Shown: piece after piece, positions 1 to 64,000 of the stretch
Numbering within the stretch: position 1 is the first letter of the stretch
Layout of the letters: every line of letters starts with the position of its first letter
Assembly: GCA_041691135.1 (NCBI GenBank)
Contig: JBEPVF010000002.1
Span: 192,001-256,000, forward strand
Origin: Candidatus Peribacteria bacterium
GTDB taxonomy: Bacteria; Patescibacteriota; Gracilibacteria; Peribacterales; Peribacteraceae
DNA: 64,000 nucleotides
Direction of reading: 5' to 3'
The notes under the pieces: generated by a model
Told to the model about the DNA's origin: nothing
The model's database searches: none
Seen by the model: the letters and a program-made list of their open reading frames with translations, nothing else
Position numbers and translations under genes: made by a program

Positions 1-472
1 GAAAGCGCTCTGTCGAATAGGCCTGACTGGCCGTCACCTGAAAATGCATCAACCGGCCGGCCGCATCTTCTATGGAGACGTCATCGCCGGCGACCAATTT
101 TTTGAGATCCCAAAAAACGCCGCGTGTACCGGCGACCGTATCGAGATGTCCGGCCATTACCGCATTCCCTTTCTCTCCCGGCATCGCACCCGGCGAGAAC
201 CAGCCGATTTGATCCGCACGCGCCGGTATATCCATGTTCCCTTTGGGCGTGAGTCCAACCGATACGATCAACGCATCGATACGCAGTCGCGGAATGCGCA
301 GGCGCGCCGGCAACGACACCATCGGCGCGGATGAAGACGTCAGTACGCTTGCTCTGAAAGGAGGAGTCTCGTTCGATGGAAACAGGATGAGCAAATATTC
401 ACCGACAAGAAAAAGAATCAGCAGAATCAGGACAAACCCGAGCCGCTGCACGACTGACAAGCGGATGGTCAT
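1..472 (-). CDS. Class F sortase (partial, runs off the window; absent from ORF track)
   Basis: Manual translation from ATG 472: MTIRLSVVQRLGFVLILLILFLVGEYLL...PARLRIPRLRIDALIVSVGLTPKGNMDIP...GWFSPGAMPGEKGNAVMAGHLD...GVFWDLKKLVAGD. ATGA overlap with the upstream GH gene; paralogous to 12369-12989. Confidence 0.88.
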   Translation of the reverse strand, partial: MTIRLSVVQRLGFVLILLILFLVGEYLLILFPSNETPPFRASVLTSSSAPMVSLPARLRIPRLRIDALIVSVGLTPKGNMDIPARADQIGWFSPGAMPGEKGNAVMAGHLDTVAGTRGVFWDLKKLVAGDDVSIEDAAGRLMHFQVTASQAYSTERF

Positions 473-1992
473 ACGCGGCGGATCTCCGGCCATACGTACA
501 CGGACAATGCCAACAGCATGATGAGCGGCAAGGAAGCACCTTGCACCGGCGGCAGTTCGCCTCTGCCCGCTGCCGGCGGACCGTTGGGAATGACTTCTTC
601 GGCGCGACCGCCACCATATCCGGGCCGGGGAATAGCTACCGAAGGCCCGCCACCTGCGTCTGGCAATCCCGGAACTCCACCTCCACCTCCACCGCCACCA
701 CCTCCCACACCACCCGTGTCCGGATTACTTCCGCCTCCCGCTCCACCGCCGCCCGTGCCGTTCTCGCTCGAGGATGACCCGGTTGTCCCTCCTCCGCCGC
801 CGGATGATGACGAAGATCCGCCACTTGTAGCTGATGACGCACTGCTCGCCAGAATGGAACTGCTCTCTGCACCAGCGGCAAATCCCGCCGTACAATTGAT
901 GAACGAACCGCTGCTCTCGAGCGGCAACGGCGACAAGGTGTTGCCCGCGCCATACCACTGTGTGAGCAATTGCTGCGCCGGTTTGCCCTGCGGTGTGAAC
1001 GCCACATCGCCCGGACCCCCCGCCATCGCACGGCTCTTCCAATCCCACAGATACATACCCTGCATACCCGCTTGCGTGTTCCAGTACGACAAAAGCGCTT
1101 CGTAATCATTCAGTTGTTCGTTGCCGTCGTAGCAACCGCCCAGCGACCAATTGGATGGATCTTTGTGCGCACCGGTGATGCTGCGGTAGCCGACTTCGGT
1201 AAAGATCACTGGCTTGCCGTACTGCAGTCCCAGCGGCTGTACCTCGGAATGGTTCCATGCATCCCATTCCTGTTTCATCTGATCAATCGTCACCGTGCCC
1301 GACTGCGACAACGGGTGATACGCCGACAAGCCGATCATATCGAGATCACTCCAAAAACCGATGTCCTTCTTTTCGTCGATGAGTCCGAGACCGCCGTGAT
1401 TGGCGCTGTAGGTGAGTTTGCCCGGGAACACATTGCGCAGATCAGTGATCAGATCTTTCCAATGTTGTGTGTTTGACGCGTTGATCTCCGGCGATGTCAG
1501 CTTGATCATTTCGGTGCCGATGCACAGTGCCTCCACCTGATTTTGGGCACCAAGGAATGCGTAGTGACGCAACACCGCACCGTAGTTCGCAAACCACTCG
1601 TCCCGATTGGTCGGATCAATATTCGCGCGCCAGCCGTGATCCTTCGTTTCGACATGCACGTTGAGCATGACGGCGAGGCCGCGGCTATGCGCCGCCTCGA
1701 TGCCAGCGATCAGTGAGTCGTCGGTGGGCGTATTCCAGCCGGGTGCCAGATCGGTGGAAGAGACATCGGATTGGTAGTACGGAATGATGAGGCTCACCGC
1801 GTTGGCGTGCGTGCCGACCAGTTGGTCGAGCGATTGCCGGAATGATTCGGTCCCGAAATCGCCGGACCACGCCGGATTGATGTTGGCGCCTTTCTGCCAA
1901 TCGACAACAGCGGCGGAAGCCACCGGAATACCGGCGGCATAGGAGCTGATAATCACAGACAGGACGATGCGGTACGCGGAGCGAGGAGCCAT
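469..1992 (-). CDS. Secreted GH113-like glycoside hydrolase with Ser/Gly linker and LPDAG/C-terminal anchor
   Basis: Signal peptide; motifs GLAVMLNVHV, WFANY, IGTEM, LTYSAN, FWSDLDMIGLSAY, KPVIFTEVGYRS; C-terminal LPDAG, hydrophobic segment, RR. Confidence 0.8.
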   Translation of the reverse strand: MAPRSAYRIVLSVIISSYAAGIPVASAAVVDWQKGANINPAWSGDFGTESFRQSLDQLVGTHANAVSLIIPYYQSDVSSTDLAPGWNTPTDDSLIAGIEAAHSRGLAVMLNVHVETKDHGWRANIDPTNRDEWFANYGAVLRHYAFLGAQNQVEALCIGTEMIKLTSPEINASNTQHWKDLITDLRNVFPGKLTYSANHGGLGLIDEKKDIGFWSDLDMIGLSAYHPLSQSGTVTIDQMKQEWDAWNHSEVQPLGLQYGKPVIFTEVGYRSITGAHKDPSNWSLGGCYDGNEQLNDYEALLSYWNTQAGMQGMYLWDWKSRAMAGGPGDVAFTPQGKPAQQLLTQWYGAGNTLSPLPLESSGSFINCTAGFAAGAESSSILASSASSATSGGSSSSSGGGGGTTGSSSSENGTGGGGAGGGSNPDTGGVGGGGGGGGGGVPGLPDAGGGPSVAIPRPGYGGGRAEEVIPNGPPAAGRGELPPVQGASLPLIMLLALSVYVWPEIRRV

Positions 1993-2223
1993 ATTGTTCT
2001 AGTAGACAAACAACTGTCCCAAAAATGACATGCGTTAGACACGGTGCAGCCACGTGGAGCAAGAATAGGAAAGGACGCTGCCCCAAAAAGTGCCAGGAGT
2101 AGCCCTAACTGGGTCTTGAACCTTCTTTTTTAAATATATTGACTTAATACATTTTTTATTTTATTTTACTATGCTAGCACGACGCTGGGAAGATGTCCGT
2201 CAGACCCACGAAAGGAGACCGTT

Positions 2224-2469
2224 GTGGGATTCAGAGTCGCTCTTTCTCTGCTGGTTCTGCCTCTGTGCACAGGATGTGCCGCCTGGCAGAAGTCCGTGAG
2301 CATCGGATTGGAAGTGAAGATGCCCTTGGACATAGACCCCCACGCCAAACGCGGTGGCGATACGGTGGCGAAGATCGAACTTCGCTTCACAAAAGAACCG
2401 CCCAAGAAGTCGCTTCCAGCAGGTGTGCCACCCGCCAAAATGGCGATCAAAAGCGACCTCCTTCTCTGA
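2224..2469 (+). CDS. Small putative lipoprotein
   Basis: AAGGAG SD upstream of GTG; lipobox-like LCTGC after a hydrophobic stretch. Confidence 0.55.
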   Translation: MGFRVALSLLVLPLCTGCAAWQKSVSIGLEVKMPLDIDPHAKRGGDTVAKIELRFTKEPPKKSLPAGVPPAKMAIKSDLLL

Positions 2470-2577
2470 GAGACATCACGGCCACCTCACAGTGGCCTTG
2501 TTTTAGATTACCACTCATCTGAATCCCTTTCGCGTATCCCTCTTTCCCAAAGCCCCGATCGGGGTACCATGTGCCGC

Positions 2578-3465
2578 ATGGCTTCCCGGCTCATTCCGCT
2601 GATCACACTCGTTGGAACGCTTTTGCTGACTGCGTGCACAGGTCGAGAGCAAGCATCGTTGTTGTCTGCACGCACCACGAGCGCCGTCCATTCTTCTTCG
2701 TCCGCATCATCACAGAAAAAAAATGTATCGCCATCGGCCGCTTTTTATCTGGGCATGTTCCCGGCATCGGAATCTTCGAGCGCACCCGTCAAACCAAAAG
2801 GACTTCGCATTCCCATCCTTGTCTACCATCATCTGCGCGAGAACGAAGGCTGGGCACCCACCACCTGGAGCGCGAAGATGTCAGTATCACCGGGCGGCTT
2901 CGCAAGACAGATGCAGTGGCTGGTCGATCATCACTACACGACGATTGATTTGAACGCACTGACGGCGATCCTGAAGGGCGAACAAGCCGGCCCGGCCAAA
3001 CCGATCGTCATCACATTTGATGATAACAATCTGACACCGTACGACATAGGCTTGCCGATCCTGGAACAGCACGGACAGATCGCCGTTTTTTATCTGGTCA
3101 CCGAGCGGCTCGACAATCCGAATTTCATCACGCGCGACAAAGCGAAAGATCTGGCGGCACGCGGCATGGACGTGGAATCGCACACCGTGACGCACGCCAC
3201 GCTCACCACTCTGTCGGCTGCGAAACTGGATTGGGAACTGCAGGAGAGCAAACGCGTGCTGGAAGAGCTCATCGGCAAACCCGTGCTGCATATCGCTTAC
3301 CCGTCGACGGCACACAACAAAACGGTCCGCGACCACGCCGCAAAAGCCGGTTACATCACCGGCACGATCATGGATCCGCGGCCGGTGACGGAAAAAGACG
3401 ACCTGATGAAACTGCCGAGGATCATGATGTTGGACACGACGGATTTGGCGAAGGTACTCCCCTGA
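2578..3465 (+). CDS. Polysaccharide deacetylase (CE4/NodB) lipoprotein
   Basis: LLTAC lipobox; IPILVYHH, ITFDD, ESHTVTH, AYP, LPRI motifs. Start 2578 preferred (TACCAT 7 nt upstream). Confidence 0.9.
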   Translation: MASRLIPLITLVGTLLLTACTGREQASLLSARTTSAVHSSSSASSQKKNVSPSAAFYLGMFPASESSSAPVKPKGLRIPILVYHHLRENEGWAPTTWSAKMSVSPGGFARQMQWLVDHHYTTIDLNALTAILKGEQAGPAKPIVITFDDNNLTPYDIGLPILEQHGQIAVFYLVTERLDNPNFITRDKAKDLAARGMDVESHTVTHATLTTLSAAKLDWELQESKRVLEELIGKPVLHIAYPSTAHNKTVRDHAAKAGYITGTIMDPRPVTEKDDLMKLPRIMMLDTTDLAKVLP

Positions 3466-3469
3466 GAAT

Positions 3470-3594
3470 GAAGCCAAGGGAACCGAGACAACCGACGATC
3501 TTTCAAAAAGATGCGTTGAGAAAGCAATCACTCCACGGCGTAAGAAACCGAATATATTCCTCGGTTTCTTCGGTTTCATCGCTTCCTTCGGTTC
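3470..3594. repeat. Inverted pair of degenerate 9-nt tandem repeats
   Basis: Left GAAGCCAAG-GGAACCGAG-ACAACCGAC; right TCGGTTTCT-TCGGTTTCA-TCGCTTCCT-TCGGTTC. Confidence 0.6.
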
Positions 3595-3732
3595 GCTCCC
3601 CGTACGATTCACGACGAAATGCTCCCTACGGGTATGGATTTACGCCCGATCTCCGGTACATTCCCCACGTACTCGCACGAGCCGGGTAGTTGATACCCGC
3701 TCTCTCCTTTATCTCTTTCCATTTCTTCTGCT

Positions 3733-4563
3733 ATGGCTGTGCGCAAATCGGTTCAAACGGAGCAGGGGCCAATGCCTCCGCCTCCGCCACCTCGTCCATC
3801 GTTTTCTCCACCTCCGCCACCCCCACCACCTATGACCGTCTCTTCGAACAATGACAAATGGTTCGCCATCTCGATGGGTCTGCTCGGCGTCATCATCGGA
3901 TACAGCCTGAACAGTTTCATGCATGGCGGAACTTTGGTTGCACCAACCGAGCAGGTCGCACAGGCGCCGACCGCTCCCTCCGTTCCGCCACCACCGGCGG
4001 CGGCGACCGGTACGCCTCCTCAGACGGGTATCGGGCCCACGCTTGGACAGAAGAACGCGACCATCACGCTCGTCGAATTCACCGATTTCCAGTGCCCGTA
4101 CTGCGGCCGCCATTTCACCGATACATTCGGCAAAATCAAGGCTGATTATGTCGACACCGGTAAGATCAAATACGAACTGCGCAACTTCCCGCTGACGCAG
4201 ATTCACCCGAATGCGATGATCGGCGCCGAAGCGGCGATGTGCGCCAATGCTCAGGGAAAGTTCTGGCAAATGCACGACACGCTGTTCACGAATCAGGGAA
4301 CATGGAGCAATGAATCCGATCCGACTGCCACGCTCAAAAAGTACGCCGCGGACATCGGTCTGAATGCCACCAAATTCGCCAGCTGCTTGAAGAATCACGA
4401 TATGGCATCTGTCATTCAGAAAGATCAAGCTGACGGTTCGGCTGCCGGTATCGATGGCACACCGGGCTTCTGGATCATCGGACCCAACGGCAAGACACAG
4501 CAAATCAGCGGCGCCTATCCGTTCGACACCTTCAAGACAGCCTTCGACGGAATGCTTCAATAA
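3733..4563 (+). CDS. Membrane-anchored DsbA-family thioredoxin-fold oxidoreductase
   Basis: Pro-rich N-terminus, TM helix, EFTDFQCPYC, IHPNA, GTPGF, ISGAYP. Confidence 0.92.
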   Translation: MAVRKSVQTEQGPMPPPPPPRPSFSPPPPPPPPMTVSSNNDKWFAISMGLLGVIIGYSLNSFMHGGTLVAPTEQVAQAPTAPSVPPPPAAATGTPPQTGIGPTLGQKNATITLVEFTDFQCPYCGRHFTDTFGKIKADYVDTGKIKYELRNFPLTQIHPNAMIGAEAAMCANAQGKFWQMHDTLFTNQGTWSNESDPTATLKKYAADIGLNATKFASCLKNHDMASVIQKDQADGSAAGIDGTPGFWIIGPNGKTQQISGAYPFDTFKTAFDGMLQ

Positions 4564-4580
4564 GAAATTGCACATATAGT

Positions 4581-4612
4581 AAAAAACTGCCCCACGTAAT
4601 GGGGCAGTTTTT
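4581..4612. terminator. Bidirectional intrinsic terminator
   Basis: AAAAAACTGCCCC-ACGTAAT-GGGGCAGTTTTT between convergent genes. Confidence 0.8.
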
Positions 4613-4631
4613 GTATGGTCCTCGGTTTTCT

Positions 4632-4892
4632 CTAATACCGGCTCAATGAACTTTTCCAAATTTCGGCATCCGTTTTCGGTTCCGCAATGCCGTCTTTCTG
4701 GAAGTATTTCTTTACGAAAGCATTTGCTTCTTCCTGGGTATCAAATGCCTTCTTCCACTGCTTCACGTCGACTTTCTTCCGGCCTTTGTAAATAATGGCG
4801 CCCGGAATAAACTTGCCGGTTCCGACAACACGACAGGTATCAATGATGTACGCATCGTATTCACGGTCGACTTGTTGAAGAGTTTGCTGCAT
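4632..4892 (-). CDS. Small hypothetical protein
   Basis: 86-aa ORF with protein-like composition, ending at the terminator. Confidence 0.6.
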   Translation of the reverse strand: MQQTLQQVDREYDAYIIDTCRVVGTGKFIPGAIIYKGRKKVDVKQWKKAFDTQEEANAFVKKYFQKDGIAEPKTDAEIWKSSLSRY

Positions 4893-4932
4893 GCGGGGTG
4901 ATGGGAAAAAATACAAATGCTCTTGCTCCGGA

Positions 4933-5022
4933 TCAGTGCAAAATATGAAGAATCAAATACAGAACAGCCCATCCGCCACCGAACAGCACGGCAATAGCGG
5001 AGAATTTGAGAAATGTCTCCAT
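4933..5022 (-). CDS. Putative 29-aa single-TM microprotein
   Basis: METFLKFSAIAVLFGGGWAVLYLILHILH; preceded by the C/T-rich leader typical of this genome. Confidence 0.45.
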   Translation of the reverse strand: METFLKFSAIAVLFGGGWAVLYLILHILH

Positions 5023-5248
5023 ACGATAGAAAGGAAAGGATAAGGGAAATCCACGTGCTTATGCACTGTTAACTATGACGCAACAGGAGGGGCGAACTTA
5101 CCTGATGTCGACTTGCGTACGGAGTGAATTTCCATAAAGAGAAGCGCACTTTTCGCTTGAGTTACTTGTATCTTTACATGAGTCAGGTAGCGTGAAGTAA
5201 GATTTTTTGCCGAGCCACGTCGGCTAACATCACATTCCTTTCACTTGC

Positions 5249-5431
5249 ATGCGCCTTACGACCCGCGTTCTCCATACCATCGGCACCCTCTCGTTGCGAC
5301 GCCAGATCGACCAGACGTTGAAGCGCGCCAAAGTCGCACTCGCCGTGTTTATCGCCGTGTGCGTCATTGCATTTCTTTCGCTGATCGTGATCGCATCGTA
5401 CTTTTTAATACACTTGATACAGGGCCGATGA
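5249..5431 (+). CDS. Small membrane protein
   Basis: 60 aa, basic N-terminus and C-terminal TM; C/T-rich leader; followed by a hairpin. Confidence 0.55.
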   Translation: MRLTTRVLHTIGTLSLRRQIDQTLKRAKVALAVFIAVCVIAFLSLIVIASYFLIHLIQGR

Positions 5432-5487
5432 GCGGTCAGCCTTCGACACGTTAACACTGACAGTGATTCCAGCAACTGATCACTACA

Positions 5488-5519
5488 AAACCGCCCTCCC
5501 CTTTCGGTTCGGGCGGTTT
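5488..5519. terminator. Intrinsic terminator between convergent genes
   Basis: AAACCGCCC...GGGCGGTTT. Confidence 0.6.
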
Positions 5520-5533
5520 CATTTTTGGGGTCA

Positions 5534-7246
5534 CTAGGGGGCCGCCGTCTCATCTACCAAACAGTCGACGTTCAAACTGATCGCCGCCTGCGCTGCGCCT
5601 TTGGTATTGGCGCCGACGGCCGAGGCCAAGAAGTGCGTGCCGGTAGTGGGTGCATGGAATGATCCGGTGAAGTTACCGTTCGCATCGGCGGTCGCACTGC
5701 CGACTTTCACGCCGTCGACTTTTAGATCGATCGCCTCGTTCGGGCCATAGCCCGTGCCGACGAGCGACATTGTCTTGCCCGGCACCACGTACCACGTGGA
5801 AGGCGTGACACTGGGGAAGAAGCCGCCGGTCGCGATTGAAACGTTCGCCGAACCGTGGCTTGTCTCGCCAATCAGGAAGTACGTCACGTTCCCCGTAGCA
5901 TCCCACGGAATGGTGATCGAATGGGTAAGTGTCGTCACGTTGCCATCCACATCGGCCTGCGCCGTGGTAATGACTGCATTTGTTGCATCTTCCAATCTGA
6001 CTGTTTCACCCGGATAGAACCCTGTGCCACTCACGCCGTTCGTATCGCCGGGCAACGAAAAGTATGCCGTGGGCGTAGCGCCCGGATACAGCTGTCCGAT
6101 GGATACATCGAATGATGCCGACCCGTTGCTGCTCTCGCCGATGAACGTGAATGTTTTGGCGGCGGCACCGAACCCGAGCGTGATTGCATCGGGTGCCGAG
6201 AAGTCACCGGTACCGTTGGCCGTAAAGGACGAGAGCTTTGTCGTGCCATCCATCAAATCGATCGTTTCGCCGGGCGCATACCCTCCGCCAGTTGCGCCTA
6301 TTTTCTGTCCCGGCGTGCCGTAGTACGCCGATGGGCTGACATGCGGGAACAATGTTCCCACTTGCACATCCACCGATGCCGATGCACCGCTCGTAGCTCC
6401 TTCGGCAGAAATCGTGACGCTCGTGCTGCCGAAGCCGACATGAATCGAATCAGGTGCCGCAAAGTCGCCCAGGCCGTCGGCCGGGAATGTTCCGACCACC
6501 GTTGTCCCAACTTTCACCATTACATCTTCGCCGGGAGAATATCCTCCACCGATCACGCCGATCGTTTGACCGGGATCGGCATAGTAACTGGACGGCGATA
6601 CATGTGCGTAGAAACCGCCGACTGCAATTTCGAACGACGCCATTGCCCCGCTGTTCTGCCCCGCCACCGTCACTTTCATTTTCTTATTGGCGTCACCATT
6701 GGGCACTGTGAGTGCATTGGCTTTGCTGAACGTTCCACCCGCATCTGCCACGGCCGTTGCCGCTACAGTCGTACTGTCATCCACAAACATGTTCACCGTC
6801 TCGCCTGCCTGGAAGTTTTCGCCGTTCACGCCAAGAGATCCGCCCGGCGGCAACCACCAGTCGAATGGCGAGGCGTTAGCCCACACGCCTTCGATATAGA
6901 AACTGCCGTTCGCCGTTCCGCCCGACGGAGCGGTGGCTGTGATGGAATACGAACCGGCCGGTCGTACCGGTACAACGAAATCAAGCGCCGAAAAAGACCC
7001 TTCGTCGTTGGTCGTTGCCGTCTGTGTCGCCCCCTGAAAAGACACCGTCACCGTTTCATTAGCGGCGAATCCATCGCCACCGATCGTCAGATGCGAACCG
7101 GGAGGACCGGAATACGCACTTAAGTGCAGCCACTGCCCGTCGGCAAACGCATGAAAGACCGGCAGTACCATCGCCGCGATCGTCAAAGCGGCCAGGGCCG
7201 CCATCCTCCGCGGTTGATACCGCGTAAAACCCAGTAAAGTTTCCAT
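5534..7246 (-). CDS. Secreted protein with six tandem Ig-like repeats
   Basis: Signal peptide; six ~88-aa repeats of the pattern SP.....PG......G.G[FY].PGE.[VI]...A...G.F. Confidence 0.8.
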   Translation of the reverse strand: METLLGFTRYQPRRMAALAALTIAAMVLPVFHAFADGQWLHLSAYSGPPGSHLTIGGDGFAANETVTVSFQGATQTATTNDEGSFSALDFVVPVRPAGSYSITATAPSGGTANGSFYIEGVWANASPFDWWLPPGGSLGVNGENFQAGETVNMFVDDSTTVAATAVADAGGTFSKANALTVPNGDANKKMKVTVAGQNSGAMASFEIAVGGFYAHVSPSSYYADPGQTIGVIGGGYSPGEDVMVKVGTTVVGTFPADGLGDFAAPDSIHVGFGSTSVTISAEGATSGASASVDVQVGTLFPHVSPSAYYGTPGQKIGATGGGYAPGETIDLMDGTTKLSSFTANGTGDFSAPDAITLGFGAAAKTFTFIGESSNGSASFDVSIGQLYPGATPTAYFSLPGDTNGVSGTGFYPGETVRLEDATNAVITTAQADVDGNVTTLTHSITIPWDATGNVTYFLIGETSHGSANVSIATGGFFPSVTPSTWYVVPGKTMSLVGTGYGPNEAIDLKVDGVKVGSATADANGNFTGSFHAPTTGTHFLASAVGANTKGAAQAAISLNVDCLVDETAAP

Positions 7247-7374
7247 AAGGTGTGAGAGAAGAAGAGATCTGAATGGAAATCGAGACGACAACCGCAAGCG
7301 GCTATTACAAAATTTCTCCGGCAAATAAAATTTTCACTCTTCTTCCGATGAGCGGAGGAAACTCAGACCGTATT

Positions 7375-7488
7375 TTAGGGTCGTCGCATCAGTGCCCTGA
7401 TGCCGAACACGATGCCGATCAGAAGGATAAGTCCCACAAACCACGCCAGTAGTTTGTACGCAATGAACAATTCAAGGAGAGTTGCCAT
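7375..7488 (-). CDS. Putative 37-aa membrane microprotein
   Basis: MATLLELFIAYKLLAWFVGLILLIGIVFGIRALMRRP; C/T-rich leader. Confidence 0.55.
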   Translation of the reverse strand: MATLLELFIAYKLLAWFVGLILLIGIVFGIRALMRRP

Positions 7489-7623
7489 AAATGAGGAAGG
7501 GGAAGAAAACCAGAGACAGTGACGGTGTGGAATCCATGTTATGACAATGACCCCCATCTCCCTTCCAGCTTTCAAATATCCCATTCTGCTTAAATCTCCA
7601 TTTCTTATGAGCTAATCTGATTA

Positions 7624-7652
7624 TTGTCAAATATTCATTTAAATGTTATAAT
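7624..7652 (+). promoter_or_regulatory. Near-consensus sigma70 promoter
   Basis: TTGTCA-17 nt-TATAAT with extended TGn. Confidence 0.7.
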
Positions 7653-7684
7653 ATATACAACACACACTTCCCCACACCCCTTCT

Positions 7685-8551
7685 ATGTCTAAGTATTCTA
7701 CCAATCACCTGCTCGTGACCGGGCTGGCCGCAGCGGTCTTTTCGGGCGCGATCACCTTCGCCAGTCTGTCGGCCGCCATGGGAGGCCCCGGCCCGCAAAT
7801 GAATTCCATGCAAGGCCAGATGCCGATGATGCCACAGGGCGGCAGCATGCAACCTGGCATGATGCAGCAAATGAACGGCATGCCGGGCATGCAACAGAAT
7901 AACGGTAATCAGGGTCCCGGTTCGATGAACCACCCGATGATGCCCTTCAACGGCTCTAATGCATCGCCGTCCGGAATGCCGATGAACACGATGCCGCAGA
8001 ACTTTATGAACCAGCCGATGCAGAATCCAAGTTCGATGCAGAACATGCAGCTGTTCATGAATCATATGCCGATGCCGGGGAACGACGGCAGCCAGGGCAG
8101 TCAGCCTGGCGATATGATCAAGCTTCAGCCGGGCAACTTTGTGGGCGGCTCCGCACCGACGAACATCATGCAGCCGAATATGTTGAATTTGCCGATGGGC
8201 CAGAATCAGAACCAGGGACAAAACACTTCCATGGCAGGTGGCATGCCAGGAATGATGAATCAGATCGATACGTCACAGCTGTCAGCCACGCAGAAAACAA
8301 AGCTGCTCAAATTGCTGACGAAAAGTGTGACGAGGATCGATCAGTCAATCGCCAGAGCACAGAAGCGAATCGATCAGCTCCAGGCAAGAATCGATCGCGA
8401 AGAAGCGAAGGCCTCACCCGATACCGATAAAGAAGATGTATGGCAGAATCAGATCGATACCATGAATAACGGTATGGATACTGCGAATAATACGAAGGAT
8501 CAGATTCAAAGCCAGATCGATGATCTGAACGCCGTCGACCAGGCGCAATAA
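7685..8551 (+). CDS. Exported Met/Gln/Asn/Pro/Gly-rich low-complexity protein with C-terminal coiled coil
   Basis: Signal peptide, ~160-aa M/Q/N/P/G region, heptad-like tail; flanked by promoter and terminator. Confidence 0.8.
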   Translation: MSKYSTNHLLVTGLAAAVFSGAITFASLSAAMGGPGPQMNSMQGQMPMMPQGGSMQPGMMQQMNGMPGMQQNNGNQGPGSMNHPMMPFNGSNASPSGMPMNTMPQNFMNQPMQNPSSMQNMQLFMNHMPMPGNDGSQGSQPGDMIKLQPGNFVGGSAPTNIMQPNMLNLPMGQNQNQGQNTSMAGGMPGMMNQIDTSQLSATQKTKLLKLLTKSVTRIDQSIARAQKRIDQLQARIDREEAKASPDTDKEDVWQNQIDTMNNGMDTANNTKDQIQSQIDDLNAVDQAQ

Positions 8552-8573
8552 GCGTCGAGAATAAACGTCGATC

Positions 8574-8601
8574 ACTGCGGTCCCCACGGGCCGCAGTTTT
8601 T
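8574..8601 (+). terminator. Intrinsic terminator
   Basis: ACTGCGGTCC-CCAC-GGGCCGCAGT-TTTT. Confidence 0.7.
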
Positions 8602-8640
8602 GTGTGGATGATCAAATGTCCTCTCCTCTATAATCCGAAT

Positions 8641-9024
8641 ATGCCGTATCTGCTGTTGTTGAGTCTCATTCTCATCGCCTGTAACAGGCATGTCGAGCCG
8701 GCCGCAACCAACGAATGGGAAAATGCGAACACCGTCTCGTCGGCCGCGTCGTCCGTCTCTTCCGTGACAAGCAGCTCTGTGCCACAGAAGACAAGTACGC
8801 TGACGCTCAAGGATTTTACAACGAAGTTACACGCCGACATGGGCAGCGATGATCTGGTGGCCGCATTCGGCCAACCGGATCAAGATTTGGGCAGTGGTCT
8901 GCATATTTCCGAATATATTTTGGACGACGGCAGTACCGTTCTGATCGGTTTCGCCGGCACAAGCATTTTGTACGCACGCCATAAAACCGGCAGCGGCACC
9001 GAGGAATTGCTGTCGAATCAATAA
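8641..9024 (+). CDS. Hypothetical lipoprotein with Ser-rich linker
   Basis: LIAC lipobox; TATAAT 6 nt upstream; 'FGQPDQDLGSG' small domain. Confidence 0.75.
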   Translation: MPYLLLLSLILIACNRHVEPAATNEWENANTVSSAASSVSSVTSSSVPQKTSTLTLKDFTTKLHADMGSDDLVAAFGQPDQDLGSGLHISEYILDDGSTVLIGFAGTSILYARHKTGSGTEELLSNQ

Positions 9025-9030
9025 AGATCA

Positions 9031-9384
9031 CTACTTCTGACGAGCGCTGCGCTTCAAATGTTTCGTCCCCCAGTCGCTGAGCGTATCGATCATCGGATTG
9101 AGCGTGCGACCGTACGTCGTGAGCGCGTACTCCACGCGCGGCGGAACAACCGGGAAAACGGTACGTTCGACGATGCCATCATGTTCCAGTTCGCGCAGCT
9201 GTTGCGCCAACATCTTGGGTGTGATGCGCCCCAAGCCGCGCTGCAGTTCACTGTAGCGCTTCTTACTCTCCTGCAAATGCCATAGAATCGGCAGCTTCCA
9301 TTTACCGCCGATCACGCCGAGCGAAATGGTGACCGGACATCCTTGCGCGCACTGCGCGTCGTGAATGGAAGAGTGAGGAATCAT
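9031..9384 (-). CDS. HxlR-family transcriptional regulator
   Basis: CPV...IGGKWKLPILWHL...RYSEL...ITPKML..QLRELE.DG...PPRVEY.LT. Confidence 0.93.
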   Translation of the reverse strand: MIPHSSIHDAQCAQGCPVTISLGVIGGKWKLPILWHLQESKKRYSELQRGLGRITPKMLAQQLRELEHDGIVERTVFPVVPPRVEYALTTYGRTLNPMIDTLSDWGTKHLKRSARQK

Positions 9385-9484
9385 AGTATATTAAAGGGAA
9401 GTATATAACTTCTTAGTATGTTCTTGCTCTTATAATAGCATGAGGCTATGGTGAAACTACTATTTTTCCATCCTCAATTTTTCC

Positions 9485-10120
9485 ATGTCCACCTACACCG
9501 ACAACCTGCAATGGCGCTACGCCACCAAAAAATTCGATCCGTCCAAAAAACTGACACCGGAACAGCTTGATGAACTGCTGGAGATTGCACGCTTGTCGGC
9601 TTCGTCCTACGGCTTGCAACCCTACAAGTTCCTTGTGATCACGAATCCGGAATTACGCGTAAAGCTGCGTGAGGCGGCATGGGGTCAGAGCCAGGTCACC
9701 GATGCATCGCATTTGATCGTCTTGTGTGCGCGCAAAACCATCGACAGTGCCTATGTCGGCCACTATATCGATCTCATTGCCAAAACCCGCGGTATACCTG
9801 CCGAAAACTTAAAAACATTCCATGACATGATGGCGGCATCGATTGAACATCAGACACCAGCTGATCTGGAAGCGTGGGACAAGAAACAAACGTACATCGC
9901 TCTCGGTTTCCTCTTGTCCGGTGCAGCCCAGATGCAAATCGACGGTTGTCCCATGGAAGGTTTCGACGCAGCGAAATTCGACGAAATTCTGGAACTCGGT
10001 AAGCAGGGACTCACAGCCACCGCCCTCTGCACCCTCGGCTTCCGCGCTGCGGATGACAATGCCGCAAAAGACAAGAAGGTGCGCTTTCCGAAGGAGGAAT
10101 TATTCGAGTTCCGCAGCTAG
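9485..10120 (+). CDS. NAD(P)H-dependent nitroreductase (NfsB-like)
   Basis: WRYATKKFD, SSYGLQPY, CPMEGFD, KVR motifs; divergent from HxlR. Confidence 0.92.
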   Translation: MSTYTDNLQWRYATKKFDPSKKLTPEQLDELLEIARLSASSYGLQPYKFLVITNPELRVKLREAAWGQSQVTDASHLIVLCARKTIDSAYVGHYIDLIAKTRGIPAENLKTFHDMMAASIEHQTPADLEAWDKKQTYIALGFLLSGAAQMQIDGCPMEGFDAAKFDEILELGKQGLTATALCTLGFRAADDNAAKDKKVRFPKEELFEFRS

Positions 10121-10169
10121 AAACCACTGAATCATTCGGGATCATCCGCACGCTCTCGTGCTATACCAA

Positions 10170-10193
10170 AACACCGTTCTTGCGAACGGTGTT
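10170..10193. terminator. Hairpin terminator between convergent genes
   Basis: AACACCGTTC-TTGC-GAACGGTGTT. Confidence 0.65.
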
Positions 10194-10213
10194 CGGTTCC
10201 CCGAAGAAGTTAT

Positions 10214-11821
10214 TTAGGAAGAAGAACTGGTACTCGTCGCACTCGTCGACGATACGCTGCTAGCCGACTCACTGGTAGTTGCCGCCGTGCTACTCGAAGA
10301 GCTTAGACTCGATGTGCTACTCGCGCTCGTCACTTCGCTGCTGGAAGAAGGAAGTTCGGAGGAGAGACTCGAAGCAGGTGTAGAACTGATGGACGTACTA
10401 CTCGTCACAGACGTACTCGACTCACTCACGGCCGCCGACGAAGTCGTCGGTGCCGAACTGAGTGATGACGAAGAAACTGATGCCGGTATCGACGCGACGG
10501 ATGACTCGCTACTGATACCGCCGACGCTGTAACTCACGCCCAGCTGACCGCGCAGGACCGTACACTCAGTCGCGTTGCCTATGCGTTGGTCTTCGCAATT
10601 CGCCTGCCATGCGCCGCTGTAACACACGTCCGTGCCATTGCCACCTTCGTCGCCATTGAGCAAGCCACCGTCGATCGTATCGTTGCCGTCCTCGCCGTTC
10701 AGATAACCGGCAGCATCGCCGCCGCACAGGAGGTCCTCTTCGCTACCGCCCTTCATGGTCACCTGACCGGCCGAAATGATCGTATCGGCACCTTGTCCGC
10801 CTTCGAGAAGGCTTTTGCCGGTACCGCCGACGACCGTGTCGTTATCCTGATCACCCTGGAGATAATCATTTCCGGCCAAGCCGCAAATGATATCGTTTCC
10901 TTCAGCACCGACCATGTGATCATCACCGCTCGTTCCGACCATCACATCCGCTCCACCCGTTCCCTGCAAGAAACCGGTGTACTGCTGACCATTCATCGGT
11001 CCGCCGTGGATGATTCCGTTCGCAACGTAGATTGTGGCCGTCTTTCCCATGCAAAGGGGAACGCCGGTCGACGTCGACAGACTGGATGACGACATGCTAC
11101 TGCCCGAACCGGCGACCGCTCCTGATCCGCCGAAATTGTAGACATGCAGCATCACACTGCGATCCGTATCTGCGGACGTATCGAGCAAGATGACGCCATT
11201 GGCAGCGTACATCGTCTTGAGTGACGCCGCGTCGTTATTGGGAACAAGTCCGGACGGTGTGAATCGCACCGTGCCAAACGATGCACCCGACGGCATCAGC
11301 GTTTCCAGAACCGTCGTCGGTCCGGTGGGAAGCGTGAAGTCGTAGTGTGAAATATCGTAACAGGTACTGCCCGACACCACTCCGTCGCCGTTCACGTCTC
11401 CGGTACCCGCACTTTCACAGATCGACTGCGGCGTAAAAGCTGCCTGGCTCCAGGGATGCACGGTGCCCTGCGCATCAATCATATCAAAAGCAAATGGCAT
11501 CGCCGGCCCCGCAATCGCTCCCGACAACCCTCGCTGATCCGGCGTGTGAATCACCGGACAAGCGGCTTCAGCTTGCAGAAATGCCTGTACCGGATCACTT
11601 GCATGGCTTTCGAGCGCTTGCAGATCGGCCAGCGTCTTTATCGATCCGTTACACAAATGTTTCATGACCATCACACTCGTGCTGCCGGTTCCTGTCGATA
11701 TGATCGTCGAACCGCTGGCGGCGAATGCCGACTGGAATTGCCAAGCAATTGCGGCGCCTGCAAGTAAGAAAGCTGCCAGAAAAAATGAACGGGCCTGTGG
11801 TGGTGCTGTGGAGGCAAACAT
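10214..11821 (-). CDS. Secreted protein with RTX-like Ca-binding repeats and long Ser/Thr tail
   Basis: Signal peptide; GTSGDD, GAEGND, GLAGND, GGQGAD, GEDGND repeats; ~100-aa Ser/Thr C-terminus. Confidence 0.8.
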   Translation of the reverse strand: MFASTAPPQARSFFLAAFLLAGAAIAWQFQSAFAASGSTIISTGTGSTSVMVMKHLCNGSIKTLADLQALESHASDPVQAFLQAEAACPVIHTPDQRGLSGAIAGPAMPFAFDMIDAQGTVHPWSQAAFTPQSICESAGTGDVNGDGVVSGSTCYDISHYDFTLPTGPTTVLETLMPSGASFGTVRFTPSGLVPNNDAASLKTMYAANGVILLDTSADTDRSVMLHVYNFGGSGAVAGSGSSMSSSSLSTSTGVPLCMGKTATIYVANGIIHGGPMNGQQYTGFLQGTGGADVMVGTSGDDHMVGAEGNDIICGLAGNDYLQGDQDNDTVVGGTGKSLLEGGQGADTIISAGQVTMKGGSEEDLLCGGDAAGYLNGEDGNDTIDGGLLNGDEGGNGTDVCYSGAWQANCEDQRIGNATECTVLRGQLGVSYSVGGISSESSVASIPASVSSSSLSSAPTTSSAAVSESSTSVTSSTSISSTPASSLSSELPSSSSEVTSASSTSSLSSSSSTAATTSESASSVSSTSATSTSSSS

Positions 11822-12046
11822 ATAAAAAAAAGGAAAGAAGTAATAGACATGTATCTGACGGCGCACCTGGTCTGCCTGCTACGAAAAAACCGATTTTTTC
11901 GTCTTCGGACATCAATACGGCTCAGGAACTTTATGCGACTGCCTGCGCTAAAAGTAGAATGTTCTACACAAGATGCGAAAGAGATCCGATCTATGCGCGT
12001 CACACAGAGTGTTCGTAAATTTTTTATTATTTTTTCCCATTTGTGT

Positions 12047-12355
12047 ATGAAGCGCAAACTCATAGCCGCATCGGCCGTCATCGCGGGCAGTGCATTCGTC
12101 TTACCGGCACTTGCCCAGGTAAGTAGTTCAAGTACGACCGATATGACGGACGTCAGTTCGTCATCAGTTTATTCGGTGACGGATACCACGACCAGCACCG
12201 GAGTGGACAGTTCAACCAGTACAACTGTTACCGATCCCAACAGCGGCGCCAGCGTCGACGCAGGCGATACGAGTTCAATCAATTCAAACGGAACAGCCAT
12301 TCCAGCGAGCCTGCCGAACACCGGTGCAGGCACGATGGCAGAGGTTGTGAAGTAA
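12047..12355 (+). CDS. Small secreted Ser/Thr-rich protein ending in LPNTG (probable sortase substrate)
   Basis: MKRKLIAASAVIAGSAFVLPALA signal; ...SLPNTGAGTMAEVVK; 13 nt upstream of a sortase. Confidence 0.75.
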   Translation: MKRKLIAASAVIAGSAFVLPALAQVSSSSTTDMTDVSSSSVYSVTDTTTSTGVDSSTSTTVTDPNSGASVDAGDTSSINSNGTAIPASLPNTGAGTMAEVVK

Positions 12356-12368
12356 ATCCCTTAAACCT

Positions 12369-12989
12369 ATGCGCAATATTTCCCGCGCACTCCTCATAGC
12401 CAGCACGCTCGCCATCCTTACCGTGGCGGGCATGCTGGGCATGGCGCGCTCGTCGGCATGGAGCGGAACATTACCGGTGAACACCTCATCGGCTTCAACG
12501 ATCTTTCCGCTTTCTTCTTCAATCGATGAGAGACAGAAAGTCGGCACGCCGGTGCGCCTCGTCATTCCCACCATTCGAGTGGATGCAGCAATTGAACCGA
12601 TCGGCCTTTTGCCATCGGGAGAGATGGACGTACCGAAAGAATGGAATGACACGGGCTGGTACGATCTGGGTCCCCGTCCGGGTGACATCGGTAATGCGGT
12701 GATCGACGGACACTTCGACAGTCCCACTGGCAAAGCTGTTTTTTACGAATTGAAAAAATTGAAGCCCGGCGATGTGCTACAAGTTGTCGACGACGCGAAC
12801 CTGGTTCGCACTTTTGTCGTACGGCGCACGGCATCCTATGTGTCCTCTAACGCGCCGCTTCAAGAACTATTTGGCCACAGCGATGGCACGCACCTCAATC
12901 TCATTACCTGCGGCGGCGCTTGGCTGAAGGATCAGCATCGATACGAGGATCGTTTGGCCGTGTATGCCGATTTACAGACAGACAATTGA
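12369..12989 (+). CDS. Class F sortase
   Basis: N-terminal TM; PVRLVIP.I.VDA, GWY..GPRPG..GNAVIDGH, LNLITC, downstream Arg (catalytic His/Cys/Arg). Confidence 0.93.
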   Translation: MRNISRALLIASTLAILTVAGMLGMARSSAWSGTLPVNTSSASTIFPLSSSIDERQKVGTPVRLVIPTIRVDAAIEPIGLLPSGEMDVPKEWNDTGWYDLGPRPGDIGNAVIDGHFDSPTGKAVFYELKKLKPGDVLQVVDDANLVRTFVVRRTASYVSSNAPLQELFGHSDGTHLNLITCGGAWLKDQHRYEDRLAVYADLQTDN

Positions 12990-13031
12990 GAAAATCAGAG
13001 GTGCTGACTTCAATCTGGTATACTCATTGAC

Positions 13032-13931
13032 GTGACCGACTCCGCACCGCCTTCCTATACACCTTTGGCCACCAAGGAAGAGAAATCTCTCGCCTTACTC
13101 GAGATGGGAGGCAAAGTGGTACTGAATATAGGAGTCGGAAAAGAAGCGACCATCGCAATCGTTCGCGGCCGGAGCGGCGCGTTCTTCGTGTTGGAGTACG
13201 ACGATGGCACAGGCACTGCGCTGCACGAACATCCGCTCGTCGAATTGACACAGAAAGTGGTTGGCAAAATCGAAACCATACATCCGGTTGCACCCGCCGC
13301 TACGCCTGCGACATCTGCCAAAGCACCCTCCGTACCCGAAGGTCCGCCATCAACCGCCGATATTCTTACCGCCCTCACCCGACTGAACATGCCGCGCGAA
13401 GTGCGCATCGATTGGCAAGACGGCAAACCCGCGTTCTGGGCGCGCACCATCGGACGCACCGGCGCGAATCTCGTCATCGCTTTCGATGATCATGGCACCA
13501 CGCGCACGGCCGAGTATCCGCTCAAAGACTTACGCGCCCACGTGACTGCCATTCGTAGCATTCCGATCGACTCAGCCATCATCGTACCGAAGCATGCTGT
13601 GGCAGCCGAATCGTCGACCGCTTCCAATCAGGCCACACCCGTACCACACCCGACAACGGTACACGATTCCCTAGCCCAGGCGCGCGCTACCGGGATCGTC
13701 TCGCTGCAGGCCGATGGCTTAACGCTACACTTCACTCCGGACGGCATCACGCTTACCGGCGACGCCGGTTCGACCTGGGAATATCACATCACCAATGACG
13801 GCGACGAACGCATGGTCGGTATGCGTCCACGGACCATCACACTCGAACGCGTGCGGGATCTACTGGCACATATCGCCCAGGGACGCACACAGGTGGAAGG
13901 CCAAAAAACATGGCACGCCGAGTGGAAGTAA
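13032..13931 (+). CDS. Hypothetical protein with internally duplicated small domain
   Basis: 299-aa ORF; TATACT 7 nt upstream of GTG. Confidence 0.7.
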   Translation: MTDSAPPSYTPLATKEEKSLALLEMGGKVVLNIGVGKEATIAIVRGRSGAFFVLEYDDGTGTALHEHPLVELTQKVVGKIETIHPVAPAATPATSAKAPSVPEGPPSTADILTALTRLNMPREVRIDWQDGKPAFWARTIGRTGANLVIAFDDHGTTRTAEYPLKDLRAHVTAIRSIPIDSAIIVPKHAVAAESSTASNQATPVPHPTTVHDSLAQARATGIVSLQADGLTLHFTPDGITLTGDAGSTWEYHITNDGDERMVGMRPRTITLERVRDLLAHIAQGRTQVEGQKTWHAEWK

Positions 13932-13999
13932 AAAAAATCGAATAAATACGTAAGCCTCGGGAGAGTCGCGCGTCTTTGCACATGAATTTCCTTTTCTGT

Positions 14000-14862
14000 A
14001 TGCGCAATTCCTCTTCTTCACTGGCCCGCTTTTTTTTGTTCTGTCGCTCGTCGTATTGACGGTACAGGCAACGAGCGCGAAGCAAGCATCACGTCAAATA
14101 TCATCGACCGTTTCTCTCCCGGCTGTTGCGACGGCCGCGCCGGTTACCTCGTTTCCTTACGAGGAACAACAGCGCATCAACACAGTGGCACAGGCCAATG
14201 CGGCGGTGGTGAGCGTCATTATTTCCAAAGACTTGCCGGTCATCGAGCGGTACTATCAGACGATAGACATGGGCAACGGCATACGCGTCCGGGTGCCGCG
14301 CACCCGTCAGCAGGGCAGCCAGGAGCAAGTGGTCGGCGGAGGCACCGCTTTCTTTGTCTCAAACGATGGATTGCTGATGACGAACAAACATGTGGTATCG
14401 GATCCCGGTGCTTCGTATACGGTTCTGTTGAATGACGGACAGAAAGTGAAAGCGACGGTTCTGCAAGTGGACAATCAAAATGATATCGCGTTGCTGAAAA
14501 TTGACCGCACCAATACGCCACCGCTCACGTTGGCCGGCGACAACGATATCCATTTGGGACAGACGGCCATTGCCATCGGCAACTCTCTCGGCGAATACCG
14601 GAACACGGTGAGTGTCGGCGTGGTCTCGGGACTCGGCCGCTCCATCACAGCCGAAACAGGCCTCGGCAACGGCACCGAAACACTCAGCGAGATCATTCAG
14701 ACCGACGCGGCCATCAATCAGGGTAATTCGGGCGGACCGCTGCTGGACATACTGGGCAATGTGATCGGTATGAACACCGCCGTCGCAGCATCAGGACAAA
14801 ATATCGGCTTTGCTATTCCGGCAAGCGAACTCCGGCGAGTGCTGACTGCGTACGGGAGATAA
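14000..14862 (+). CDS. HtrA/DegP-like trypsin serine protease without PDZ; 5' end frameshifted at T8
   Basis: TNKHVV, DIALL, IQTDAAINQGNSGGPL. ATG 14000 is out of frame by 1 nt at T8 (14030-14037); in-frame ORF runs from TTG 14056. Confidence 0.88.
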
Positions 14863-14958
14863 CAAACCCACCGAAAGTACCTCATCACCCGCCTTGGCAT
14901 TGGTATTTGGATTTTGACGGGCATTTCATCCTTTTTCTTCTCCCGAAATCTTGCTAGA

Positions 14959-15354
14959 ATGCTCTTTGTGAATCGCTCGTACGCCATCATTGTCATCGTC
15001 GTCGCGCTCCTTCTTATTGGCGGGGGCATCACGATGTCGCATTTGCAGGGTTCGGTGATGACACCGGTCCCATCCCCTACCGTCGACGCAACCACGTGTC
15101 CGTCCGAAATTACCGCCGCCGATACCGGCCGCACGATCACCTGCCATGTAGGGAACCGTTTCACGATCCACCTGAATCAGGGAAGCCAACCGATCGAGCA
15201 TTTATCGTGTGAACCGAAGGGCAATCTCGGCATCATCGCCAGCCAGTCACCCACCGATTCCGACGAGTACACCGTGCAGTTCGAAGGCGTGCGCCCCGGC
15301 ACGTGCACCATGCACAACGACAGCTTCGACGCGACGATTGCTATCGTTTCGTAG
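14959..15354 (+). CDS. Membrane-anchored small Ig-like protein (chagasin/I42-like N-terminal motif)
   Basis: TM helix; ITAADTGRTITCHVGNRFTIHL and F.GVRPGT patterns. Start may be GTG 14968. Confidence 0.55.
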   Translation: MLFVNRSYAIIVIVVALLLIGGGITMSHLQGSVMTPVPSPTVDATTCPSEITAADTGRTITCHVGNRFTIHLNQGSQPIEHLSCEPKGNLGIIASQSPTDSDEYTVQFEGVRPGTCTMHNDSFDATIAIVS

Positions 15355-15404
15355 GAATGAAAAATTGATATCTGCGTGAGAAGCGGGAAATTTTTTATGT
15401 ATCC

Positions 15405-16157
15405 TCACGATGCTTTACTCATATGGGGCAGCCGTATCTTCTCCAGCACTACAAGGGGCTTATGCCCAGGATCATCGATATAAGGTAGCTTTGCGTCCAT
15501 GTAAATGAACTCATCGTGTGATGCTGGATCAATCTGTCTTTCTCCCACCTGAAGTTCAATCTTTCCAATCGCCATCTGTATCGCCGCTGTTCTGCCCGCA
15601 GGGGTTGCCCAAAAATCTTTCAGCGAACCTGAAGGAATATTCACTCCCGTCTTGGCAGCGATCTCAGATACACGATCATCATTACGCGTGATGTACCACT
15701 GCAAGCCCCGCACATCCTTGGGGTTATCATGTATCAGTCTTTGCCTGAAGTCCCACATGGCCGCCTCTGCCTGACGCGGCGATATTTTTTTATTCAGTAA
15801 ATTGCGATACGCTTCGCGGAATGGCGAATGAAAAAACCGCATCACCATTTCATCTTCCTGTTCACGAGTGAATGGAGAACGGTCCGGTATCGGTAAACCG
15901 AGTTCTTGGTGCAGGGGACAATGCAAAGCGACAATTGTTTGCCACGCATTCTGATGCCCTCCCACTTTCAGTCCAGAAAGAAGTTCATGAATTTCTGCAG
16001 CTGTCCGATTCGAAAGATGTATAAACTCCTCATTCGCCGCAACCAAACCCTGACGATGATCCAGATCACTCAGAACAGCTGAGTAATCTTCGATAACAGC
16101 GCCGGATTCAACGACTGTTGTGCTCACCGTAAAGAAAAAGTCGGAGGGAACTGACAC
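15405..16157 (-). CDS. Hypothetical protein (possible degenerate HAD-like fold)
   Basis: 250-aa ORF; YSAVLSDLD near the N-terminus, YITRN, IYMD. Start may be GTG 16127. Confidence 0.55.
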   Translation of the reverse strand: MSVPSDFFFTVSTTVVESGAVIEDYSAVLSDLDHRQGLVAANEEFIHLSNRTAAEIHELLSGLKVGGHQNAWQTIVALHCPLHQELGLPIPDRSPFTREQEDEMVMRFFHSPFREAYRNLLNKKISPRQAEAAMWDFRQRLIHDNPKDVRGLQWYITRNDDRVSEIAAKTGVNIPSGSLKDFWATPAGRTAAIQMAIGKIELQVGERQIDPASHDEFIYMDAKLPYIDDPGHKPLVVLEKIRLPHMSKAS

Positions 16158-16294
16158 CGATTGTACGCTTGGCGTTCAATGCGCCAACAAATTCGTGCGT
16201 TATAGCCCATTCTGGCTTCATTTGAGCCAAAAAGACGCTCTGGCGAACGGCGGCGGAACGAGTATTCTGCTCCCCATTGCTCCGCGCATTGTTC

Positions 16295-17293
16295 ATGAAT
16301 CGACTCGTCGCCTTTTCCGTCGCCACAAGTCTGCTGCTTATCGCAAGCATCGCTATGACAAGCCTGGCAATGCTGGTCGGACCCAATATCGCTTTTCAGC
16401 ATTTGAAGGAAGCGATGGCACAGGAGACGCCCCAGGCGACGATGATCGCAGTGGGCGATGTGATGCTATCGCGCATGGTGCAACGCGGCATACGGTCGAA
16501 TGCCGATCCGCTCTATCCTTTTTCGCGCATCAAGGAATATCTGTCGTCGGCGGATTTCGTGTTCGGCAATTTGGAGACCACCATCTTTCCCGGCGATCTG
16601 ACGCCAACGACGACGATGCAGTTTCGCAGCGACCCGGGCGTGGAGAAGCGCCTGTACGACGTGGGATTCCGCGCGCTCTCGATCGCCAATAATCACATGC
16701 ACGATTACAAAAAGCAGGGCATCCGTTCGACAGTGATGGCGCTCGAAGCCGCCGATATTCGAGCGGCGGGTGCGGGTGATACCGAAGAACATGCCTACGC
16801 TCCGCAGTACATGACGACTAACGGCATCACCTTCGCCTTCCTGGCCTATGCCGATCCGAAGATTATTGCCCCCGCCTCCCGCGCCCGGGGGGATGATGCG
16901 GGTATCGCCATCATGGATGTGGCGAAAATGCAGGCAGCGGTGAAGGCTGCCAACGAAAAGGCCGACATCGTGATCGTCTCGATGCACAGCGGTATTGAGT
17001 ACACCAGTGTCCCGACCGACAGCCAGAAAACATTCGCCCATGCGGCCATCGATGCCGGCGCCGACATGGTGGTGGGCGCGCATCCGCACACCGTGCAACC
17101 GGTCGAAATCTACCACAACAAATATGTCTTCTACAGCCTCGGCAACTTCGTATTCGATCAGATGTGGTCGAACGGCACCAGACAGGGGCTGACGGCAAAA
17201 ATAACGTTCACGCCAGACGGTGTGAAGAACGTGGAACAGATTCCGGTATCGATCGATACGTCGTATCAGCCGTTCATACCAAATCAGCAATAA
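16295..17293 (+). CDS. CapA-family metallophosphoesterase (PGA_cap)
   Basis: AVGDVML.R, GNLE, IANNH..DY, SMHSG.EY, GAHPH.VQ, YSLGNFVFDQ. Confidence 0.92.
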   Translation: MNRLVAFSVATSLLLIASIAMTSLAMLVGPNIAFQHLKEAMAQETPQATMIAVGDVMLSRMVQRGIRSNADPLYPFSRIKEYLSSADFVFGNLETTIFPGDLTPTTTMQFRSDPGVEKRLYDVGFRALSIANNHMHDYKKQGIRSTVMALEAADIRAAGAGDTEEHAYAPQYMTTNGITFAFLAYADPKIIAPASRARGDDAGIAIMDVAKMQAAVKAANEKADIVIVSMHSGIEYTSVPTDSQKTFAHAAIDAGADMVVGAHPHTVQPVEIYHNKYVFYSLGNFVFDQMWSNGTRQGLTAKITFTPDGVKNVEQIPVSIDTSYQPFIPNQQ

Positions 17294-17327
17294 TCATTCT
17301 ATGTATGCCCAATGAATAGCGGAGCGT

Positions 17328-19127
17328 CTATTTCTTCTCCGACCGCTTACGTTCGTTCTCGTTCAGGACCTTCTTACGCAGACGGATGCTGCTCGGCGTG
17401 ATCTCCACCAGTTCATCATCGTCGATATACTCCAATGCCTGCTCCAGCGTCATCGGCTTGATCGGCGTGAGAGTGAGCGCTTCGTCGGTACCGGAGGCGC
17501 GCACGTTCGTGAGCTTCTTGTTCTTGGCGGCGTTGACAACCAGATCGCCCGGTTTGGCGCTCTCGCCGATGATCATCCCTTCGTACATTTTGGTCTGCGG
17601 CAGGATGAACAAACGACCGCGCTCTTCCAGTTTCCAGAGCGAATAGGCCATTGCATCGTCGGTTGCCATCGAGATCATGGATCCGCGCGTGCGACCTGGA
17701 ATATCGCCGCGATACGGCTCGTAGGCCAGGAACGAGTGGCTGAGGATTCCTTCGCCACGTGTTTCGATAATGAAGTCGCCGCGGAAGCCGAGCAGTCCGC
17801 GCGTCGGTACTTTGAATTCCAAACGTGAATGACCGTTCTCGGTGCGCATGTCGACCATTTCGCCTTTGCGCTGCGATAACATGTTGATCACGGTGCCGGA
17901 CGATACTTCGGGTACATCGATGATCGCCTGCTCCACCGGTTCCACCTTTACGCCATTCTCTTCGCGCATGATCACTTCCGGACGCGACACCTGGATCTCG
18001 AACCCTTCGCGACGCATCGTCTCGAGCAATACCGACAAGTGCAATTCGCCGCGACCCGATACTTTGTAGGCTTCGGTGTTGGGAATTTCTTCGACCTGCA
18101 ATCCCACGTTCGTCTCCAGTTCCTTCTGCAGACGCGCCTTGATATGTCGTGTGGTCACGAGCTTGCCTTCGCGACCGGCGAACGGCGAATCGTTGACCAT
18201 GAAGGTCATCGACACCGTTGGCGGATCGATACGAATGGCTGGCAACGGCTCGGCGGCTGCATCGGTCGTGATCGTTTCGCCCACATAGATGTCGGGAATA
18301 CCGGCGATCGTGTAGATATCGCCCGCCTTCGCCTCCGGTACTTCGATTTTCTTGAGGCCTTCGTTGGTCAGGATTTTGCTGATCTTGCCGGTACGCGCGG
18401 TTCCATCGGGCTTTTTGACTGTCACCTGTTGACCGACCTTCACCGTTCCCTCATACACGCGACCGACAGCCAAGCGGCCCAAATAGTTGTCGTATGCCAG
18501 CGCCGACGGCTGCATGCGGAACACCGCATCGGTGTTCTGCGACGCCTCGGCCACATGCGCCATGATCATCTCGAACAGCGGTGTCAGATCTTTGGAATCT
18601 TCGTCGAGCGTCTTTTTGGCAATGCCCTCGCGCGCGATGGCGAAAATGTACGGAAAATCGGCCTGCGCATCATTGGCACCCAGTGCGACGAACAGATCGA
18701 ATACCATGTCCACGACTTGCAGCGGACGCGCGGCGGGCTTGTCGATCTTGTTGATGACGACGATCGGACGTAATCCCAGCTCCAGCGACTTCTTCAACAC
18801 GAACTTTGTCTGCGGCATCGGACCTTCCTGAGCATCGACGAGGAGAAGCACGCAATCGACAGTGCGGAGCACGCGTTCCACTTCGGATCCGAAGTCGGCG
18901 TGTCCCGGCGTGTCGACGATATTGATCTTGCAGTCTTTGTAATGGATCGATGTGTTCTTGGCGTAGATGGTAATGCCGCGCTCGCGCTCCTGATCATTGC
19001 TGTCCATGATCAACTCCCCCACTTGTTCGTGCGCCTCAAATGCTCCGCCCTGTTTGAGCAGCGCATCGACGAGCGTCGTTTTACCGTGGTCAACGTGGGC
19101 AATGATGGCGATATTCCGGATAGTCAT
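17328..19127 (-). CDS. typA: Translational GTPase TypA/BipA
   Basis: [54 protein letters not shown]. Confidence 0.97.
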
Positions 19128-19232
19128 AAAACAGGCGAATGCACCCGAAAAGCACGCTCGGGCAGGAAGTAGGGGTAGTATCGGGATTTTTTGGCTAAGT
19201 GCAAGGAAAAGTGGATCAAATCAGCACTTTTG

Positions 19233-19820
19233 TTAAAAGTGGCGGAAGGTCAGGGACTCGCGTTGTTTCCGCTTGTATCTGCGTCCACCAAAATCATCCA
19301 TACGCACTGAAGGAATACCATGTTCCCATTGATAACGTGCCGGCCCCTGCAGCACATAGAGGTCACCGGGATTCAGTAACATGCGCACGTATTCCTGAGT
19401 GCTCTGTCGTATCAGTTCCATCACACACGATGAACCGAGTGACAGGCCGGCAATAGAGTTACCGAAAATCGGTTTATCCCTGTGATGATGAATGCCTTGT
19501 CCTGCAGAATAGCGCGCAATATATACAGAATTAAATGACCCGACATACAGAGGCTCATCATCGAAAGGCAAACCAAAAATGCCCAGGTCATAAATTTGGT
19601 TTGCAATGTCCTTCAGTACATTTGGCAGCTTCGCCGTTCCGAAACTCATGATTCCATATTTATCTGGCTGAAAGCGAATGTGCGTGTTCACCCAACGTTG
19701 CAAAATATTCTGCTGTCGATGGGACATGAAACCCGGGAACAAACTCAATCCTTCCGGAACATTTCCCTCCAATTGTTTTGCTGCAAGCGATCTGTCCGCG
19801 ACACCTTTAAAGTTCATCAT
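19233..19820 (-). CDS. AlkB-family 2OG-Fe(II) dioxygenase
   Basis: Y..GQGIHHHRD, IAGLSLGS, L.GPARYQWEHGI, RESLTFR. Confidence 0.85.
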   Translation of the reverse strand: MMNFKGVADRSLAAKQLEGNVPEGLSLFPGFMSHRQQNILQRWVNTHIRFQPDKYGIMSFGTAKLPNVLKDIANQIYDLGIFGLPFDDEPLYVGSFNSVYIARYSAGQGIHHHRDKPIFGNSIAGLSLGSSCVMELIRQSTQEYVRMLLNPGDLYVLQGPARYQWEHGIPSVRMDDFGGRRYKRKQRESLTFRHF

Positions 19821-19839
19821 AACCTACAAGAAATCAGTA

Positions 19840-20310
19840 TCAACGCTTCATATGTCTTTCGTGTTCCAACAACCATTCCTTGCGCATATCACCGCCGGCG
19901 TAATTACCCACACCACCGCTCGACGGCACCACGCGATGACACGGAATGATGATGACGATGCGGTTTTTGCCGCATGCCGTGCCCACCGCTCTTACGGCTG
20001 CCGGACGCTTGACGCGCTTGGCGATCTGTTGATACGCACGTGTTTCGCCAAACGGAATGGCTGCGATCTCGTCCCACACGCTCAACATAAAATCCGATCC
20101 TTCCAGGATAAGCGGCAGTGAATCGAATGCCGTGCGTCGACCCACCAAGTATTCTTCCACCTGATGCTGACAATCTTTCATGATCGGATGCGGCACATCG
20201 CTTGCACCTTCGTCATCTACGAAACGCACCTCAAGAATACCGCGCGGGGTGCCGCGGATCTCTATATATCCGAGTGGTGAATCGAAGAAGAGGGAACGAC
20301 TGTCAGTCAT
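19840..20310 (-). CDS. ogt: Methylated-DNA-protein-cysteine methyltransferase
   Basis: SPLG, IPFGET.AY, RAVGTACGKN, IPCHRVV, K.WLL.HE. Confidence 0.93.
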   Translation of the reverse strand: MTDSRSLFFDSPLGYIEIRGTPRGILEVRFVDDEGASDVPHPIMKDCQHQVEEYLVGRRTAFDSLPLILEGSDFMLSVWDEIAAIPFGETRAYQQIAKRVKRPAAVRAVGTACGKNRIVIIIPCHRVVPSSGGVGNYAGGDMRKEWLLEHERHMKR

Positions 20311-20382
20311 GGGGGGAGAAGAGAGCGAGTACGCAGCTATGGTACAGACTGACAACGATACTGACCCGCAAAATCTCGGAAA

Positions 20383-20970
20383 TTACTGCGGACTCACCGT
20401 TCCAACCGACGTGCCGTTGGCAGGCTGATTCACTCGCATGGCCGGACGCGGACTGGAGATCTGGTACGTTCCGGTGAGTGTTCCTTTGCCGATGACATGG
20501 AAACGTAACGCGCTCTTGAACGCGTCGCGGCTCTGCGGCGCCTTGGTGAGTAAGGTGTTGAGCGCGTACACCGTAAAGACGTAGTGATGCTTGGGGCCGG
20601 GATCCGGACATGGGCCGCTGTAGCCGATACGGTTAAAGGAGTTTTTACCCTGTAGCGATCCACTGGCCGTATCGCCACCGACAATCGTGAGCGGCGACGT
20701 GGGAATATTCCACGCCATCCAGTGTACGAACGCGCGGTGCTTGGGCGCATCGATATCATCCACCAGAATCGCGAGCGACTTGGTATTTTTGGGCAGGTTA
20801 TCCAATGTGAGTGTCGGCGCGGTATCGGCACCGTCACATGTGTTCTCCACCGGAATAATCTTGCCGTCGTCGAAGGCGGGACTACGGACACCGATATCCG
20901 TACTGGCGCCGCATGCAGCAAGAAGCATTGCACCGATACCGAAAGCCAGAAGACGGAGGGAGAGTTTCAT
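20383..20970 (-). CDS. YbhB/YbcL (PEBP/RKIP-like) lipoprotein
   Basis: LAAC lipobox; DIDAP, FVHW, GYSGPCP, HHYVFTVYAL. Confidence 0.9.
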   Translation of the reverse strand: MKLSLRLLAFGIGAMLLAACGASTDIGVRSPAFDDGKIIPVENTCDGADTAPTLTLDNLPKNTKSLAILVDDIDAPKHRAFVHWMAWNIPTSPLTIVGGDTASGSLQGKNSFNRIGYSGPCPDPGPKHHYVFTVYALNTLLTKAPQSRDAFKSALRFHVIGKGTLTGTYQISSPRPAMRVNQPANGTSVGTVSPQ

Positions 20971-21032
20971 ACGAAGGGCGTGATCGTACCATATTTACTG
21001 CATGGCACAATATGATGGCTTGGAACCATACC

Positions 21033-21059
21033 AAAAGAACGGCGGTTGCCCGCCGTTCT
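21033..21059 (-). terminator. Intrinsic terminator
   Basis: AGAACGGCGG-TTGC-CCGCCGTTCT with an adjacent A-run (U-tract on - strand). Confidence 0.7.
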
Positions 21060-21085
21060 CTTTAATTAGACTCAGTACTGCGCGT

Positions 21086-22609
21086 TTATTCAATATTCAA
21101 CGTTGCCGCACTGGGGCTCTGCAGTTGCGCACCGCTCGTGATATTACTCAGTGTGATGTTCACATTCTTCTGCAAATCCGACTGCGTCGTATTATTGAGA
21201 ATAGGAATGATGAACGCCTTGAGCGTCTCACCCGGTGCAAATGTAAGCGTTCCCGATGTCGCCGTGTAATCGGCGCCGGTCTTGGCATTACCGTCGCTCG
21301 TCGAGTAACTCACGCTCACCGTCGACTGCACTCCACCCACACGTATCACCGGAATTGAAATGCTGCCTGCACTCTTCAGTACGGTGTACGTACTCTGCGT
21401 GAGCTTAAGAGAACCGGTGGACGCCGATGTCGCTTCGTCGTCGATGATCGTCAGCACGATCGGATTCGGCGCACCGAGAGTCGCACCACCTGTGGGATTG
21501 CTCAATGTGAGGTTCACCGTCTTATTGCCGTCGATGGTGGAGTTATCCATGATCGGAATCGAGAACGTCTTCGTGGTCTCACCCGCGCCGAACGTGAGCG
21601 TGCCGGTGGTCGTCGTATAGTTGCTACCCGATGTAGCCGATCCGTTGCTCGTGGCATAGTTCACCGATACCTGTGCCGAATTGCTGCCCGTGCGATTGAC
21701 CGTGATCACGGCATTAGCCGTATTTTCCTGCACACCGTACGCATTCGCCGAGAAGAGAAGCATGCCACCCGGTCCGGCCGACGACGCCGTGGACGTATTG
21801 CCTCCGGTGCTGGAGTTACTGCTGCCGCTGGAAGGTGCCGTGCCTCCGCCACCATCGTTATCCAGAATCGTCAGGATCGCGCCGCAAGGATTGCCCAGCA
21901 CCACGCCGCCGGACGGCTCTTTCAGAACCAGACGGAGCGTCTTGTTGTACGTGGCTGCTTTGTTATCGACAATCGTCACTGAGAACGGTTTCGTCAGTTC
22001 GCCATCGGCAAACGTGAGCGTGCCCGATGTATTGTTGTAATCATCACCCGATACAGCTGTAATCGGTTCCAACGCATACTGCACACTCACCGAACCCTTG
22101 GTTCCGTTCGAACGGACCACTGCAACGTCGAATGTCTTGGACGCCTCGCCAATCGTGAAAGCATCTTTGGAGAAACGAACCGCACCCGCCGCACCAGGCG
22201 TACCCGGAGTACACGACGTCACCTGGCCATTGTTGCTTGAACTCGATGTGGAAGAATTATTGTTCGTCGCGCCGTTCGAAGACGAGGAACTACTGCTACG
22301 CGAACGTGAACTGGCTGCATTGGTATCGAACGACACACCCATAGCCACTGCGAACCGATCGAACATCACCGCTGCCTGCGCGCGTGTGAGCGGCTCATCG
22401 GGATGAAACTTGCCATCGTCGAATCCTTTGATAATTCCTTTGTTGTACATGTGTGCCACGGGAACATCGTAGTAGCTCCCGGCCGGGATATCGGCGAACA
22501 GGCTGGAGCCGAGCATGGTGGCACCGAAGGTAGTACCTGCCACGCCAAAGACCACGCCTGCAACAAACGGGATCCCCATTGCAAGCGACCAAAGACGTTG
22601 TCGTTTCAT
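21086..22609 (-). CDS. Surface protein: SLH domain plus three Calx-beta domains
   Basis: FADIP...KGIIKGF.DG.FHPDEPLTRAQAA (SLH); three A..G.[DN]Y...[ST]GTLTF..GE..K.F.[VI].I repeats. Confidence 0.9.
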   Translation of the reverse strand: MKRQRLWSLAMGIPFVAGVVFGVAGTTFGATMLGSSLFADIPAGSYYDVPVAHMYNKGIIKGFDDGKFHPDEPLTRAQAAVMFDRFAVAMGVSFDTNAASSRSRSSSSSSSNGATNNNSSTSSSSNNGQVTSCTPGTPGAAGAVRFSKDAFTIGEASKTFDVAVVRSNGTKGSVSVQYALEPITAVSGDDYNNTSGTLTFADGELTKPFSVTIVDNKAATYNKTLRLVLKEPSGGVVLGNPCGAILTILDNDGGGGTAPSSGSSNSSTGGNTSTASSAGPGGMLLFSANAYGVQENTANAVITVNRTGSNSAQVSVNYATSNGSATSGSNYTTTTGTLTFGAGETTKTFSIPIMDNSTIDGNKTVNLTLSNPTGGATLGAPNPIVLTIIDDEATSASTGSLKLTQSTYTVLKSAGSISIPVIRVGGVQSTVSVSYSTSDGNAKTGADYTATSGTLTFAPGETLKAFIIPILNNTTQSDLQKNVNITLSNITSGAQLQSPSAATLNIE

Positions 22610-22784
22610 AAGTAAAGGTGGAAGAGAATGATACCGGAGCAGTATGCAGGTGCCGTGGAGGAGAATTCAATAGACAAAGGGGAGGGAGTGCTCGATACAC
22701 ATTAAATTACGTGACACAGCTTGATATGCCAAACTTACAATATCTAAACACTTAGTATTTAACAGAACTTATTTCCTGAAGTTG

Positions 22785-24185
22785 TTATTTCTTTTTGCGT
22801 AAAGGAAGATCAATATAAAAAGTCGTACCTTTACCCTCATGGCTATCAAAACTAATTTTGCCCCCCTGAGCCTCAACTCCCCCTTTGGCAACATATAGGC
22901 CAAATCCATTCCCTTCAATAGTGTTTCTGACATTACTCGCTCGATAAAGTTTTTCAAAGATTTTTGACTGCTCTTTAAGTGGGATACCCATTCCTGTATC
23001 ACGAATTTCAAAATGAATTACTTCATCTTTTATTTGCAATAAGAAATCTATTTCTCCATTCGCAGGCGTATATTTGACTGCATTTGTAAGAAGGTTTTCT
23101 ATTGTCATTCTAGTCAAGCGTTTATCAAGAAAAACAATAGGTAAAGAGGTCTGAATTTGGATACTGAGCTTAATAGATTTTTCCTTAACTTTAGGCTCAA
23201 CAACTTGGCAAATTTCTTCTACAAATTCTTTAAGATTTAACTCTTGGGGCTCGACACGAACACGACCGAGTTGAACCCTCGAAACATCTAAGATCATACT
23301 TACTAAGTCAGATAAATTAAGAGTTACCGATTGTATAGTTCTTATTTGCTTTTGTTGATCCTGATTTAAAGAGCCAACATCTTCGTCCATCATTAACTCC
23401 AAATACCACTTAATTGCAGTAACCGGTGCTGCGAGCTGATGACTTACTATGCCCAACAGTTCATCTTTTTGTTTGTCAATTTCACGCAGTTGTGCATTGG
23501 CAATTTGTAGCTGCTGATATAGATAAGCTTTTTCCAAAGCAAGAGCAACTACGTTTGTTAAGTTTTTAATAGATTCTTTCTCAAAATTATTAATTGACAT
23601 GTAATCACGATTTAAAGCAACAATAAATACACCTAGTACTTTACTTTCGACTATTAGAGGATAGAGCAATATTGACTTAATATGAGATTCAGATACTAAT
23701 GATTGCATTTTTTTTGGATTAATCAGCTCTCCCCAAATCTCTTTCAGATTATGAGTTACATTCGCTTTTTTGAGGTAGACTGCTTTTTTAAAAAATTTGC
23801 GCTTAATAACATTAGAAATGATTATTTCTTCTAGAATCATATTTTGTTTTTTTAAAGAATCTTGTACTCTTTTAGTCTTGGAGAAAGCTAAAGGAATAAG
23901 TGAATCAACTTGTGAATCAAAATAGAGAATACCGACTAGTTCAAAATTAAGATCGGTCAAAACTGTTTGGGAGAGTTGGGCTGCCAACTCTTTAGGCTCA
24001 AGTGTTAATATTCCTATTTCGTAAAGCCTGCTTAGAAGAGAAAGTGCCTTGTTTTTGTGCACAATTTCAATGTTTTTCTCATAAAGACTTTTAACTATAG
24101 CATCATCATTATCAGAAACTGTTGGAACTGTGTTAGACGCAATTTTACGTTTTAAATTAGCCTTTAGTTTTCGCTCTAGAAACAT
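22785..24185 (-). CDS. Cytoplasmic GAF-domain sensor histidine kinase
   Basis: GAF-like region; SHQL H-box, ENLLTNAVKY, DTGMGIP, GFGLY, GKGTTF. AT-rich. Confidence 0.92.
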   Translation of the reverse strand: MFLERKLKANLKRKIASNTVPTVSDNDDAIVKSLYEKNIEIVHKNKALSLLSRLYEIGILTLEPKELAAQLSQTVLTDLNFELVGILYFDSQVDSLIPLAFSKTKRVQDSLKKQNMILEEIIISNVIKRKFFKKAVYLKKANVTHNLKEIWGELINPKKMQSLVSESHIKSILLYPLIVESKVLGVFIVALNRDYMSINNFEKESIKNLTNVVALALEKAYLYQQLQIANAQLREIDKQKDELLGIVSHQLAAPVTAIKWYLELMMDEDVGSLNQDQQKQIRTIQSVTLNLSDLVSMILDVSRVQLGRVRVEPQELNLKEFVEEICQVVEPKVKEKSIKLSIQIQTSLPIVFLDKRLTRMTIENLLTNAVKYTPANGEIDFLLQIKDEVIHFEIRDTGMGIPLKEQSKIFEKLYRASNVRNTIEGNGFGLYVAKGGVEAQGGKISFDSHEGKGTTFYIDLPLRKKK

Positions 24186-24360
24186 CTAGTAATTATATCA
24201 TATTATTATGCCATATACAACAAACTATGACTAATAACTTACATGTGTAAAACCTCCAAAAGTATCAGATATCCATACAGCTACTCCCTCAGCAGCTATA
24301 CCACATTTTTTTACTAACGTGCTACTAAATGATAATTAGGTAAATACTCTAAAAAAGTGT

Positions 24361-24645
24361 TTATTCTAGGCTCGTTGGCACTTGATTAGGTTTTAAGTCT
24401 GCAATTAGAGTACCCGCGGCTTCCTTACAAACTTCACGTCCAGCGCGGCCAAAGAGTTTTATAAACCTATTAACTAGGTTATTTATTGTAACAATGGAAT
24501 TGGAATTTTCTATTGAAACTATCCCCATTTCTTTATCAATTATATTTAAGCCTTCTACTTTAGCAGCCTCAAACCAAGCTACAGGTCCCATGAGTAGCTC
24601 CTGCTCTCTAATTATTTTTAGCGCTATTTTTTCGTATATGTTCAT
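24361..24645 (-). CDS. Small helical hypothetical protein
   Basis: 94-aa ORF MNIYEKIALKIIREQELLMGPVAW..., co-oriented within the AT-rich cassette. Confidence 0.7.
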   Translation of the reverse strand: MNIYEKIALKIIREQELLMGPVAWFEAAKVEGLNIIDKEMGIVSIENSNSIVTINNLVNRFIKLFGRAGREVCKEAAGTLIADLKPNQVPTSLE

Positions 24646-24661
24646 GATGGCTATGTTGAAA

Positions 24662-25468
24662 CTAAGATTCCTTAAGTTTACTAAAACCAAGAACGCCAAA
24701 ACTCAATAAGAATAATCCTATTGTCAGCATGAGATCTCCAAAATTACCATTGTAATAAGTACCAACAGTAGTTGTATAAGAAAAAATAAAATCAGCAGCA
24801 GTCATGACTGCTAAACCTAATAAAATTGGTATAATATCTAAAGTATACATGCCCCCCATATATCTAAAGGAAAGTCCTGATATTACAGCTGCAAGAGTAA
24901 CTCCTACAAAATCTCCAAGTGGATAGGCAATATCAAGCGCTGTCTTTAGGGGAGTCTCACCAGCAGGAACTAGTACACCTCCACGCGCGACTACAACAAA
25001 AGCATAGTAGGATAAAATAAGTAGAATTAGAGGCGCAAATACAACAAAAATTTTAGCGTACAGATTTCTTAGGCCAAACTTAGCACCAGTTACTTTTGAA
25101 AGGTGAAAAGCGCCAAGACCATAAAAAAAGATACTAGGTGCAAACCCTAAATCTGCAACTGATGGATATGGAGCAGGTATGCCCATGAAGAAATTATAGT
25201 AGGACCAAATATTTTCGCCGCATCCCCACAGAAAAATCCCAAGTCCGATAAAGAATACCGCTCTTCCAATAGCTGTTTTTAGTCCACCCCATTTTTTTGC
25301 AGACAACATAGCGATGATGCCACTAAAAAAAGGAAGGAGTCCGAATAGGAATGAATAAAGATAGTTGTAGAAACCTTCTGTCGTTTTTGTAAAAAACAAT
25401 ATTGCCCAGAATGCACTAAGAGCAATTAAAGAAATTACACTGATTTTTTGAGGGTAATTTATTTTCAT
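24662..25468 (-). CDS. 7-8TM integral membrane protein (putative sensor)
   Basis: Multiple TM helices; W..GE.IWSYY, PYPSVADLG, DIAYPLGD motifs like membrane sensory domains. Start could extend to 25507. Confidence 0.75.
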   Translation of the reverse strand: MKINYPQKISVISLIALSAFWAILFFTKTTEGFYNYLYSFLFGLLPFFSGIIAMLSAKKWGGLKTAIGRAVFFIGLGIFLWGCGENIWSYYNFFMGIPAPYPSVADLGFAPSIFFYGLGAFHLSKVTGAKFGLRNLYAKIFVVFAPLILLILSYYAFVVVARGGVLVPAGETPLKTALDIAYPLGDFVGVTLAAVISGLSFRYMGGMYTLDIIPILLGLAVMTAADFIFSYTTTVGTYYNGNFGDLMLTIGLFLLSFGVLGFSKLKES

Positions 25469-25503
25469 ATGTACTTTAATTATAGCTTTTTTAAATTTTT
25501 CTG

Positions 25504-26640
25504 TCAAATATAGTAAACTGCCGGTCTCGGAAAACCATTAAAATTGCTTGAAACCGTAAGACTATACGCTCCGACATCATGGAAAATTAGCTTATCACCT
25601 ATTTCAACATCTCGAGGCAAGAAGGCTTCACGAGTAATAATATCAGCGGAGTCACCCGTCGGCCCAGCAAGAGCAAAAGGTGCCTCTTCTACGTTATAGG
25701 AAGAACGCATAGTAGTAACCCTATAACGGGTAGATCCCTGGAAAGCCATTGCTTCATGCAATGCATCATATACACCGGCATCAAGAAATATCCATGTACT
25801 CTCACTTCGTTCAACTTTCCCTATTACAGTGGCTACAAGAATACCTGCAGTAGCTATAATTTTTCTTCCTGGCTCAATTATAATTTTTGGCTGATATGGA
25901 AGTTTATTGAATTGGACGAGCGTATTTTTAGCAATCTCCTTTAGACTTAGTTCAATTTCTGTCGAAGCATAGGAACAAGGAAAACCACCACCAATATTTA
26001 CGACTTCTATTTCAATTCCTAGTTTTTTAAGACGCTTTAGAGGCTCCTGCAAATGCCCTAATGCTTCAGCCCAAGCTAAAGGATTGCTTGCCTGTGATCC
26101 TACATGAAAGCTAACACCATACGGCTTAAGACCAAGTTTTTTAGCTCTTTCGAGCAGAGGAACTACATTTTCCTTAGTTGTACCAAATTTTTCAGAAAAC
26201 TTAAAAACACTCCCAGCATCATTTGCAATCATTCTAACACTTACTCGTGAGCCAGGGGCTGCTATTGCAATTTTTTCTAATTCAGAGAGTGAATCAAAAG
26301 CAAATCTATCTACACCATATTCAAAGAACTCTTTTATATGTAACAGTGGTTTTATGGCTGACCCATATATAATTTTCTCAGGTGATACATTTATTTTTTT
26401 TAGAATATTGAGCTCATAAACTGAAGCAACTTCATAGCCGCAACCAACATCTGATAATATTTTTAATACCTCAGGTTCTGAATTCGCCTTCATTGCATAA
26501 TGAATCGCCGCTCTTGGAAAATACTTCTGAAACTCCCTAAAGCTATGAACCATATTCTCTTTGGAAAAGAGAAAAAACGGAGTTTCATATTGGATTTCAT
26601 CTAAGGCTGCATGATCAAATTTATTTTTATGAGTTGTCAT
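25504..26640 (-). CDS. Fold-type III PLP decarboxylase (ornithine decarboxylase-like)
   Basis: YAMKAN, EVAS..E, KFG, FHVGSQ, IGGGFP, EPGR, GPTGD, GAY, FNGF. Confidence 0.9.
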   Translation of the reverse strand: MTTHKNKFDHAALDEIQYETPFFLFSKENMVHSFREFQKYFPRAAIHYAMKANSEPEVLKILSDVGCGYEVASVYELNILKKINVSPEKIIYGSAIKPLLHIKEFFEYGVDRFAFDSLSELEKIAIAAPGSRVSVRMIANDAGSVFKFSEKFGTTKENVVPLLERAKKLGLKPYGVSFHVGSQASNPLAWAEALGHLQEPLKRLKKLGIEIEVVNIGGGFPCSYASTEIELSLKEIAKNTLVQFNKLPYQPKIIIEPGRKIIATAGILVATVIGKVERSESTWIFLDAGVYDALHEAMAFQGSTRYRVTTMRSSYNVEEAPFALAGPTGDSADIITREAFLPRDVEIGDKLIFHDVGAYSLTVSSNFNGFPRPAVYYI

Positions 26641-27542
26641 AAAACGCTATAGGCAGATAAAATCATAATTCCGAGTATAATAATTATTATACCAATAATT
26701 TGAAGAAGCGTTATTTTTTCTCTCAAGAAAAGATGTGCAAGGAGAATCGTTGGAAGAGAAAATGCTCCACTCAGAAGGGCAACGACGCTTGTCAAAGATG
26801 TAACACTATATCCCCAACTAATAGCAAGATAGGCAACTATTTCACAGGCACCAACCAAGAGTAAAAACTTCCAGTCAGAAGATTCTATTTTAAATATTTT
26901 TTTCCTCCGAATTTTAGCAAAAATTAATATAGTTAGAGTCATAAATACATACATTGCAAAAGTATCAAACCACCAATCTTGCCCTTCAATAAAACTATTC
27001 CAGGATAAAGTCCATATGATTGCAAGTACTGTTGCCACAGCAATTTCTACAAAACCAGGCACACGGCTAAAAATAATGCGCTTCGTTTGCACAGCCTGCT
27101 GGTCCAAATTAATTAATAGTATGCCAGCAAAAAGAGGAATTAATCCTAAAAGGAAATAGACATTTATAGTCTCTCCAAACAAAATTATAGAAAAGATAGC
27201 TGTAAAACCAGAATAGGAAGAAAAAATGGGGCTGAGCACAGCAACCTGACCCTTTCCAAAACCCTTGTAAACTAAAAGATAGACTGCGGCTTGAAGTACA
27301 CCAAAGAAAAATAGTAATATCCATTCATGAATACCATGGGGTATTTGAAGCGAGTGCTTACTTAGTACTGACTGATAAAATATGACAAGAAAAAGTATCC
27401 CCGTTCCAAATAAGTGAGCCCAAACTAATGTGACAATATCTCCTACCTTATCAATTACTTTTTTTGCAAAAAAATCGGCCAATCCCCAACCTAACATACC
27501 TCCAAGCCCAGCAATTATAGCGACGATTAATTCAGTTTCCAT
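26637..27542 (-). CDS. EamA/DMT-family transporter
   Basis: About 10 TM helices in two repeats; GWGLADF, LFGE, FLREKIT. ATGA-coupled to the decarboxylase. Confidence 0.88.
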   Translation of the reverse strand: METELIVAIIAGLGGMLGWGLADFFAKKVIDKVGDIVTLVWAHLFGTGILFLVIFYQSVLSKHSLQIPHGIHEWILLFFFGVLQAAVYLLVYKGFGKGQVAVLSPIFSSYSGFTAIFSIILFGETINVYFLLGLIPLFAGILLINLDQQAVQTKRIIFSRVPGFVEIAVATVLAIIWTLSWNSFIEGQDWWFDTFAMYVFMTLTILIFAKIRRKKIFKIESSDWKFLLLVGACEIVAYLAISWGYSVTSLTSVVALLSGAFSLPTILLAHLFLREKITLLQIIGIIIIILGIMILSAYSVL

Positions 27543-27723
27543 AAATTTTATAGCAACTATTAATACTTCAAATTTAGATTACAAGTTATTTTGACATATG
27601 TTAAGTCAATATTGCATAGACTAAGGACTCAAGTTAATGAGCCTAATAAAAAAATTTTCTCCTGACTAGACATTTCGTAGCTGGATGTTTATTCTTAATT
27701 TTAAACAAATAAATTCATTCCTT

Positions 27724-30027
27724 CTACTTATATTTTTTTAAATTTAACTTAGCTTCACCTAGTCTGATTAGTAAAATTGCCAGTGCTAATAAAGCTGATA
27801 GAGTAAAAAGTGTTACAATACCCACTATAAATTTACTTCTAACCTTTCCATACAAATCATCTGTATACATATCGATTTCAATGATACCAATTGTGTTTCC
27901 TTCACTATTTTTTATAGGAGCAATTCCTGAAACAAATTTTCCCCACTGATCAAAAATAGAGTCATAGGCTACTGGTTGCCTAAGAGCATCATTCAAATTT
28001 TGAGGAATGGGCGAAACATATCTTATGCCTGGTGCAACGTTTTCCTCAGTATCATCTATTTTCCCATCAAGATTATAATCAGCAGAAAAAGGTAAATTAT
28101 AATTGGAATCGGCATCAGCAACAAATTCCCATACATCTTTTATCTCAGTAGGACGCATGATATAAACATATCTAATATTTTTGTCCTGATTTCTTATTTC
28201 ATTCAATCTATTAAAAACTTTTTGATACTCAGTAAGCTTCATATCTTTTGCAAAATGCAGAGCATTTATGTCAGTTTCCTGAAACTCCATAGCAGCAGTT
28301 GCCGAAACAAATTTTAATTTGCTTAACAGATCATTTTTTACAATCTTCAATGTATAAAAATACATGAATACGATAACTAATAAAGATACTGAACTAATTA
28401 TAAGGATTAACAAATATAGTTTTTTGTTTTTCAAAAAGTTCATGCATTCTTTTAAAAGAGATCTATTAAACGCAGTTAACCTTATAAAAATTAGGAAGAT
28501 GAAAAGCGCAAAAAACCAAAACAGAGGGAGAAAAGTTTGCGAACTCAATTTACTCAAGTCACTAGCTCTCATGTCAGCTGCCATAACCGCTATGACATTT
28601 CCTTCCTTGTCTTTGATTGGTGCATAACCAGAAATTACTTTGCCCCAGTTATCTTGGTAGAAATCTTTATTGGCAAGAGGTCTGTTGTATCCTTCTAGAG
28701 CCTCTAAAGGCGGGTTTGTGTATATTTGTCCTGGCCATTGTAAATAATCTTGAGAATCAATTTTTCCATCACTATTCACATCAACATCATTAGTCGTATC
28801 GGCATCTGAATTTGCATATGGATTTATAGAATGGGAGTCGGCGACAAATTCAATCTTTGAAGGATCTGTTTTAGATTTCCTAAAAATATAGGCGAACAGA
28901 ATGTCGGCGTTGCTTATGCGGATTTCCTTTAGCTGAGATACTACTCTTTGCCACTCTGGTTTTTTCCAATCTGCTTCAACCTGCAGAGCCTCAATATCTT
29001 TAGGATCAAATGCCAATACTCCGGTTGTAGCTACTGATATGATTTTCTCCTTCATTCGCTGCATATTCAATGCATCGGTGTAGCGTTGAATACCGTATGT
29101 TAAACCAGCTGCAAAAAGAGCAAGACCAAGAATGATTCCTATGCTTCTCTTTGTAAGAAAAAAACCTCGCAGTCCGGATAGTAAGCGGGTTTTGATGGGT
29201 ATTCCTTCGGGCATTATAATATTTTGTTCTCCTGTTCCATTATTTGCAGCAATAGCCGCTTGTATCTTCTCTCTCCAAATTTTCTCGAAGAAGACCTTCT
29301 CCATTCCAGCCATCTCCGGATAATCGATCAAACAGGCACGTTTCTCTACATGATTAAAGCAGGCAATAGTGTCACCGGTAATGATTTTCTCGTACGAGAA
29401 AGAACATTCCTCTTGGGAAATGAGAAACGTTTTCCGATACTCAAATGGATCGCGCGATGCGAAACGCCGACCGAGCGGGGTATCGTGCGCGATGACACGC
29501 TCGAAGATATTGCGAGTACGGCGCTCGCGAAAATACTCGACAAAAAAATCACGGAGTGGATCCTCTTCTACAGTGTGCTGGACAGGCAGATAACGAAGCA
29601 TTTCTTTTCCTTTATCAAGCAAACGCATGTATGCCTGCTTCATTCCAGCTTCTCCTTCGAAGTGTTGCATATCCGGCCGGGTCTTATCCACTTTGAGCGA
29701 CGCGACATACGACTCAAAATTTTCGTGTCGGCGCAGTAGTTCTTCACGTTTCTGATTCGTATCTTGATGAAGCATTGTGGACACTGCGTCCAGCGATATA
29801 AGCGTGTACTTCCAGTTATCGTTAATCCATTCCTTCTTTACTATCTTCTTGCGAATCAATTTCTTCATCGCCTGATCAAGCACGCCAGGACTCTTTCCCG
29901 TTTTGGAAGCGATTTGCCGAGTGGTTAGGGCATCGTGTTCGAGAAGATTTTTCAGAATCAGGAGTTCCGTAGTAGAAAACCCCGCATCCTGTAAATACGC
30001 CTCGATGCTTGATGGCAAGGATTGCAT
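27724..30027 (-). CDS. TrmB-like HTH regulator fused to two membrane-anchored Cache-like sensor domains
   Basis: N-terminal wHTH and 'FEGEAGMKQAY' effector domain; two homologous TM-flanked domains (EFVAD...D.N.DGKID...PG..Y...D.WGK.[IV]SG.APIK...G). Confidence 0.75.
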   Translation of the reverse strand: MQSLPSSIEAYLQDAGFSTTELLILKNLLEHDALTTRQIASKTGKSPGVLDQAMKKLIRKKIVKKEWINDNWKYTLISLDAVSTMLHQDTNQKREELLRRHENFESYVASLKVDKTRPDMQHFEGEAGMKQAYMRLLDKGKEMLRYLPVQHTVEEDPLRDFFVEYFRERRTRNIFERVIAHDTPLGRRFASRDPFEYRKTFLISQEECSFSYEKIITGDTIACFNHVEKRACLIDYPEMAGMEKVFFEKIWREKIQAAIAANNGTGEQNIIMPEGIPIKTRLLSGLRGFFLTKRSIGIILGLALFAAGLTYGIQRYTDALNMQRMKEKIISVATTGVLAFDPKDIEALQVEADWKKPEWQRVVSQLKEIRISNADILFAYIFRKSKTDPSKIEFVADSHSINPYANSDADTTNDVDVNSDGKIDSQDYLQWPGQIYTNPPLEALEGYNRPLANKDFYQDNWGKVISGYAPIKDKEGNVIAVMAADMRASDLSKLSSQTFLPLFWFFALFIFLIFIRLTAFNRSLLKECMNFLKNKKLYLLILIISSVSLLVIVFMYFYTLKIVKNDLLSKLKFVSATAAMEFQETDINALHFAKDMKLTEYQKVFNRLNEIRNQDKNIRYVYIMRPTEIKDVWEFVADADSNYNLPFSADYNLDGKIDDTEENVAPGIRYVSPIPQNLNDALRQPVAYDSIFDQWGKFVSGIAPIKNSEGNTIGIIEIDMYTDDLYGKVRSKFIVGIVTLFTLSALLALAILLIRLGEAKLNLKKYK

Positions 30028-30176
30028 GACAAATTGACACTTTACCCCGATTTTTAACGATGTAAACGATCAAAAGTACCCTTTGCGATAGTAAGAATTT
30101 GAAATATGGGTATTTTGGCTTCGGGTAAAGATTATCTGACGTTCTATGAACTAATAGAACAGACCAACGAATCGCC

Positions 30177-30704
30177 TTATAATCCTTGTTTTTCCGCTGG
30201 CAGTTTAATGGTTCGTGGATCAGTAATTCCGGCATTCCATTCATTCTTAGAAGAAGCAAGTTCCATACCTGCGGCCCCCTGTAATTTTCCTGATTTCCAA
30301 TGCAACAACGGTATATCGTGATCCATTTGATCAGACCCAAGTGAAGCAATAGTTTTAGGAGGGGGATCGATATTGAATATCAAAATTCCAGTACCCCCCT
30401 TGCTAGTTATTATTGGTGTATTTAGAGCTTTTGCCTGGCACCAACTTTTTGGAGAAGTATACCTTTTGACTCCAGCAATTTTATCAGTCTCACCATCTGT
30501 AAATGGCAAGTCTGAGCAATTTAAGTCTGCTTCATCTATTGTAAAACCTTCAACGACATCCCACGACTGTGATTTATAAACTATGACATGGACCAACAAG
30601 TTACTCATAATGGGCAATTTTTTTACTGGTTCTGCAAAGCTTTCTGTTTGTGCACAAGAAGTCAGTAATACTAAGAGGCCAGTAATAAAAATTATTTTTT
30701 TCAT
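30177..30704 (-). CDS. Hypothetical lipoprotein (immunity-like candidate)
   Basis: MKK...LTSC lipobox; start overlaps the stop of the giant upstream gene (TAATG). AT-rich. Confidence 0.75.
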   Translation of the reverse strand: MKKIIFITGLLVLLTSCAQTESFAEPVKKLPIMSNLLVHVIVYKSQSWDVVEGFTIDEADLNCSDLPFTDGETDKIAGVKRYTSPKSWCQAKALNTPIITSKGGTGILIFNIDPPPKTIASLGSDQMDHDIPLLHWKSGKLQGAAGMELASSKNEWNAGITDPRTIKLPAEKQGL

Positions 30705-33700
30705 TATTTCAGTGCGATACGATAAATTGTAAATTTATCAGCTTTTTCATCAAGTCTATCGTATGACATAAAATGATACCGTATTGTATTATCAGCTTGG
30801 CGATTATAATCCCCATTATATTTTTTTTGCACAGAATCGTAAGCAGACACATATTGACCGTTAGTATCGAGCTTAAACTCACCTGTGCCTGAAGCAACAG
30901 GCGTGTAATCATTTACTAAATCACCGAAATTAGTATCCATAACCCATATGCCGTCTTGCTCTTTTTTTCCAATTACCATTGTGTGTGGAGTTGAACCGTA
31001 CATCATTTGAACAATATCACCTTCTTTTACATCAATTGAGCTAACTTTGTTTTTAAATGAATTAAATTTATTACCTTGATCTATAGCTATAACATTAGGA
31101 CTGCCATCGACATCCCATCTATAGCGCAGATCTACAAGTTCTCCGTTTCGAATTTCCTTACCATCATCGTGGTTAGAGGGAAGTAAAATACCTGTGGAGT
31201 TTATTATAAGAACTTTCCTCAGCCAATCTTTACACTCCAGTTGACCTGTGTCATGCGGAGACCCTCTTAACTCAAATCCTTTGACACCTAAACTTGTATT
31301 TTCAACGTACGATAATTCTCCGTTCGCATAATCTTTAATGAATTGGTCAATAATCTTCTTATTCCCCTCCGGGATCTGCCCATAATCAATATCAAATATA
31401 GAAGCAATTTTCTCGTTCATTCTAGTCTTCTCCTCAAGAGAAAAACTGTTCCACTTGTCTCCAAATAATTTGGGAATGTCCACCTCCGAATGAGAAACCT
31501 CCTTCACCGTAAACTCGCTCGTCGCCATCTGCGCTGTCGATCCGTCTTCGAAGCGAACAACCACGTTCAACCATGTCTGACCGTGGATCATGTGATTCGT
31601 GAGTACGCTTGCAGGAAGGGTAATGTAAAGACCATGACGTATGGCTGCCAAAGATTGTGAATCAATATCGGCATCTGATTTACCTGTTACATCAAAGAGT
31701 GCTGGCATAACACGTACATTCTGCACTCTCTTGTCACCGATTACATAGTCCAAACGAATGCGGATCTGATCGTCACTCGTAAATTCTGCACCGTTGATTG
31801 ATGCTGCGATCATATGTGGTGCAGCATTCGCCTCGTTGCTCGGGTTGAAGATTTGTTCGTAGCCGGCAATACTAAAGAGCGCTTTGAGCATTCTCTGTTT
31901 CGCCTGAGTATCTTTCTGAAGCGCCACAACCATGATCTTCTGCCAGGGAATAGCAGTGACCTGCTCCACTGTTTTTGCGTAGTCGACCATCTCAACTAGA
32001 GTCGATGTGACTAACTTCTGACTCAAGCCAGCATAGACTTTTGCAACCTGACTGTTGGCTGACGCATCCTGAGAAGACCAATTCAGAGCGGCACCCATTG
32101 CTTGCTCCATCGTCGGGTTCGCTTGCGCATACTGAGCGATGGCATTGACAATAGGTTCGGCAGCCATTGCATCTTTGAACTGCTGAGTGCCAAGAGTGAT
32201 ATCAAGACTGCGAATCAAATCTTGAGTTTCGCTATCAGGCATGAACATTCCCATCGATTCAAAACTGCCAAGCATGGCAGTCACCGAAGGATCATCCTGT
32301 AGAACGGCTTTGAGCTGTTTCTCCGTGTCACCGCCATAGGTGGAAACTTCATTCGTAAAATCTGTTTCCCAGCTATCCGGTAACTTCACGACAATCGTCC
32401 CATCATTCTCGACATGTGTTTTGTCGCCCAATACAATTGTCATACGCCGGTTGCCTCCGTTAATTGTATTGAGAGCCGCACTGAGCGCATCCACCATCCG
32501 AGCCTGCGCACGATCGACGTTCATTTGCGATTGCTCACTGGCAGTTGTCGGACTATTAGGCACATTGGCACCGTAGGTATAGATGCTCGGTAGTCGCGAC
32601 ACATCCATTGCACGATTAATCATCGCCGTATAATCGGCTTCCTTCTGCTGCAAAAAAGGATCAGAGGAAATTCTATTCTGACGCTCATAGAGAGCTGTTT
32701 GATCGGTCTGCAAATGAATCAACGAATCGATCTGCTCAGTCATATACCGATGACCCAGCGCAATAAGCGTATCGACATTGTCCGGAAAAGGCATGCCCGC
32801 TCCCCGACTGGCCTCTCGCATCTGGTAGACATGCTCATTCGAACGTGTGTAGCCACGCTGAACGACTGCATATACATCGTTGAATTCAGTTGCATTGCCC
32901 TTGAGCTGCAAAAACGCCAGTCGCACGCCGTCAGCGAGCAATCCTCCGACCGTCTCTTCCTGCGCATCTTTCAGTTGGGACAGATGTTCGCGTGTCATTT
33001 CAGCCTCTGCCTTCAGCTGATCAACAACGATACGGACTTCGATACCGAAGTTCCCTTTGGCTTTCAACTGGGCGGCATCGGACCGCTCATTCACTCTGTC
33101 TTCCGCCACTTTCTGAAAATTGACACAAAAAAGTTCCGGGCACAAACGCTGGCACAAGTCATCGACGCTCTCGGTAACCGTATATTCTTTGAAGTACTCA
33201 TAGATCATGTGGCGTCCGATATTTGCGATGCCCGGATCATTGATGTCGATCGTACGCAGTGCGGCCATCTTGTCGTCGAAGAGCTGTTTCTGGAGAGCGG
33301 CAGAAACCTGGCTCGCAGTTGAAATTGTTTCCTGTTTAAGATGTTCAACGATCAAATCGGCAATTAGCGCGGCAGCAGTTTCTTTTTGCTGATCCACATA
33401 CGCATCCAATGTCGGCGTGGCGGGAGACAATGGCCGTGGCGCCGACGGGCCATCGGTGGGAATAGCCGACCAAAGGCGCAAAGGTGTTTGGACCTTGAAT
33501 AACTTGCCGGTCTGATCGCCACCGACTACTCCGATAAGGTAGTGATTTTTGGGTGAAGCATGCTGGATCTGCGTGTACTGCGGCACCTGAAGCGTCTCGG
33601 GCAGCTGGGTCATAGGCCCCTTGCCAAGAGATTTTCCATCGAAGAGGGTTACGAGGCCGTCTCTGTTCGTGACATAGACAACCTCTCCATCGGGAGAACA

Positions 33701-34462
33701 GGTGATGTTGTTGATCCATGGTCCAGACATCGGTTGAACGATGCAATTACCGGACTGTACGTCGATAATGCTGACACCGCCGTTCTGATCTCCGCAAAGA
33801 ATATACTTGCCGGAGGGATCAACGGTAAAGGCAAGAACATGTCCGGGCACGGAGAAATTCTTTGTCTGAGCAGTCGTACTGTCGTAGACGGAAACAGTTC
33901 TATCCAAATACGAAGCCAACTTTTTACCATCCGGAAAGAAACACACGCCATCACCAGCAGGACCAGTGGCAGTTTGCTCACCTGTGTCGGTATTAAGCTG
34001 AAGAACCTGAGAACTCGACAGGGCAAAGGCGACTGTTCTACCGTCAGAAGACATCTCCATGCGTGTACCCCAATCGGGAAGCGTGAAGCATTGGAGCTGA
34101 GCGCCGCTCGAGGCATCCCACACACGACAGGTGTGATCTTGTCCGAACGAAATTATTTTTGTTCCGGTTGGATCGTAAGTGCATCGCCACACTTGTCCGT
34201 TGTGTCCGGCAAGTTCCTTTAATGGCGCGCCGTTTCTTGCATCGCGAATGACAATGGTGCTTTGCCCATACGTCGTTGTTGCAAGATGCTCACCATCGGG
34301 GCTGAGGGAAAGATCCACAAAAGATTCTGGGCCGCGATCCACCTCTGTGGAATCCTGGGAAGTTAGATGCGGTATCGCAGCCAAGGCGGCATCGAACGAC
34401 GCATAGGCAGGAACCTGCCGGTCTTCCAGGGATTCAAAGGAGGGATGGAACGAACGCGGCAT
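30704..34462 (-). CDS. 1252-aa protein: planctomycete-type N-terminal motif, WD40 propeller, helical stalk, C-terminal CHAP/NlpC-like domain
   Basis: MPRSFHPSFESLEDRQVPA; SPDG/GH..QV/RVWD repeats; C-terminal LECKDW...GDIVQM...PHTMVI...IWVMDTNF. Confidence 0.8.
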   Translation of the reverse strand: MPRSFHPSFESLEDRQVPAYASFDAALAAIPHLTSQDSTEVDRGPESFVDLSLSPDGEHLATTTYGQSTIVIRDARNGAPLKELAGHNGQVWRCTYDPTGTKIISFGQDHTCRVWDASSGAQLQCFTLPDWGTRMEMSSDGRTVAFALSSSQVLQLNTDTGEQTATGPAGDGVCFFPDGKKLASYLDRTVSVYDSTTAQTKNFSVPGHVLAFTVDPSGKYILCGDQNGGVSIIDVQSGNCIVQPMSGPWINNITCSPDGEVVYVTNRDGLVTLFDGKSLGKGPMTQLPETLQVPQYTQIQHASPKNHYLIGVVGGDQTGKLFKVQTPLRLWSAIPTDGPSAPRPLSPATPTLDAYVDQQKETAAALIADLIVEHLKQETISTASQVSAALQKQLFDDKMAALRTIDINDPGIANIGRHMIYEYFKEYTVTESVDDLCQRLCPELFCVNFQKVAEDRVNERSDAAQLKAKGNFGIEVRIVVDQLKAEAEMTREHLSQLKDAQEETVGGLLADGVRLAFLQLKGNATEFNDVYAVVQRGYTRSNEHVYQMREASRGAGMPFPDNVDTLIALGHRYMTEQIDSLIHLQTDQTALYERQNRISSDPFLQQKEADYTAMINRAMDVSRLPSIYTYGANVPNSPTTASEQSQMNVDRAQARMVDALSAALNTINGGNRRMTIVLGDKTHVENDGTIVVKLPDSWETDFTNEVSTYGGDTEKQLKAVLQDDPSVTAMLGSFESMGMFMPDSETQDLIRSLDITLGTQQFKDAMAAEPIVNAIAQYAQANPTMEQAMGAALNWSSQDASANSQVAKVYAGLSQKLVTSTLVEMVDYAKTVEQVTAIPWQKIMVVALQKDTQAKQRMLKALFSIAGYEQIFNPSNEANAAPHMIAASINGAEFTSDDQIRIRLDYVIGDKRVQNVRVMPALFDVTGKSDADIDSQSLAAIRHGLYITLPASVLTNHMIHGQTWLNVVVRFEDGSTAQMATSEFTVKEVSHSEVDIPKLFGDKWNSFSLEEKTRMNEKIASIFDIDYGQIPEGNKKIIDQFIKDYANGELSYVENTSLGVKGFELRGSPHDTGQLECKDWLRKVLIINSTGILLPSNHDDGKEIRNGELVDLRYRWDVDGSPNVIAIDQGNKFNSFKNKVSSIDVKEGDIVQMMYGSTPHTMVIGKKEQDGIWVMDTNFGDLVNDYTPVASGTGEFKLDTNGQYVSAYDSVQKKYNGDYNRQADNTIRYHFMSYDRLDEKADKFTIYRIALK

Positions 34463-34661
34463 AGATGGATGGGGGAAAAGGATGTCTCCATCAAATCAGA
34501 GCGCCGCATCAGTGAAGAGAGCATCACGAAGAGCAAAATCGTGCGACACTCGTTTTTTCCCTGCCACTCAATCTCAATGACGTTCTATGCACACACAGAA
34601 CGTTCATCAAACATATAATCATGAACAAAACTATCTCTTCGTGCAATAATCTGTTGTCCTC

Positions 34662-35696
34662 CTACTCTGACTCCAACACCAAATCGTAAACCTCCTTGCT
34701 GATGCTTCCATCCTCGTATAGCTGCTTCGCTGCCTTGGCATACGTAATCATTCCAATATTCTCGCTCGTCTGCAGCACCGTCTTCAGTTCCACAATACGT
34801 CCGGTACGAATGATGTTCGATACGGCCGGCGTGTTCAGCAGGATCTCGCGCAATGCCACGCGTCCGCCACCGGTACGCGGCAGCAAGCGCTGGGCGACGA
34901 TCGCCGTGAGGGATAGCGAGAGCTGTGAACGGATCTGTTGCTGTTGATAGGCCGGGAACACGTCGACGATACGGTCGATCGTCTGCATCGTGTTGGGCGT
35001 GTGCAATGTAGCGAAGATAAGGTGGCCTGTTTCAGCCAGAGTGAGAGCGAGGGCAATTGTTTCCGGATCGCGCATTTCTCCGACCATGACGATGTCCGGA
35101 TCCTGACGCAGCACACGCTTCATCGCTTCGGCGAACGAGAGGAAGTCCTGACCGTACTGACGCTGACGGATCAGACCCTGGCCGCGCGGAAAGATGAATT
35201 CGATCGGATCTTCCAGTGTGATGATGTGCGCCGAGCGTTGCTGGTTGATGAAGTGCACGATGGACGCGAGTGACGAGGACTTTCCTGAACCGGTCGGACC
35301 GGTAAAGAGCACCAGGCCCTGGCGGAGGTTCACGAACTGCTGTGCGATCTGATCCAGACCGAGTTGTTCCAATGTGGGGATATCCTGCGGGATGATACGA
35401 GCCGCCAAGCCGACGTTGCCACGTTCGTAGTGACAGTTCACACGCAGACGAACGCCATCGGGTAGTTCGTACGACACGTCGATTTCGCGCATCTCCTTTA
35501 AACGCTTGTAGGATGTCTCGCCGATAACGCCGCGGACGAACTGGTCCACTTGGGCAGCGGTCATCACCTGCTTGCTCTGGGCAATCAGCTGTCCATCGAT
35601 ACGAAAGAGGATGGGTGAGCCCTCAGCGATGTGCACGTCGGATGCACCTTGCTTGAACGCTTTCTCGAATAGAAGGGTGGCGGGTTGGTTTGACAT
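34662..35696 (-). CDS. pilT: PilT/PilU type IV pilus retraction ATPase
   Basis: ASDVHI, GPTGSGKS, ITLEDPIE, LRQDPD...GEMRD, AETGHL..TLHT. Confidence 0.9.
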   Translation of the reverse strand: MSNQPATLLFEKAFKQGASDVHIAEGSPILFRIDGQLIAQSKQVMTAAQVDQFVRGVIGETSYKRLKEMREIDVSYELPDGVRLRVNCHYERGNVGLAARIIPQDIPTLEQLGLDQIAQQFVNLRQGLVLFTGPTGSGKSSSLASIVHFINQQRSAHIITLEDPIEFIFPRGQGLIRQRQYGQDFLSFAEAMKRVLRQDPDIVMVGEMRDPETIALALTLAETGHLIFATLHTPNTMQTIDRIVDVFPAYQQQQIRSQLSLSLTAIVAQRLLPRTGGGRVALREILLNTPAVSNIIRTGRIVELKTVLQTSENIGMITYAKAAKQLYEDGSISKEVYDLVLESE

Positions 35697-35905
35697 ATCG
35701 AACTATTATAGCAGATTTTGGCTTACAGACCAAGAGCATCCCCTGTTTAGCCCAAGAGAGTTCTATAAAGACAGAATGGACTCAAAACCCATGCTTTTGG
35801 GAACTAAAATGCATTTTTACTCACAAATACGCAACTTTAGAGGCGAAAAGAGCATTTCTTGGACGAGATTATTTACAAAAATCGTTTGCGGCATACGATT
35901 GAGGC

Positions 35906-36244
35906 ATGGCCATAGCCTCTAGAGAAGCGGGAACCGATCCGGACATATCCGATGCTGTTTGGCGTGTAGCAAAGCCAGGTAATCTGTTTGAGGAATTCAA
36001 CGAATTGTCGAAGCCAGAATTGCGTCGAATCGTAGAAGAAGCGGAGCGAAAATTGGCTGCAAAAATTGAAATGTTTCAGCAGACGAGAGGACTTATTTGC
36101 AAATGCCTCGATGCGGTCAGGAATACCTCCAACTGCAAAAATCCACCGCCACATACCAATGAATACCGGCGGATTGACAGACTGAGAGACATTATAACAA
36201 TCGGAAAGGCATTTTTGCCTCGTGAGAATGATCCGAGGAAATAA
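35906..36244 (+). CDS. Hypothetical protein
   Basis: 112-aa ORF; TACGAT 6 nt upstream of ATG. Confidence 0.5.
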   Translation: MAIASREAGTDPDISDAVWRVAKPGNLFEEFNELSKPELRRIVEEAERKLAAKIEMFQQTRGLICKCLDAVRNTSNCKNPPPHTNEYRRIDRLRDIITIGKAFLPRENDPRK

Positions 36245-36258
36245 AAAGTCTTGATGAT

Positions 36259-38127
36259 TTACGAACGCGGCAGTAACCAGCCGCGCTCAACTACCCATTG
36301 TTCAACGACATCTCGCGGCAGCCGCAAGTGCGCAACCAATTCATCGGGACCAAATGAATCTTCCGTTAATTGTGCCAGATTGAAGAGCAGAACAATATCC
36401 CGTCTCATTTCGTCACTTACCATTTCCGGTCCCCACTTCTCGCCCGCGCTCTTTTGATATGCATCCACGTCTGGTAACAGATAGTCACGAAAATCTTGTG
36501 CCACACGATCTCTTCTATAAACAGTTTTAGATCTAGGTGACTTTCCAGTCGGCTCAACAAAATTTTGCACTATTCGCGGTGGTGATGCAGCAGTTTCATG
36601 TTTGCCGTTCCCTCCGACAGGTACAACCGGTCGCATTGTCGCTTCTCCATTTACTCTGTCTGTAACTGGGACGGGAAGCTTCACTTCCATTCGCGCTGGA
36701 GCAGGTTGTACTGGTTTCACCGCTGCAGGAATCGGAGGAGCGACTGGCGGCTTTGGTGCCGGAACAGCGGGTGGTGCAGAAGACATCGGCGGTCGTAACG
36801 GGATGGGTGCTGCGGGCGGAGGTGCTGATGGCAAGCGTTGTTGAATAGTGCGGAGCATGGCTGCAACGGATGCTGAGGTCGTTGATTGTTGTCTTTCTGG
36901 CGCAGGCGGGACTGCAACCGTCGTATTTCTTTCTCCATGTTCGGTAAGAAGCGACGCAATGGAGGTGCCGAATTGCATGCTGCCATTCTGCGAGAGAACC
37001 GATGCCTGATACGCCTCGAATTGCGCGGGTGTAAATGGAACGCCGCGCGGCAAGTTGTATTGCATCACGTCGTGCAACGCAACCTGCCCCATCATAGTCT
37101 TTGCTTGCAACTGCATCGATGCTCTGCGGATCTCGGGATGCAGTCCTTTGCCAGACAGTAAATCGTTGTAGCGACTCACGCCATTCGGTTGCCTCCCATT
37201 CACCATCGACGCCAGCAAATGTGATCGTGTTCCCGGAGCACCGCCGACATTGTCCTGAATAATAATCGATGCGCCATTCGACGACACGGCTTCGGGGAGC
37301 CATTTTTTGATCATGCCGGTATCCTCATGCTGCGAGATGGTATCGAGGAAACGATTCAAGAGAACGACATCAAATGTTTCCGTCATTTTTGTGAGACCTA
37401 CGGCAACATCGCGCAACCATGCCTTCTGCACTTTCATTCCGGTGTGTCCGCCCCGCGTAAGATTGAGATAGCGATTGTCATCCGGCTGATAGGTCACAAT
37501 GGTGCCGATATGTTCCTGTAATGCCCGCAACACTGCCGGCGAACTGCCGCCATCCAGTAAGCGGCGTTCGTGCACCGGCTTGGGGTGTCGCTCAAAATGT
37601 CTCCTGATCGCATCGATGATCAGCGGCGTCACCAGATTTTTTTCGACAAGCGTATCGAAGTAGTCGGGCCCGTGAATAATCATTCCACGTTCACGCTCCT
37701 GACGGATGCTCGGCGGCAATTGCACCGAGAGCAGCGTAGCGAGGGCGCCCGGGCGCTGCACAACATAATGCTCCAGTTCTTGCCAGTACCTTCCGTCATG
37801 TTCCATGAGCGGTTTTATGGCAGACATATTACTTAATTGGTCCAGAATATCCTCCACATTCTCCACACCCAGACAGCGCTGATCCAGCTGACGAACAATC
37901 ACCTCGCTCGCACTGGGACTAAATCTGTCTATCCACGATGGCGCTTCAGTACTTGCATCGTCTAAATGGCGGGGAAAAAGATTGGCTGGTCCGTCCAGAT
38001 CAACCACGGTTTGAATGTTTTGCCGCTCAGGCGATACTCTTATTTCTGAAGATACTGCCGGCGACCCATTAGGAGAATCAGTGTGATCAGGAGAATCCAT
38101 AGAGTTGAGTGAGTGATAAGAACTCAT
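36259..38127 (-). CDS. Hypothetical protein with degenerate class I methyltransferase-like region and Pro-rich linker
   Basis: 622-aa ORF; RRLLDGGSS, FDVVLLNRFL, NGASIII patterns. Confidence 0.6.
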   Translation of the reverse strand: MSSYHSLNSMDSPDHTDSPNGSPAVSSEIRVSPERQNIQTVVDLDGPANLFPRHLDDASTEAPSWIDRFSPSASEVIVRQLDQRCLGVENVEDILDQLSNMSAIKPLMEHDGRYWQELEHYVVQRPGALATLLSVQLPPSIRQERERGMIIHGPDYFDTLVEKNLVTPLIIDAIRRHFERHPKPVHERRLLDGGSSPAVLRALQEHIGTIVTYQPDDNRYLNLTRGGHTGMKVQKAWLRDVAVGLTKMTETFDVVLLNRFLDTISQHEDTGMIKKWLPEAVSSNGASIIIQDNVGGAPGTRSHLLASMVNGRQPNGVSRYNDLLSGKGLHPEIRRASMQLQAKTMMGQVALHDVMQYNLPRGVPFTPAQFEAYQASVLSQNGSMQFGTSIASLLTEHGERNTTVAVPPAPERQQSTTSASVAAMLRTIQQRLPSAPPPAAPIPLRPPMSSAPPAVPAPKPPVAPPIPAAVKPVQPAPARMEVKLPVPVTDRVNGEATMRPVVPVGGNGKHETAASPPRIVQNFVEPTGKSPRSKTVYRRDRVAQDFRDYLLPDVDAYQKSAGEKWGPEMVSDEMRRDIVLLFNLAQLTEDSFGPDELVAHLRLPRDVVEQWVVERGWLLPRS

Positions 38128-38216
38128 TGAAGACGTTCCATCCTAAAAGTCAAAAAGACCCCGCCATGAAAGTGAGAGTTAACCACTGGAAGCGCTGAAC
38201 ACGTTCGTCTTCTCTT

Positions 38217-38465
38217 TTATTCCGTCGCCACCCGGCAGAACTGATTGATCGTTTGCCCCAAACGGTGTGTGGCGGCAGGGTCCCACTCTTTTTCGTCGGC
38301 GATCTCGGCCCACTGGGCCAAAATGCCCGCTTGCTGGCCGGCAGACATGGCTTCTTCATCTTCCTCCTGCGCCAGCTGAGTGAGGGCAATACGTTCTTCC
38401 AGTAAATTAGCGATTTGACGGTCGATTTTTTCGAGACGGCTGAGGAGATCGAGGGAGACAGGCAT
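38217..38465 (-). CDS. AroQ chorismate-mutase-fold small protein (probably inactive)
   Basis: LEKIDRQIANLLEERIAL resembles AroQ helix 1. Confidence 0.6.
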   Translation of the reverse strand: MPVSLDLLSRLEKIDRQIANLLEERIALTQLAQEEDEEAMSAGQQAGILAQWAEIADEKEWDPAATHRLGQTINQFCRVATE

Positions 38466-38512
38466 GGGGCGTATCTTTGCGGAATGAGGGGAGATTGCAA
38501 TTGACAGATTAG

Positions 38513-40813
<2,301 letters not shown>

Positions 40814-40820
40814 TTCGGCG

Positions 40821-42194
40821 TCAGAGATGTCCCTGCTCGGGACTCTGTTCGGCGGGTGTGTAGGCGAGAATGCACGAGAGGATCAACAGTGCCGCCGGGA
40901 TGTATAGCTGACGGAAAAAAGATTCCTCATTGATCAGGAACTGCACATTCTCGGTAAAGAGATACGTGAACAGCACGATTGCCAAACCGACTGTGCCGAA
41001 AATGAACGTCGGCAGCATGTCGCAGGCGACACGCGGATCGCGGCGCGAGGCAAGTGCGAGCAGGATAACTATGGCCGCGGGCAACACATACCACGTGATG
41101 CCGAGTGATCCATTGGTGAACAGCGCCGGGAAGAGATACGGGAATCCGGCCAGGGTGAACTGCACGGCCGTATCCGTACTGTGCGGCGTGATGTGCATGC
41201 CTTTGGCGACGAGGAACAATGGATAGATGACCGCCAAAGCGAGTGAGATACCCGCAGCCATGAGCAGATTTTTTCGCTCGGGCCTGTGCAGGAACCAATG
41301 ACATCCCAGCATGAGCACAAAAGGGAAGAATCCGATGAACAATCCTTCGCTCTTCGTCCAACACGCGGCGCCGACGAAGAACGCACTCAGCATCAACCAT
41401 CGCGCTCCGGCGTACTGCACATACATCGCATACGCCCCGAGAGCGAGCAGCAGATACTGCGCGAGCGGCAAGTCACCGAAGCCTTGGGCCAGATGCAGTT
41501 GTAGCAGAGGGATGCTGAGGATGAGCGTCGTCCCCAGCAACGCAACCTGTTTGCCGCGCAGGCGACGGATGATCAGGAAGAGCGCGCCAAAGCTGCTGAG
41601 ACTGAGCAGCCAATGAATCGTATTGGCAATGTGATCATTCCATTTGAACTGTAACTGATTCGCCGTGATCTGCAGACTATGGAGCAGAATCGGATACTGC
41701 GGTTTTGCGACGCCGCGATCTTCCGTCGCATCGTAGACGATGTGATGATCGACGAACGATACCTGCGCACGATGCGTCCAGTTGCTGAGACTATCGAGCT
41801 GCATGGTAGGTAACAGCACCGCGTGCACGAAGCTGTACACAAAGCTCACACCCAATAGGATGTAACAGAGAAGGAGGATGAAACGACTCCAGCGTTGCGG
41901 GAACAATGGCACAGATTTTTCTCCATTCTCTTGCAGCAACACGTCAGCGCTTTGTCGACGCTTCAGAACAAATAGAACGATGATGATCAGCACATGACCG
42001 CCAAGCACACTCGCCGGCACCAAAGGAATGTCGACAACGGTGTACGCAAATGTGAGCAATGCATTCGATAAGGACGCGACAGGCAGGGCCAGGGGAAGCT
42101 GCAACCATTTGCCGGCGCGCGGCACTATGAGTTGCGCGGCAAACCAGCCTTCGATTAGCAGCAGGGCCAATGGAATCAAAAAGAGAAGGATCAT
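40821..42194 (-). CDS. Multi-pass GT-C-type glycosyltransferase-like membrane protein
   Basis: About 12 TM helices; D...W, YP.L, DLPLA, WTKSEG motifs. Confidence 0.65.
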   Translation of the reverse strand: MILLFLIPLALLLIEGWFAAQLIVPRAGKWLQLPLALPVASLSNALLTFAYTVVDIPLVPASVLGGHVLIIIVLFVLKRRQSADVLLQENGEKSVPLFPQRWSRFILLLCYILLGVSFVYSFVHAVLLPTMQLDSLSNWTHRAQVSFVDHHIVYDATEDRGVAKPQYPILLHSLQITANQLQFKWNDHIANTIHWLLSLSSFGALFLIIRRLRGKQVALLGTTLILSIPLLQLHLAQGFGDLPLAQYLLLALGAYAMYVQYAGARWLMLSAFFVGAACWTKSEGLFIGFFPFVLMLGCHWFLHRPERKNLLMAAGISLALAVIYPLFLVAKGMHITPHSTDTAVQFTLAGFPYLFPALFTNGSLGITWYVLPAAIVILLALASRRDPRVACDMLPTFIFGTVGLAIVLFTYLFTENVQFLINEESFFRQLYIPAALLILSCILAYTPAEQSPEQGHL

Positions 42195-43219
42195 TCGGCG
42201 GGGAGCAGTGAATACAGATGCGTATTGTCGGGATAATCAGCCAGTTTGCGTACCGTTCCTTCGAACTGGCCGCAGTGCAATGTGCCGCCGGTCTCGCTCC
42301 ATTGCGAATGATGCACCAGCACGTGCGTGAGCGGTGCATCGGATTGCAAGTCAGTGGCAACCGTCACCGGATATGCGTGATACCGCAGCATTTTGGCATA
42401 GTAATTGGTGTCGTCGGTACACACATACACGTACGGCGCTCCGAAAGAATGCTTCTGTTGATCAGCCTGCACATCCTGTGCGATGTGCACGACGGCACCC
42501 GCGCGTGAATACAGCCCTTCGCCGTACCACTGCTGCAAATGATGCGCGGTAAATCTGATGAGATCGAGGGAGAATCGCATATTGTATGCCAGCATCGCCA
42601 GAACAAGTACGCCAAGCAGAGTTGATGGCTGTGCCTTGCGGATGAGCAGCATCAATAACGTGAGTAGCACGATACATCCACCCAACAACGTGACGGAGAC
42701 AGTGAGGACTCGATAGCCGAGGAGCGTGTGGTAACTCGAAATCTGATACGATTCGGCTTCAAAAAATTGTCGGACGGCAATGATGGGAACCTGCAGTAAG
42801 GGAGTCGGAAGGAAGCTCATATCCTCCACCGCCGTATCCACACTCTTCTGCGCGCTGCCAAACAGAAGATAGTACTTGTGCTGTCCGGGCGACCACAGCG
42901 GGCTACCGGTCAAATCAATACGAACGTCACGATGTTTACCGGCAGGCATGTGCACGCGCGACAGGTCAATCGGTAAATAGCCGCGCGACGATCGGAACGG
43001 TGCGATGAGCAGATCGAAGGGCTGGCTCGACGAGTACACAATGTGCAAGTACCCGCCCTTTCCCTCGGTCGTCATCGACGTCTGCGTTGTGTAATGGGGA
43101 AGCAGCTGCGACTCGTCACGTGCGATGGTAGGCTTCGGCACCAACAGATCTGCCGCGTGCGCATGAGGAAATGGAGACACACAGAAGAAGAAAACCGCCA
43201 GCGCGAGTAAACGCTTCAT
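42191..43219 (-). CDS. Hypothetical exported/membrane protein
   Basis: Signal peptide plus two internal TM helices; ATGA-coupled to the downstream gene. Confidence 0.7.
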   Translation of the reverse strand: MKRLLALAVFFFCVSPFPHAHAADLLVPKPTIARDESQLLPHYTTQTSMTTEGKGGYLHIVYSSSQPFDLLIAPFRSSRGYLPIDLSRVHMPAGKHRDVRIDLTGSPLWSPGQHKYYLLFGSAQKSVDTAVEDMSFLPTPLLQVPIIAVRQFFEAESYQISSYHTLLGYRVLTVSVTLLGGCIVLLTLLMLLIRKAQPSTLLGVLVLAMLAYNMRFSLDLIRFTAHHLQQWYGEGLYSRAGAVVHIAQDVQADQQKHSFGAPYVYVCTDDTNYYAKMLRYHAYPVTVATDLQSDAPLTHVLVHHSQWSETGGTLHCGQFEGTVRKLADYPDNTHLYSLLPAE

Positions 43220-43713
43220 GCCACCACTCTAGCAGTCGGCCCCGAAAAAGATGAGACGGTAGTTTGTAGGGAAAATTGTATGTTATTAAACTTTTATTTA
43301 ATTTTGACAATCAAATTACTAAAAAGTAGATCTAATTTTGTATACATCATTCTTATTTCTCTTATTAAAGCAGAAAAATTTGAATACATTTTAAGTTCAT
43401 AATTCAAAAAAATACCGGCGGAAGACATCGGAAGAGGTAAATAATGTTGTTCGCCTTACGGTCAACCTAGACAAGAATTACAGAGTGAATCGTAAGCCGC
43501 CATGAAGAAAGAATTGAACATATGTTTTAAGTCATGAAATGTGATTAGCAAATTGACTAATGATTCACTTTTTTTGCTCTTTTGGGGCAATTGGATATAT
43601 TTTGGTGTAATCTTGACAACTATTAATTATTGTTTTACAAAGTATATACTCATGATGTAAAGTATTTTCCTTTTTTACTATGGAATCAGAAGTAAGAAAG
43701 TTCTTCCCTCCGA

Positions 43714-44253
43714 ATGACAAAGTTAGCCCTCCTCATTGTCTCGCCGGCAGTTATTGGCATGTTGGCCACCCCTCTGCTCCTACGCGCAAGCCAGGCAGCT
43801 GAGTCGCCACCGCCGACGCTCGAGCAAATGCTGACTGATCTGCAGCAACAGTGGAAAGAGAACGATGAAAATAATGTACCGAACCCGACCAACCTCCATA
43901 TCCGAGCCGAGCGCCTCCGGTTGTTTTTGTGCCAGGGAGGCAAGACCGAGTACTGCCCGACGCAGAAGTTGGAAGCAAAGAATATCGATATTCAAAAATT
44001 GGCGCACGCAGTGGCGATGGCCGAGACATCCGACAAGGGCATGGTACTGGCGAAGAACAATTATCACGGCATCAAATGCGGCGAACATTTCTGCTCTTAC
44101 GCTTCCAAGGAAGAGAGCTACGAGAAGTTCGGGGAGTTGTGGCTGCGCAAGTACGGCGACCATCTGCCTACTCTGCAGGACGCGCGACGCTACACCGCCG
44201 GCGAAGGAACCGGGTGGCTCAAGACAGTGACAGTGGTGTACAACAGCAAATAA
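43714..44253 (+). CDS. Exported lysozyme-like (glucosaminidase-like) protein
   Basis: Signal anchor; AVAMAETS, NNYHGIK, YASKEES...F..LW...Y, RY motifs. Confidence 0.6.
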   Translation: MTKLALLIVSPAVIGMLATPLLLRASQAAESPPPTLEQMLTDLQQQWKENDENNVPNPTNLHIRAERLRLFLCQGGKTEYCPTQKLEAKNIDIQKLAHAVAMAETSDKGMVLAKNNYHGIKCGEHFCSYASKEESYEKFGELWLRKYGDHLPTLQDARRYTAGEGTGWLKTVTVVYNSK

Positions 44254-44460
44254 CAATTCGACGCATGAAATTCGAAAAATTGATTGCGTTCTTTCGTTGT
44301 AAATTATGTATTGTCTATTATTCATTCCATTAAGGTTTTCTTAAGAAACGCCAGTTTACGGCAGCCGACAGCCACATATTGAGCTAACAGTCTCTTAAGA
44401 GTGCACTCGTATAGTGAGCACAGTCGCGACTGACTCTTTTACTTCTTTCATCCTCATACT

Positions 44461-44874
44461 ATGAAAAACAAGTTCACACTCGGTGCCATCGCCGGCATCT
44501 CCTCTATCGCACTTGCCATTCCATTCCTCGCTCAAGTCTCCAATGCCGCTTCCAGCGGATCGACGCAATCGACACCGACGCAGCAGGAACAGACAACGAC
44601 GACAATGGCCGCTTCCATTTCCCAATCCGCCGCCGAACAAACGGCACTTCAGGCGCATCCTGGAAAACTCTCGGAAGCCACTCGACTCGATGATCACTTT
44701 GGCGGATATAAAGTGGAGATCACCGGTAACGACGGCAATGAATATGACGTGATCGTCGACGCAACGAGCGGACAGATCACCGACAGCTGGATCGACGGCC
44801 AAGGCGGCCCGCACGGTCGCGGACCGATGAACGGACATGATCAACCGGACGCAGCCGGCTCTTCGAGCATCTAA
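44461..44874 (+). CDS. Secreted PepSY-domain protein
   Basis: A.QTAL..HPG...YKVEI...GNEYDVIVDATSGQI. Confidence 0.8.
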   Translation: MKNKFTLGAIAGISSIALAIPFLAQVSNAASSGSTQSTPTQQEQTTTTMAASISQSAAEQTALQAHPGKLSEATRLDDHFGGYKVEITGNDGNEYDVIVDATSGQITDSWIDGQGGPHGRGPMNGHDQPDAAGSSSI

Positions 44875-44919
44875 AAGCTTCCGCACATCACCGGCTCTTC
44901 CGTAAGGGGGAAAGGGGGG

Positions 44920-44942
44920 AGGCCGCACAAGCGGCCTTTTTC
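44920..44942 (+). terminator. Intrinsic terminator
   Basis: AGGCCGC-ACAA-GCGGCCT-TTTT. Confidence 0.65.
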
Positions 44943-45077
44943 CTCTGGGAGAAGCGCCTACCCGTTATATAAATGGTTCAAAGTAGTAATTTTGACCGAC
45001 ATTATTAGTCTTACAGGCTTATAGAGTTCTTCATCTATATATTGACTTTAATAATTTATTATGTTTATATATAATAT

Positions 45078-46241
45078 ATGGATTCGCTTTACTACTCAGC
45101 TGGTGACCAGGAAATGCTGCAACTGTACGAACAGATCACACATATAGCTCATAATGGAGACATACCTACTATCACGCAGAGGGAAACTCATACGTCAGAC
45201 GATACGACATTAACTATCAGAGCAAACACTCGATGGGAAGCATTGCACCTTTTTAACCAAGCAGTTGCCCTATTGGAAATACAGGCACCTCACGAAGGGC
45301 TGGACCCGTCAGTTGTTACGAGAATCAAAGAACTTCGACAGACGATCACGGATACATGGGAAGCACACCAACCGGTTTCCTCTAAACCTGCTATGGCGAC
45401 GGCAACCCACTTCCTTAACCGAGTGAGAGATGGAGTCTTTGCCATTCGTGGCAACGACACAATGGAAGTACTAGAACGATGCGGCGCGGTTATATTTTCT
45501 GAATTCATGCGCGGGCAGATGGAGCCGGTTACTTATCTCAGAGCTCGTATGTATTTAGACGAGAGAGTCGAGTTGCTTCAGGTGAAAAAGAAAAGTGAAA
45601 CGTTAAACCAGGAACTGATACATGATGAAGTGGCGACACATGCATGGAGCAGGAGAATCATCAGTGAGGTAGTCGAAGATACGCTGGAGGCAAGCGTCGA
45701 AGGACATGGCGTGCTGGTCCATTTTGACGTTGTCGGATTCGGAAAGTTCAACAATCAAGTGCACTACGAGTATGCAGACAATGCTCTGCGGGCAATCGGA
45801 AATACTCTAGCAGATGAGGGAATCATCACGGCGAGAACCGGCGGCGATGAATTCGTCTGCTTCTTTCCGGATGAAGATGATATGGAAACATGCATCCAAA
45901 GAATCATCCAGTTGTGCCAACCTGCGCTTGCAGAAATAGATGGGCCATTCGCGGAGCAAAATCTGCCCCGTTTCGCCACATTGCATGTAGGGCTCGGCGC
46001 AGTTGTGATGCATAAGGGTGAGAAATACGGTGAGACCACGATAAAGGCAGTCAAACGGATGCAGGTCGCGAAACAAGCGCCTCAAGCAAAAGGTCTGCGC
46101 TATCCGCACTTCACCGGTAAGCAACCAACAAGAATTCTGGGCATGACCCCAGAAGGCACCCCCGCCTCGGCCCCCATCGAACGCCGAACAATGCGTACTA
46201 TTCTGGAGAGAGTAAAAAAATTCCTTAAAGAGATTAATTAA
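45078..46241 (+). CDS. GGDEF diguanylate cyclase domain protein
   Basis: FDVVGFGKFNN...ADNAL, ARTGGDEF; N-terminal region not recognised. Confidence 0.8.
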   Translation: MDSLYYSAGDQEMLQLYEQITHIAHNGDIPTITQRETHTSDDTTLTIRANTRWEALHLFNQAVALLEIQAPHEGLDPSVVTRIKELRQTITDTWEAHQPVSSKPAMATATHFLNRVRDGVFAIRGNDTMEVLERCGAVIFSEFMRGQMEPVTYLRARMYLDERVELLQVKKKSETLNQELIHDEVATHAWSRRIISEVVEDTLEASVEGHGVLVHFDVVGFGKFNNQVHYEYADNALRAIGNTLADEGIITARTGGDEFVCFFPDEDDMETCIQRIIQLCQPALAEIDGPFAEQNLPRFATLHVGLGAVVMHKGEKYGETTIKAVKRMQVAKQAPQAKGLRYPHFTGKQPTRILGMTPEGTPASAPIERRTMRTILERVKKFLKEIN

Positions 46242-46268
46242 TCGCAGTACACTATTTTCGAATAGCCA

Positions 46269-48269
46269 TTATCGGACAGGCAACGATATCGAGAACACCG
46301 TCCCCTTCCCCTCCTCCGACTGCATCGTCACCGTGCCTTTGAGCACGTTGGTTAAGAGCGATACCAGATAGAGACCTAAACCCGTGCCGCTTGTTTCGCG
46401 GTCGATCACGTTGTGGCCGCGGAAGAATTTCTGGAAGACGTTCTGTTGCTGGTCCAGAGGAATGCCGTAGCCCGTATCTTTCACATCGATACGAATGGCA
46501 TCTTTTTCCTGCCAGGCCCGCAGGAAAATTTTTCCAGTTTCCGGGGTATAGGTAATGGCATTCTGGAGCAAATTACCGAGGATCTCGGATAAGAAACGCG
46601 GATCGGTGTTGATGGAGAGCGGCGAAGAACAGTCGATGGTAAACGTCTGTCGCTTGGCCTCGTACTGCGGTTGGAACTGCTGGCCTTTGGTGCGAAGCAT
46701 CTCGCATACATCCACTTCGGCAATCGCCAAGTCGATTGCCTGCGCTTCGGCGCGCGAGATCTTCAGCATCGTATCGATCGTCTGAGACATACGCGCGGCG
46801 GCCTGCAAACTCTCGCGCAGAAACTTCTCTTCAGTCGGACTTACTTTGCCGGCCAGATCTTTGGTAAGCCTGCCGAGGCTCCAACGCATGGTCGTGAGCG
46901 GCGTGCGCAGTTGATGTGACGCCAGTGACATGAATTCCGATTTCGATCGGTCTATGCGACGCTCTCTGGTGACGTCGCGGTACAGAAACAACTGACCGCG
47001 ATGTTTTCCATCTTCATACGTCGGAATAAAATCTCGCAGAATGATGCGTCCGTCTTTCAGCAAAATCTCCTGATCGAAGAGGGGTTCCTTCTTCGCTATA
47101 GTCGCGCGGACTTTTACCATGTGCTCGTCCGGATGCAACAATCCCTGCAAAAAACGCTCGAGTAATTCTGCAGACGACATGTTTCTTATTTGTTCCGGAG
47201 AACGTTTGATGTGGAACATGCGACAGTACGCTTCGTTGAGCTCAAGAATATTCGCCTCTTCATCCATCAGTAGTGCGGCCGATGGCAAATGAGAAACGAT
47301 TGAGCGTAACCGCTCCAGGTTGACCCGATCTTTTTGCAATGCGATTTCAAGCTCCTTGGTACGTTCATGTACCTTCTCTTCCAACGATTCGACGGCGTAT
47401 CTTCGTTCCTGCAGAGCGGCGGCCAGAATCATGCCGATGGATGATGCAATGGCAATGTAGAATTGCAGCAAGTTGAGTGACGTATTCGGCGATGAGCTCA
47501 CGAACGGACCGAAACCGGATAGGGTTCCCAAAATCGCAAGGCATGCCAAAAGAAAAATAGTCGTGACTGTTTCGCGCAGCCCGAAACGGATAGCCGCCCA
47601 TACGATCGGAAGCAGCGAAATATACAGCGGATAATGAGCGTATCCGTACTGTGTATTGCCGCTGAAAACGATAAAACTGATGAGCACCATAAATTCCACA
47701 AGCAACACTGCTTCCAAAGACTGCCGTACCGACCAGCGGAATTTGAAATTATGAACCCACAGCAGAAGCAACGGGGCGATCACGAGCGCACCGACCGTAT
47801 CGCCGAGCCACCAAGTGAACCATAAATCAGGAGCGCGTGACCATAATGCAGAACCGGCGAGCAATAAAGACAACGAGCCGACAGAAGCACTGATGGCCGA
47901 GGAGGCGGCGGCGAAGAAAATAAAAAGAAGAACCGTGTGCACCTGCCCGAATGCCTTCGCACCGCCGGCGAAACGCTTGATAAGAAATGCTCCGACGAGC
48001 CCTTCGAGGGTGTTACCGATTGCAATGGTTATTGACGTACCGAACGAGCCGGCCGTTAGTATATTCACCAAGAATGCACCGATCAGAACCGATGGCCAGA
48101 ATCGAAAACCGAGGAGCAGGAACACGGCGATGGCGATACCCGTCGGCGGCCACACCGGTGATGCGCTGGGAAACCTGAACGCCAACATCAGGCCGAATTT
48201 TCCGGCAGCAAAATAGATCACTGTGATCAGGACGATGGACGCCCAGAACCGAAGCCGGGATGGATTCAT
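46269..48269 (-). CDS. MASE1-PAS sensor histidine kinase
   Basis: SPVWPPTG, WWLGD (MASE1); PAS-like region; SHQLRTPL, NLLQNA, DTGYGIP, GTGLGL. Confidence 0.92.
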   Translation of the reverse strand: MNPSRLRFWASIVLITVIYFAAGKFGLMLAFRFPSASPVWPPTGIAIAVFLLLGFRFWPSVLIGAFLVNILTAGSFGTSITIAIGNTLEGLVGAFLIKRFAGGAKAFGQVHTVLLFIFFAAASSAISASVGSLSLLLAGSALWSRAPDLWFTWWLGDTVGALVIAPLLLLWVHNFKFRWSVRQSLEAVLLVEFMVLISFIVFSGNTQYGYAHYPLYISLLPIVWAAIRFGLRETVTTIFLLACLAILGTLSGFGPFVSSSPNTSLNLLQFYIAIASSIGMILAAALQERRYAVESLEEKVHERTKELEIALQKDRVNLERLRSIVSHLPSAALLMDEEANILELNEAYCRMFHIKRSPEQIRNMSSAELLERFLQGLLHPDEHMVKVRATIAKKEPLFDQEILLKDGRIILRDFIPTYEDGKHRGQLFLYRDVTRERRIDRSKSEFMSLASHQLRTPLTTMRWSLGRLTKDLAGKVSPTEEKFLRESLQAAARMSQTIDTMLKISRAEAQAIDLAIAEVDVCEMLRTKGQQFQPQYEAKRQTFTIDCSSPLSINTDPRFLSEILGNLLQNAITYTPETGKIFLRAWQEKDAIRIDVKDTGYGIPLDQQQNVFQKFFRGHNVIDRETSGTGLGLYLVSLLTNVLKGTVTMQSEEGKGTVFSISLPVR

Positions 48270-48500
48270 AGCGGATAGCGTGCGGATTTTTTCAGTATAT
48301 CAGAGGCAAGTTGACTCTCAATCCGGTATTCATGGGAATGACTGTTCCAGGTAAGGATGGAACTGGTATTCCGTTATGCAGAAGCCAAAAAATTCCCTCT
48401 TCGTTCACGAGAACATTTCCGGCTCTTTTTAGTTTCTTGTGCCTGCAGCCAGGAATGCTATCGTAAAGTCTTCATTTTAGTTTTTTGCCCACCCCTTACC

Positions 48501-51500
48501 ATGGTCAAGATCAATTCTTCCCAAGGCCTGACAGCGGCTGAAAGTTTGAACATAGACTACGGCATAGGTGAACGCATCGATAGCGGCCGCACCACTGTGC
48601 ATAGTCGAACCGAAAGAGCGTTCAGACCAGAGGTGGTGAGAACGCTGGAGGAAAGAATGCTCATGACATTACAGAGCGTTAATATGAACTTCCTGGCATT
48701 CGGCATAGGTCCGCACAAATATGGCGATGCAATCAACATCGACGGAGTCGATGTCGCCGTAACGCTGCAAGGAGCAAACGGATTTATCGTCAACAAAGAT
48801 GGTAGTATTCAAGCGCAAGACGGGGGTGGAATTGTTGTCTCATTCAAGCAAGATCAATTAGTCACCAAAGTAGTTGCTAAGCAGACCGGCAATGGGACGG
48901 GGCTGATCAATTTTAGTGAGCCTACCGGCAATGATTATCGACCGTTACCATCGACTGGCGGGACGATCGTCGCAAATGAAGTGTGCAATTCGGTGCAGAT
49001 TGTGCAAACGAGCGGTACTGCCAAGTATGTTTTGACTGGACTCTACACTCAGAAAGACGTGCCAGACGTGCCTAGCGACGCACCCGTTTCCGTACCGACC
49101 ACGGGTCCGGTATTGCCGATGCCGAAGATGGAATCTGTCACGCACACTGAATCACTCAACTTTTCATTTCCGGGCAGAGCCAAAGATCACACTGTTTTTC
49201 ACCTCGGAGACGGTGTGAATGCTGAAATAGCGTCCGCCGATGGATGGGGACTCGTGATAAAAGAAGGCGCACTTGTAACCGTTAGTGACGGACATACACA
49301 TGACAGACCCGATTCAGATCCGGGCGCGGGAGACATCATGCAAATGACGTTCAGTCCGTTTTTGGAGGGAATGTCTCGCATTAAAATTCAGAGCTTTAAG
49401 GAGTTCGGCCCTGCACAAGGACTTGTGTACTTCGAAACATTGAAAGGTCCTCAATATCTCCCAATACCTGAAAACGGTATCATTGAGTGGGACGGCTCCA
49501 CGATCATCAGTATGGCCATTCTCCCTAAGAGGGCACAAGGTTACGGTCTGACCGGATTTGATCGAGTGGTCACCGAACAGCAACCATCCATCTTGGTGCA
49601 TCCGCCGAAAGTCAATCCACTGGACAGCAAAGATCTCGCCAATGGAAACGATTTCCTCAAAGCCCGTCTTTGGCAGTACCAACAGCTCGCCACAACGCTC
49701 GACTTTCAGCTGGAGGCAGGCTCGGATCCCGACGGCATCGCCGCCATGGATGCCTTAGCGACGCAATTGACGATGCTCACGTCTATTTCCGCCGACGTGC
49801 AAAAGCAATTCGCCAATTTATCGGCGGCCGCGGTCAAAAAAACAAAAGGTCTCCAGCCACTGATAACTGACGCGCAGCTCGTCGATACCGCACTCTCGGC
49901 ACTCAATAAAGACTGGCAGCAGCGCATGCGCATAGTCAAATATCGCACCGGTAATATCATCACCGATGACGGAAGAATACTGGATCAGAAAAACCTTAAT
50001 CTTTCCGCCGGTCCGGGCACGCTCAAAACGAACGGGAACAGTGCGGTGCTTGTGCGTAGCATACCGGGCTTAGATGGCGCGTTGACGATGCAGACTCTGC
50101 GTGGAAAGGTCGATGGGCAACCGACGATCTTCAATCATGACACAACACTCTCCGCGAGTGGCGGACAAATCACCACGTTGGATTTCACGACGCTGAAAGG
50201 CTTGGTAACGAATGCGTCATTTATCGTTCAGTCCGTGAACGGCGAAACAGTGACGGTCAAATTCATGAAGGGAGAACAAGTCCTGAGCACGCAGAAAGTA
50301 GTGAGCGGGCAGCAAGTCAGCTTTTCACAAGCGGATGGAATGAGCGGCGTCATTATCCTGCATGCCCCAACGGGAAAATCCGCCAGCGGTTTGACGCTGA
50401 GCAACATCTCCTTTCAGATTCTACCCAACTACACCCCGCGAGACGTGGTTGCCGACATGTCCATCAAGAACAATGGCACGGTCGCCAAAGATTCTCAGCC
50501 GGACTGGCGCGCTCCCGCCAATGCCCAGGAGACAGCACGACTCACCAATTCCAACATCTACTTTGGACAAGCAGGCGGTGACCCGCATTGGGACTTAATG
50601 TGCTACACGAGCAATAATGACGGTCGGTATAATCGTTACGATGTGATCTCGAGCCAAGGCGACACGCACATAGATGGCCTGTTCTACCTGACATCGGAAG
50701 GTACGCAACAGCTCTCAACTATGTATTACTACATACTTCCCAGTGGAAAAGGTGTCGTCGTGAGCCCGGGCGCACCGAAAGATTTGATTTTGGACATAAA
50801 ATCATCAGGCTATTACCACATCGTAAACACGGGCGGAACCATGCAAAAAGAATCCGTGACACCGCCGACCGAGTTCACTCTGGAATCGAATTATATCGGC
50901 ACGTATACACAGCCAACCGATAAACCCGGCTTCACCACGAATAAGATCACAACAGACACGATGAAGCCGCAACGCGTGCTAATTGGAAGCGGACTGTTCG
51001 TCATGGATTTCATCGACCGCGGCCAGAAAGCCGGTGCCATTACAGCGGAAGTATGGACTGGGTATGGCAGCACCAATCGGAAAGCAGAGCTTCTGGCTAC
51101 CTACAAAGGAAATCTGAGTCCCAATACGGTCACACATTTGCAGACTAACGTAAGAGGATCATCGGCTCCAAGCCAACGCGATGAACCGATTCTGATTACC
51201 GTGGTCATCACTCTTCCCGATGGAACAATCCAAGAAAACACTGTCTATCTCAATCGCAGACCGAATGAAGCGATGGTCAACGTGCGAGACGCGGATGGCA
51301 CTCTCCATTCAGTGCCAAGGCCGCTTGGCAGTGACGAACAAGCTCGTTTGGATCATCTCATTCCCAAAATTCTGTACGCCGCACAAACCGGACAATCAGG
51401 CTACACCGCGCCATCAAATCTGGCCGATTTGTATAAGCAGTTGTACAACGTGACAGCCGATCCGCAAACCGTAGGCGCAGTATCCGGCGCACCGGCCACC

Positions 51501-52739
51501 GTTGTTCCAGGCAAGCCCGTGCAGCCGGCAGCCGGAGTGGCGTACAAGGCGATGGAAAATATTGGCGATAAAATGGATACGGCGATCGATGTGACACAGG
51601 TCTCTTTGGCGAACCTTAGGCGTAACGTAAACAATGCTGAAATAGGCGCCTTTCATTACAAGATTGTCACTGGCGATACGCTAACTGCAATAGCAGCAAA
51701 ATTTAAAATTCCAGATTGGCACACAATCTATAACGATTCTTGGAATGCTGACTTCCGTAAACTTCGACCAGATCCAAATAAGATACAGCCAGGTGATGTT
51801 ATCAACATTCCCATGCGTATGATTAGTAATGATCTTGAGATCCAAAACAAAATTCTCGGAATGGATACATCATTGCCGCCCAGCGCTGCTTTCTCACAAA
51901 TCGTAAATGCTCCTTTCCTCAGTACTACTACCTGTGCCCAAATTGTTGACACTACGTTGACCGAAATAAAAAACACCGACGATGCTCGAGAGTATCTAAA
52001 ACTTACCCCGGACGCGGCCATTGCCAAACAAGTTGCTATTAGTCAAAAGACGGTGCTTGAGGTCCTCAAAGGCAAAATGCCCGAGGCAGTCCATAAGATC
52101 TTTGAAAAGATTTTCAGTGACCCCATCGTAAATAGTACAAATCTGCTAATCAATAGCATAAAGGATTACAAAAATGGGAAACCCATAGATGAGGTAGTGA
52201 AAAGCTTTTCCATAATAATAACGACAGTAGCAACCTACGATCTGACAAATATGGAAGTTCTCTCTTCTTTGAAAGATATTGTTAAAGCTGTAATTCTTGA
52301 TACTGGCTTACGGATCCTGCATCCGAATCAAATAGAAATTAGCTATTCAGCGGATAAACAATTCGCCATCGATACTCTGGTTAGTAAGACGAACAAACTT
52401 ATAGATTCAACACAAGATCCTCGAGCTGTCATTCTTACTGTAGCACTTGGAGAATTCGTATGGAGAAGCACACATATTGATGGACTAAGCACGGCCTCTT
52501 TAGGAGATCAATCTGTTTTCTTAGATGCTGCTTTGGATGACAAGCTAAAAGACGCTGCTACAAAATACAATTTAGTCGCCATCGAGCAAATATATGAAGC
52601 TGAAATAAAATATTACGATACCCTAATAGCTCAGAAGATGCTCGACCCTCATAAGAAATCTTCAATGATTTCTCAGTTGAATTTATTTTTTGCCGGCATC
52701 CTTCAATTCTACAATCGAGAACGCATTATGTCTGTGTGA
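48501..52739 (+). CDS. ~1410-aa protein with planctomycete-type N-terminal motif, beta-rich domains, LysM and helical C-terminus
   Basis: RAFRPEVVRTLEERMLMT near the N-terminus; LysM YKIVTGDTLTAIA.KF...PNKIQPGDVINIP at ~51657-51812. Confidence 0.8.
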   Translation: MVKINSSQGLTAAESLNIDYGIGERIDSGRTTVHSRTERAFRPEVVRTLEERMLMTLQSVNMNFLAFGIGPHKYGDAINIDGVDVAVTLQGANGFIVNKDGSIQAQDGGGIVVSFKQDQLVTKVVAKQTGNGTGLINFSEPTGNDYRPLPSTGGTIVANEVCNSVQIVQTSGTAKYVLTGLYTQKDVPDVPSDAPVSVPTTGPVLPMPKMESVTHTESLNFSFPGRAKDHTVFHLGDGVNAEIASADGWGLVIKEGALVTVSDGHTHDRPDSDPGAGDIMQMTFSPFLEGMSRIKIQSFKEFGPAQGLVYFETLKGPQYLPIPENGIIEWDGSTIISMAILPKRAQGYGLTGFDRVVTEQQPSILVHPPKVNPLDSKDLANGNDFLKARLWQYQQLATTLDFQLEAGSDPDGIAAMDALATQLTMLTSISADVQKQFANLSAAAVKKTKGLQPLITDAQLVDTALSALNKDWQQRMRIVKYRTGNIITDDGRILDQKNLNLSAGPGTLKTNGNSAVLVRSIPGLDGALTMQTLRGKVDGQPTIFNHDTTLSASGGQITTLDFTTLKGLVTNASFIVQSVNGETVTVKFMKGEQVLSTQKVVSGQQVSFSQADGMSGVIILHAPTGKSASGLTLSNISFQILPNYTPRDVVADMSIKNNGTVAKDSQPDWRAPANAQETARLTNSNIYFGQAGGDPHWDLMCYTSNNDGRYNRYDVISSQGDTHIDGLFYLTSEGTQQLSTMYYYILPSGKGVVVSPGAPKDLILDIKSSGYYHIVNTGGTMQKESVTPPTEFTLESNYIGTYTQPTDKPGFTTNKITTDTMKPQRVLIGSGLFVMDFIDRGQKAGAITAEVWTGYGSTNRKAELLATYKGNLSPNTVTHLQTNVRGSSAPSQRDEPILITVVITLPDGTIQENTVYLNRRPNEAMVNVRDADGTLHSVPRPLGSDEQARLDHLIPKILYAAQTGQSGYTAPSNLADLYKQLYNVTADPQTVGAVSGAPATVVPGKPVQPAAGVAYKAMENIGDKMDTAIDVTQVSLANLRRNVNNAEIGAFHYKIVTGDTLTAIAAKFKIPDWHTIYNDSWNADFRKLRPDPNKIQPGDVINIPMRMISNDLEIQNKILGMDTSLPPSAAFSQIVNAPFLSTTTCAQIVDTTLTEIKNTDDAREYLKLTPDAAIAKQVAISQKTVLEVLKGKMPEAVHKIFEKIFSDPIVNSTNLLINSIKDYKNGKPIDEVVKSFSIIITTVATYDLTNMEVLSSLKDIVKAVILDTGLRILHPNQIEISYSADKQFAIDTLVSKTNKLIDSTQDPRAVILTVALGEFVWRSTHIDGLSTASLGDQSVFLDAALDDKLKDAATKYNLVAIEQIYEAEIKYYDTLIAQKMLDPHKKSSMISQLNLFFAGILQFYNRERIMSV

Positions 52740-52767
52740 CGACTTATGAATGAAGATCATTGCGAAA

Positions 52768-52792
52768 ACCCCGGCCAATCCATGGCCGGGGT
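52768..52792. terminator. Hairpin terminator between convergent genes
   Basis: ACCCCGGCCA-ATCCA-TGGCCGGGGT. Confidence 0.65.
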
Positions 52793-52837
52793 CGTGAGCA
52801 AACAAACGTCTGCTCAGCAGTAGTATTTTGTGTGCCG

Positions 52838-53344
52838 TCATTGTCGTTCGAACTTTCTTAGACATAACTTTGCGATCAGGCAGGCGAAGCCCACCAGAGT
52901 GCAGGTCGCGACGACGAGGCCGGTCTGCCCGCCGAGGCCAAGCGATCTTCCTATCTCTTCTCGAAGATCGTGGAGTATTGCGATGTCTGCGTGATACAGG
53001 AAACTCCACGCGATCCAAGGGACGACGATAACGCCGATCGTCCATGACAGCCAGAAGAACGCCCACCGTCGTTCATAACACCAGCGCCCGCTCGATCGCA
53101 TAGGGGTCATGAAGAACGAGAAGAAGGGCGACCAAAACCAACTGATTGCCAGTGGTTCAAGCCGCTCTGTTCCGGACTCCACGATGCAACCGGTCGAGCA
53201 GAAGAAAAGAAAGATAAACAAGAACGGATGACGCGCCACCCAACGGTGTAATGGGTCGACCGTATCATTGAATCTGACAACAAGGCCGTCAACGGCAGCG
53301 AACATCTTTGCACTCCGAAAGAGCCAGACGGGTTGAAAGAACAC
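52838..53344 (-). CDS. Hypothetical membrane protein
   Basis: 3-4 hydrophobic segments; AT-rich TTGACA promoter-like region at ~53355-53388. Confidence 0.55.
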   Translation of the reverse strand: MFFQPVWLFRSAKMFAAVDGLVVRFNDTVDPLHRWVARHPFLFIFLFFCSTGCIVESGTERLEPLAISWFWSPFFSFFMTPMRSSGRWCYERRWAFFWLSWTIGVIVVPWIAWSFLYHADIAILHDLREEIGRSLGLGGQTGLVVATCTLVGFACLIAKLCLRKFERQ

Positions 53345-53518
53345 AAAACACTTAATTATATTAAATTATAATAATTTTAAACTGTCAAATACTTACCAAT
53401 AAAGTTGGCAGGACGAAAATTCCCCACTCCTAATGTATTCGAGTTCTCCGCAATAGCCTGCCATTTTCATGCATACGAAGCATCGCCAAAAAAGCGAAGT
53501 CGGCGTATACTTATAAGA

Positions 53519-55945
53519 ATGCAAAAAACAGACACACACATCGATGACACCCTCCCTGTCGAACAACTGCTCAAAAATCTTGGGACGAGTGCGGAGGGCC
53601 TGACCGGTGTAGATGTTCAGGGGCGTCTGCTGACGTACGGATACAATGAAATATCCGAGCACAGGCCCAGCGCTTTGCTCAAGTTACTGTCATTCTTTTG
53701 GGGACCGATTGCCTGGATGATTGAAGTCGCCTGCATTCTCTCGGGACTGCTTCGTCATTGGACAGACTTCGGCATCATTGCCTGTCTATTGGTCATGAAC
53801 GCGCTCGTTGGATTTTGGGAGGAGTACCACGCCGAGGATGCCATCAGTACTCTGAAGAATACATTGGCACCGACAGCGAGAGTGAAAAGACATGGAACAT
53901 GGATGGTAATTCCCCGCCGAGAGTTGGTGCCCGGGGATATGATTCGCGTGCGGATCGGAGATATCGTCCCGGCCGATGCGAAATTGATGGACTGCGATCC
54001 CATCGAAGTTGACCAGTCAATGCTGACCGGCGAGTCCCTGCCGGTGATGCGCAAAGCAGGAGATGTCATCTACTCGAGTTCGATCATCCGCCGAGGCGAA
54101 ATCGACGGCATCGTCTTTGCCACGGGTACTCACACAAATTTCGGACGTGTAGTGCAACTGGTTTCCGCCACGACTGGCACGAGCCATTTTCAGAAAGAAA
54201 TGTTGCGCATCGGCAACTTCTTGATGCTGATCGCAACCATATTGGCGTGTCTGCTAGTTACCGTCGGCTTGTTCAGGCAAGAATCGCTTCTTACCAATAT
54301 TCAGTTTGCTCTTATATTGGCAATCGCAGCCATACCGGCAGCAATGCCTGCCGTGCTGACGATCACGATGGCACTTGGCGCTCGTCTGCTTGCGGCCAAG
54401 AAGGCCATTGTCACAAAGCTCGAAAGCATCCATGAACTGGCCGGAATGGATGTCCTCTGCTGCGATAAAACCGGCACTCTCACGCAGAACAATCTGAAAG
54501 TAGAAGAAAGTATTCCACTCTCCAATCATACGAAACAGGAGGTGTTGCTTTTCGCGCAGCTCGCTTCGCGGAGCGAAGACCACGATCCGATTGATACGGC
54601 TGTTAGCCGCGAAGGTGACGGAGCTTCAAATCATGCGTATACGGTGTTGCATTTCACCCCGTTCGATCCTGTCAGCAAACGCACCGAAGCACGCGTCGCC
54701 GGACCACACGGCGAACAGCAAGTGAGCAAAGGATCCGTTCCGGTGATTCTGGCGTTGTGCCAGTCCGCAGATACGCAGCGGCAACAGGCTGACCGAAAGG
54801 AAATCGAACTGGCAGCGCGCGGGCTGCGGTCGCTCGGCGTTGCGATAACCGATGCGGAGGGCGTATGGCACTTCGTTGGCATCCTCGCTCTCTCGGATCC
54901 GCCACGAACCGATGCAAAAGAACTGCTGACCGATGCGCATCACATGGGCATTGCCATTAAAATGATCACCGGCGATCAGCTGCCGATTGCACGCGAAATG
55001 GCCAAACGACTTTCGCTCGGCAACAACATTATGGACGCATCGTTGTTCGAGAACACTTCTCACTATCGCATCGGACAACTGGAAGACGAGATCGAAAATG
55101 CCGACGGATTCGCCAAGGCCTTTCCCGATCATAAATATTTCATAGTCGAATCTCTGCAAAAACACGGACATGTTGTGGGTATGACCGGCGACGGCGTGAA
55201 TGATGCTCCGGCGCTGCATAAGGCGGATGTCGGTATCGCCGTGCATGGAGCGCTGGATGCCGCCCGCAGCGCAGCGGATATCGTGCTGCTTGCGCCCGGC
55301 CTTTCGGTCATTATCGATGCCATCAAAGAAAGCCGGCGTATCTTCAATCGCATGACCAGCTACGCCATCTACAGAATCGCCGAGACGATCCGCCTGCTCC
55401 TGTTCATCACATTGTCGGTGCTGGTCTTCCATTTTTATCCGGTCACGGCCGTGATGGTCATCCTGCTTGCACTCTTGAATGACGGCGCAATCCTTTCTAT
55501 TGCATTTGATTCGACGGACGTCGGTACCAAACCGCAACGATGGAACATGCGCACCATATTAACCGTGTCGACCGCTCTTGGCGGCATCGGTGTCGTATCT
55601 TCTTTTCTCCTCTTCTATCTTTCGGAAAACGTATTCACTTTGCCACAGGATCTTATCCAAACATTGGTGTATCTTAAGTTATCGGTTGCTGGCCACCTCA
55701 TGATCTTTCATACCCGGACAAGAGGCAGCATGTTCAGCAGCCGGCCGGCGTTCATTCTTCTCTTCGCCACTCTTTCGACACAAATAATCGCAACGCTGAT
55801 CGCAGTCTACGGCGTGTTCGTCGCACCAATTGGATGGAAGCTCGCCGGTTTCATTTGGCTCTACGCCATCGCATGGATACCGGCAAACGAAATCATAAAA
55901 AGATTTGCGTATCGTATTGTCGATCCCGACTACACACTTTCGTAG
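53519..55945 (+). CDS. Plasma-membrane proton-efflux P-type ATPase (type IIIA)
   Basis: FFWGPIAWMIE, LTGESLP, DKTGTLT, PFDPVSKRT, MTGDGVNDAPAL, YAIYRIAETI, LLNDG. Confidence 0.92.
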   Translation: MQKTDTHIDDTLPVEQLLKNLGTSAEGLTGVDVQGRLLTYGYNEISEHRPSALLKLLSFFWGPIAWMIEVACILSGLLRHWTDFGIIACLLVMNALVGFWEEYHAEDAISTLKNTLAPTARVKRHGTWMVIPRRELVPGDMIRVRIGDIVPADAKLMDCDPIEVDQSMLTGESLPVMRKAGDVIYSSSIIRRGEIDGIVFATGTHTNFGRVVQLVSATTGTSHFQKEMLRIGNFLMLIATILACLLVTVGLFRQESLLTNIQFALILAIAAIPAAMPAVLTITMALGARLLAAKKAIVTKLESIHELAGMDVLCCDKTGTLTQNNLKVEESIPLSNHTKQEVLLFAQLASRSEDHDPIDTAVSREGDGASNHAYTVLHFTPFDPVSKRTEARVAGPHGEQQVSKGSVPVILALCQSADTQRQQADRKEIELAARGLRSLGVAITDAEGVWHFVGILALSDPPRTDAKELLTDAHHMGIAIKMITGDQLPIAREMAKRLSLGNNIMDASLFENTSHYRIGQLEDEIENADGFAKAFPDHKYFIVESLQKHGHVVGMTGDGVNDAPALHKADVGIAVHGALDAARSAADIVLLAPGLSVIIDAIKESRRIFNRMTSYAIYRIAETIRLLLFITLSVLVFHFYPVTAVMVILLALLNDGAILSIAFDSTDVGTKPQRWNMRTILTVSTALGGIGVVSSFLLFYLSENVFTLPQDLIQTLVYLKLSVAGHLMIFHTRTRGSMFSSRPAFILLFATLSTQIIATLIAVYGVFVAPIGWKLAGFIWLYAIAWIPANEIIKRFAYRIVDPDYTLS

Positions 55946-56001
55946 AAGCGGAATTTTCTTTTTTCGTACCCACTTAAGAATGGTTTTTTAGCCGATCAAT
56001 C

Positions 56002-56961
56002 TTATAACATATCATGAATCTTCACTCTGATGGGAGCACGATCAACATCCGATGTAAGTGGATTATGTCCGCAATTTACGCCAACCGCCCCCTTGTCCGG
56101 CAAGAAAACGCTGACGTGTTGGACGCCTCGGGAACGAAGAATGCCTGCCACTCTGCCCAGCTCATCATTGGGAACAGGTTGTATCCGCTGGTCCACTGGT
56201 TCATCGACAGAGACAACTTTGATGCAGCGAGTTTGAGGACTTTCGAGTGCAAAATCGGCAGCTTCATGAATGGTTGCATCATCGTACATCCCTTTCGCGA
56301 GCAGGAGCGTGTATTTCACCGGCGACTGCGACGCCTCGGCGAATGCATCACAAAGAGGTGCCATCTCGGCGCGCTTCGCCATTTGAGGTACCAAATCGGG
56401 CGTGAAGACGCCGCTGTTCTGCATGGTCAAAAAGCCGGGCCGGAGATTTCCCGACACCTGTGTTTTTGTCAGTTGCTGCACAAGTTTTTTGGAACCCGTT
56501 GTCGAAAAAACGAGTGAACTCACTTGAGGGTTTTTCAACTTTTCCAAAACGCGCGCCGTTTCGCATACTTCCTCCACCGCATCACCTGCATCGCCGGCAC
56601 CAAAATAAGCGACGTGATGTTCGGCACCATTAGCCAGTTCTGTGGATCTTACTTCTCTAGAAAGGAGAGCTTGATGGACCATCTCTTGAGCAGTGCAACG
56701 CCGATACGGTGGGGGGCTAAGCTGATCCTTCCAAGCATCACGGGCACTTTCGCAAATCAGAGCGCAGTTGCGTGCGCACCTGCTGTTGACCGCAATGGAA
56801 AGATTCGAATCTATTCTCAAGACTCCATTACGACGTGTGTAAAAATCCGACGCACTGATAGTCTGGCCATCCTCGGTCGGTATCTCGTAGCGATGCATTC
56901 TTCCATCCATAAAAATTTGGACGGATGGCTCGCGATGTTGAAGAATGTCGAGAGAACCCAT
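56002..56961 (-). CDS. Highly divergent RlmN/Cfr-like radical SAM protein
   Basis: CARNCALIC cluster motif, AQEMVHQ, YFGAGDAG, FSTTG, YTLL, C-terminal NCGH. Confidence 0.6.
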   Translation of the reverse strand: MGSLDILQHREPSVQIFMDGRMHRYEIPTEDGQTISASDFYTRRNGVLRIDSNLSIAVNSRCARNCALICESARDAWKDQLSPPPYRRCTAQEMVHQALLSREVRSTELANGAEHHVAYFGAGDAGDAVEEVCETARVLEKLKNPQVSSLVFSTTGSKKLVQQLTKTQVSGNLRPGFLTMQNSGVFTPDLVPQMAKRAEMAPLCDAFAEASQSPVKYTLLLAKGMYDDATIHEAADFALESPQTRCIKVVSVDEPVDQRIQPVPNDELGRVAGILRSRGVQHVSVFLPDKGAVGVNCGHNPLTSDVDRAPIRVKIHDML

Positions 56962-57122
56962 AGGAAGTAGTGCACGATACTGCGCTGAGGATTTTATATC
57001 AATCCACTATTAGCACAATTACAGAAGCTAACTCGAAAGCTGTAATATGGTTCAAACTGCACATCGTAGATCACTCGGTATGCAATCTTTCTTTGCTTTG
57101 TAGTTCCACTATTTTTGAATTG

Positions 57123-57488
57123 TCACTTCGGTATGTCGCTTCTACAGCTATTTCTATTGTCCGCATCTTGAATACCATCACATATAGTAGGATCTTTTAA
57201 GACTCGAGCTGTCTCGAAGAGACAGGTCAGTTTCAGGGATTCTGCGTCTGGACCCATAAAGTCGAAGCGTGAAATCCTGATTTTACTACATTCTTGCGGA
57301 TCATGTTTTGATACGGCGATACGGACAACGTCATCCACGCCAGTCATTCCAGTGGTAATGAGGTAATACCCTTTATTGCTATTTTGAATAATCTTCTTGA
57401 TGCCCCAGGAAATCGACCAGCTAATTAGAGAAATGATAAATAATATACATATGAAACGCAGACCTAGATTTTTTTCTGATTTAAACAT
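57123..57488 (-). CDS. Membrane-anchored small Cys-repeat hypothetical protein
   Basis: TM helix; DPQEC.KI...C...DPTICD.I......C. AT-rich. Confidence 0.65.
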   Translation of the reverse strand: MFKSEKNLGLRFICILFIISLISWSISWGIKKIIQNSNKGYYLITTGMTGVDDVVRIAVSKHDPQECSKIRISRFDFMGPDAESLKLTCLFETARVLKDPTICDGIQDADNRNSCRSDIPK

Positions 57489-57572
57489 TAATGGAAATAT
57501 AGAGGATTTACTCTACGAGGCAACATTACTATCCGTAGATAGTATTTTATTATTTCTGTAAAAATTAGTATT

Positions 57573-57659
57573 TGGTGCCGTGGAGAAGACTCGAACTTCC
57601 ACAACCTTGCGGTTACACGCCCCTCAAGCGTGCGCGTCTACCAATTTCGCCACCACGGC
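57573..57659 (-). tRNA. tRNA-Leu(GAG)
   Basis: GCCGTGG acceptor stem, TGGTAGAC D-loop, CACGC-TTGAGGG-GCGTG anticodon arm, long variable arm, GTTCGAGTC, CCA end. Confidence 0.96.
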
Positions 57660-57706
57660 AAATAGTGAGCTGGCAGAGTGTATCAATATCCACTGCCGAG
57701 CAAAAG

Positions 57707-59020
57707 CTACTTTAAGAGTTTTAGAAGCCCTTGTTTGGCTGTATCGGGAATAGTGAGCGTTTCGACAAAATCAGCCAGATGCCGCTTGGTCACCTTCTCC
57801 CCTCGGGTCAGCTCTTTCAATTTCTCGTATGCGCCCTTCACGCCATGCTTGCGCAGAACCGTTTGAATCGCCTCGGCGTAAACTTCGGGATGCAGATCGA
57901 GTTCCTGTTGAATCATTTTTTTGTTCACACTGAGCTTCTTAAGACCACGTTCGAGTGAGCGCAGAGCCAAGAGATGATAACCGAACGCCGTGCCAATGCT
58001 GCGTTGGACGGTGGAATCGCTCAGATCCCGCTGCAGACGACTGACCGGGAGTTTTTCGGCGAAGTGGGCGAACAGTGCATTACTCAGCCCTACATTCCCC
58101 TCAGCATTCTCGAAATCGATCGGATTCACTTTGTGCGGCATGGTGGAGGAACCGACTTCGCCGGCAATTACTTTTTGTCCGAACACGCCGCGCGAGATGT
58201 ACATCCATATATCGCGGCTGAAATCGAGCAGGATCGTGTTGATGCGGATGAATAGATGACTCAGTTCAGCGAGGTCGTCATGCGGATTTATTTGCGTCGA
58301 GACGGTGAGTGGATCGAGGCCGAGTGACGAGACGAAATTTTTGCGGAACGCTTCCCAGTTCACCGATGGATATGCAACGAGGTGCGCTGAAAAATTCCCG
58401 ACTGCGCCTCCCAGCTTTCCCTGCATCTTCCAACTTTTGAATGACTTCAACTGGCGATCCAGTCGCGTCGTAAATACTTCTATTTCTTTGCCAAGTGTTG
58501 TCGGCGTTGCCGGTTGTCCATGCGTCAGGCTCAACAGCGAAATCTTGGCCGTAGATTTTGCGAGTGCGTTCAATTCTTTTTGAAGCATTTGAAGAGACGG
58601 CATCAGCACTAACCGCAATGCATCGGAAATCAAAACACCGTATGCCAGATTGTTCACATCCTCGCTGGTGAGAGCGAAGTGGATGAACTCGCTGTGCTGC
58701 GCCAGACCGCTGATCTTCTCCACTTTTTTCTTCAAAAAATATTCCACCGCCTTCACATCGTGCTTGGTCGTCTTTTCGATATCTTTAATTTCCTGGGCAT
58801 CCTTCGCATCAAAATCTTTCACGATTTTCCAGAGTGCTTCAATCTGCTTTTGATTGAACGGAGGCAATTCAGGAACTTTGGCTTCTTGGCTCAGCGCAAC
58901 GAAGTAACTCACTTCGATCAGCACACGTGCTCGGATGAGCGCTTCTTCGCTGAAGTAGCCCCGCAGCACCTCGACATCCTTTTCGTAGCGACCGTCGAGA
59001 GGGCTTAAGGCTTGAAGCAT
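57707..59020 (-). CDS. purB: Adenylosuccinate lyase
   Basis: ALSPLDGRY, HDVKAVEY, TSEDVNN, THGQPATPTT, GSSTMPHKVNPIDFEN.EGN. Confidence 0.96.
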   Translation of the reverse strand: MLQALSPLDGRYEKDVEVLRGYFSEEALIRARVLIEVSYFVALSQEAKVPELPPFNQKQIEALWKIVKDFDAKDAQEIKDIEKTTKHDVKAVEYFLKKKVEKISGLAQHSEFIHFALTSEDVNNLAYGVLISDALRLVLMPSLQMLQKELNALAKSTAKISLLSLTHGQPATPTTLGKEIEVFTTRLDRQLKSFKSWKMQGKLGGAVGNFSAHLVAYPSVNWEAFRKNFVSSLGLDPLTVSTQINPHDDLAELSHLFIRINTILLDFSRDIWMYISRGVFGQKVIAGEVGSSTMPHKVNPIDFENAEGNVGLSNALFAHFAEKLPVSRLQRDLSDSTVQRSIGTAFGYHLLALRSLERGLKKLSVNKKMIQQELDLHPEVYAEAIQTVLRKHGVKGAYEKLKELTRGEKVTKRHLADFVETLTIPDTAKQGLLKLLK

Positions 59021-59170
59021 TGGAATGCAGTGTAGCAATGTAAAGGATACTTGACAAGTAAAACATTTATGGGAAAATAATTATGTGGTGAGACCTATCG
59101 TTGGTCTTGATCGAACGTCGATCGGCGTCTCGCTGCATAGACGGGATGCTGATCTTTGGGAGACTGCAAC

Positions 59171-59482
59171 ATGTGGAAGCTCCAGCGGAATGAAAACGGC
59201 CAGAAATTATACTCCTGGTCGTACTTCTTTTTTGTAGCGGCCACAATGATGCTGGCCTTGGGCATCGGACTTGCCATGACAAGCGAGAAGAGAACGGAAC
59301 AGACGGAGAACCGGGCGTACAGGATTCTCCGCGAATACGATGTTCAGCGCGCGGAAAAGGAATTTCCGCGGGCAGCAGAACGCGCTAAACGACCGGCTGT
59401 CCGACCCTCGACCAAGAAACAACATCCTGTCGCCCCTCCCCCGCCACTCGGCGGGGGAGGGGCGGTTTTGTATCTTGCGTGA
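59171..59482 (+). CDS. Hypothetical single-TM protein
   Basis: GGAG SD upstream; one TM helix; 3' end runs through a hairpin. Confidence 0.5.
   Translation: MWKLQRNENGQKLYSWSYFFFVAATMMLALGIGLAMTSEKRTEQTENRAYRILREYDVQRAEKEFPRAAERAKRPAVRPSTKKQHPVAPPPPLGGGGAVLYLA
59431..59469 (+). terminator. Strong GC hairpin with U-tract
   Basis: CGCCCCTCCCCCGCC-ACTC-GGCGGGGGAGGGGCG-GTTTT. Confidence 0.7.
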
Positions 59483-59582
59483 GCCATCTAATGAAACAAT
59501 AATCCAAAAAAATCGCTGCCAGCCGGTAAAAGAGTAGCGTGCTGATCAGTGCAGTAACATCTTTTCTCCTAGGGGAGGAACC

Positions 59583-59963
59583 ATGCGACCCATCGTATGG
59601 ATCATCATTGTTCTTTGGCCGATCGTGGCCATCGTGCTCTACCCGTTCAGTATCGTGTGGAATGTGTTCTTTGAAATAGTGAGCACAATCAGCAAACGAC
59701 TGACCCCTCGCTGGATCGCGAGACGCTTCAGCGTGATGGAACACGCGTGCATCAATGGAATCATGTGGATCGCACTCGTGATCTATCTGATCCCATCAGC
59801 ACTGTTGGCATTGGCAGCCGTTGTTGGCTACCTCGGCCTGAAGGGCATCGTCAATATCTGTCTGAGTTGGACAGGATGGCGATATACAAGCCGCATGCGA
59901 AGAACGTTACGCCGTCGACTGCACCTCCACGGCCAGCAACGGCCGAGCCCCCTCAAACAATGA
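59583..59963 (+). CDS. Hypothetical membrane protein
   Basis: GGAGG SD upstream; 2-3 TM helices; basic tail. Confidence 0.6.
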   Translation: MRPIVWIIIVLWPIVAIVLYPFSIVWNVFFEIVSTISKRLTPRWIARRFSVMEHACINGIMWIALVIYLIPSALLALAAVVGYLGLKGIVNICLSWTGWRYTSRMRRTLRRRLHLHGQQRPSPLKQ

Positions 59964-59970
59964 GGGGGCT
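59946..59970. terminator. Hairpin between convergent genes
   Basis: AGCCCCCTCA-AACAA-TGAGGGGGCT. Confidence 0.6.
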
Positions 59971-60021
59971 GATTTACTTATATTCGCGCGAAGCCTCGCG
60001 CTCTGCAGATAACATTGATGA

Positions 60022-61920
60022 TCACACTTGTTCCTTCTTTGCTTCCTCTTTCTTCTTCGCCACTTTGGCCATCGGTTTGCCTTCGAATATTTCGAGGAAC
60101 TCTTCCACGCTCACCGTCTCTTTCTTCATCAGCAACTCAACCACTTCGTCGAGCTTCTTGCGATTCTTGAGCAACATGCCCTTGGCACGCTCGTACTGCT
60201 CACGCACTGTGGTGCGCACCCAGTCATCGATCGATTTGGCCATGTCTTCGGAATAGTTGCGCGAGAGTGACGGATCGATGCCGGCGAGGGCGGATCCCTG
60301 GCGCTCACCGTAGGCAACGATGCCGAGTTCATCGCTGGCCATGCCGTAGCGCATCGCCATGCCGCGGGCGATTGCCGAAGCGCGTTCGATATCATTGGAT
60401 GCACCGGTGGTGATTTCGCTGAAGACGATTTCTTCGGCTGCGCGACCGCCGAGCAGGCCGCAGATTTCATCCAAGAATTTACTCTTCGAGGTGGTGTACT
60501 GATCTTCCTGAGGAAGGAACCACGTCACACCCAGCGCCGATCCGCGCGAGACGATCGAGATCTTGTGGAGCGGATCGCTCTTGGGACACAGGTGCCCGAC
60601 GATGGCGTGGCCGACTTCGTGGTAGGCGGTGATGTCTTTCTCATGCTGATTGAGTTTGCGAGATTTGCGTTCGCCGCCGATGGTGATCTTTTCGACGCTG
60701 TCGACCAAATCGATCTGAGCGACGGTCGTGTGCTTGCGTTTGGCCGCGAAGATCGCCGCCTCGTTCATCAGGTTTTCCAAGTCCGCGCCAGTGAGGCCTA
60801 CTGTCTGCTTGGCGATGTCTTCGAGTTTCACATCTTTGCCGAGCTTCTTGTTGCGCGCATGTACTTCGAGAATTTTGAGACGTGCGTTCAGGTCCGGCTT
60901 GTCGATGAAAATGCGACGATCGAATCGACCCGGACGGAGCAGCGCTACGTCCAGCACATCCGGACGGTTGGTGGCGGCCATCACGATCACGTTGGTCTCC
61001 TGCTCGAAGCCATCCATCTCGGTGAGAATCTGATTAAGAGTCTGCTCGCGCTCATCGTGTCCGCCGCCAAATCCGGCTCCGCCGCGCTGGCGTCCCACGG
61101 CATCGATTTCGTCGATGAAGATGATGCACGGTGCATTGCGCTTGGCCTTGGTAAACAGATCACGCACACGGCTGGCGCCCACGCCGACGAACATTTCGAC
61201 GAACTCGGAACCGGCAATGGCGAAGAAGGGCACTCCGGCTTCGCCCGCTACGGCGCGCGCGAGGAGCGTTTTACCCGTTCCCGGTGAACCGACGAGCAGC
61301 ACGCCTTTGGGGATTTTGGCACCAATGGATGTGTACTTTTTGGGATTCTTGAGAAAGTCGACGACCTCGACCAGATCTTCTTTGGCTTCATCCGCGCCGG
61401 CCACGTCCGTAAAGCGCGTCTTCACCTGCTTGGCATCGGCAACGCGCGCACGTGATTTACCGAATGAGAGCGCAGTGGATTGACTGCGTGCAATGCCGCG
61501 AAACAGCCAGATCACTCCCGTAATAATAAGGAGGAAGAAGATGAGATCCGGCAGAATCTGATAGAACATGTTCGTCGCTTCGCGATCTTCCACTTCCACA
61601 ACCGTCACATTCTTCGGATCGTTCCAGCCGAGCTGGCTCACCGTTTCTCCCTCCTCTTTGTACGACTGCAATATTTCTCCATCTTTGGCCGTGGCATAGA
61701 CTTTATTGGTCCGAATGAGGATCTTCTGAAACTTGTTCTGCGCGTAACCTTGGGTGATGGCGCTGATCGGCACCTGTTTGGCAGATGCGAACTGCTGCTC
61801 TTTTTCGCGTTCCGGATTGGTGAGGAACATGAAAGAAAGCAGGACTAGCGTGCAAATAAGGAGCATGGTCCAAAGCCATTGCTGACGATTTCGTTGGGGT
61901 GATTTGTAGGGGCTATTCAT
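60022..61920 (-). CDS. ftsH: ATP-dependent zinc metalloprotease FtsH
   Basis: Two TM helices; [32 protein letters not shown]. Confidence 0.97.
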
Positions 61921-62007
61921 AGGAAAGAAGAATATCAGTTTTTTTCTAGCGGGTCACGGGGAGTGAGACGGTTTTTGAGGTGTATTCGTTACCGAAGATA
62001 AAATACA

Positions 62008-62134
62008 AAGAACCACGAGCCAAGAACCAGATAAAAACCACATACCGGCAACCGAATTCCCAAGCGGGCATCTTCGATTCCAGAGAGCAATCGCTTGAAG
62101 TTCCCCGGTTCTTGGCTCTTGGCGCTTGGTTCTT
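62008..62134. repeat. Inverted pair of degenerate 7-nt tandem repeats
   Basis: Left AAGAACC-ACGAGCC-AAGAACC; right GGTTCTT-GGCTCTT-GGCGCTT-GGTTCTT. Confidence 0.7.
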
Positions 62135-62170
62135 TCCCCCAGGCCTTCCTCTGCTCTACACTACCCCGGC

Positions 62171-63676
62171 ATGGCAACCAAACCTCTCCCCTTCTGGACG
62201 CGCGATACGTGGTGGTACCTCGGGTTCATTATCTTGCTGTCCTTCTTTACGTATTTTTATCATTACAACTATCCGCGCGCCGTATTCTGGGACGAGAACT
62301 ATCACATTGCGAGTGCGCAGAAGTACCTGCATGGCGTGTACTTTATGGAGCCGCATCCGCCGCTGGGCAAATTGCTCATCGCCGCCGGCGAGAAAATTTT
62401 TCACACGAACGCGAAGACCGATCAATTTTTGGGAACCGACTACGGCAAAGATTTCAGCGGCGTCGACTTCACCGGCTACCGTTTCTTCTCGGCATTGCTC
62501 GGCTGGCTCGCCGCTCCGCTTCTGTTCATTATTTTCCTGCTCATCACGCGGAACGGATTGCAGGCGACATTGCTGAGCTTCCTGTATGTCTTCGACAACG
62601 CGTTGATCGTCCATCTCCGCGGCGCGATGCTCGAAGGCCCGCTGGTCTTCTTTACGGCGGTGATGATACTGGCGTTCTTCCTGTTCTTCGAAGACCGCGT
62701 GCGTGACCAGCGAAAATTGCTTACGTGGGTATCGATCCTGTTCGGCGTGGCCTTTGCGTGTGTACTGACCACCAAAGTGACGGGCCTGATTATGATCCTG
62801 ATGATACCGGCCATTCTGTACCGGCTGTACCCGCGATGGGACTCCATGTTCCGCTTTCTGATCGCCGCGATTATCCCGTTCCTGATCGTATACATGGGCG
62901 TGTGGCAGATTCATTTCGCACTGGGACAGAAGATCAATCCATTGTTGCCGGACAACGGGTACTACCAGGCATCACCGGCTTACAAACAGATTTTGCAGCA
63001 AAAAAAGGCCGGATCATTGGCCGCCTTCCCGACCGAGATGATCGATTCTTGGAAGTTCGTGAGCCACTACGAACAGGGTGCGCCACGGCTGGATTTGGCC
63101 AAGGCCGATGAGAACGGCAGTCCGCCATGGTTCTGGCCGCTGGGTGCGCGAAGTATCAATTATCGATGGGAAACACCGAATTCGGAAGTGTACCGCTACC
63201 TCTATCTGCAGGTGAACCCCGCCGTGTGGTGGACCGGGGCATTGGCTGTACTGATGGCGTGCGCACTGCTGCTGTGTTCGGTGATCGCACCGCCGAAGGA
63301 AAAATTACGTCACCCGTTCCTCCTCACGTTCTTCACCGGTCTGTGGTTCGCATACATGATTGCCGTGAGCCGCATCGGTCGCGTGCTTTATCTATACCAC
63401 TATTTCACACCGCTCCTGTTCACATTCGTCATCCTGGCCCTGGTGATCATGAACATCCAACGTCTCCGTAATCTGGTCATCAAGGAAGAACATAGGACGA
63501 CGATTCTGATGATCCTCGCCGCTTTGATCTGCATTGTCTTTCAGTTCTATCGGCCCTTTACGTATTACGAACCCATCTCCGACGATCAAGTGAAGCGCCG
63601 CGCATTCTTTCCACTCTGGGAACTGACATGCGTAAGGTGCGAGAAACAGAGCGTATTTGTGGTGACAAAAAAGTAA
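62171..63676 (+). CDS. PMT/GT39 protein O-mannosyltransferase-like glycosyltransferase
   Basis: FWDENYH, HPPLGKLLIA, S.PW.WP, NPAVWW, R.LYLYHY. Confidence 0.88.
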   Translation: MATKPLPFWTRDTWWYLGFIILLSFFTYFYHYNYPRAVFWDENYHIASAQKYLHGVYFMEPHPPLGKLLIAAGEKIFHTNAKTDQFLGTDYGKDFSGVDFTGYRFFSALLGWLAAPLLFIIFLLITRNGLQATLLSFLYVFDNALIVHLRGAMLEGPLVFFTAVMILAFFLFFEDRVRDQRKLLTWVSILFGVAFACVLTTKVTGLIMILMIPAILYRLYPRWDSMFRFLIAAIIPFLIVYMGVWQIHFALGQKINPLLPDNGYYQASPAYKQILQQKKAGSLAAFPTEMIDSWKFVSHYEQGAPRLDLAKADENGSPPWFWPLGARSINYRWETPNSEVYRYLYLQVNPAVWWTGALAVLMACALLLCSVIAPPKEKLRHPFLLTFFTGLWFAYMIAVSRIGRVLYLYHYFTPLLFTFVILALVIMNIQRLRNLVIKEEHRTTILMILAALICIVFQFYRPFTYYEPISDDQVKRRAFFPLWELTCVRCEKQSVFVVTKK

Positions 63677-63720
63677 GTCCGAGAAAAGTACGAAGCTTTT
63701 TCGAATTCCAAATTTTCTCT

Positions 63721-64000
63721 CTAGATCTTCTCTTTCTGGCGGTCTAATCCTTTCATCACGTCAATCGAATAAAACACCAACGCAAACATCTGCGCGGCTG
63801 CGATCCATATTGGTAGATACCGGTATGACTGAAGGAAAGACGTATTGATCAGTTCGAGCAGAGATGCTCCAAGAAGATTGAGAAAGAAACAGAAAGACAC
63901 GCATGCATATAACACGGCGTAGCGTCGGTGCCTGAACGCAAGTGGCAGACCAAAAACCACGAAGGGAAACAGGTATCGCTCGTGCATTTCGGTTCCGATC
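63721..64000 (-). CDS. C-terminal part of a GT-C-like membrane protein (partial)
   Basis: MHERYLFP motif followed by TM helices; 5' end lies outside the window. Confidence 0.6.
   Translation of the reverse strand, partial: IGTEMHERYLFPFVVFGLPLAFRHRRYAVLYACVSFCFFLNLLGASLLELINTSFLQSYRYLPIWIAAAQMFALVFYSIDVMKGLDRQKEKI

Follow-up and report, generated by a model that had tools for sequence, protein, structure and literature searches.

The ultrasmall cells of the CPR/Patescibacteria engage and exploit hosts by means that are poorly understood, and the giant gene P0001 of a Candidatus Peribacteria bacterium raises the question of what its product does and how its parts came together. We analysed it within a window of 64,000 nucleotides (contig JBEPVF010000002.1 of assembly GCA_041691135.1), to which all coordinates refer. 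P0001 is probably a giant mosaic polymorphic effector, with a swapped tip made of a LysM domain and a helical module, from a family of a Peribacteraceae-like CPR lineage. Comparison of the family's members shows an architecture of a basic leader, variable N-terminal domains, a stalk (predicted for P0001), a trunk and a replaceable C-terminal cassette. The gene and the region behind it are laid out as follows.

48501..52739, + strand: giant gene P0001, an ORF of 1412 aa with an alternative ATG upstream at 48357
48501..48620, + strand: non-hydrophobic N-terminal leader ahead of the motif, without a Sec-type h-region
48621..48668, + strand: leader motif FRPEVVRTLEERMLMT, aa 41-56, which aligns with LENR of P0006
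48669..49700, + strand: N-terminal domain region, aa 57-400, with BLASTP matches to P0009, P0006 and P0011/P0012
49713..50057, + strand: presumed helical 'stalk', aa 405-519, predicted from the sequence only
50058..51320, + strand: conserved body, aa 520-940, made up of about three beta-sandwich domains (AlphaFold model, homologs)
51321..51620, + strand: helical linker of normal GC, aa 941-1040 (low pLDDT; 60-codon GC bins)
51621..51632, + strand: GC change-point, codons 1041-1044
51657..51812, + strand: LysM domain, aa 1053-1104, of a variant type that carries an insertion (Pfam, HMMER)
51813..52736, + strand: AT-rich, all-alpha orphan module, aa 1105-1412 (single-sequence model; homolog searches empty)
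52740..53404, no strand: spacer without a co-oriented gene or a tip remnant
52838-53344, - strand: convergent ORF of 168 aa with three hydrophobic segments

The frame of P0001 at its longest starts at 48357, and no clear Shine-Dalgarno sequence precedes either candidate start (48501 or 48357). The closest homolog, P0006, likewise opens with MV[KR] and aligns from aa 30. An initial annotation had placed a motif at 48621-48668, about 40 aa from the start; FRPEVVRTLEERMLMT occupies exactly those nucleotides, although the distance holds for the start at 48501 and not for the one at 48357. The same annotation's statement that a hydrophobic signal peptide is missing agrees with Kyte-Doolittle profiles, in which P0001 has neither a hydrophobic leader nor a transmembrane segment (maximum 19-residue mean over the whole protein, 1.18). 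Across the motif, 12-residue means peak at 1.10, compared with 2.30-2.82 in five Sec/lipoprotein controls, and 30 of 32 family leaders remain at or below 1.68.

Across the family the leader reads as basic residues followed by phi-E-x-L-E-x-R-x-phi-phi-S/T. The absence of the motif from orthologs had been named in advance as evidence against the proposed family, but it is kept in 13 of the 16 homologs with an intact N-terminus (the first 140 aa of P0013, P0015 and P0019 lack it), in all five giants from the relatives G074, G113, G181 and G002 and the L009 record (the G113 motif, YEDR, being read by eye) and in 14/14 further giant frames. Elsewhere in these proteins [LMIV]ExR is rare (0-1.1 per 1000 aa). 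A 25-position profile of the leader, A5, which scores 33.9 bits on P0001, finds exactly four sites in this 1.74 Mb genome, each N-terminal in a large protein or ORF. A genome-wide N-terminal enrichment, as the initial annotation envisaged it, holds for the extended profile but not for the bare tetrapeptide LE[DESQ]R, and only the former is specific. A5 matches occur in 20/60 other genera of the window's own family; of 21 matches outside the training set, 14 fall within open frames of at least 600 aa, all 14 close to the frame start.

The rest of the chain up to the linker is also shared with other giants. In a HMMER search against 1.84 billion representatives, P0006 was 41% identical over aa 213-1008 of P0001, and at least 11 further giants among the matches listed matched the body. 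BLAST aligned P0006 with aa 30-986 (37% identity over 979 columns) and with nothing past that, such that detectable homology stops inside the linker, at about aa 986-1008. By BLASTP, the N-terminal region is 32% identical to residues 3-405 of P0009, and P0011/P0012 match aa 229-354; no Pfam family matched aa 57-400. The region equivalent to the stalk is enlarged in the homologs P0020, P0003 and P0007. An AlphaFold model from a 15-sequence alignment (pLDDT 70.6), which covers aa 520-1010 only, is all-beta to about model residue 420, and Foldseek returned only generic beta-sandwich matches for it, with TM values of at most 0.18. This beta-sandwich body is the region common to most homologs, and a profile of it, A4, scores 617.7 bits on P0001.

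Since P0001 is among the training sequences of both A4 and A5, independent support comes from the homolog matches obtained with HMMER and BLAST. Both profiles match P0001, as in the definition of the family of giants (Peribacteraceae LExR giants). Among the genomes of the window's own family, A4 matched 5/22 and A5 matched 6/22, whereas each matched 0/178 genomes of the class's other families; relatives are, by name, Candidatus Peribacteraceae, Peribacter or Peregrinibacteria. Judged from these sequence matches, P0001 is a member of an apparently lineage-restricted mosaic family, the class being one of small genomes and the range a single family.

Beyond the linker P0001 has a tip of different origin, as far as its composition and its homologs tell. 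The LysM domain proposed at about 51657-51812 lies at those nucleotides; the Pfam model PF01476 scores 20.1 bits on the whole protein, slightly below its gathering threshold of 20.9, but reaches the threshold on the C-terminal 450 aa (24.3 bits) and on the isolated segment (29.4 bits, E 7.8e-7). Among the 150 HMMER matches listed, most cover only a stretch of about 55 residues of the LysM domain at 33-67% identity, and this LysM variant also adjoins PG_binding_1 in proteins of 216/217 aa. The helical module behind it (aa 1105-1412) has no homolog in our searches and no Pfam family even at E up to 5; the PDB gave no sequence match in the tip beyond LysM and the ESM Atlas no usable match. Its single-sequence model is helical, but with a pLDDT of 44 it does not give a usable fold. 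Pfam, PDB and homolog searches thus return no toxin or enzyme signature for the tip. The AT-richer DNA noted from about 51600 corresponds to a break in sliding GC and GC3, with the best change-point at codons 1041-1044 (nt ~51621-51632; GC 0.517 to 0.394, GC3 0.569 to 0.369). When 2973 windows of 1150 bp from the genome are ranked by GC, the tail comes within the bottom 1.0%, and GC is back to 0.54 directly after the stop codon.

Exchange of such tips is observed directly elsewhere in the family. P0011 and P0012 share 98% identity for 1194 aa, after which they are unrelated, and the lipase-like tip of P0011 recurs in locus L031 (30% identity) on an otherwise unrelated body. Locus L006 has an orphan copy of P0003 residues 1065-1538 downstream (71% identity), and in L026 a giant that bears a new tip is followed by a remnant matching the final 89 aa of P0007 (98.9% identical). 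Identified tips are Peptidase_M23 (46 and 31 bits) and, in one member, the CdiA-CT domain RNAse_A_bac (85 bits), with a weak Lipase match on another; inspection by eye suggests an M23-like tip in P0006 (HxxxD..HxH), without confirmation from Pfam, and several further tips are unassigned. These swaps and remnants support the proposal of a modular polymorphic family with exchangeable tips. Nor did we find an invariant C-terminus without a compositional break, which had been named as the contrary outcome: relatives' tips are swapped, and 12 of 16 relatives have an AT-richer C-terminal module, the tips being mutually unrelated in sequence. The best relative of P0001 is 37-41% identical and no close allele was found, so that its own cassette swap is inferred from the end of P0006 homology together with the GC break.

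A second giant gene lies in the window, in the following setting.

30704..34462, - strand: P0002, the window's other giant, whose leader motif spans aa 5-20 (nt 34403-34450), with a WD40 propeller
30177..30704, - strand: lipoprotein gene (LPAM_1) starting at the P0002 stop, immunity-like
34662..35696, - strand: PilT-like T2SSE ATPase directly upstream of P0002
27724..30027, - strand: TrmB-type HTH plus Cache-like membrane protein

The bodies of the two giants are distinct, as had been noted, with no BLASTP match at E 1e-3, and a third paralog bridges them. Of the plan that both were said to share, the leader motif and the overall arrangement stand, but Pfam does not show a peptidoglycan-related tip for P0002. 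The P0002 tip is AT-rich from codon ~997, and all three paralogs in this genome have a C-terminal GC drop; a drop of at least 0.10 occurs in five of 179 frames of at least 600 aa, three of which are these paralogs. In relatives, homologs of the TrmB-type HTH/Cache-like protein repeatedly occur beside giant genes. The PilT-like ATPase is present in 16/20 motif-positive and 28/40 motif-negative genera, and is without co-distribution with the leader motif.

P0001 departs from the family in what follows its stop codon. In 13/13 other family loci a co-oriented ORF of 107-271 aa starts -31 to +5 nt from the stop, seven of these ORFs appear lipoprotein-like by eye, and in several loci a small lipoprotein-like gene follows an M23-type tip. 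In contrast, the 665 nt after P0001 contain no co-oriented ORF of 70 aa or more; only + strand ORFs of 33-67 aa precede the next real gene on that strand, a P-type ATPase, in line with the earlier statement that no co-oriented immunity gene follows. No tip remnant was found downstream either (tblastn E values all >0.01, save for the query's own overlap with the last 12 residues of P0001). Because a coupled immunity-like gene is missing, the tip may be harmless to its producer, or may be a binding module rather than a toxin; this departure from the family rule fits a non-toxic role.

If P0001 is a mosaic effector, its ancestral tip would have given way to a cassette that came from a gene pool richer in AT, consisting of LysM and a 300-residue all-alpha domain without detectable relative. 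The leader would direct export along a path that does not rely on recognition of a Sec signal peptide, and the trunk would keep the tip at a distance from the producer cell. LysM would then anchor the tip to the peptidoglycan of, most likely, a host or a neighbouring cell, where the helical domain might bind or act on the envelope.

The origin of the tail could be explained without acquisition, by an I/K/L/N-rich helical domain or a local mutational bias. Compared with the body, the tip indeed contains more I (10.7%), K (8.1%) and L (10.4%), and this could underlie part of the AT shift. Nevertheless, GC3 drops together with GC at this position (0.57 to 0.37), P0006 homology stops just upstream, so large a drop is confined to the 5/179 long frames mentioned, and the break is equally present in two paralogs and in the 12/16 relatives with unrelated tips, all of which makes a purely compositional origin unlikely. 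An assembly chimera or a decaying pseudogene is highly improbable. Although the assembly has 35 contigs and an estimated contamination of 3.8%, and homolog searches with the tip were empty, the 1.1-kb AT-rich island stays in frame through 370 codons and opens with a bona fide LysM domain, and a chimera would need two joins because GC is normal again directly after the stop. A second assembly, from a public run, has a single 17-kb contig that spans 50800-53000 without joints and shows 0 differences; it excludes only an artefact of one assembler, since the run is probably from the same sample.

The effector function itself has a more serious competitor, rather unlikely in our view, in which P0001 is a surface adhesin or fibre, its C-terminal LysM sitting on the producer's own peptidoglycan, its N-terminal domains facing outward to a partner and its helical module being structural or an accessory of the anchor. 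The lone position of P0001 against 13/13 loci with an immunity-like gene, a tip without toxin or enzyme signature and the co-occurrence of this LysM variant with a second wall-binding domain, PG_binding_1, all agree with an adhesin, as do the production by Peribacteria of their own peptidoglycan and the proposal that their large variable extracellular proteins serve attachment (PMC4736985). Yet the tip position elsewhere in the family is held by M23, lipase-like and CdiA-CT RNase domains, the cassette of P0001 is foreign in composition, as exchanged tips typically are, and the conserved leader points to the N-terminal end as the one used for trafficking. A wall-binding LysM on a modular, beta-rich body would also suit a prophage tail-fibre or lysin-like protein. 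This origin has very little probability, given that tblastn of the tip found no match in 50,697 phage records, that P0001 is flanked by genes for a histidine kinase, a GGDEF protein and a P-type ATPase, and that the genes next to family members are of PilT-like and HTH-Cache type rather than from phages.

Polymorphic toxin systems (Rhs/YD-repeat proteins, CdiA, MafB and LXG toxins) combine a shared N-terminal end and trunk with unrelated C-termini, a downstream immunity gene and orphan cassettes, and Rhs/YD-repeat proteins have RHS/YD repeats and a core with a PxxxxDPxGL-type junction. The giants resemble them in a common N-terminus and trunk with unrelated C-termini (P0011/P0012), in AT-richer tips, stop-coupled small genes and downstream orphan or remnant cassettes, and in the CdiA-CT RNase A domain of one member, for which the Pfam match is the tested link. 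They differ in their leader, their beta-sandwich trunk and their host, a CPR family, and P0001 further lacks an immunity-like gene, a recognisable toxin and a downstream remnant. Pfam found no RHS-family match in P0001 and 20 full-length relatives and no haemagglutinin/TPS, PAAR, LXG or WXG domain in P0001 and the relatives scanned; with NCBIfam included, P0001 has none of the trafficking domains TPS, PAAR/VgrG or LXG/WXG and no hydrophobic signal. Leader and trunk are new for a polymorphic-effector system. Peptidoglycan-hydrolase effectors with lipoprotein immunity include the Tae/Tse-type pairs of the T6SS, which the M23 tips with small lipoprotein-like genes in several giant loci resemble; unlike these pairs, the giants were seen in no T6SS context, and P0001 has LysM and an orphan domain without a partner gene.

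The passages available from PMC4736985 describe variable, very large proteins (1,219-3,861 aa) of Candidatus Peribacter riflensis, predicted to be extracellular and proposed for attachment, in what is, by the names of the relatives, the same lineage. Those passages say that most of the cysteine-rich large proteins bear signal peptides, and the paper's main text has no mention of LysM, M23 or WD40; unlike our description of the giants, the passages refer neither to a leader motif nor to cassette exchange or immunity genes. Omnitrophota giant proteins are implicated in cell-wall degradation (bioRxiv 10.1101/2023.11.21.568195); they too are very large, come from small bacteria that are putatively predatory or symbiotic, and are linked to cell-wall attack. 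They belong to another phylum and are far larger, and the likeness is by description alone.

The locus points to a polymorphic-effector arsenal of one lineage, with a searchable N-terminal tag, a trunk, swappable tips and coupled small genes; the leader is a candidate secretion signal, the giants and their coupled genes are candidate effector-immunity pairs, and the activity of the orphan LysM-linked domain could define a new effector type. A bolder reading, which we regard as possible though doubtful, takes the leader, as a relative of the LEPR-XLL tag on giant proteins of other phyla, to be the export signal of a new Sec-signal-independent route by which one family of CPR episymbionts would bring exchangeable cell-wall and nucleic-acid effectors to host cells, with the P0001 tip as a new, immunity-free, peptidoglycan-directed class; such a tip would need no immunity because the producer would lack its target. 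The locus may also lend a function to the LEPR-XLL motif annotated on giant proteins; the papers found mention the motif by name only, and none describing its function came to light. Like the giants, NCBIfam NF012209 (LEPR-XLL; model name 'LEPR-8K') has a short N-terminal motif on very large proteins. P0001 (LEERMLM) and most members differ from it in having D, E, T, S, A or K for P, and score below the model: the N-terminal 100 aa of P0001 gave nothing even at E up to 10, and the best score in this genome was 12.4 bits, for the fourth motif protein. The P0003 leader (MEPRFMM) reaches 17.8 bits, above the curated cut-off of 17, and the motif of the giant from G002 reads LEPRQLL.

The gene studied here encodes P0001, a giant protein described together with two further giants of the same genome (G000), namely P0002 (window 30704-34462, - strand) and a third giant outside the window, and with a fourth protein that bears the same leader. 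Apart from P0002, the features concerned are as follows.

Window 48501-52739, + strand: P0001 open reading frame, 1412 aa; the longest frame runs from 48357
Window 51657-51812, + strand: LysM domain, P0001 residues 1053-1104, assigned by Pfam score
G000 contig 2, 50719-55827 (= L007:6720-11828), - strand: third giant, 1702 aa, which has this leader too, along with a WD40 propeller
G000 contig 2, ~23201-26132 (= L008:3202-3528 + 3452-6133): fourth leader protein, with DUF11 repeats

Neither candidate start of P0001 (48501 or 48357) is preceded by an obvious ribosome-binding site, and 48501 was kept because the closest homolog, P0006, also begins with MV[KR] and aligns with P0001 from residue 30. 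Counted from this start, FRPEVVRTLEERMLMT comprises residues 41-56 (exactly nt 48621-48668), which confirms the position given to the motif in the initial annotation. The claim that P0001 lacks a hydrophobic signal peptide was likewise correct, as no hydrophobic stretch of the signal-peptide or transmembrane-helix kind is present and the 19-residue hydropathy maximum is 1.18. The genome measures 1.74 Mb in 35 contigs (relatives of the host range from 0.7 to 1.9 Mb). Homologs with names are annotated as Candidatus Peribacteraceae or Peribacter (product names 'hypothetical protein', 'M23 family metallopeptidase' and 'LamG-like jellyroll fold domain-containing protein'), and one locus belongs to a Candidatus Peregrinibacteria MAG. 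Judged by these relatives, the host is probably a Peribacteraceae-like bacterium of the Candidate Phyla Radiation.

The motif, which the initial annotation saw in both giants of the window, is indeed found in homologs. The tetrapeptide [LMIV]ExR occurs within the first 140 residues of 13 of the 16 homologs with an intact N-terminus (it is absent there from P0013, P0015 and P0019), always amid basic residues and then in the context phi-E-x-L-E-x-R-x-phi-phi-S/T, and it is rare elsewhere in these homologs. All five giants examined in relatives (G074, G113, G181, G002 and the L009 record) carry the motif, with the G113 leader counted by eye as a YEDR variant that the regular expression missed; in L030 the convincing copy of the leader is an LDDR variant. 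A weak body match in G041 has a classical signal peptide in place of the motif. The 12-residue hydropathy maximum does not exceed 1.68 in 30 of 32 leaders, the two exceptions lying upstream of likely starts, and ranges from 2.30 to 2.82 in five signals of Sec or lipoprotein type found at these loci.

A genome-wide scan for the motif had been proposed with a literal pattern that proved poorly discriminating: its 9 matches among 5622 frames include three real leaders but not the third paralog. Bare LE[DESQ]R showed no N-terminal enrichment genome-wide, and only the extended motif is informative. The extended profile A5 (25 positions, built from ten leaders) did isolate the leaders: with E allowed up to 10, its matches genome-wide number exactly four and lie in P0001, P0002, the third giant and the frameshifted DUF11-repeat protein (contig 2 ~23.2 kb). 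Because all four sites were training sequences, this search shows that nothing else in the genome matches. Among 60 other genera of the taxonomic family, 20 had a match at E <= 0.01. Open frames of at least 600 aa contain 14 of the 21 non-training matches, and in all 14 the motif lies 16-139 residues from the beginning of the stop-to-stop frame, a short way after start codons. In a class-wide sample that doubles as a false-positive control, A5 matched 6/22 genomes of the taxonomic family and 0/178 others at E <= 0.001.

Searching 5.8 billion proteins by word index with the whole of P0001 returned only P0001 itself. Exhaustive HMMER searches found P0006 (1705 aa), which is 41% identical over residues 213-1008, as well as eleven more giants with matches to the central region, and BLAST placed the region common to P0001 and P0006 at residues 30-986, with no match beyond. 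The beta-rich domains supposed in the initial annotation are recovered in an AlphaFold model of residues 520-1010 (15-sequence alignment, pLDDT 70.6), which has about three beta-sandwich domains and, after them, helices of poor prediction quality. Foldseek returned generic beta-sandwich proteins alone (TM <= 0.18), from which no function was drawn, ESM Atlas gave only 0.76-0.77 for the body, under the level meaningful even as a lead, and the single-sequence AlphaFold model of the tip (pLDDT 44) was too poor for a fold search.

Comparison of P0001 with P0002 found no similarity, in agreement with the initial annotation for the P0001 body and 30704-34462. The first 335 residues of P0002 (leader and WD40 propeller) are 66% identical to the third giant, which has part of its beta-sandwich body in common with P0001 and a sub-threshold M23 match at aa 1228-1314. 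Other family members have LamG domains or a novel N-terminal domain. The family is a mosaic. A body profile matched 5/22 genomes of the host's own taxonomic family and 0/178 genomes of 33 other families of the class. In the fourth leader protein a frameshift apparently separates the 108-aa N-terminal ORF from the 893-aa ORF, and there is no C-terminal GC drop.

The initial annotation had further proposed exchangeable C-terminal tips, and for the family this holds. The homologs P0011 and P0012 match at 98% identity for 1194 residues, after which their ends (526 and 620 residues, respectively) are unrelated; the former end is lipase-like by eye (its L031 homolog matches Pfam Lipase weakly) and the latter is M23-like, by eye only. 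The lipase-like tip of P0011 recurs in L031 (30% identity), where the rest of the body is unrelated, the tip of P0014 is found again in L023 and that of P0002 in L028. Pfam searches over the last 450 residues of 19 giants assigned Peptidase_M23 to three, CdiA-CT RNAse_A_bac to one (L030; 85 bits, at the extreme C-terminus), Lipase to one, LysM to one (P0001) and no domain to 13. Two loci of relatives also carry tip sequence downstream of a giant.

L006:11002-12456: orphan cassette downstream of P0003, 71% identical to P0003 residues 1065-1538
L026:~7250-7516: tip remnant downstream of a giant, 98.9% identical to the last 89 residues of P0007

The L026 giant's own tip differs from the P0007 tip, although the P0007 remnant sits downstream of it. 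No tip remnant was detectable downstream of P0001.

The AT-richer DNA noted from ~51600 corresponds to a break at codon 1041-1044 of P0001, with a GC of 0.517 before it and 0.394 after it (GC3 0.569 and 0.369, respectively). This break lies 35-55 codons past the end of P0006 homology and just before the LysM domain; the tail is within the lowest 1% of 2973 genome windows in GC, and GC is again 0.54 directly past the stop. A second assembly, from a public run that is probably the source sample, spans 50800-53000 in one contig with 0 differences, so the AT-rich island is not an artefact of one assembler. An AT-richer tip is found in all three giants of the genome, with GC falling from 0.508 to 0.358 at codon 997 in P0002 and from 0.568 to 0.372 at codon 1358 in the third giant. 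The genome has 179 open frames that reach 600 aa; only 5 of them have a GC drop of at least 0.10, and the three giants rank 1st, 2nd and 5th; the remaining two are an HTH-Cache gene in an AT-rich island beside P0002 and an unrelated LTD surface protein. Among giants of relatives, 12/16 show a GC drop of 0.07-0.18 within the last 40% of the gene, and in the L009 giant GC falls early, already at codon 512 of 2002. A subfamily of three (L033, L034 and L035, in genomes G245, G251 and G153) has no GC drop; these leader-bearing proteins of 877-1044 aa lack body homology, share the C-terminal ending W-[IV]-[ED]-Y...ST-x-Y-[QS] and may be a separate cargo class on the same leader.

Elsewhere in the genome, an unrelated surface protein (contig 17 9289-13563, + strand, 1425 aa), by eye with a signal peptide and a C-terminal transmembrane anchor, is AT-rich in its C-terminal third, where GC declines from 0.51 to 0.38. 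The lowest-GC windows of the whole genome form an AT-rich island of ~7.5 kb (window 23051-30526; contig 2 215051-222526; GC 0.32-0.38) that starts at the 3' end of the P0002 gene and takes in the lipoprotein gene coupled to it, the HTH-Cache gene and several ORFs for membrane proteins or enzymes.

The LysM domain reported at ~51657-51812 in P0001 scores marginally in the whole protein (20.1 bits; Pfam threshold 20.9) and clearly as an isolated segment (29.4 bits). The assignment is supported by the HMMER search, in which most of the 150 matches listed cover only the ~55-residue LysM stretch (33-67% identity). This LysM is a variant with an insertion, and a wall-binding role for it, as predicted from sequence, is supported by the co-occurrence of the same variant with PG_binding_1, which it adjoins in fused proteins of 216/217 aa. 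The subtype with the conserved insertion, W..[IL]Y....N..FR..RP.PN.I.PGD (window 51657-51812, P0008, P0010 and P0038), is widespread and occurs in tandem in P0008 and P0010.

The ~300 residues after the LysM are predicted to be all-helical, are rich in I, K and L, and have no segment of transmembrane grade. No relatives of this tip (aa 1110-1412) were found among proteins of 166-531 aa, proteins of 532-2000 aa gave only the self-match, and the HMMER protein search found no relative of the helical module either. ESM Atlas returned no usable match, tblastn against phage records no match, and a PDB sequence search only LysM-containing chains (E 0.085 or worse); no second copy of the tip was found in the own genome or in any of the relatives' loci examined. 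The sole Pfam match at E up to 5, DUF438 (E 0.095), was treated as noise.

At each of the 13 other loci whose downstream sequence was available, there is a co-oriented ORF (107-271 aa) with its start -31 to +5 nt from the giant's stop, and seven of these coupled ORFs have a lipoprotein-like start by eye. The stop of P0002 is overlapped by a downstream lipoprotein gene and that of the third giant by a 129-aa ORF. Downstream of P0001 there is no coupled gene, only ORFs of 33-67 aa, and the next + strand gene, 665 nt away, encodes a P-type ATPase; the initial annotation had rightly seen no co-oriented immunity gene here.

At the family level, the features by which polymorphic toxin systems are defined are present: the trunk is conserved, tips are exchanged and AT-rich, small genes are coupled to the giants, cassettes occur as orphans, and there is a bona fide toxin domain. 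None of the known trafficking domains or repeat types occurs. We therefore regard the family as a new form of polymorphic toxin system, with a leader related to LEPR-XLL. Planctomycetes proteins often begin with a similar LEDR-type motif. The LEPR-XLL model NF012209 (cut-off 17) matches the homolog leader MEPRFMM at 17.8 bits; its best match in the present genome reaches 12.4 bits, and it does not match the P0001 leader. For P0001 itself, no immunity gene follows and no toxin was recognised in the tip; it behaves as a family member in architecture and history but may serve binding rather than killing. P0001 would be exported via its leader, its tip would be displayed on a stalk, and the protein would dock on peptidoglycan. 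Neither this leader nor the family was found described in the literature searched on LEDR/LEPR-XLL motifs and Peregrinibacteria polymorphic toxins. Peribacter is reported to have large, strain-variable extracellular proteins that are thought to mediate attachment (PMC4736985); the accessible part of that text makes no mention of the leader, LysM, M23 or cassette exchange.

Two genes beside P0002 have counterparts near giants of relatives.

Window 27724-30027, - strand: HTH-Cache gene, encoding a TrmB-type HTH, repeated Cache-like periplasmic modules and transmembrane segments
Window 34662-35696, - strand: PilT-like ATPase gene, directly upstream of P0002

HTH-Cache homologs adjoin giants in four genomes (L006:2018-5689, L009:411-3622, L019:1-681 and the window), with 37-46% identity over the longest matches, and may be sensors controlling the giants. 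A PilT-like ATPase is also encoded directly upstream of a giant in G002 (L021:4281-5318; 77% identity), and in G008 (L006:14479-15453) one lies 4 kb from a giant. As leader-linked export machinery it was rejected, since it is common across the 60 genera, in 16/20 motif-positive vs 28/40 motif-negative ones, and is thus not co-distributed; of the 17 genomes with both, 6 have it no more than ~15 kb from a motif site, which is a lead only. For an ORF at 36259-38127 (- strand, 622 aa), in which neither a Pfam family nor a transmembrane segment was found, one paralog lies next to the third giant (contig 2 57615-58310) and another at contig 2 ~185.9 kb.
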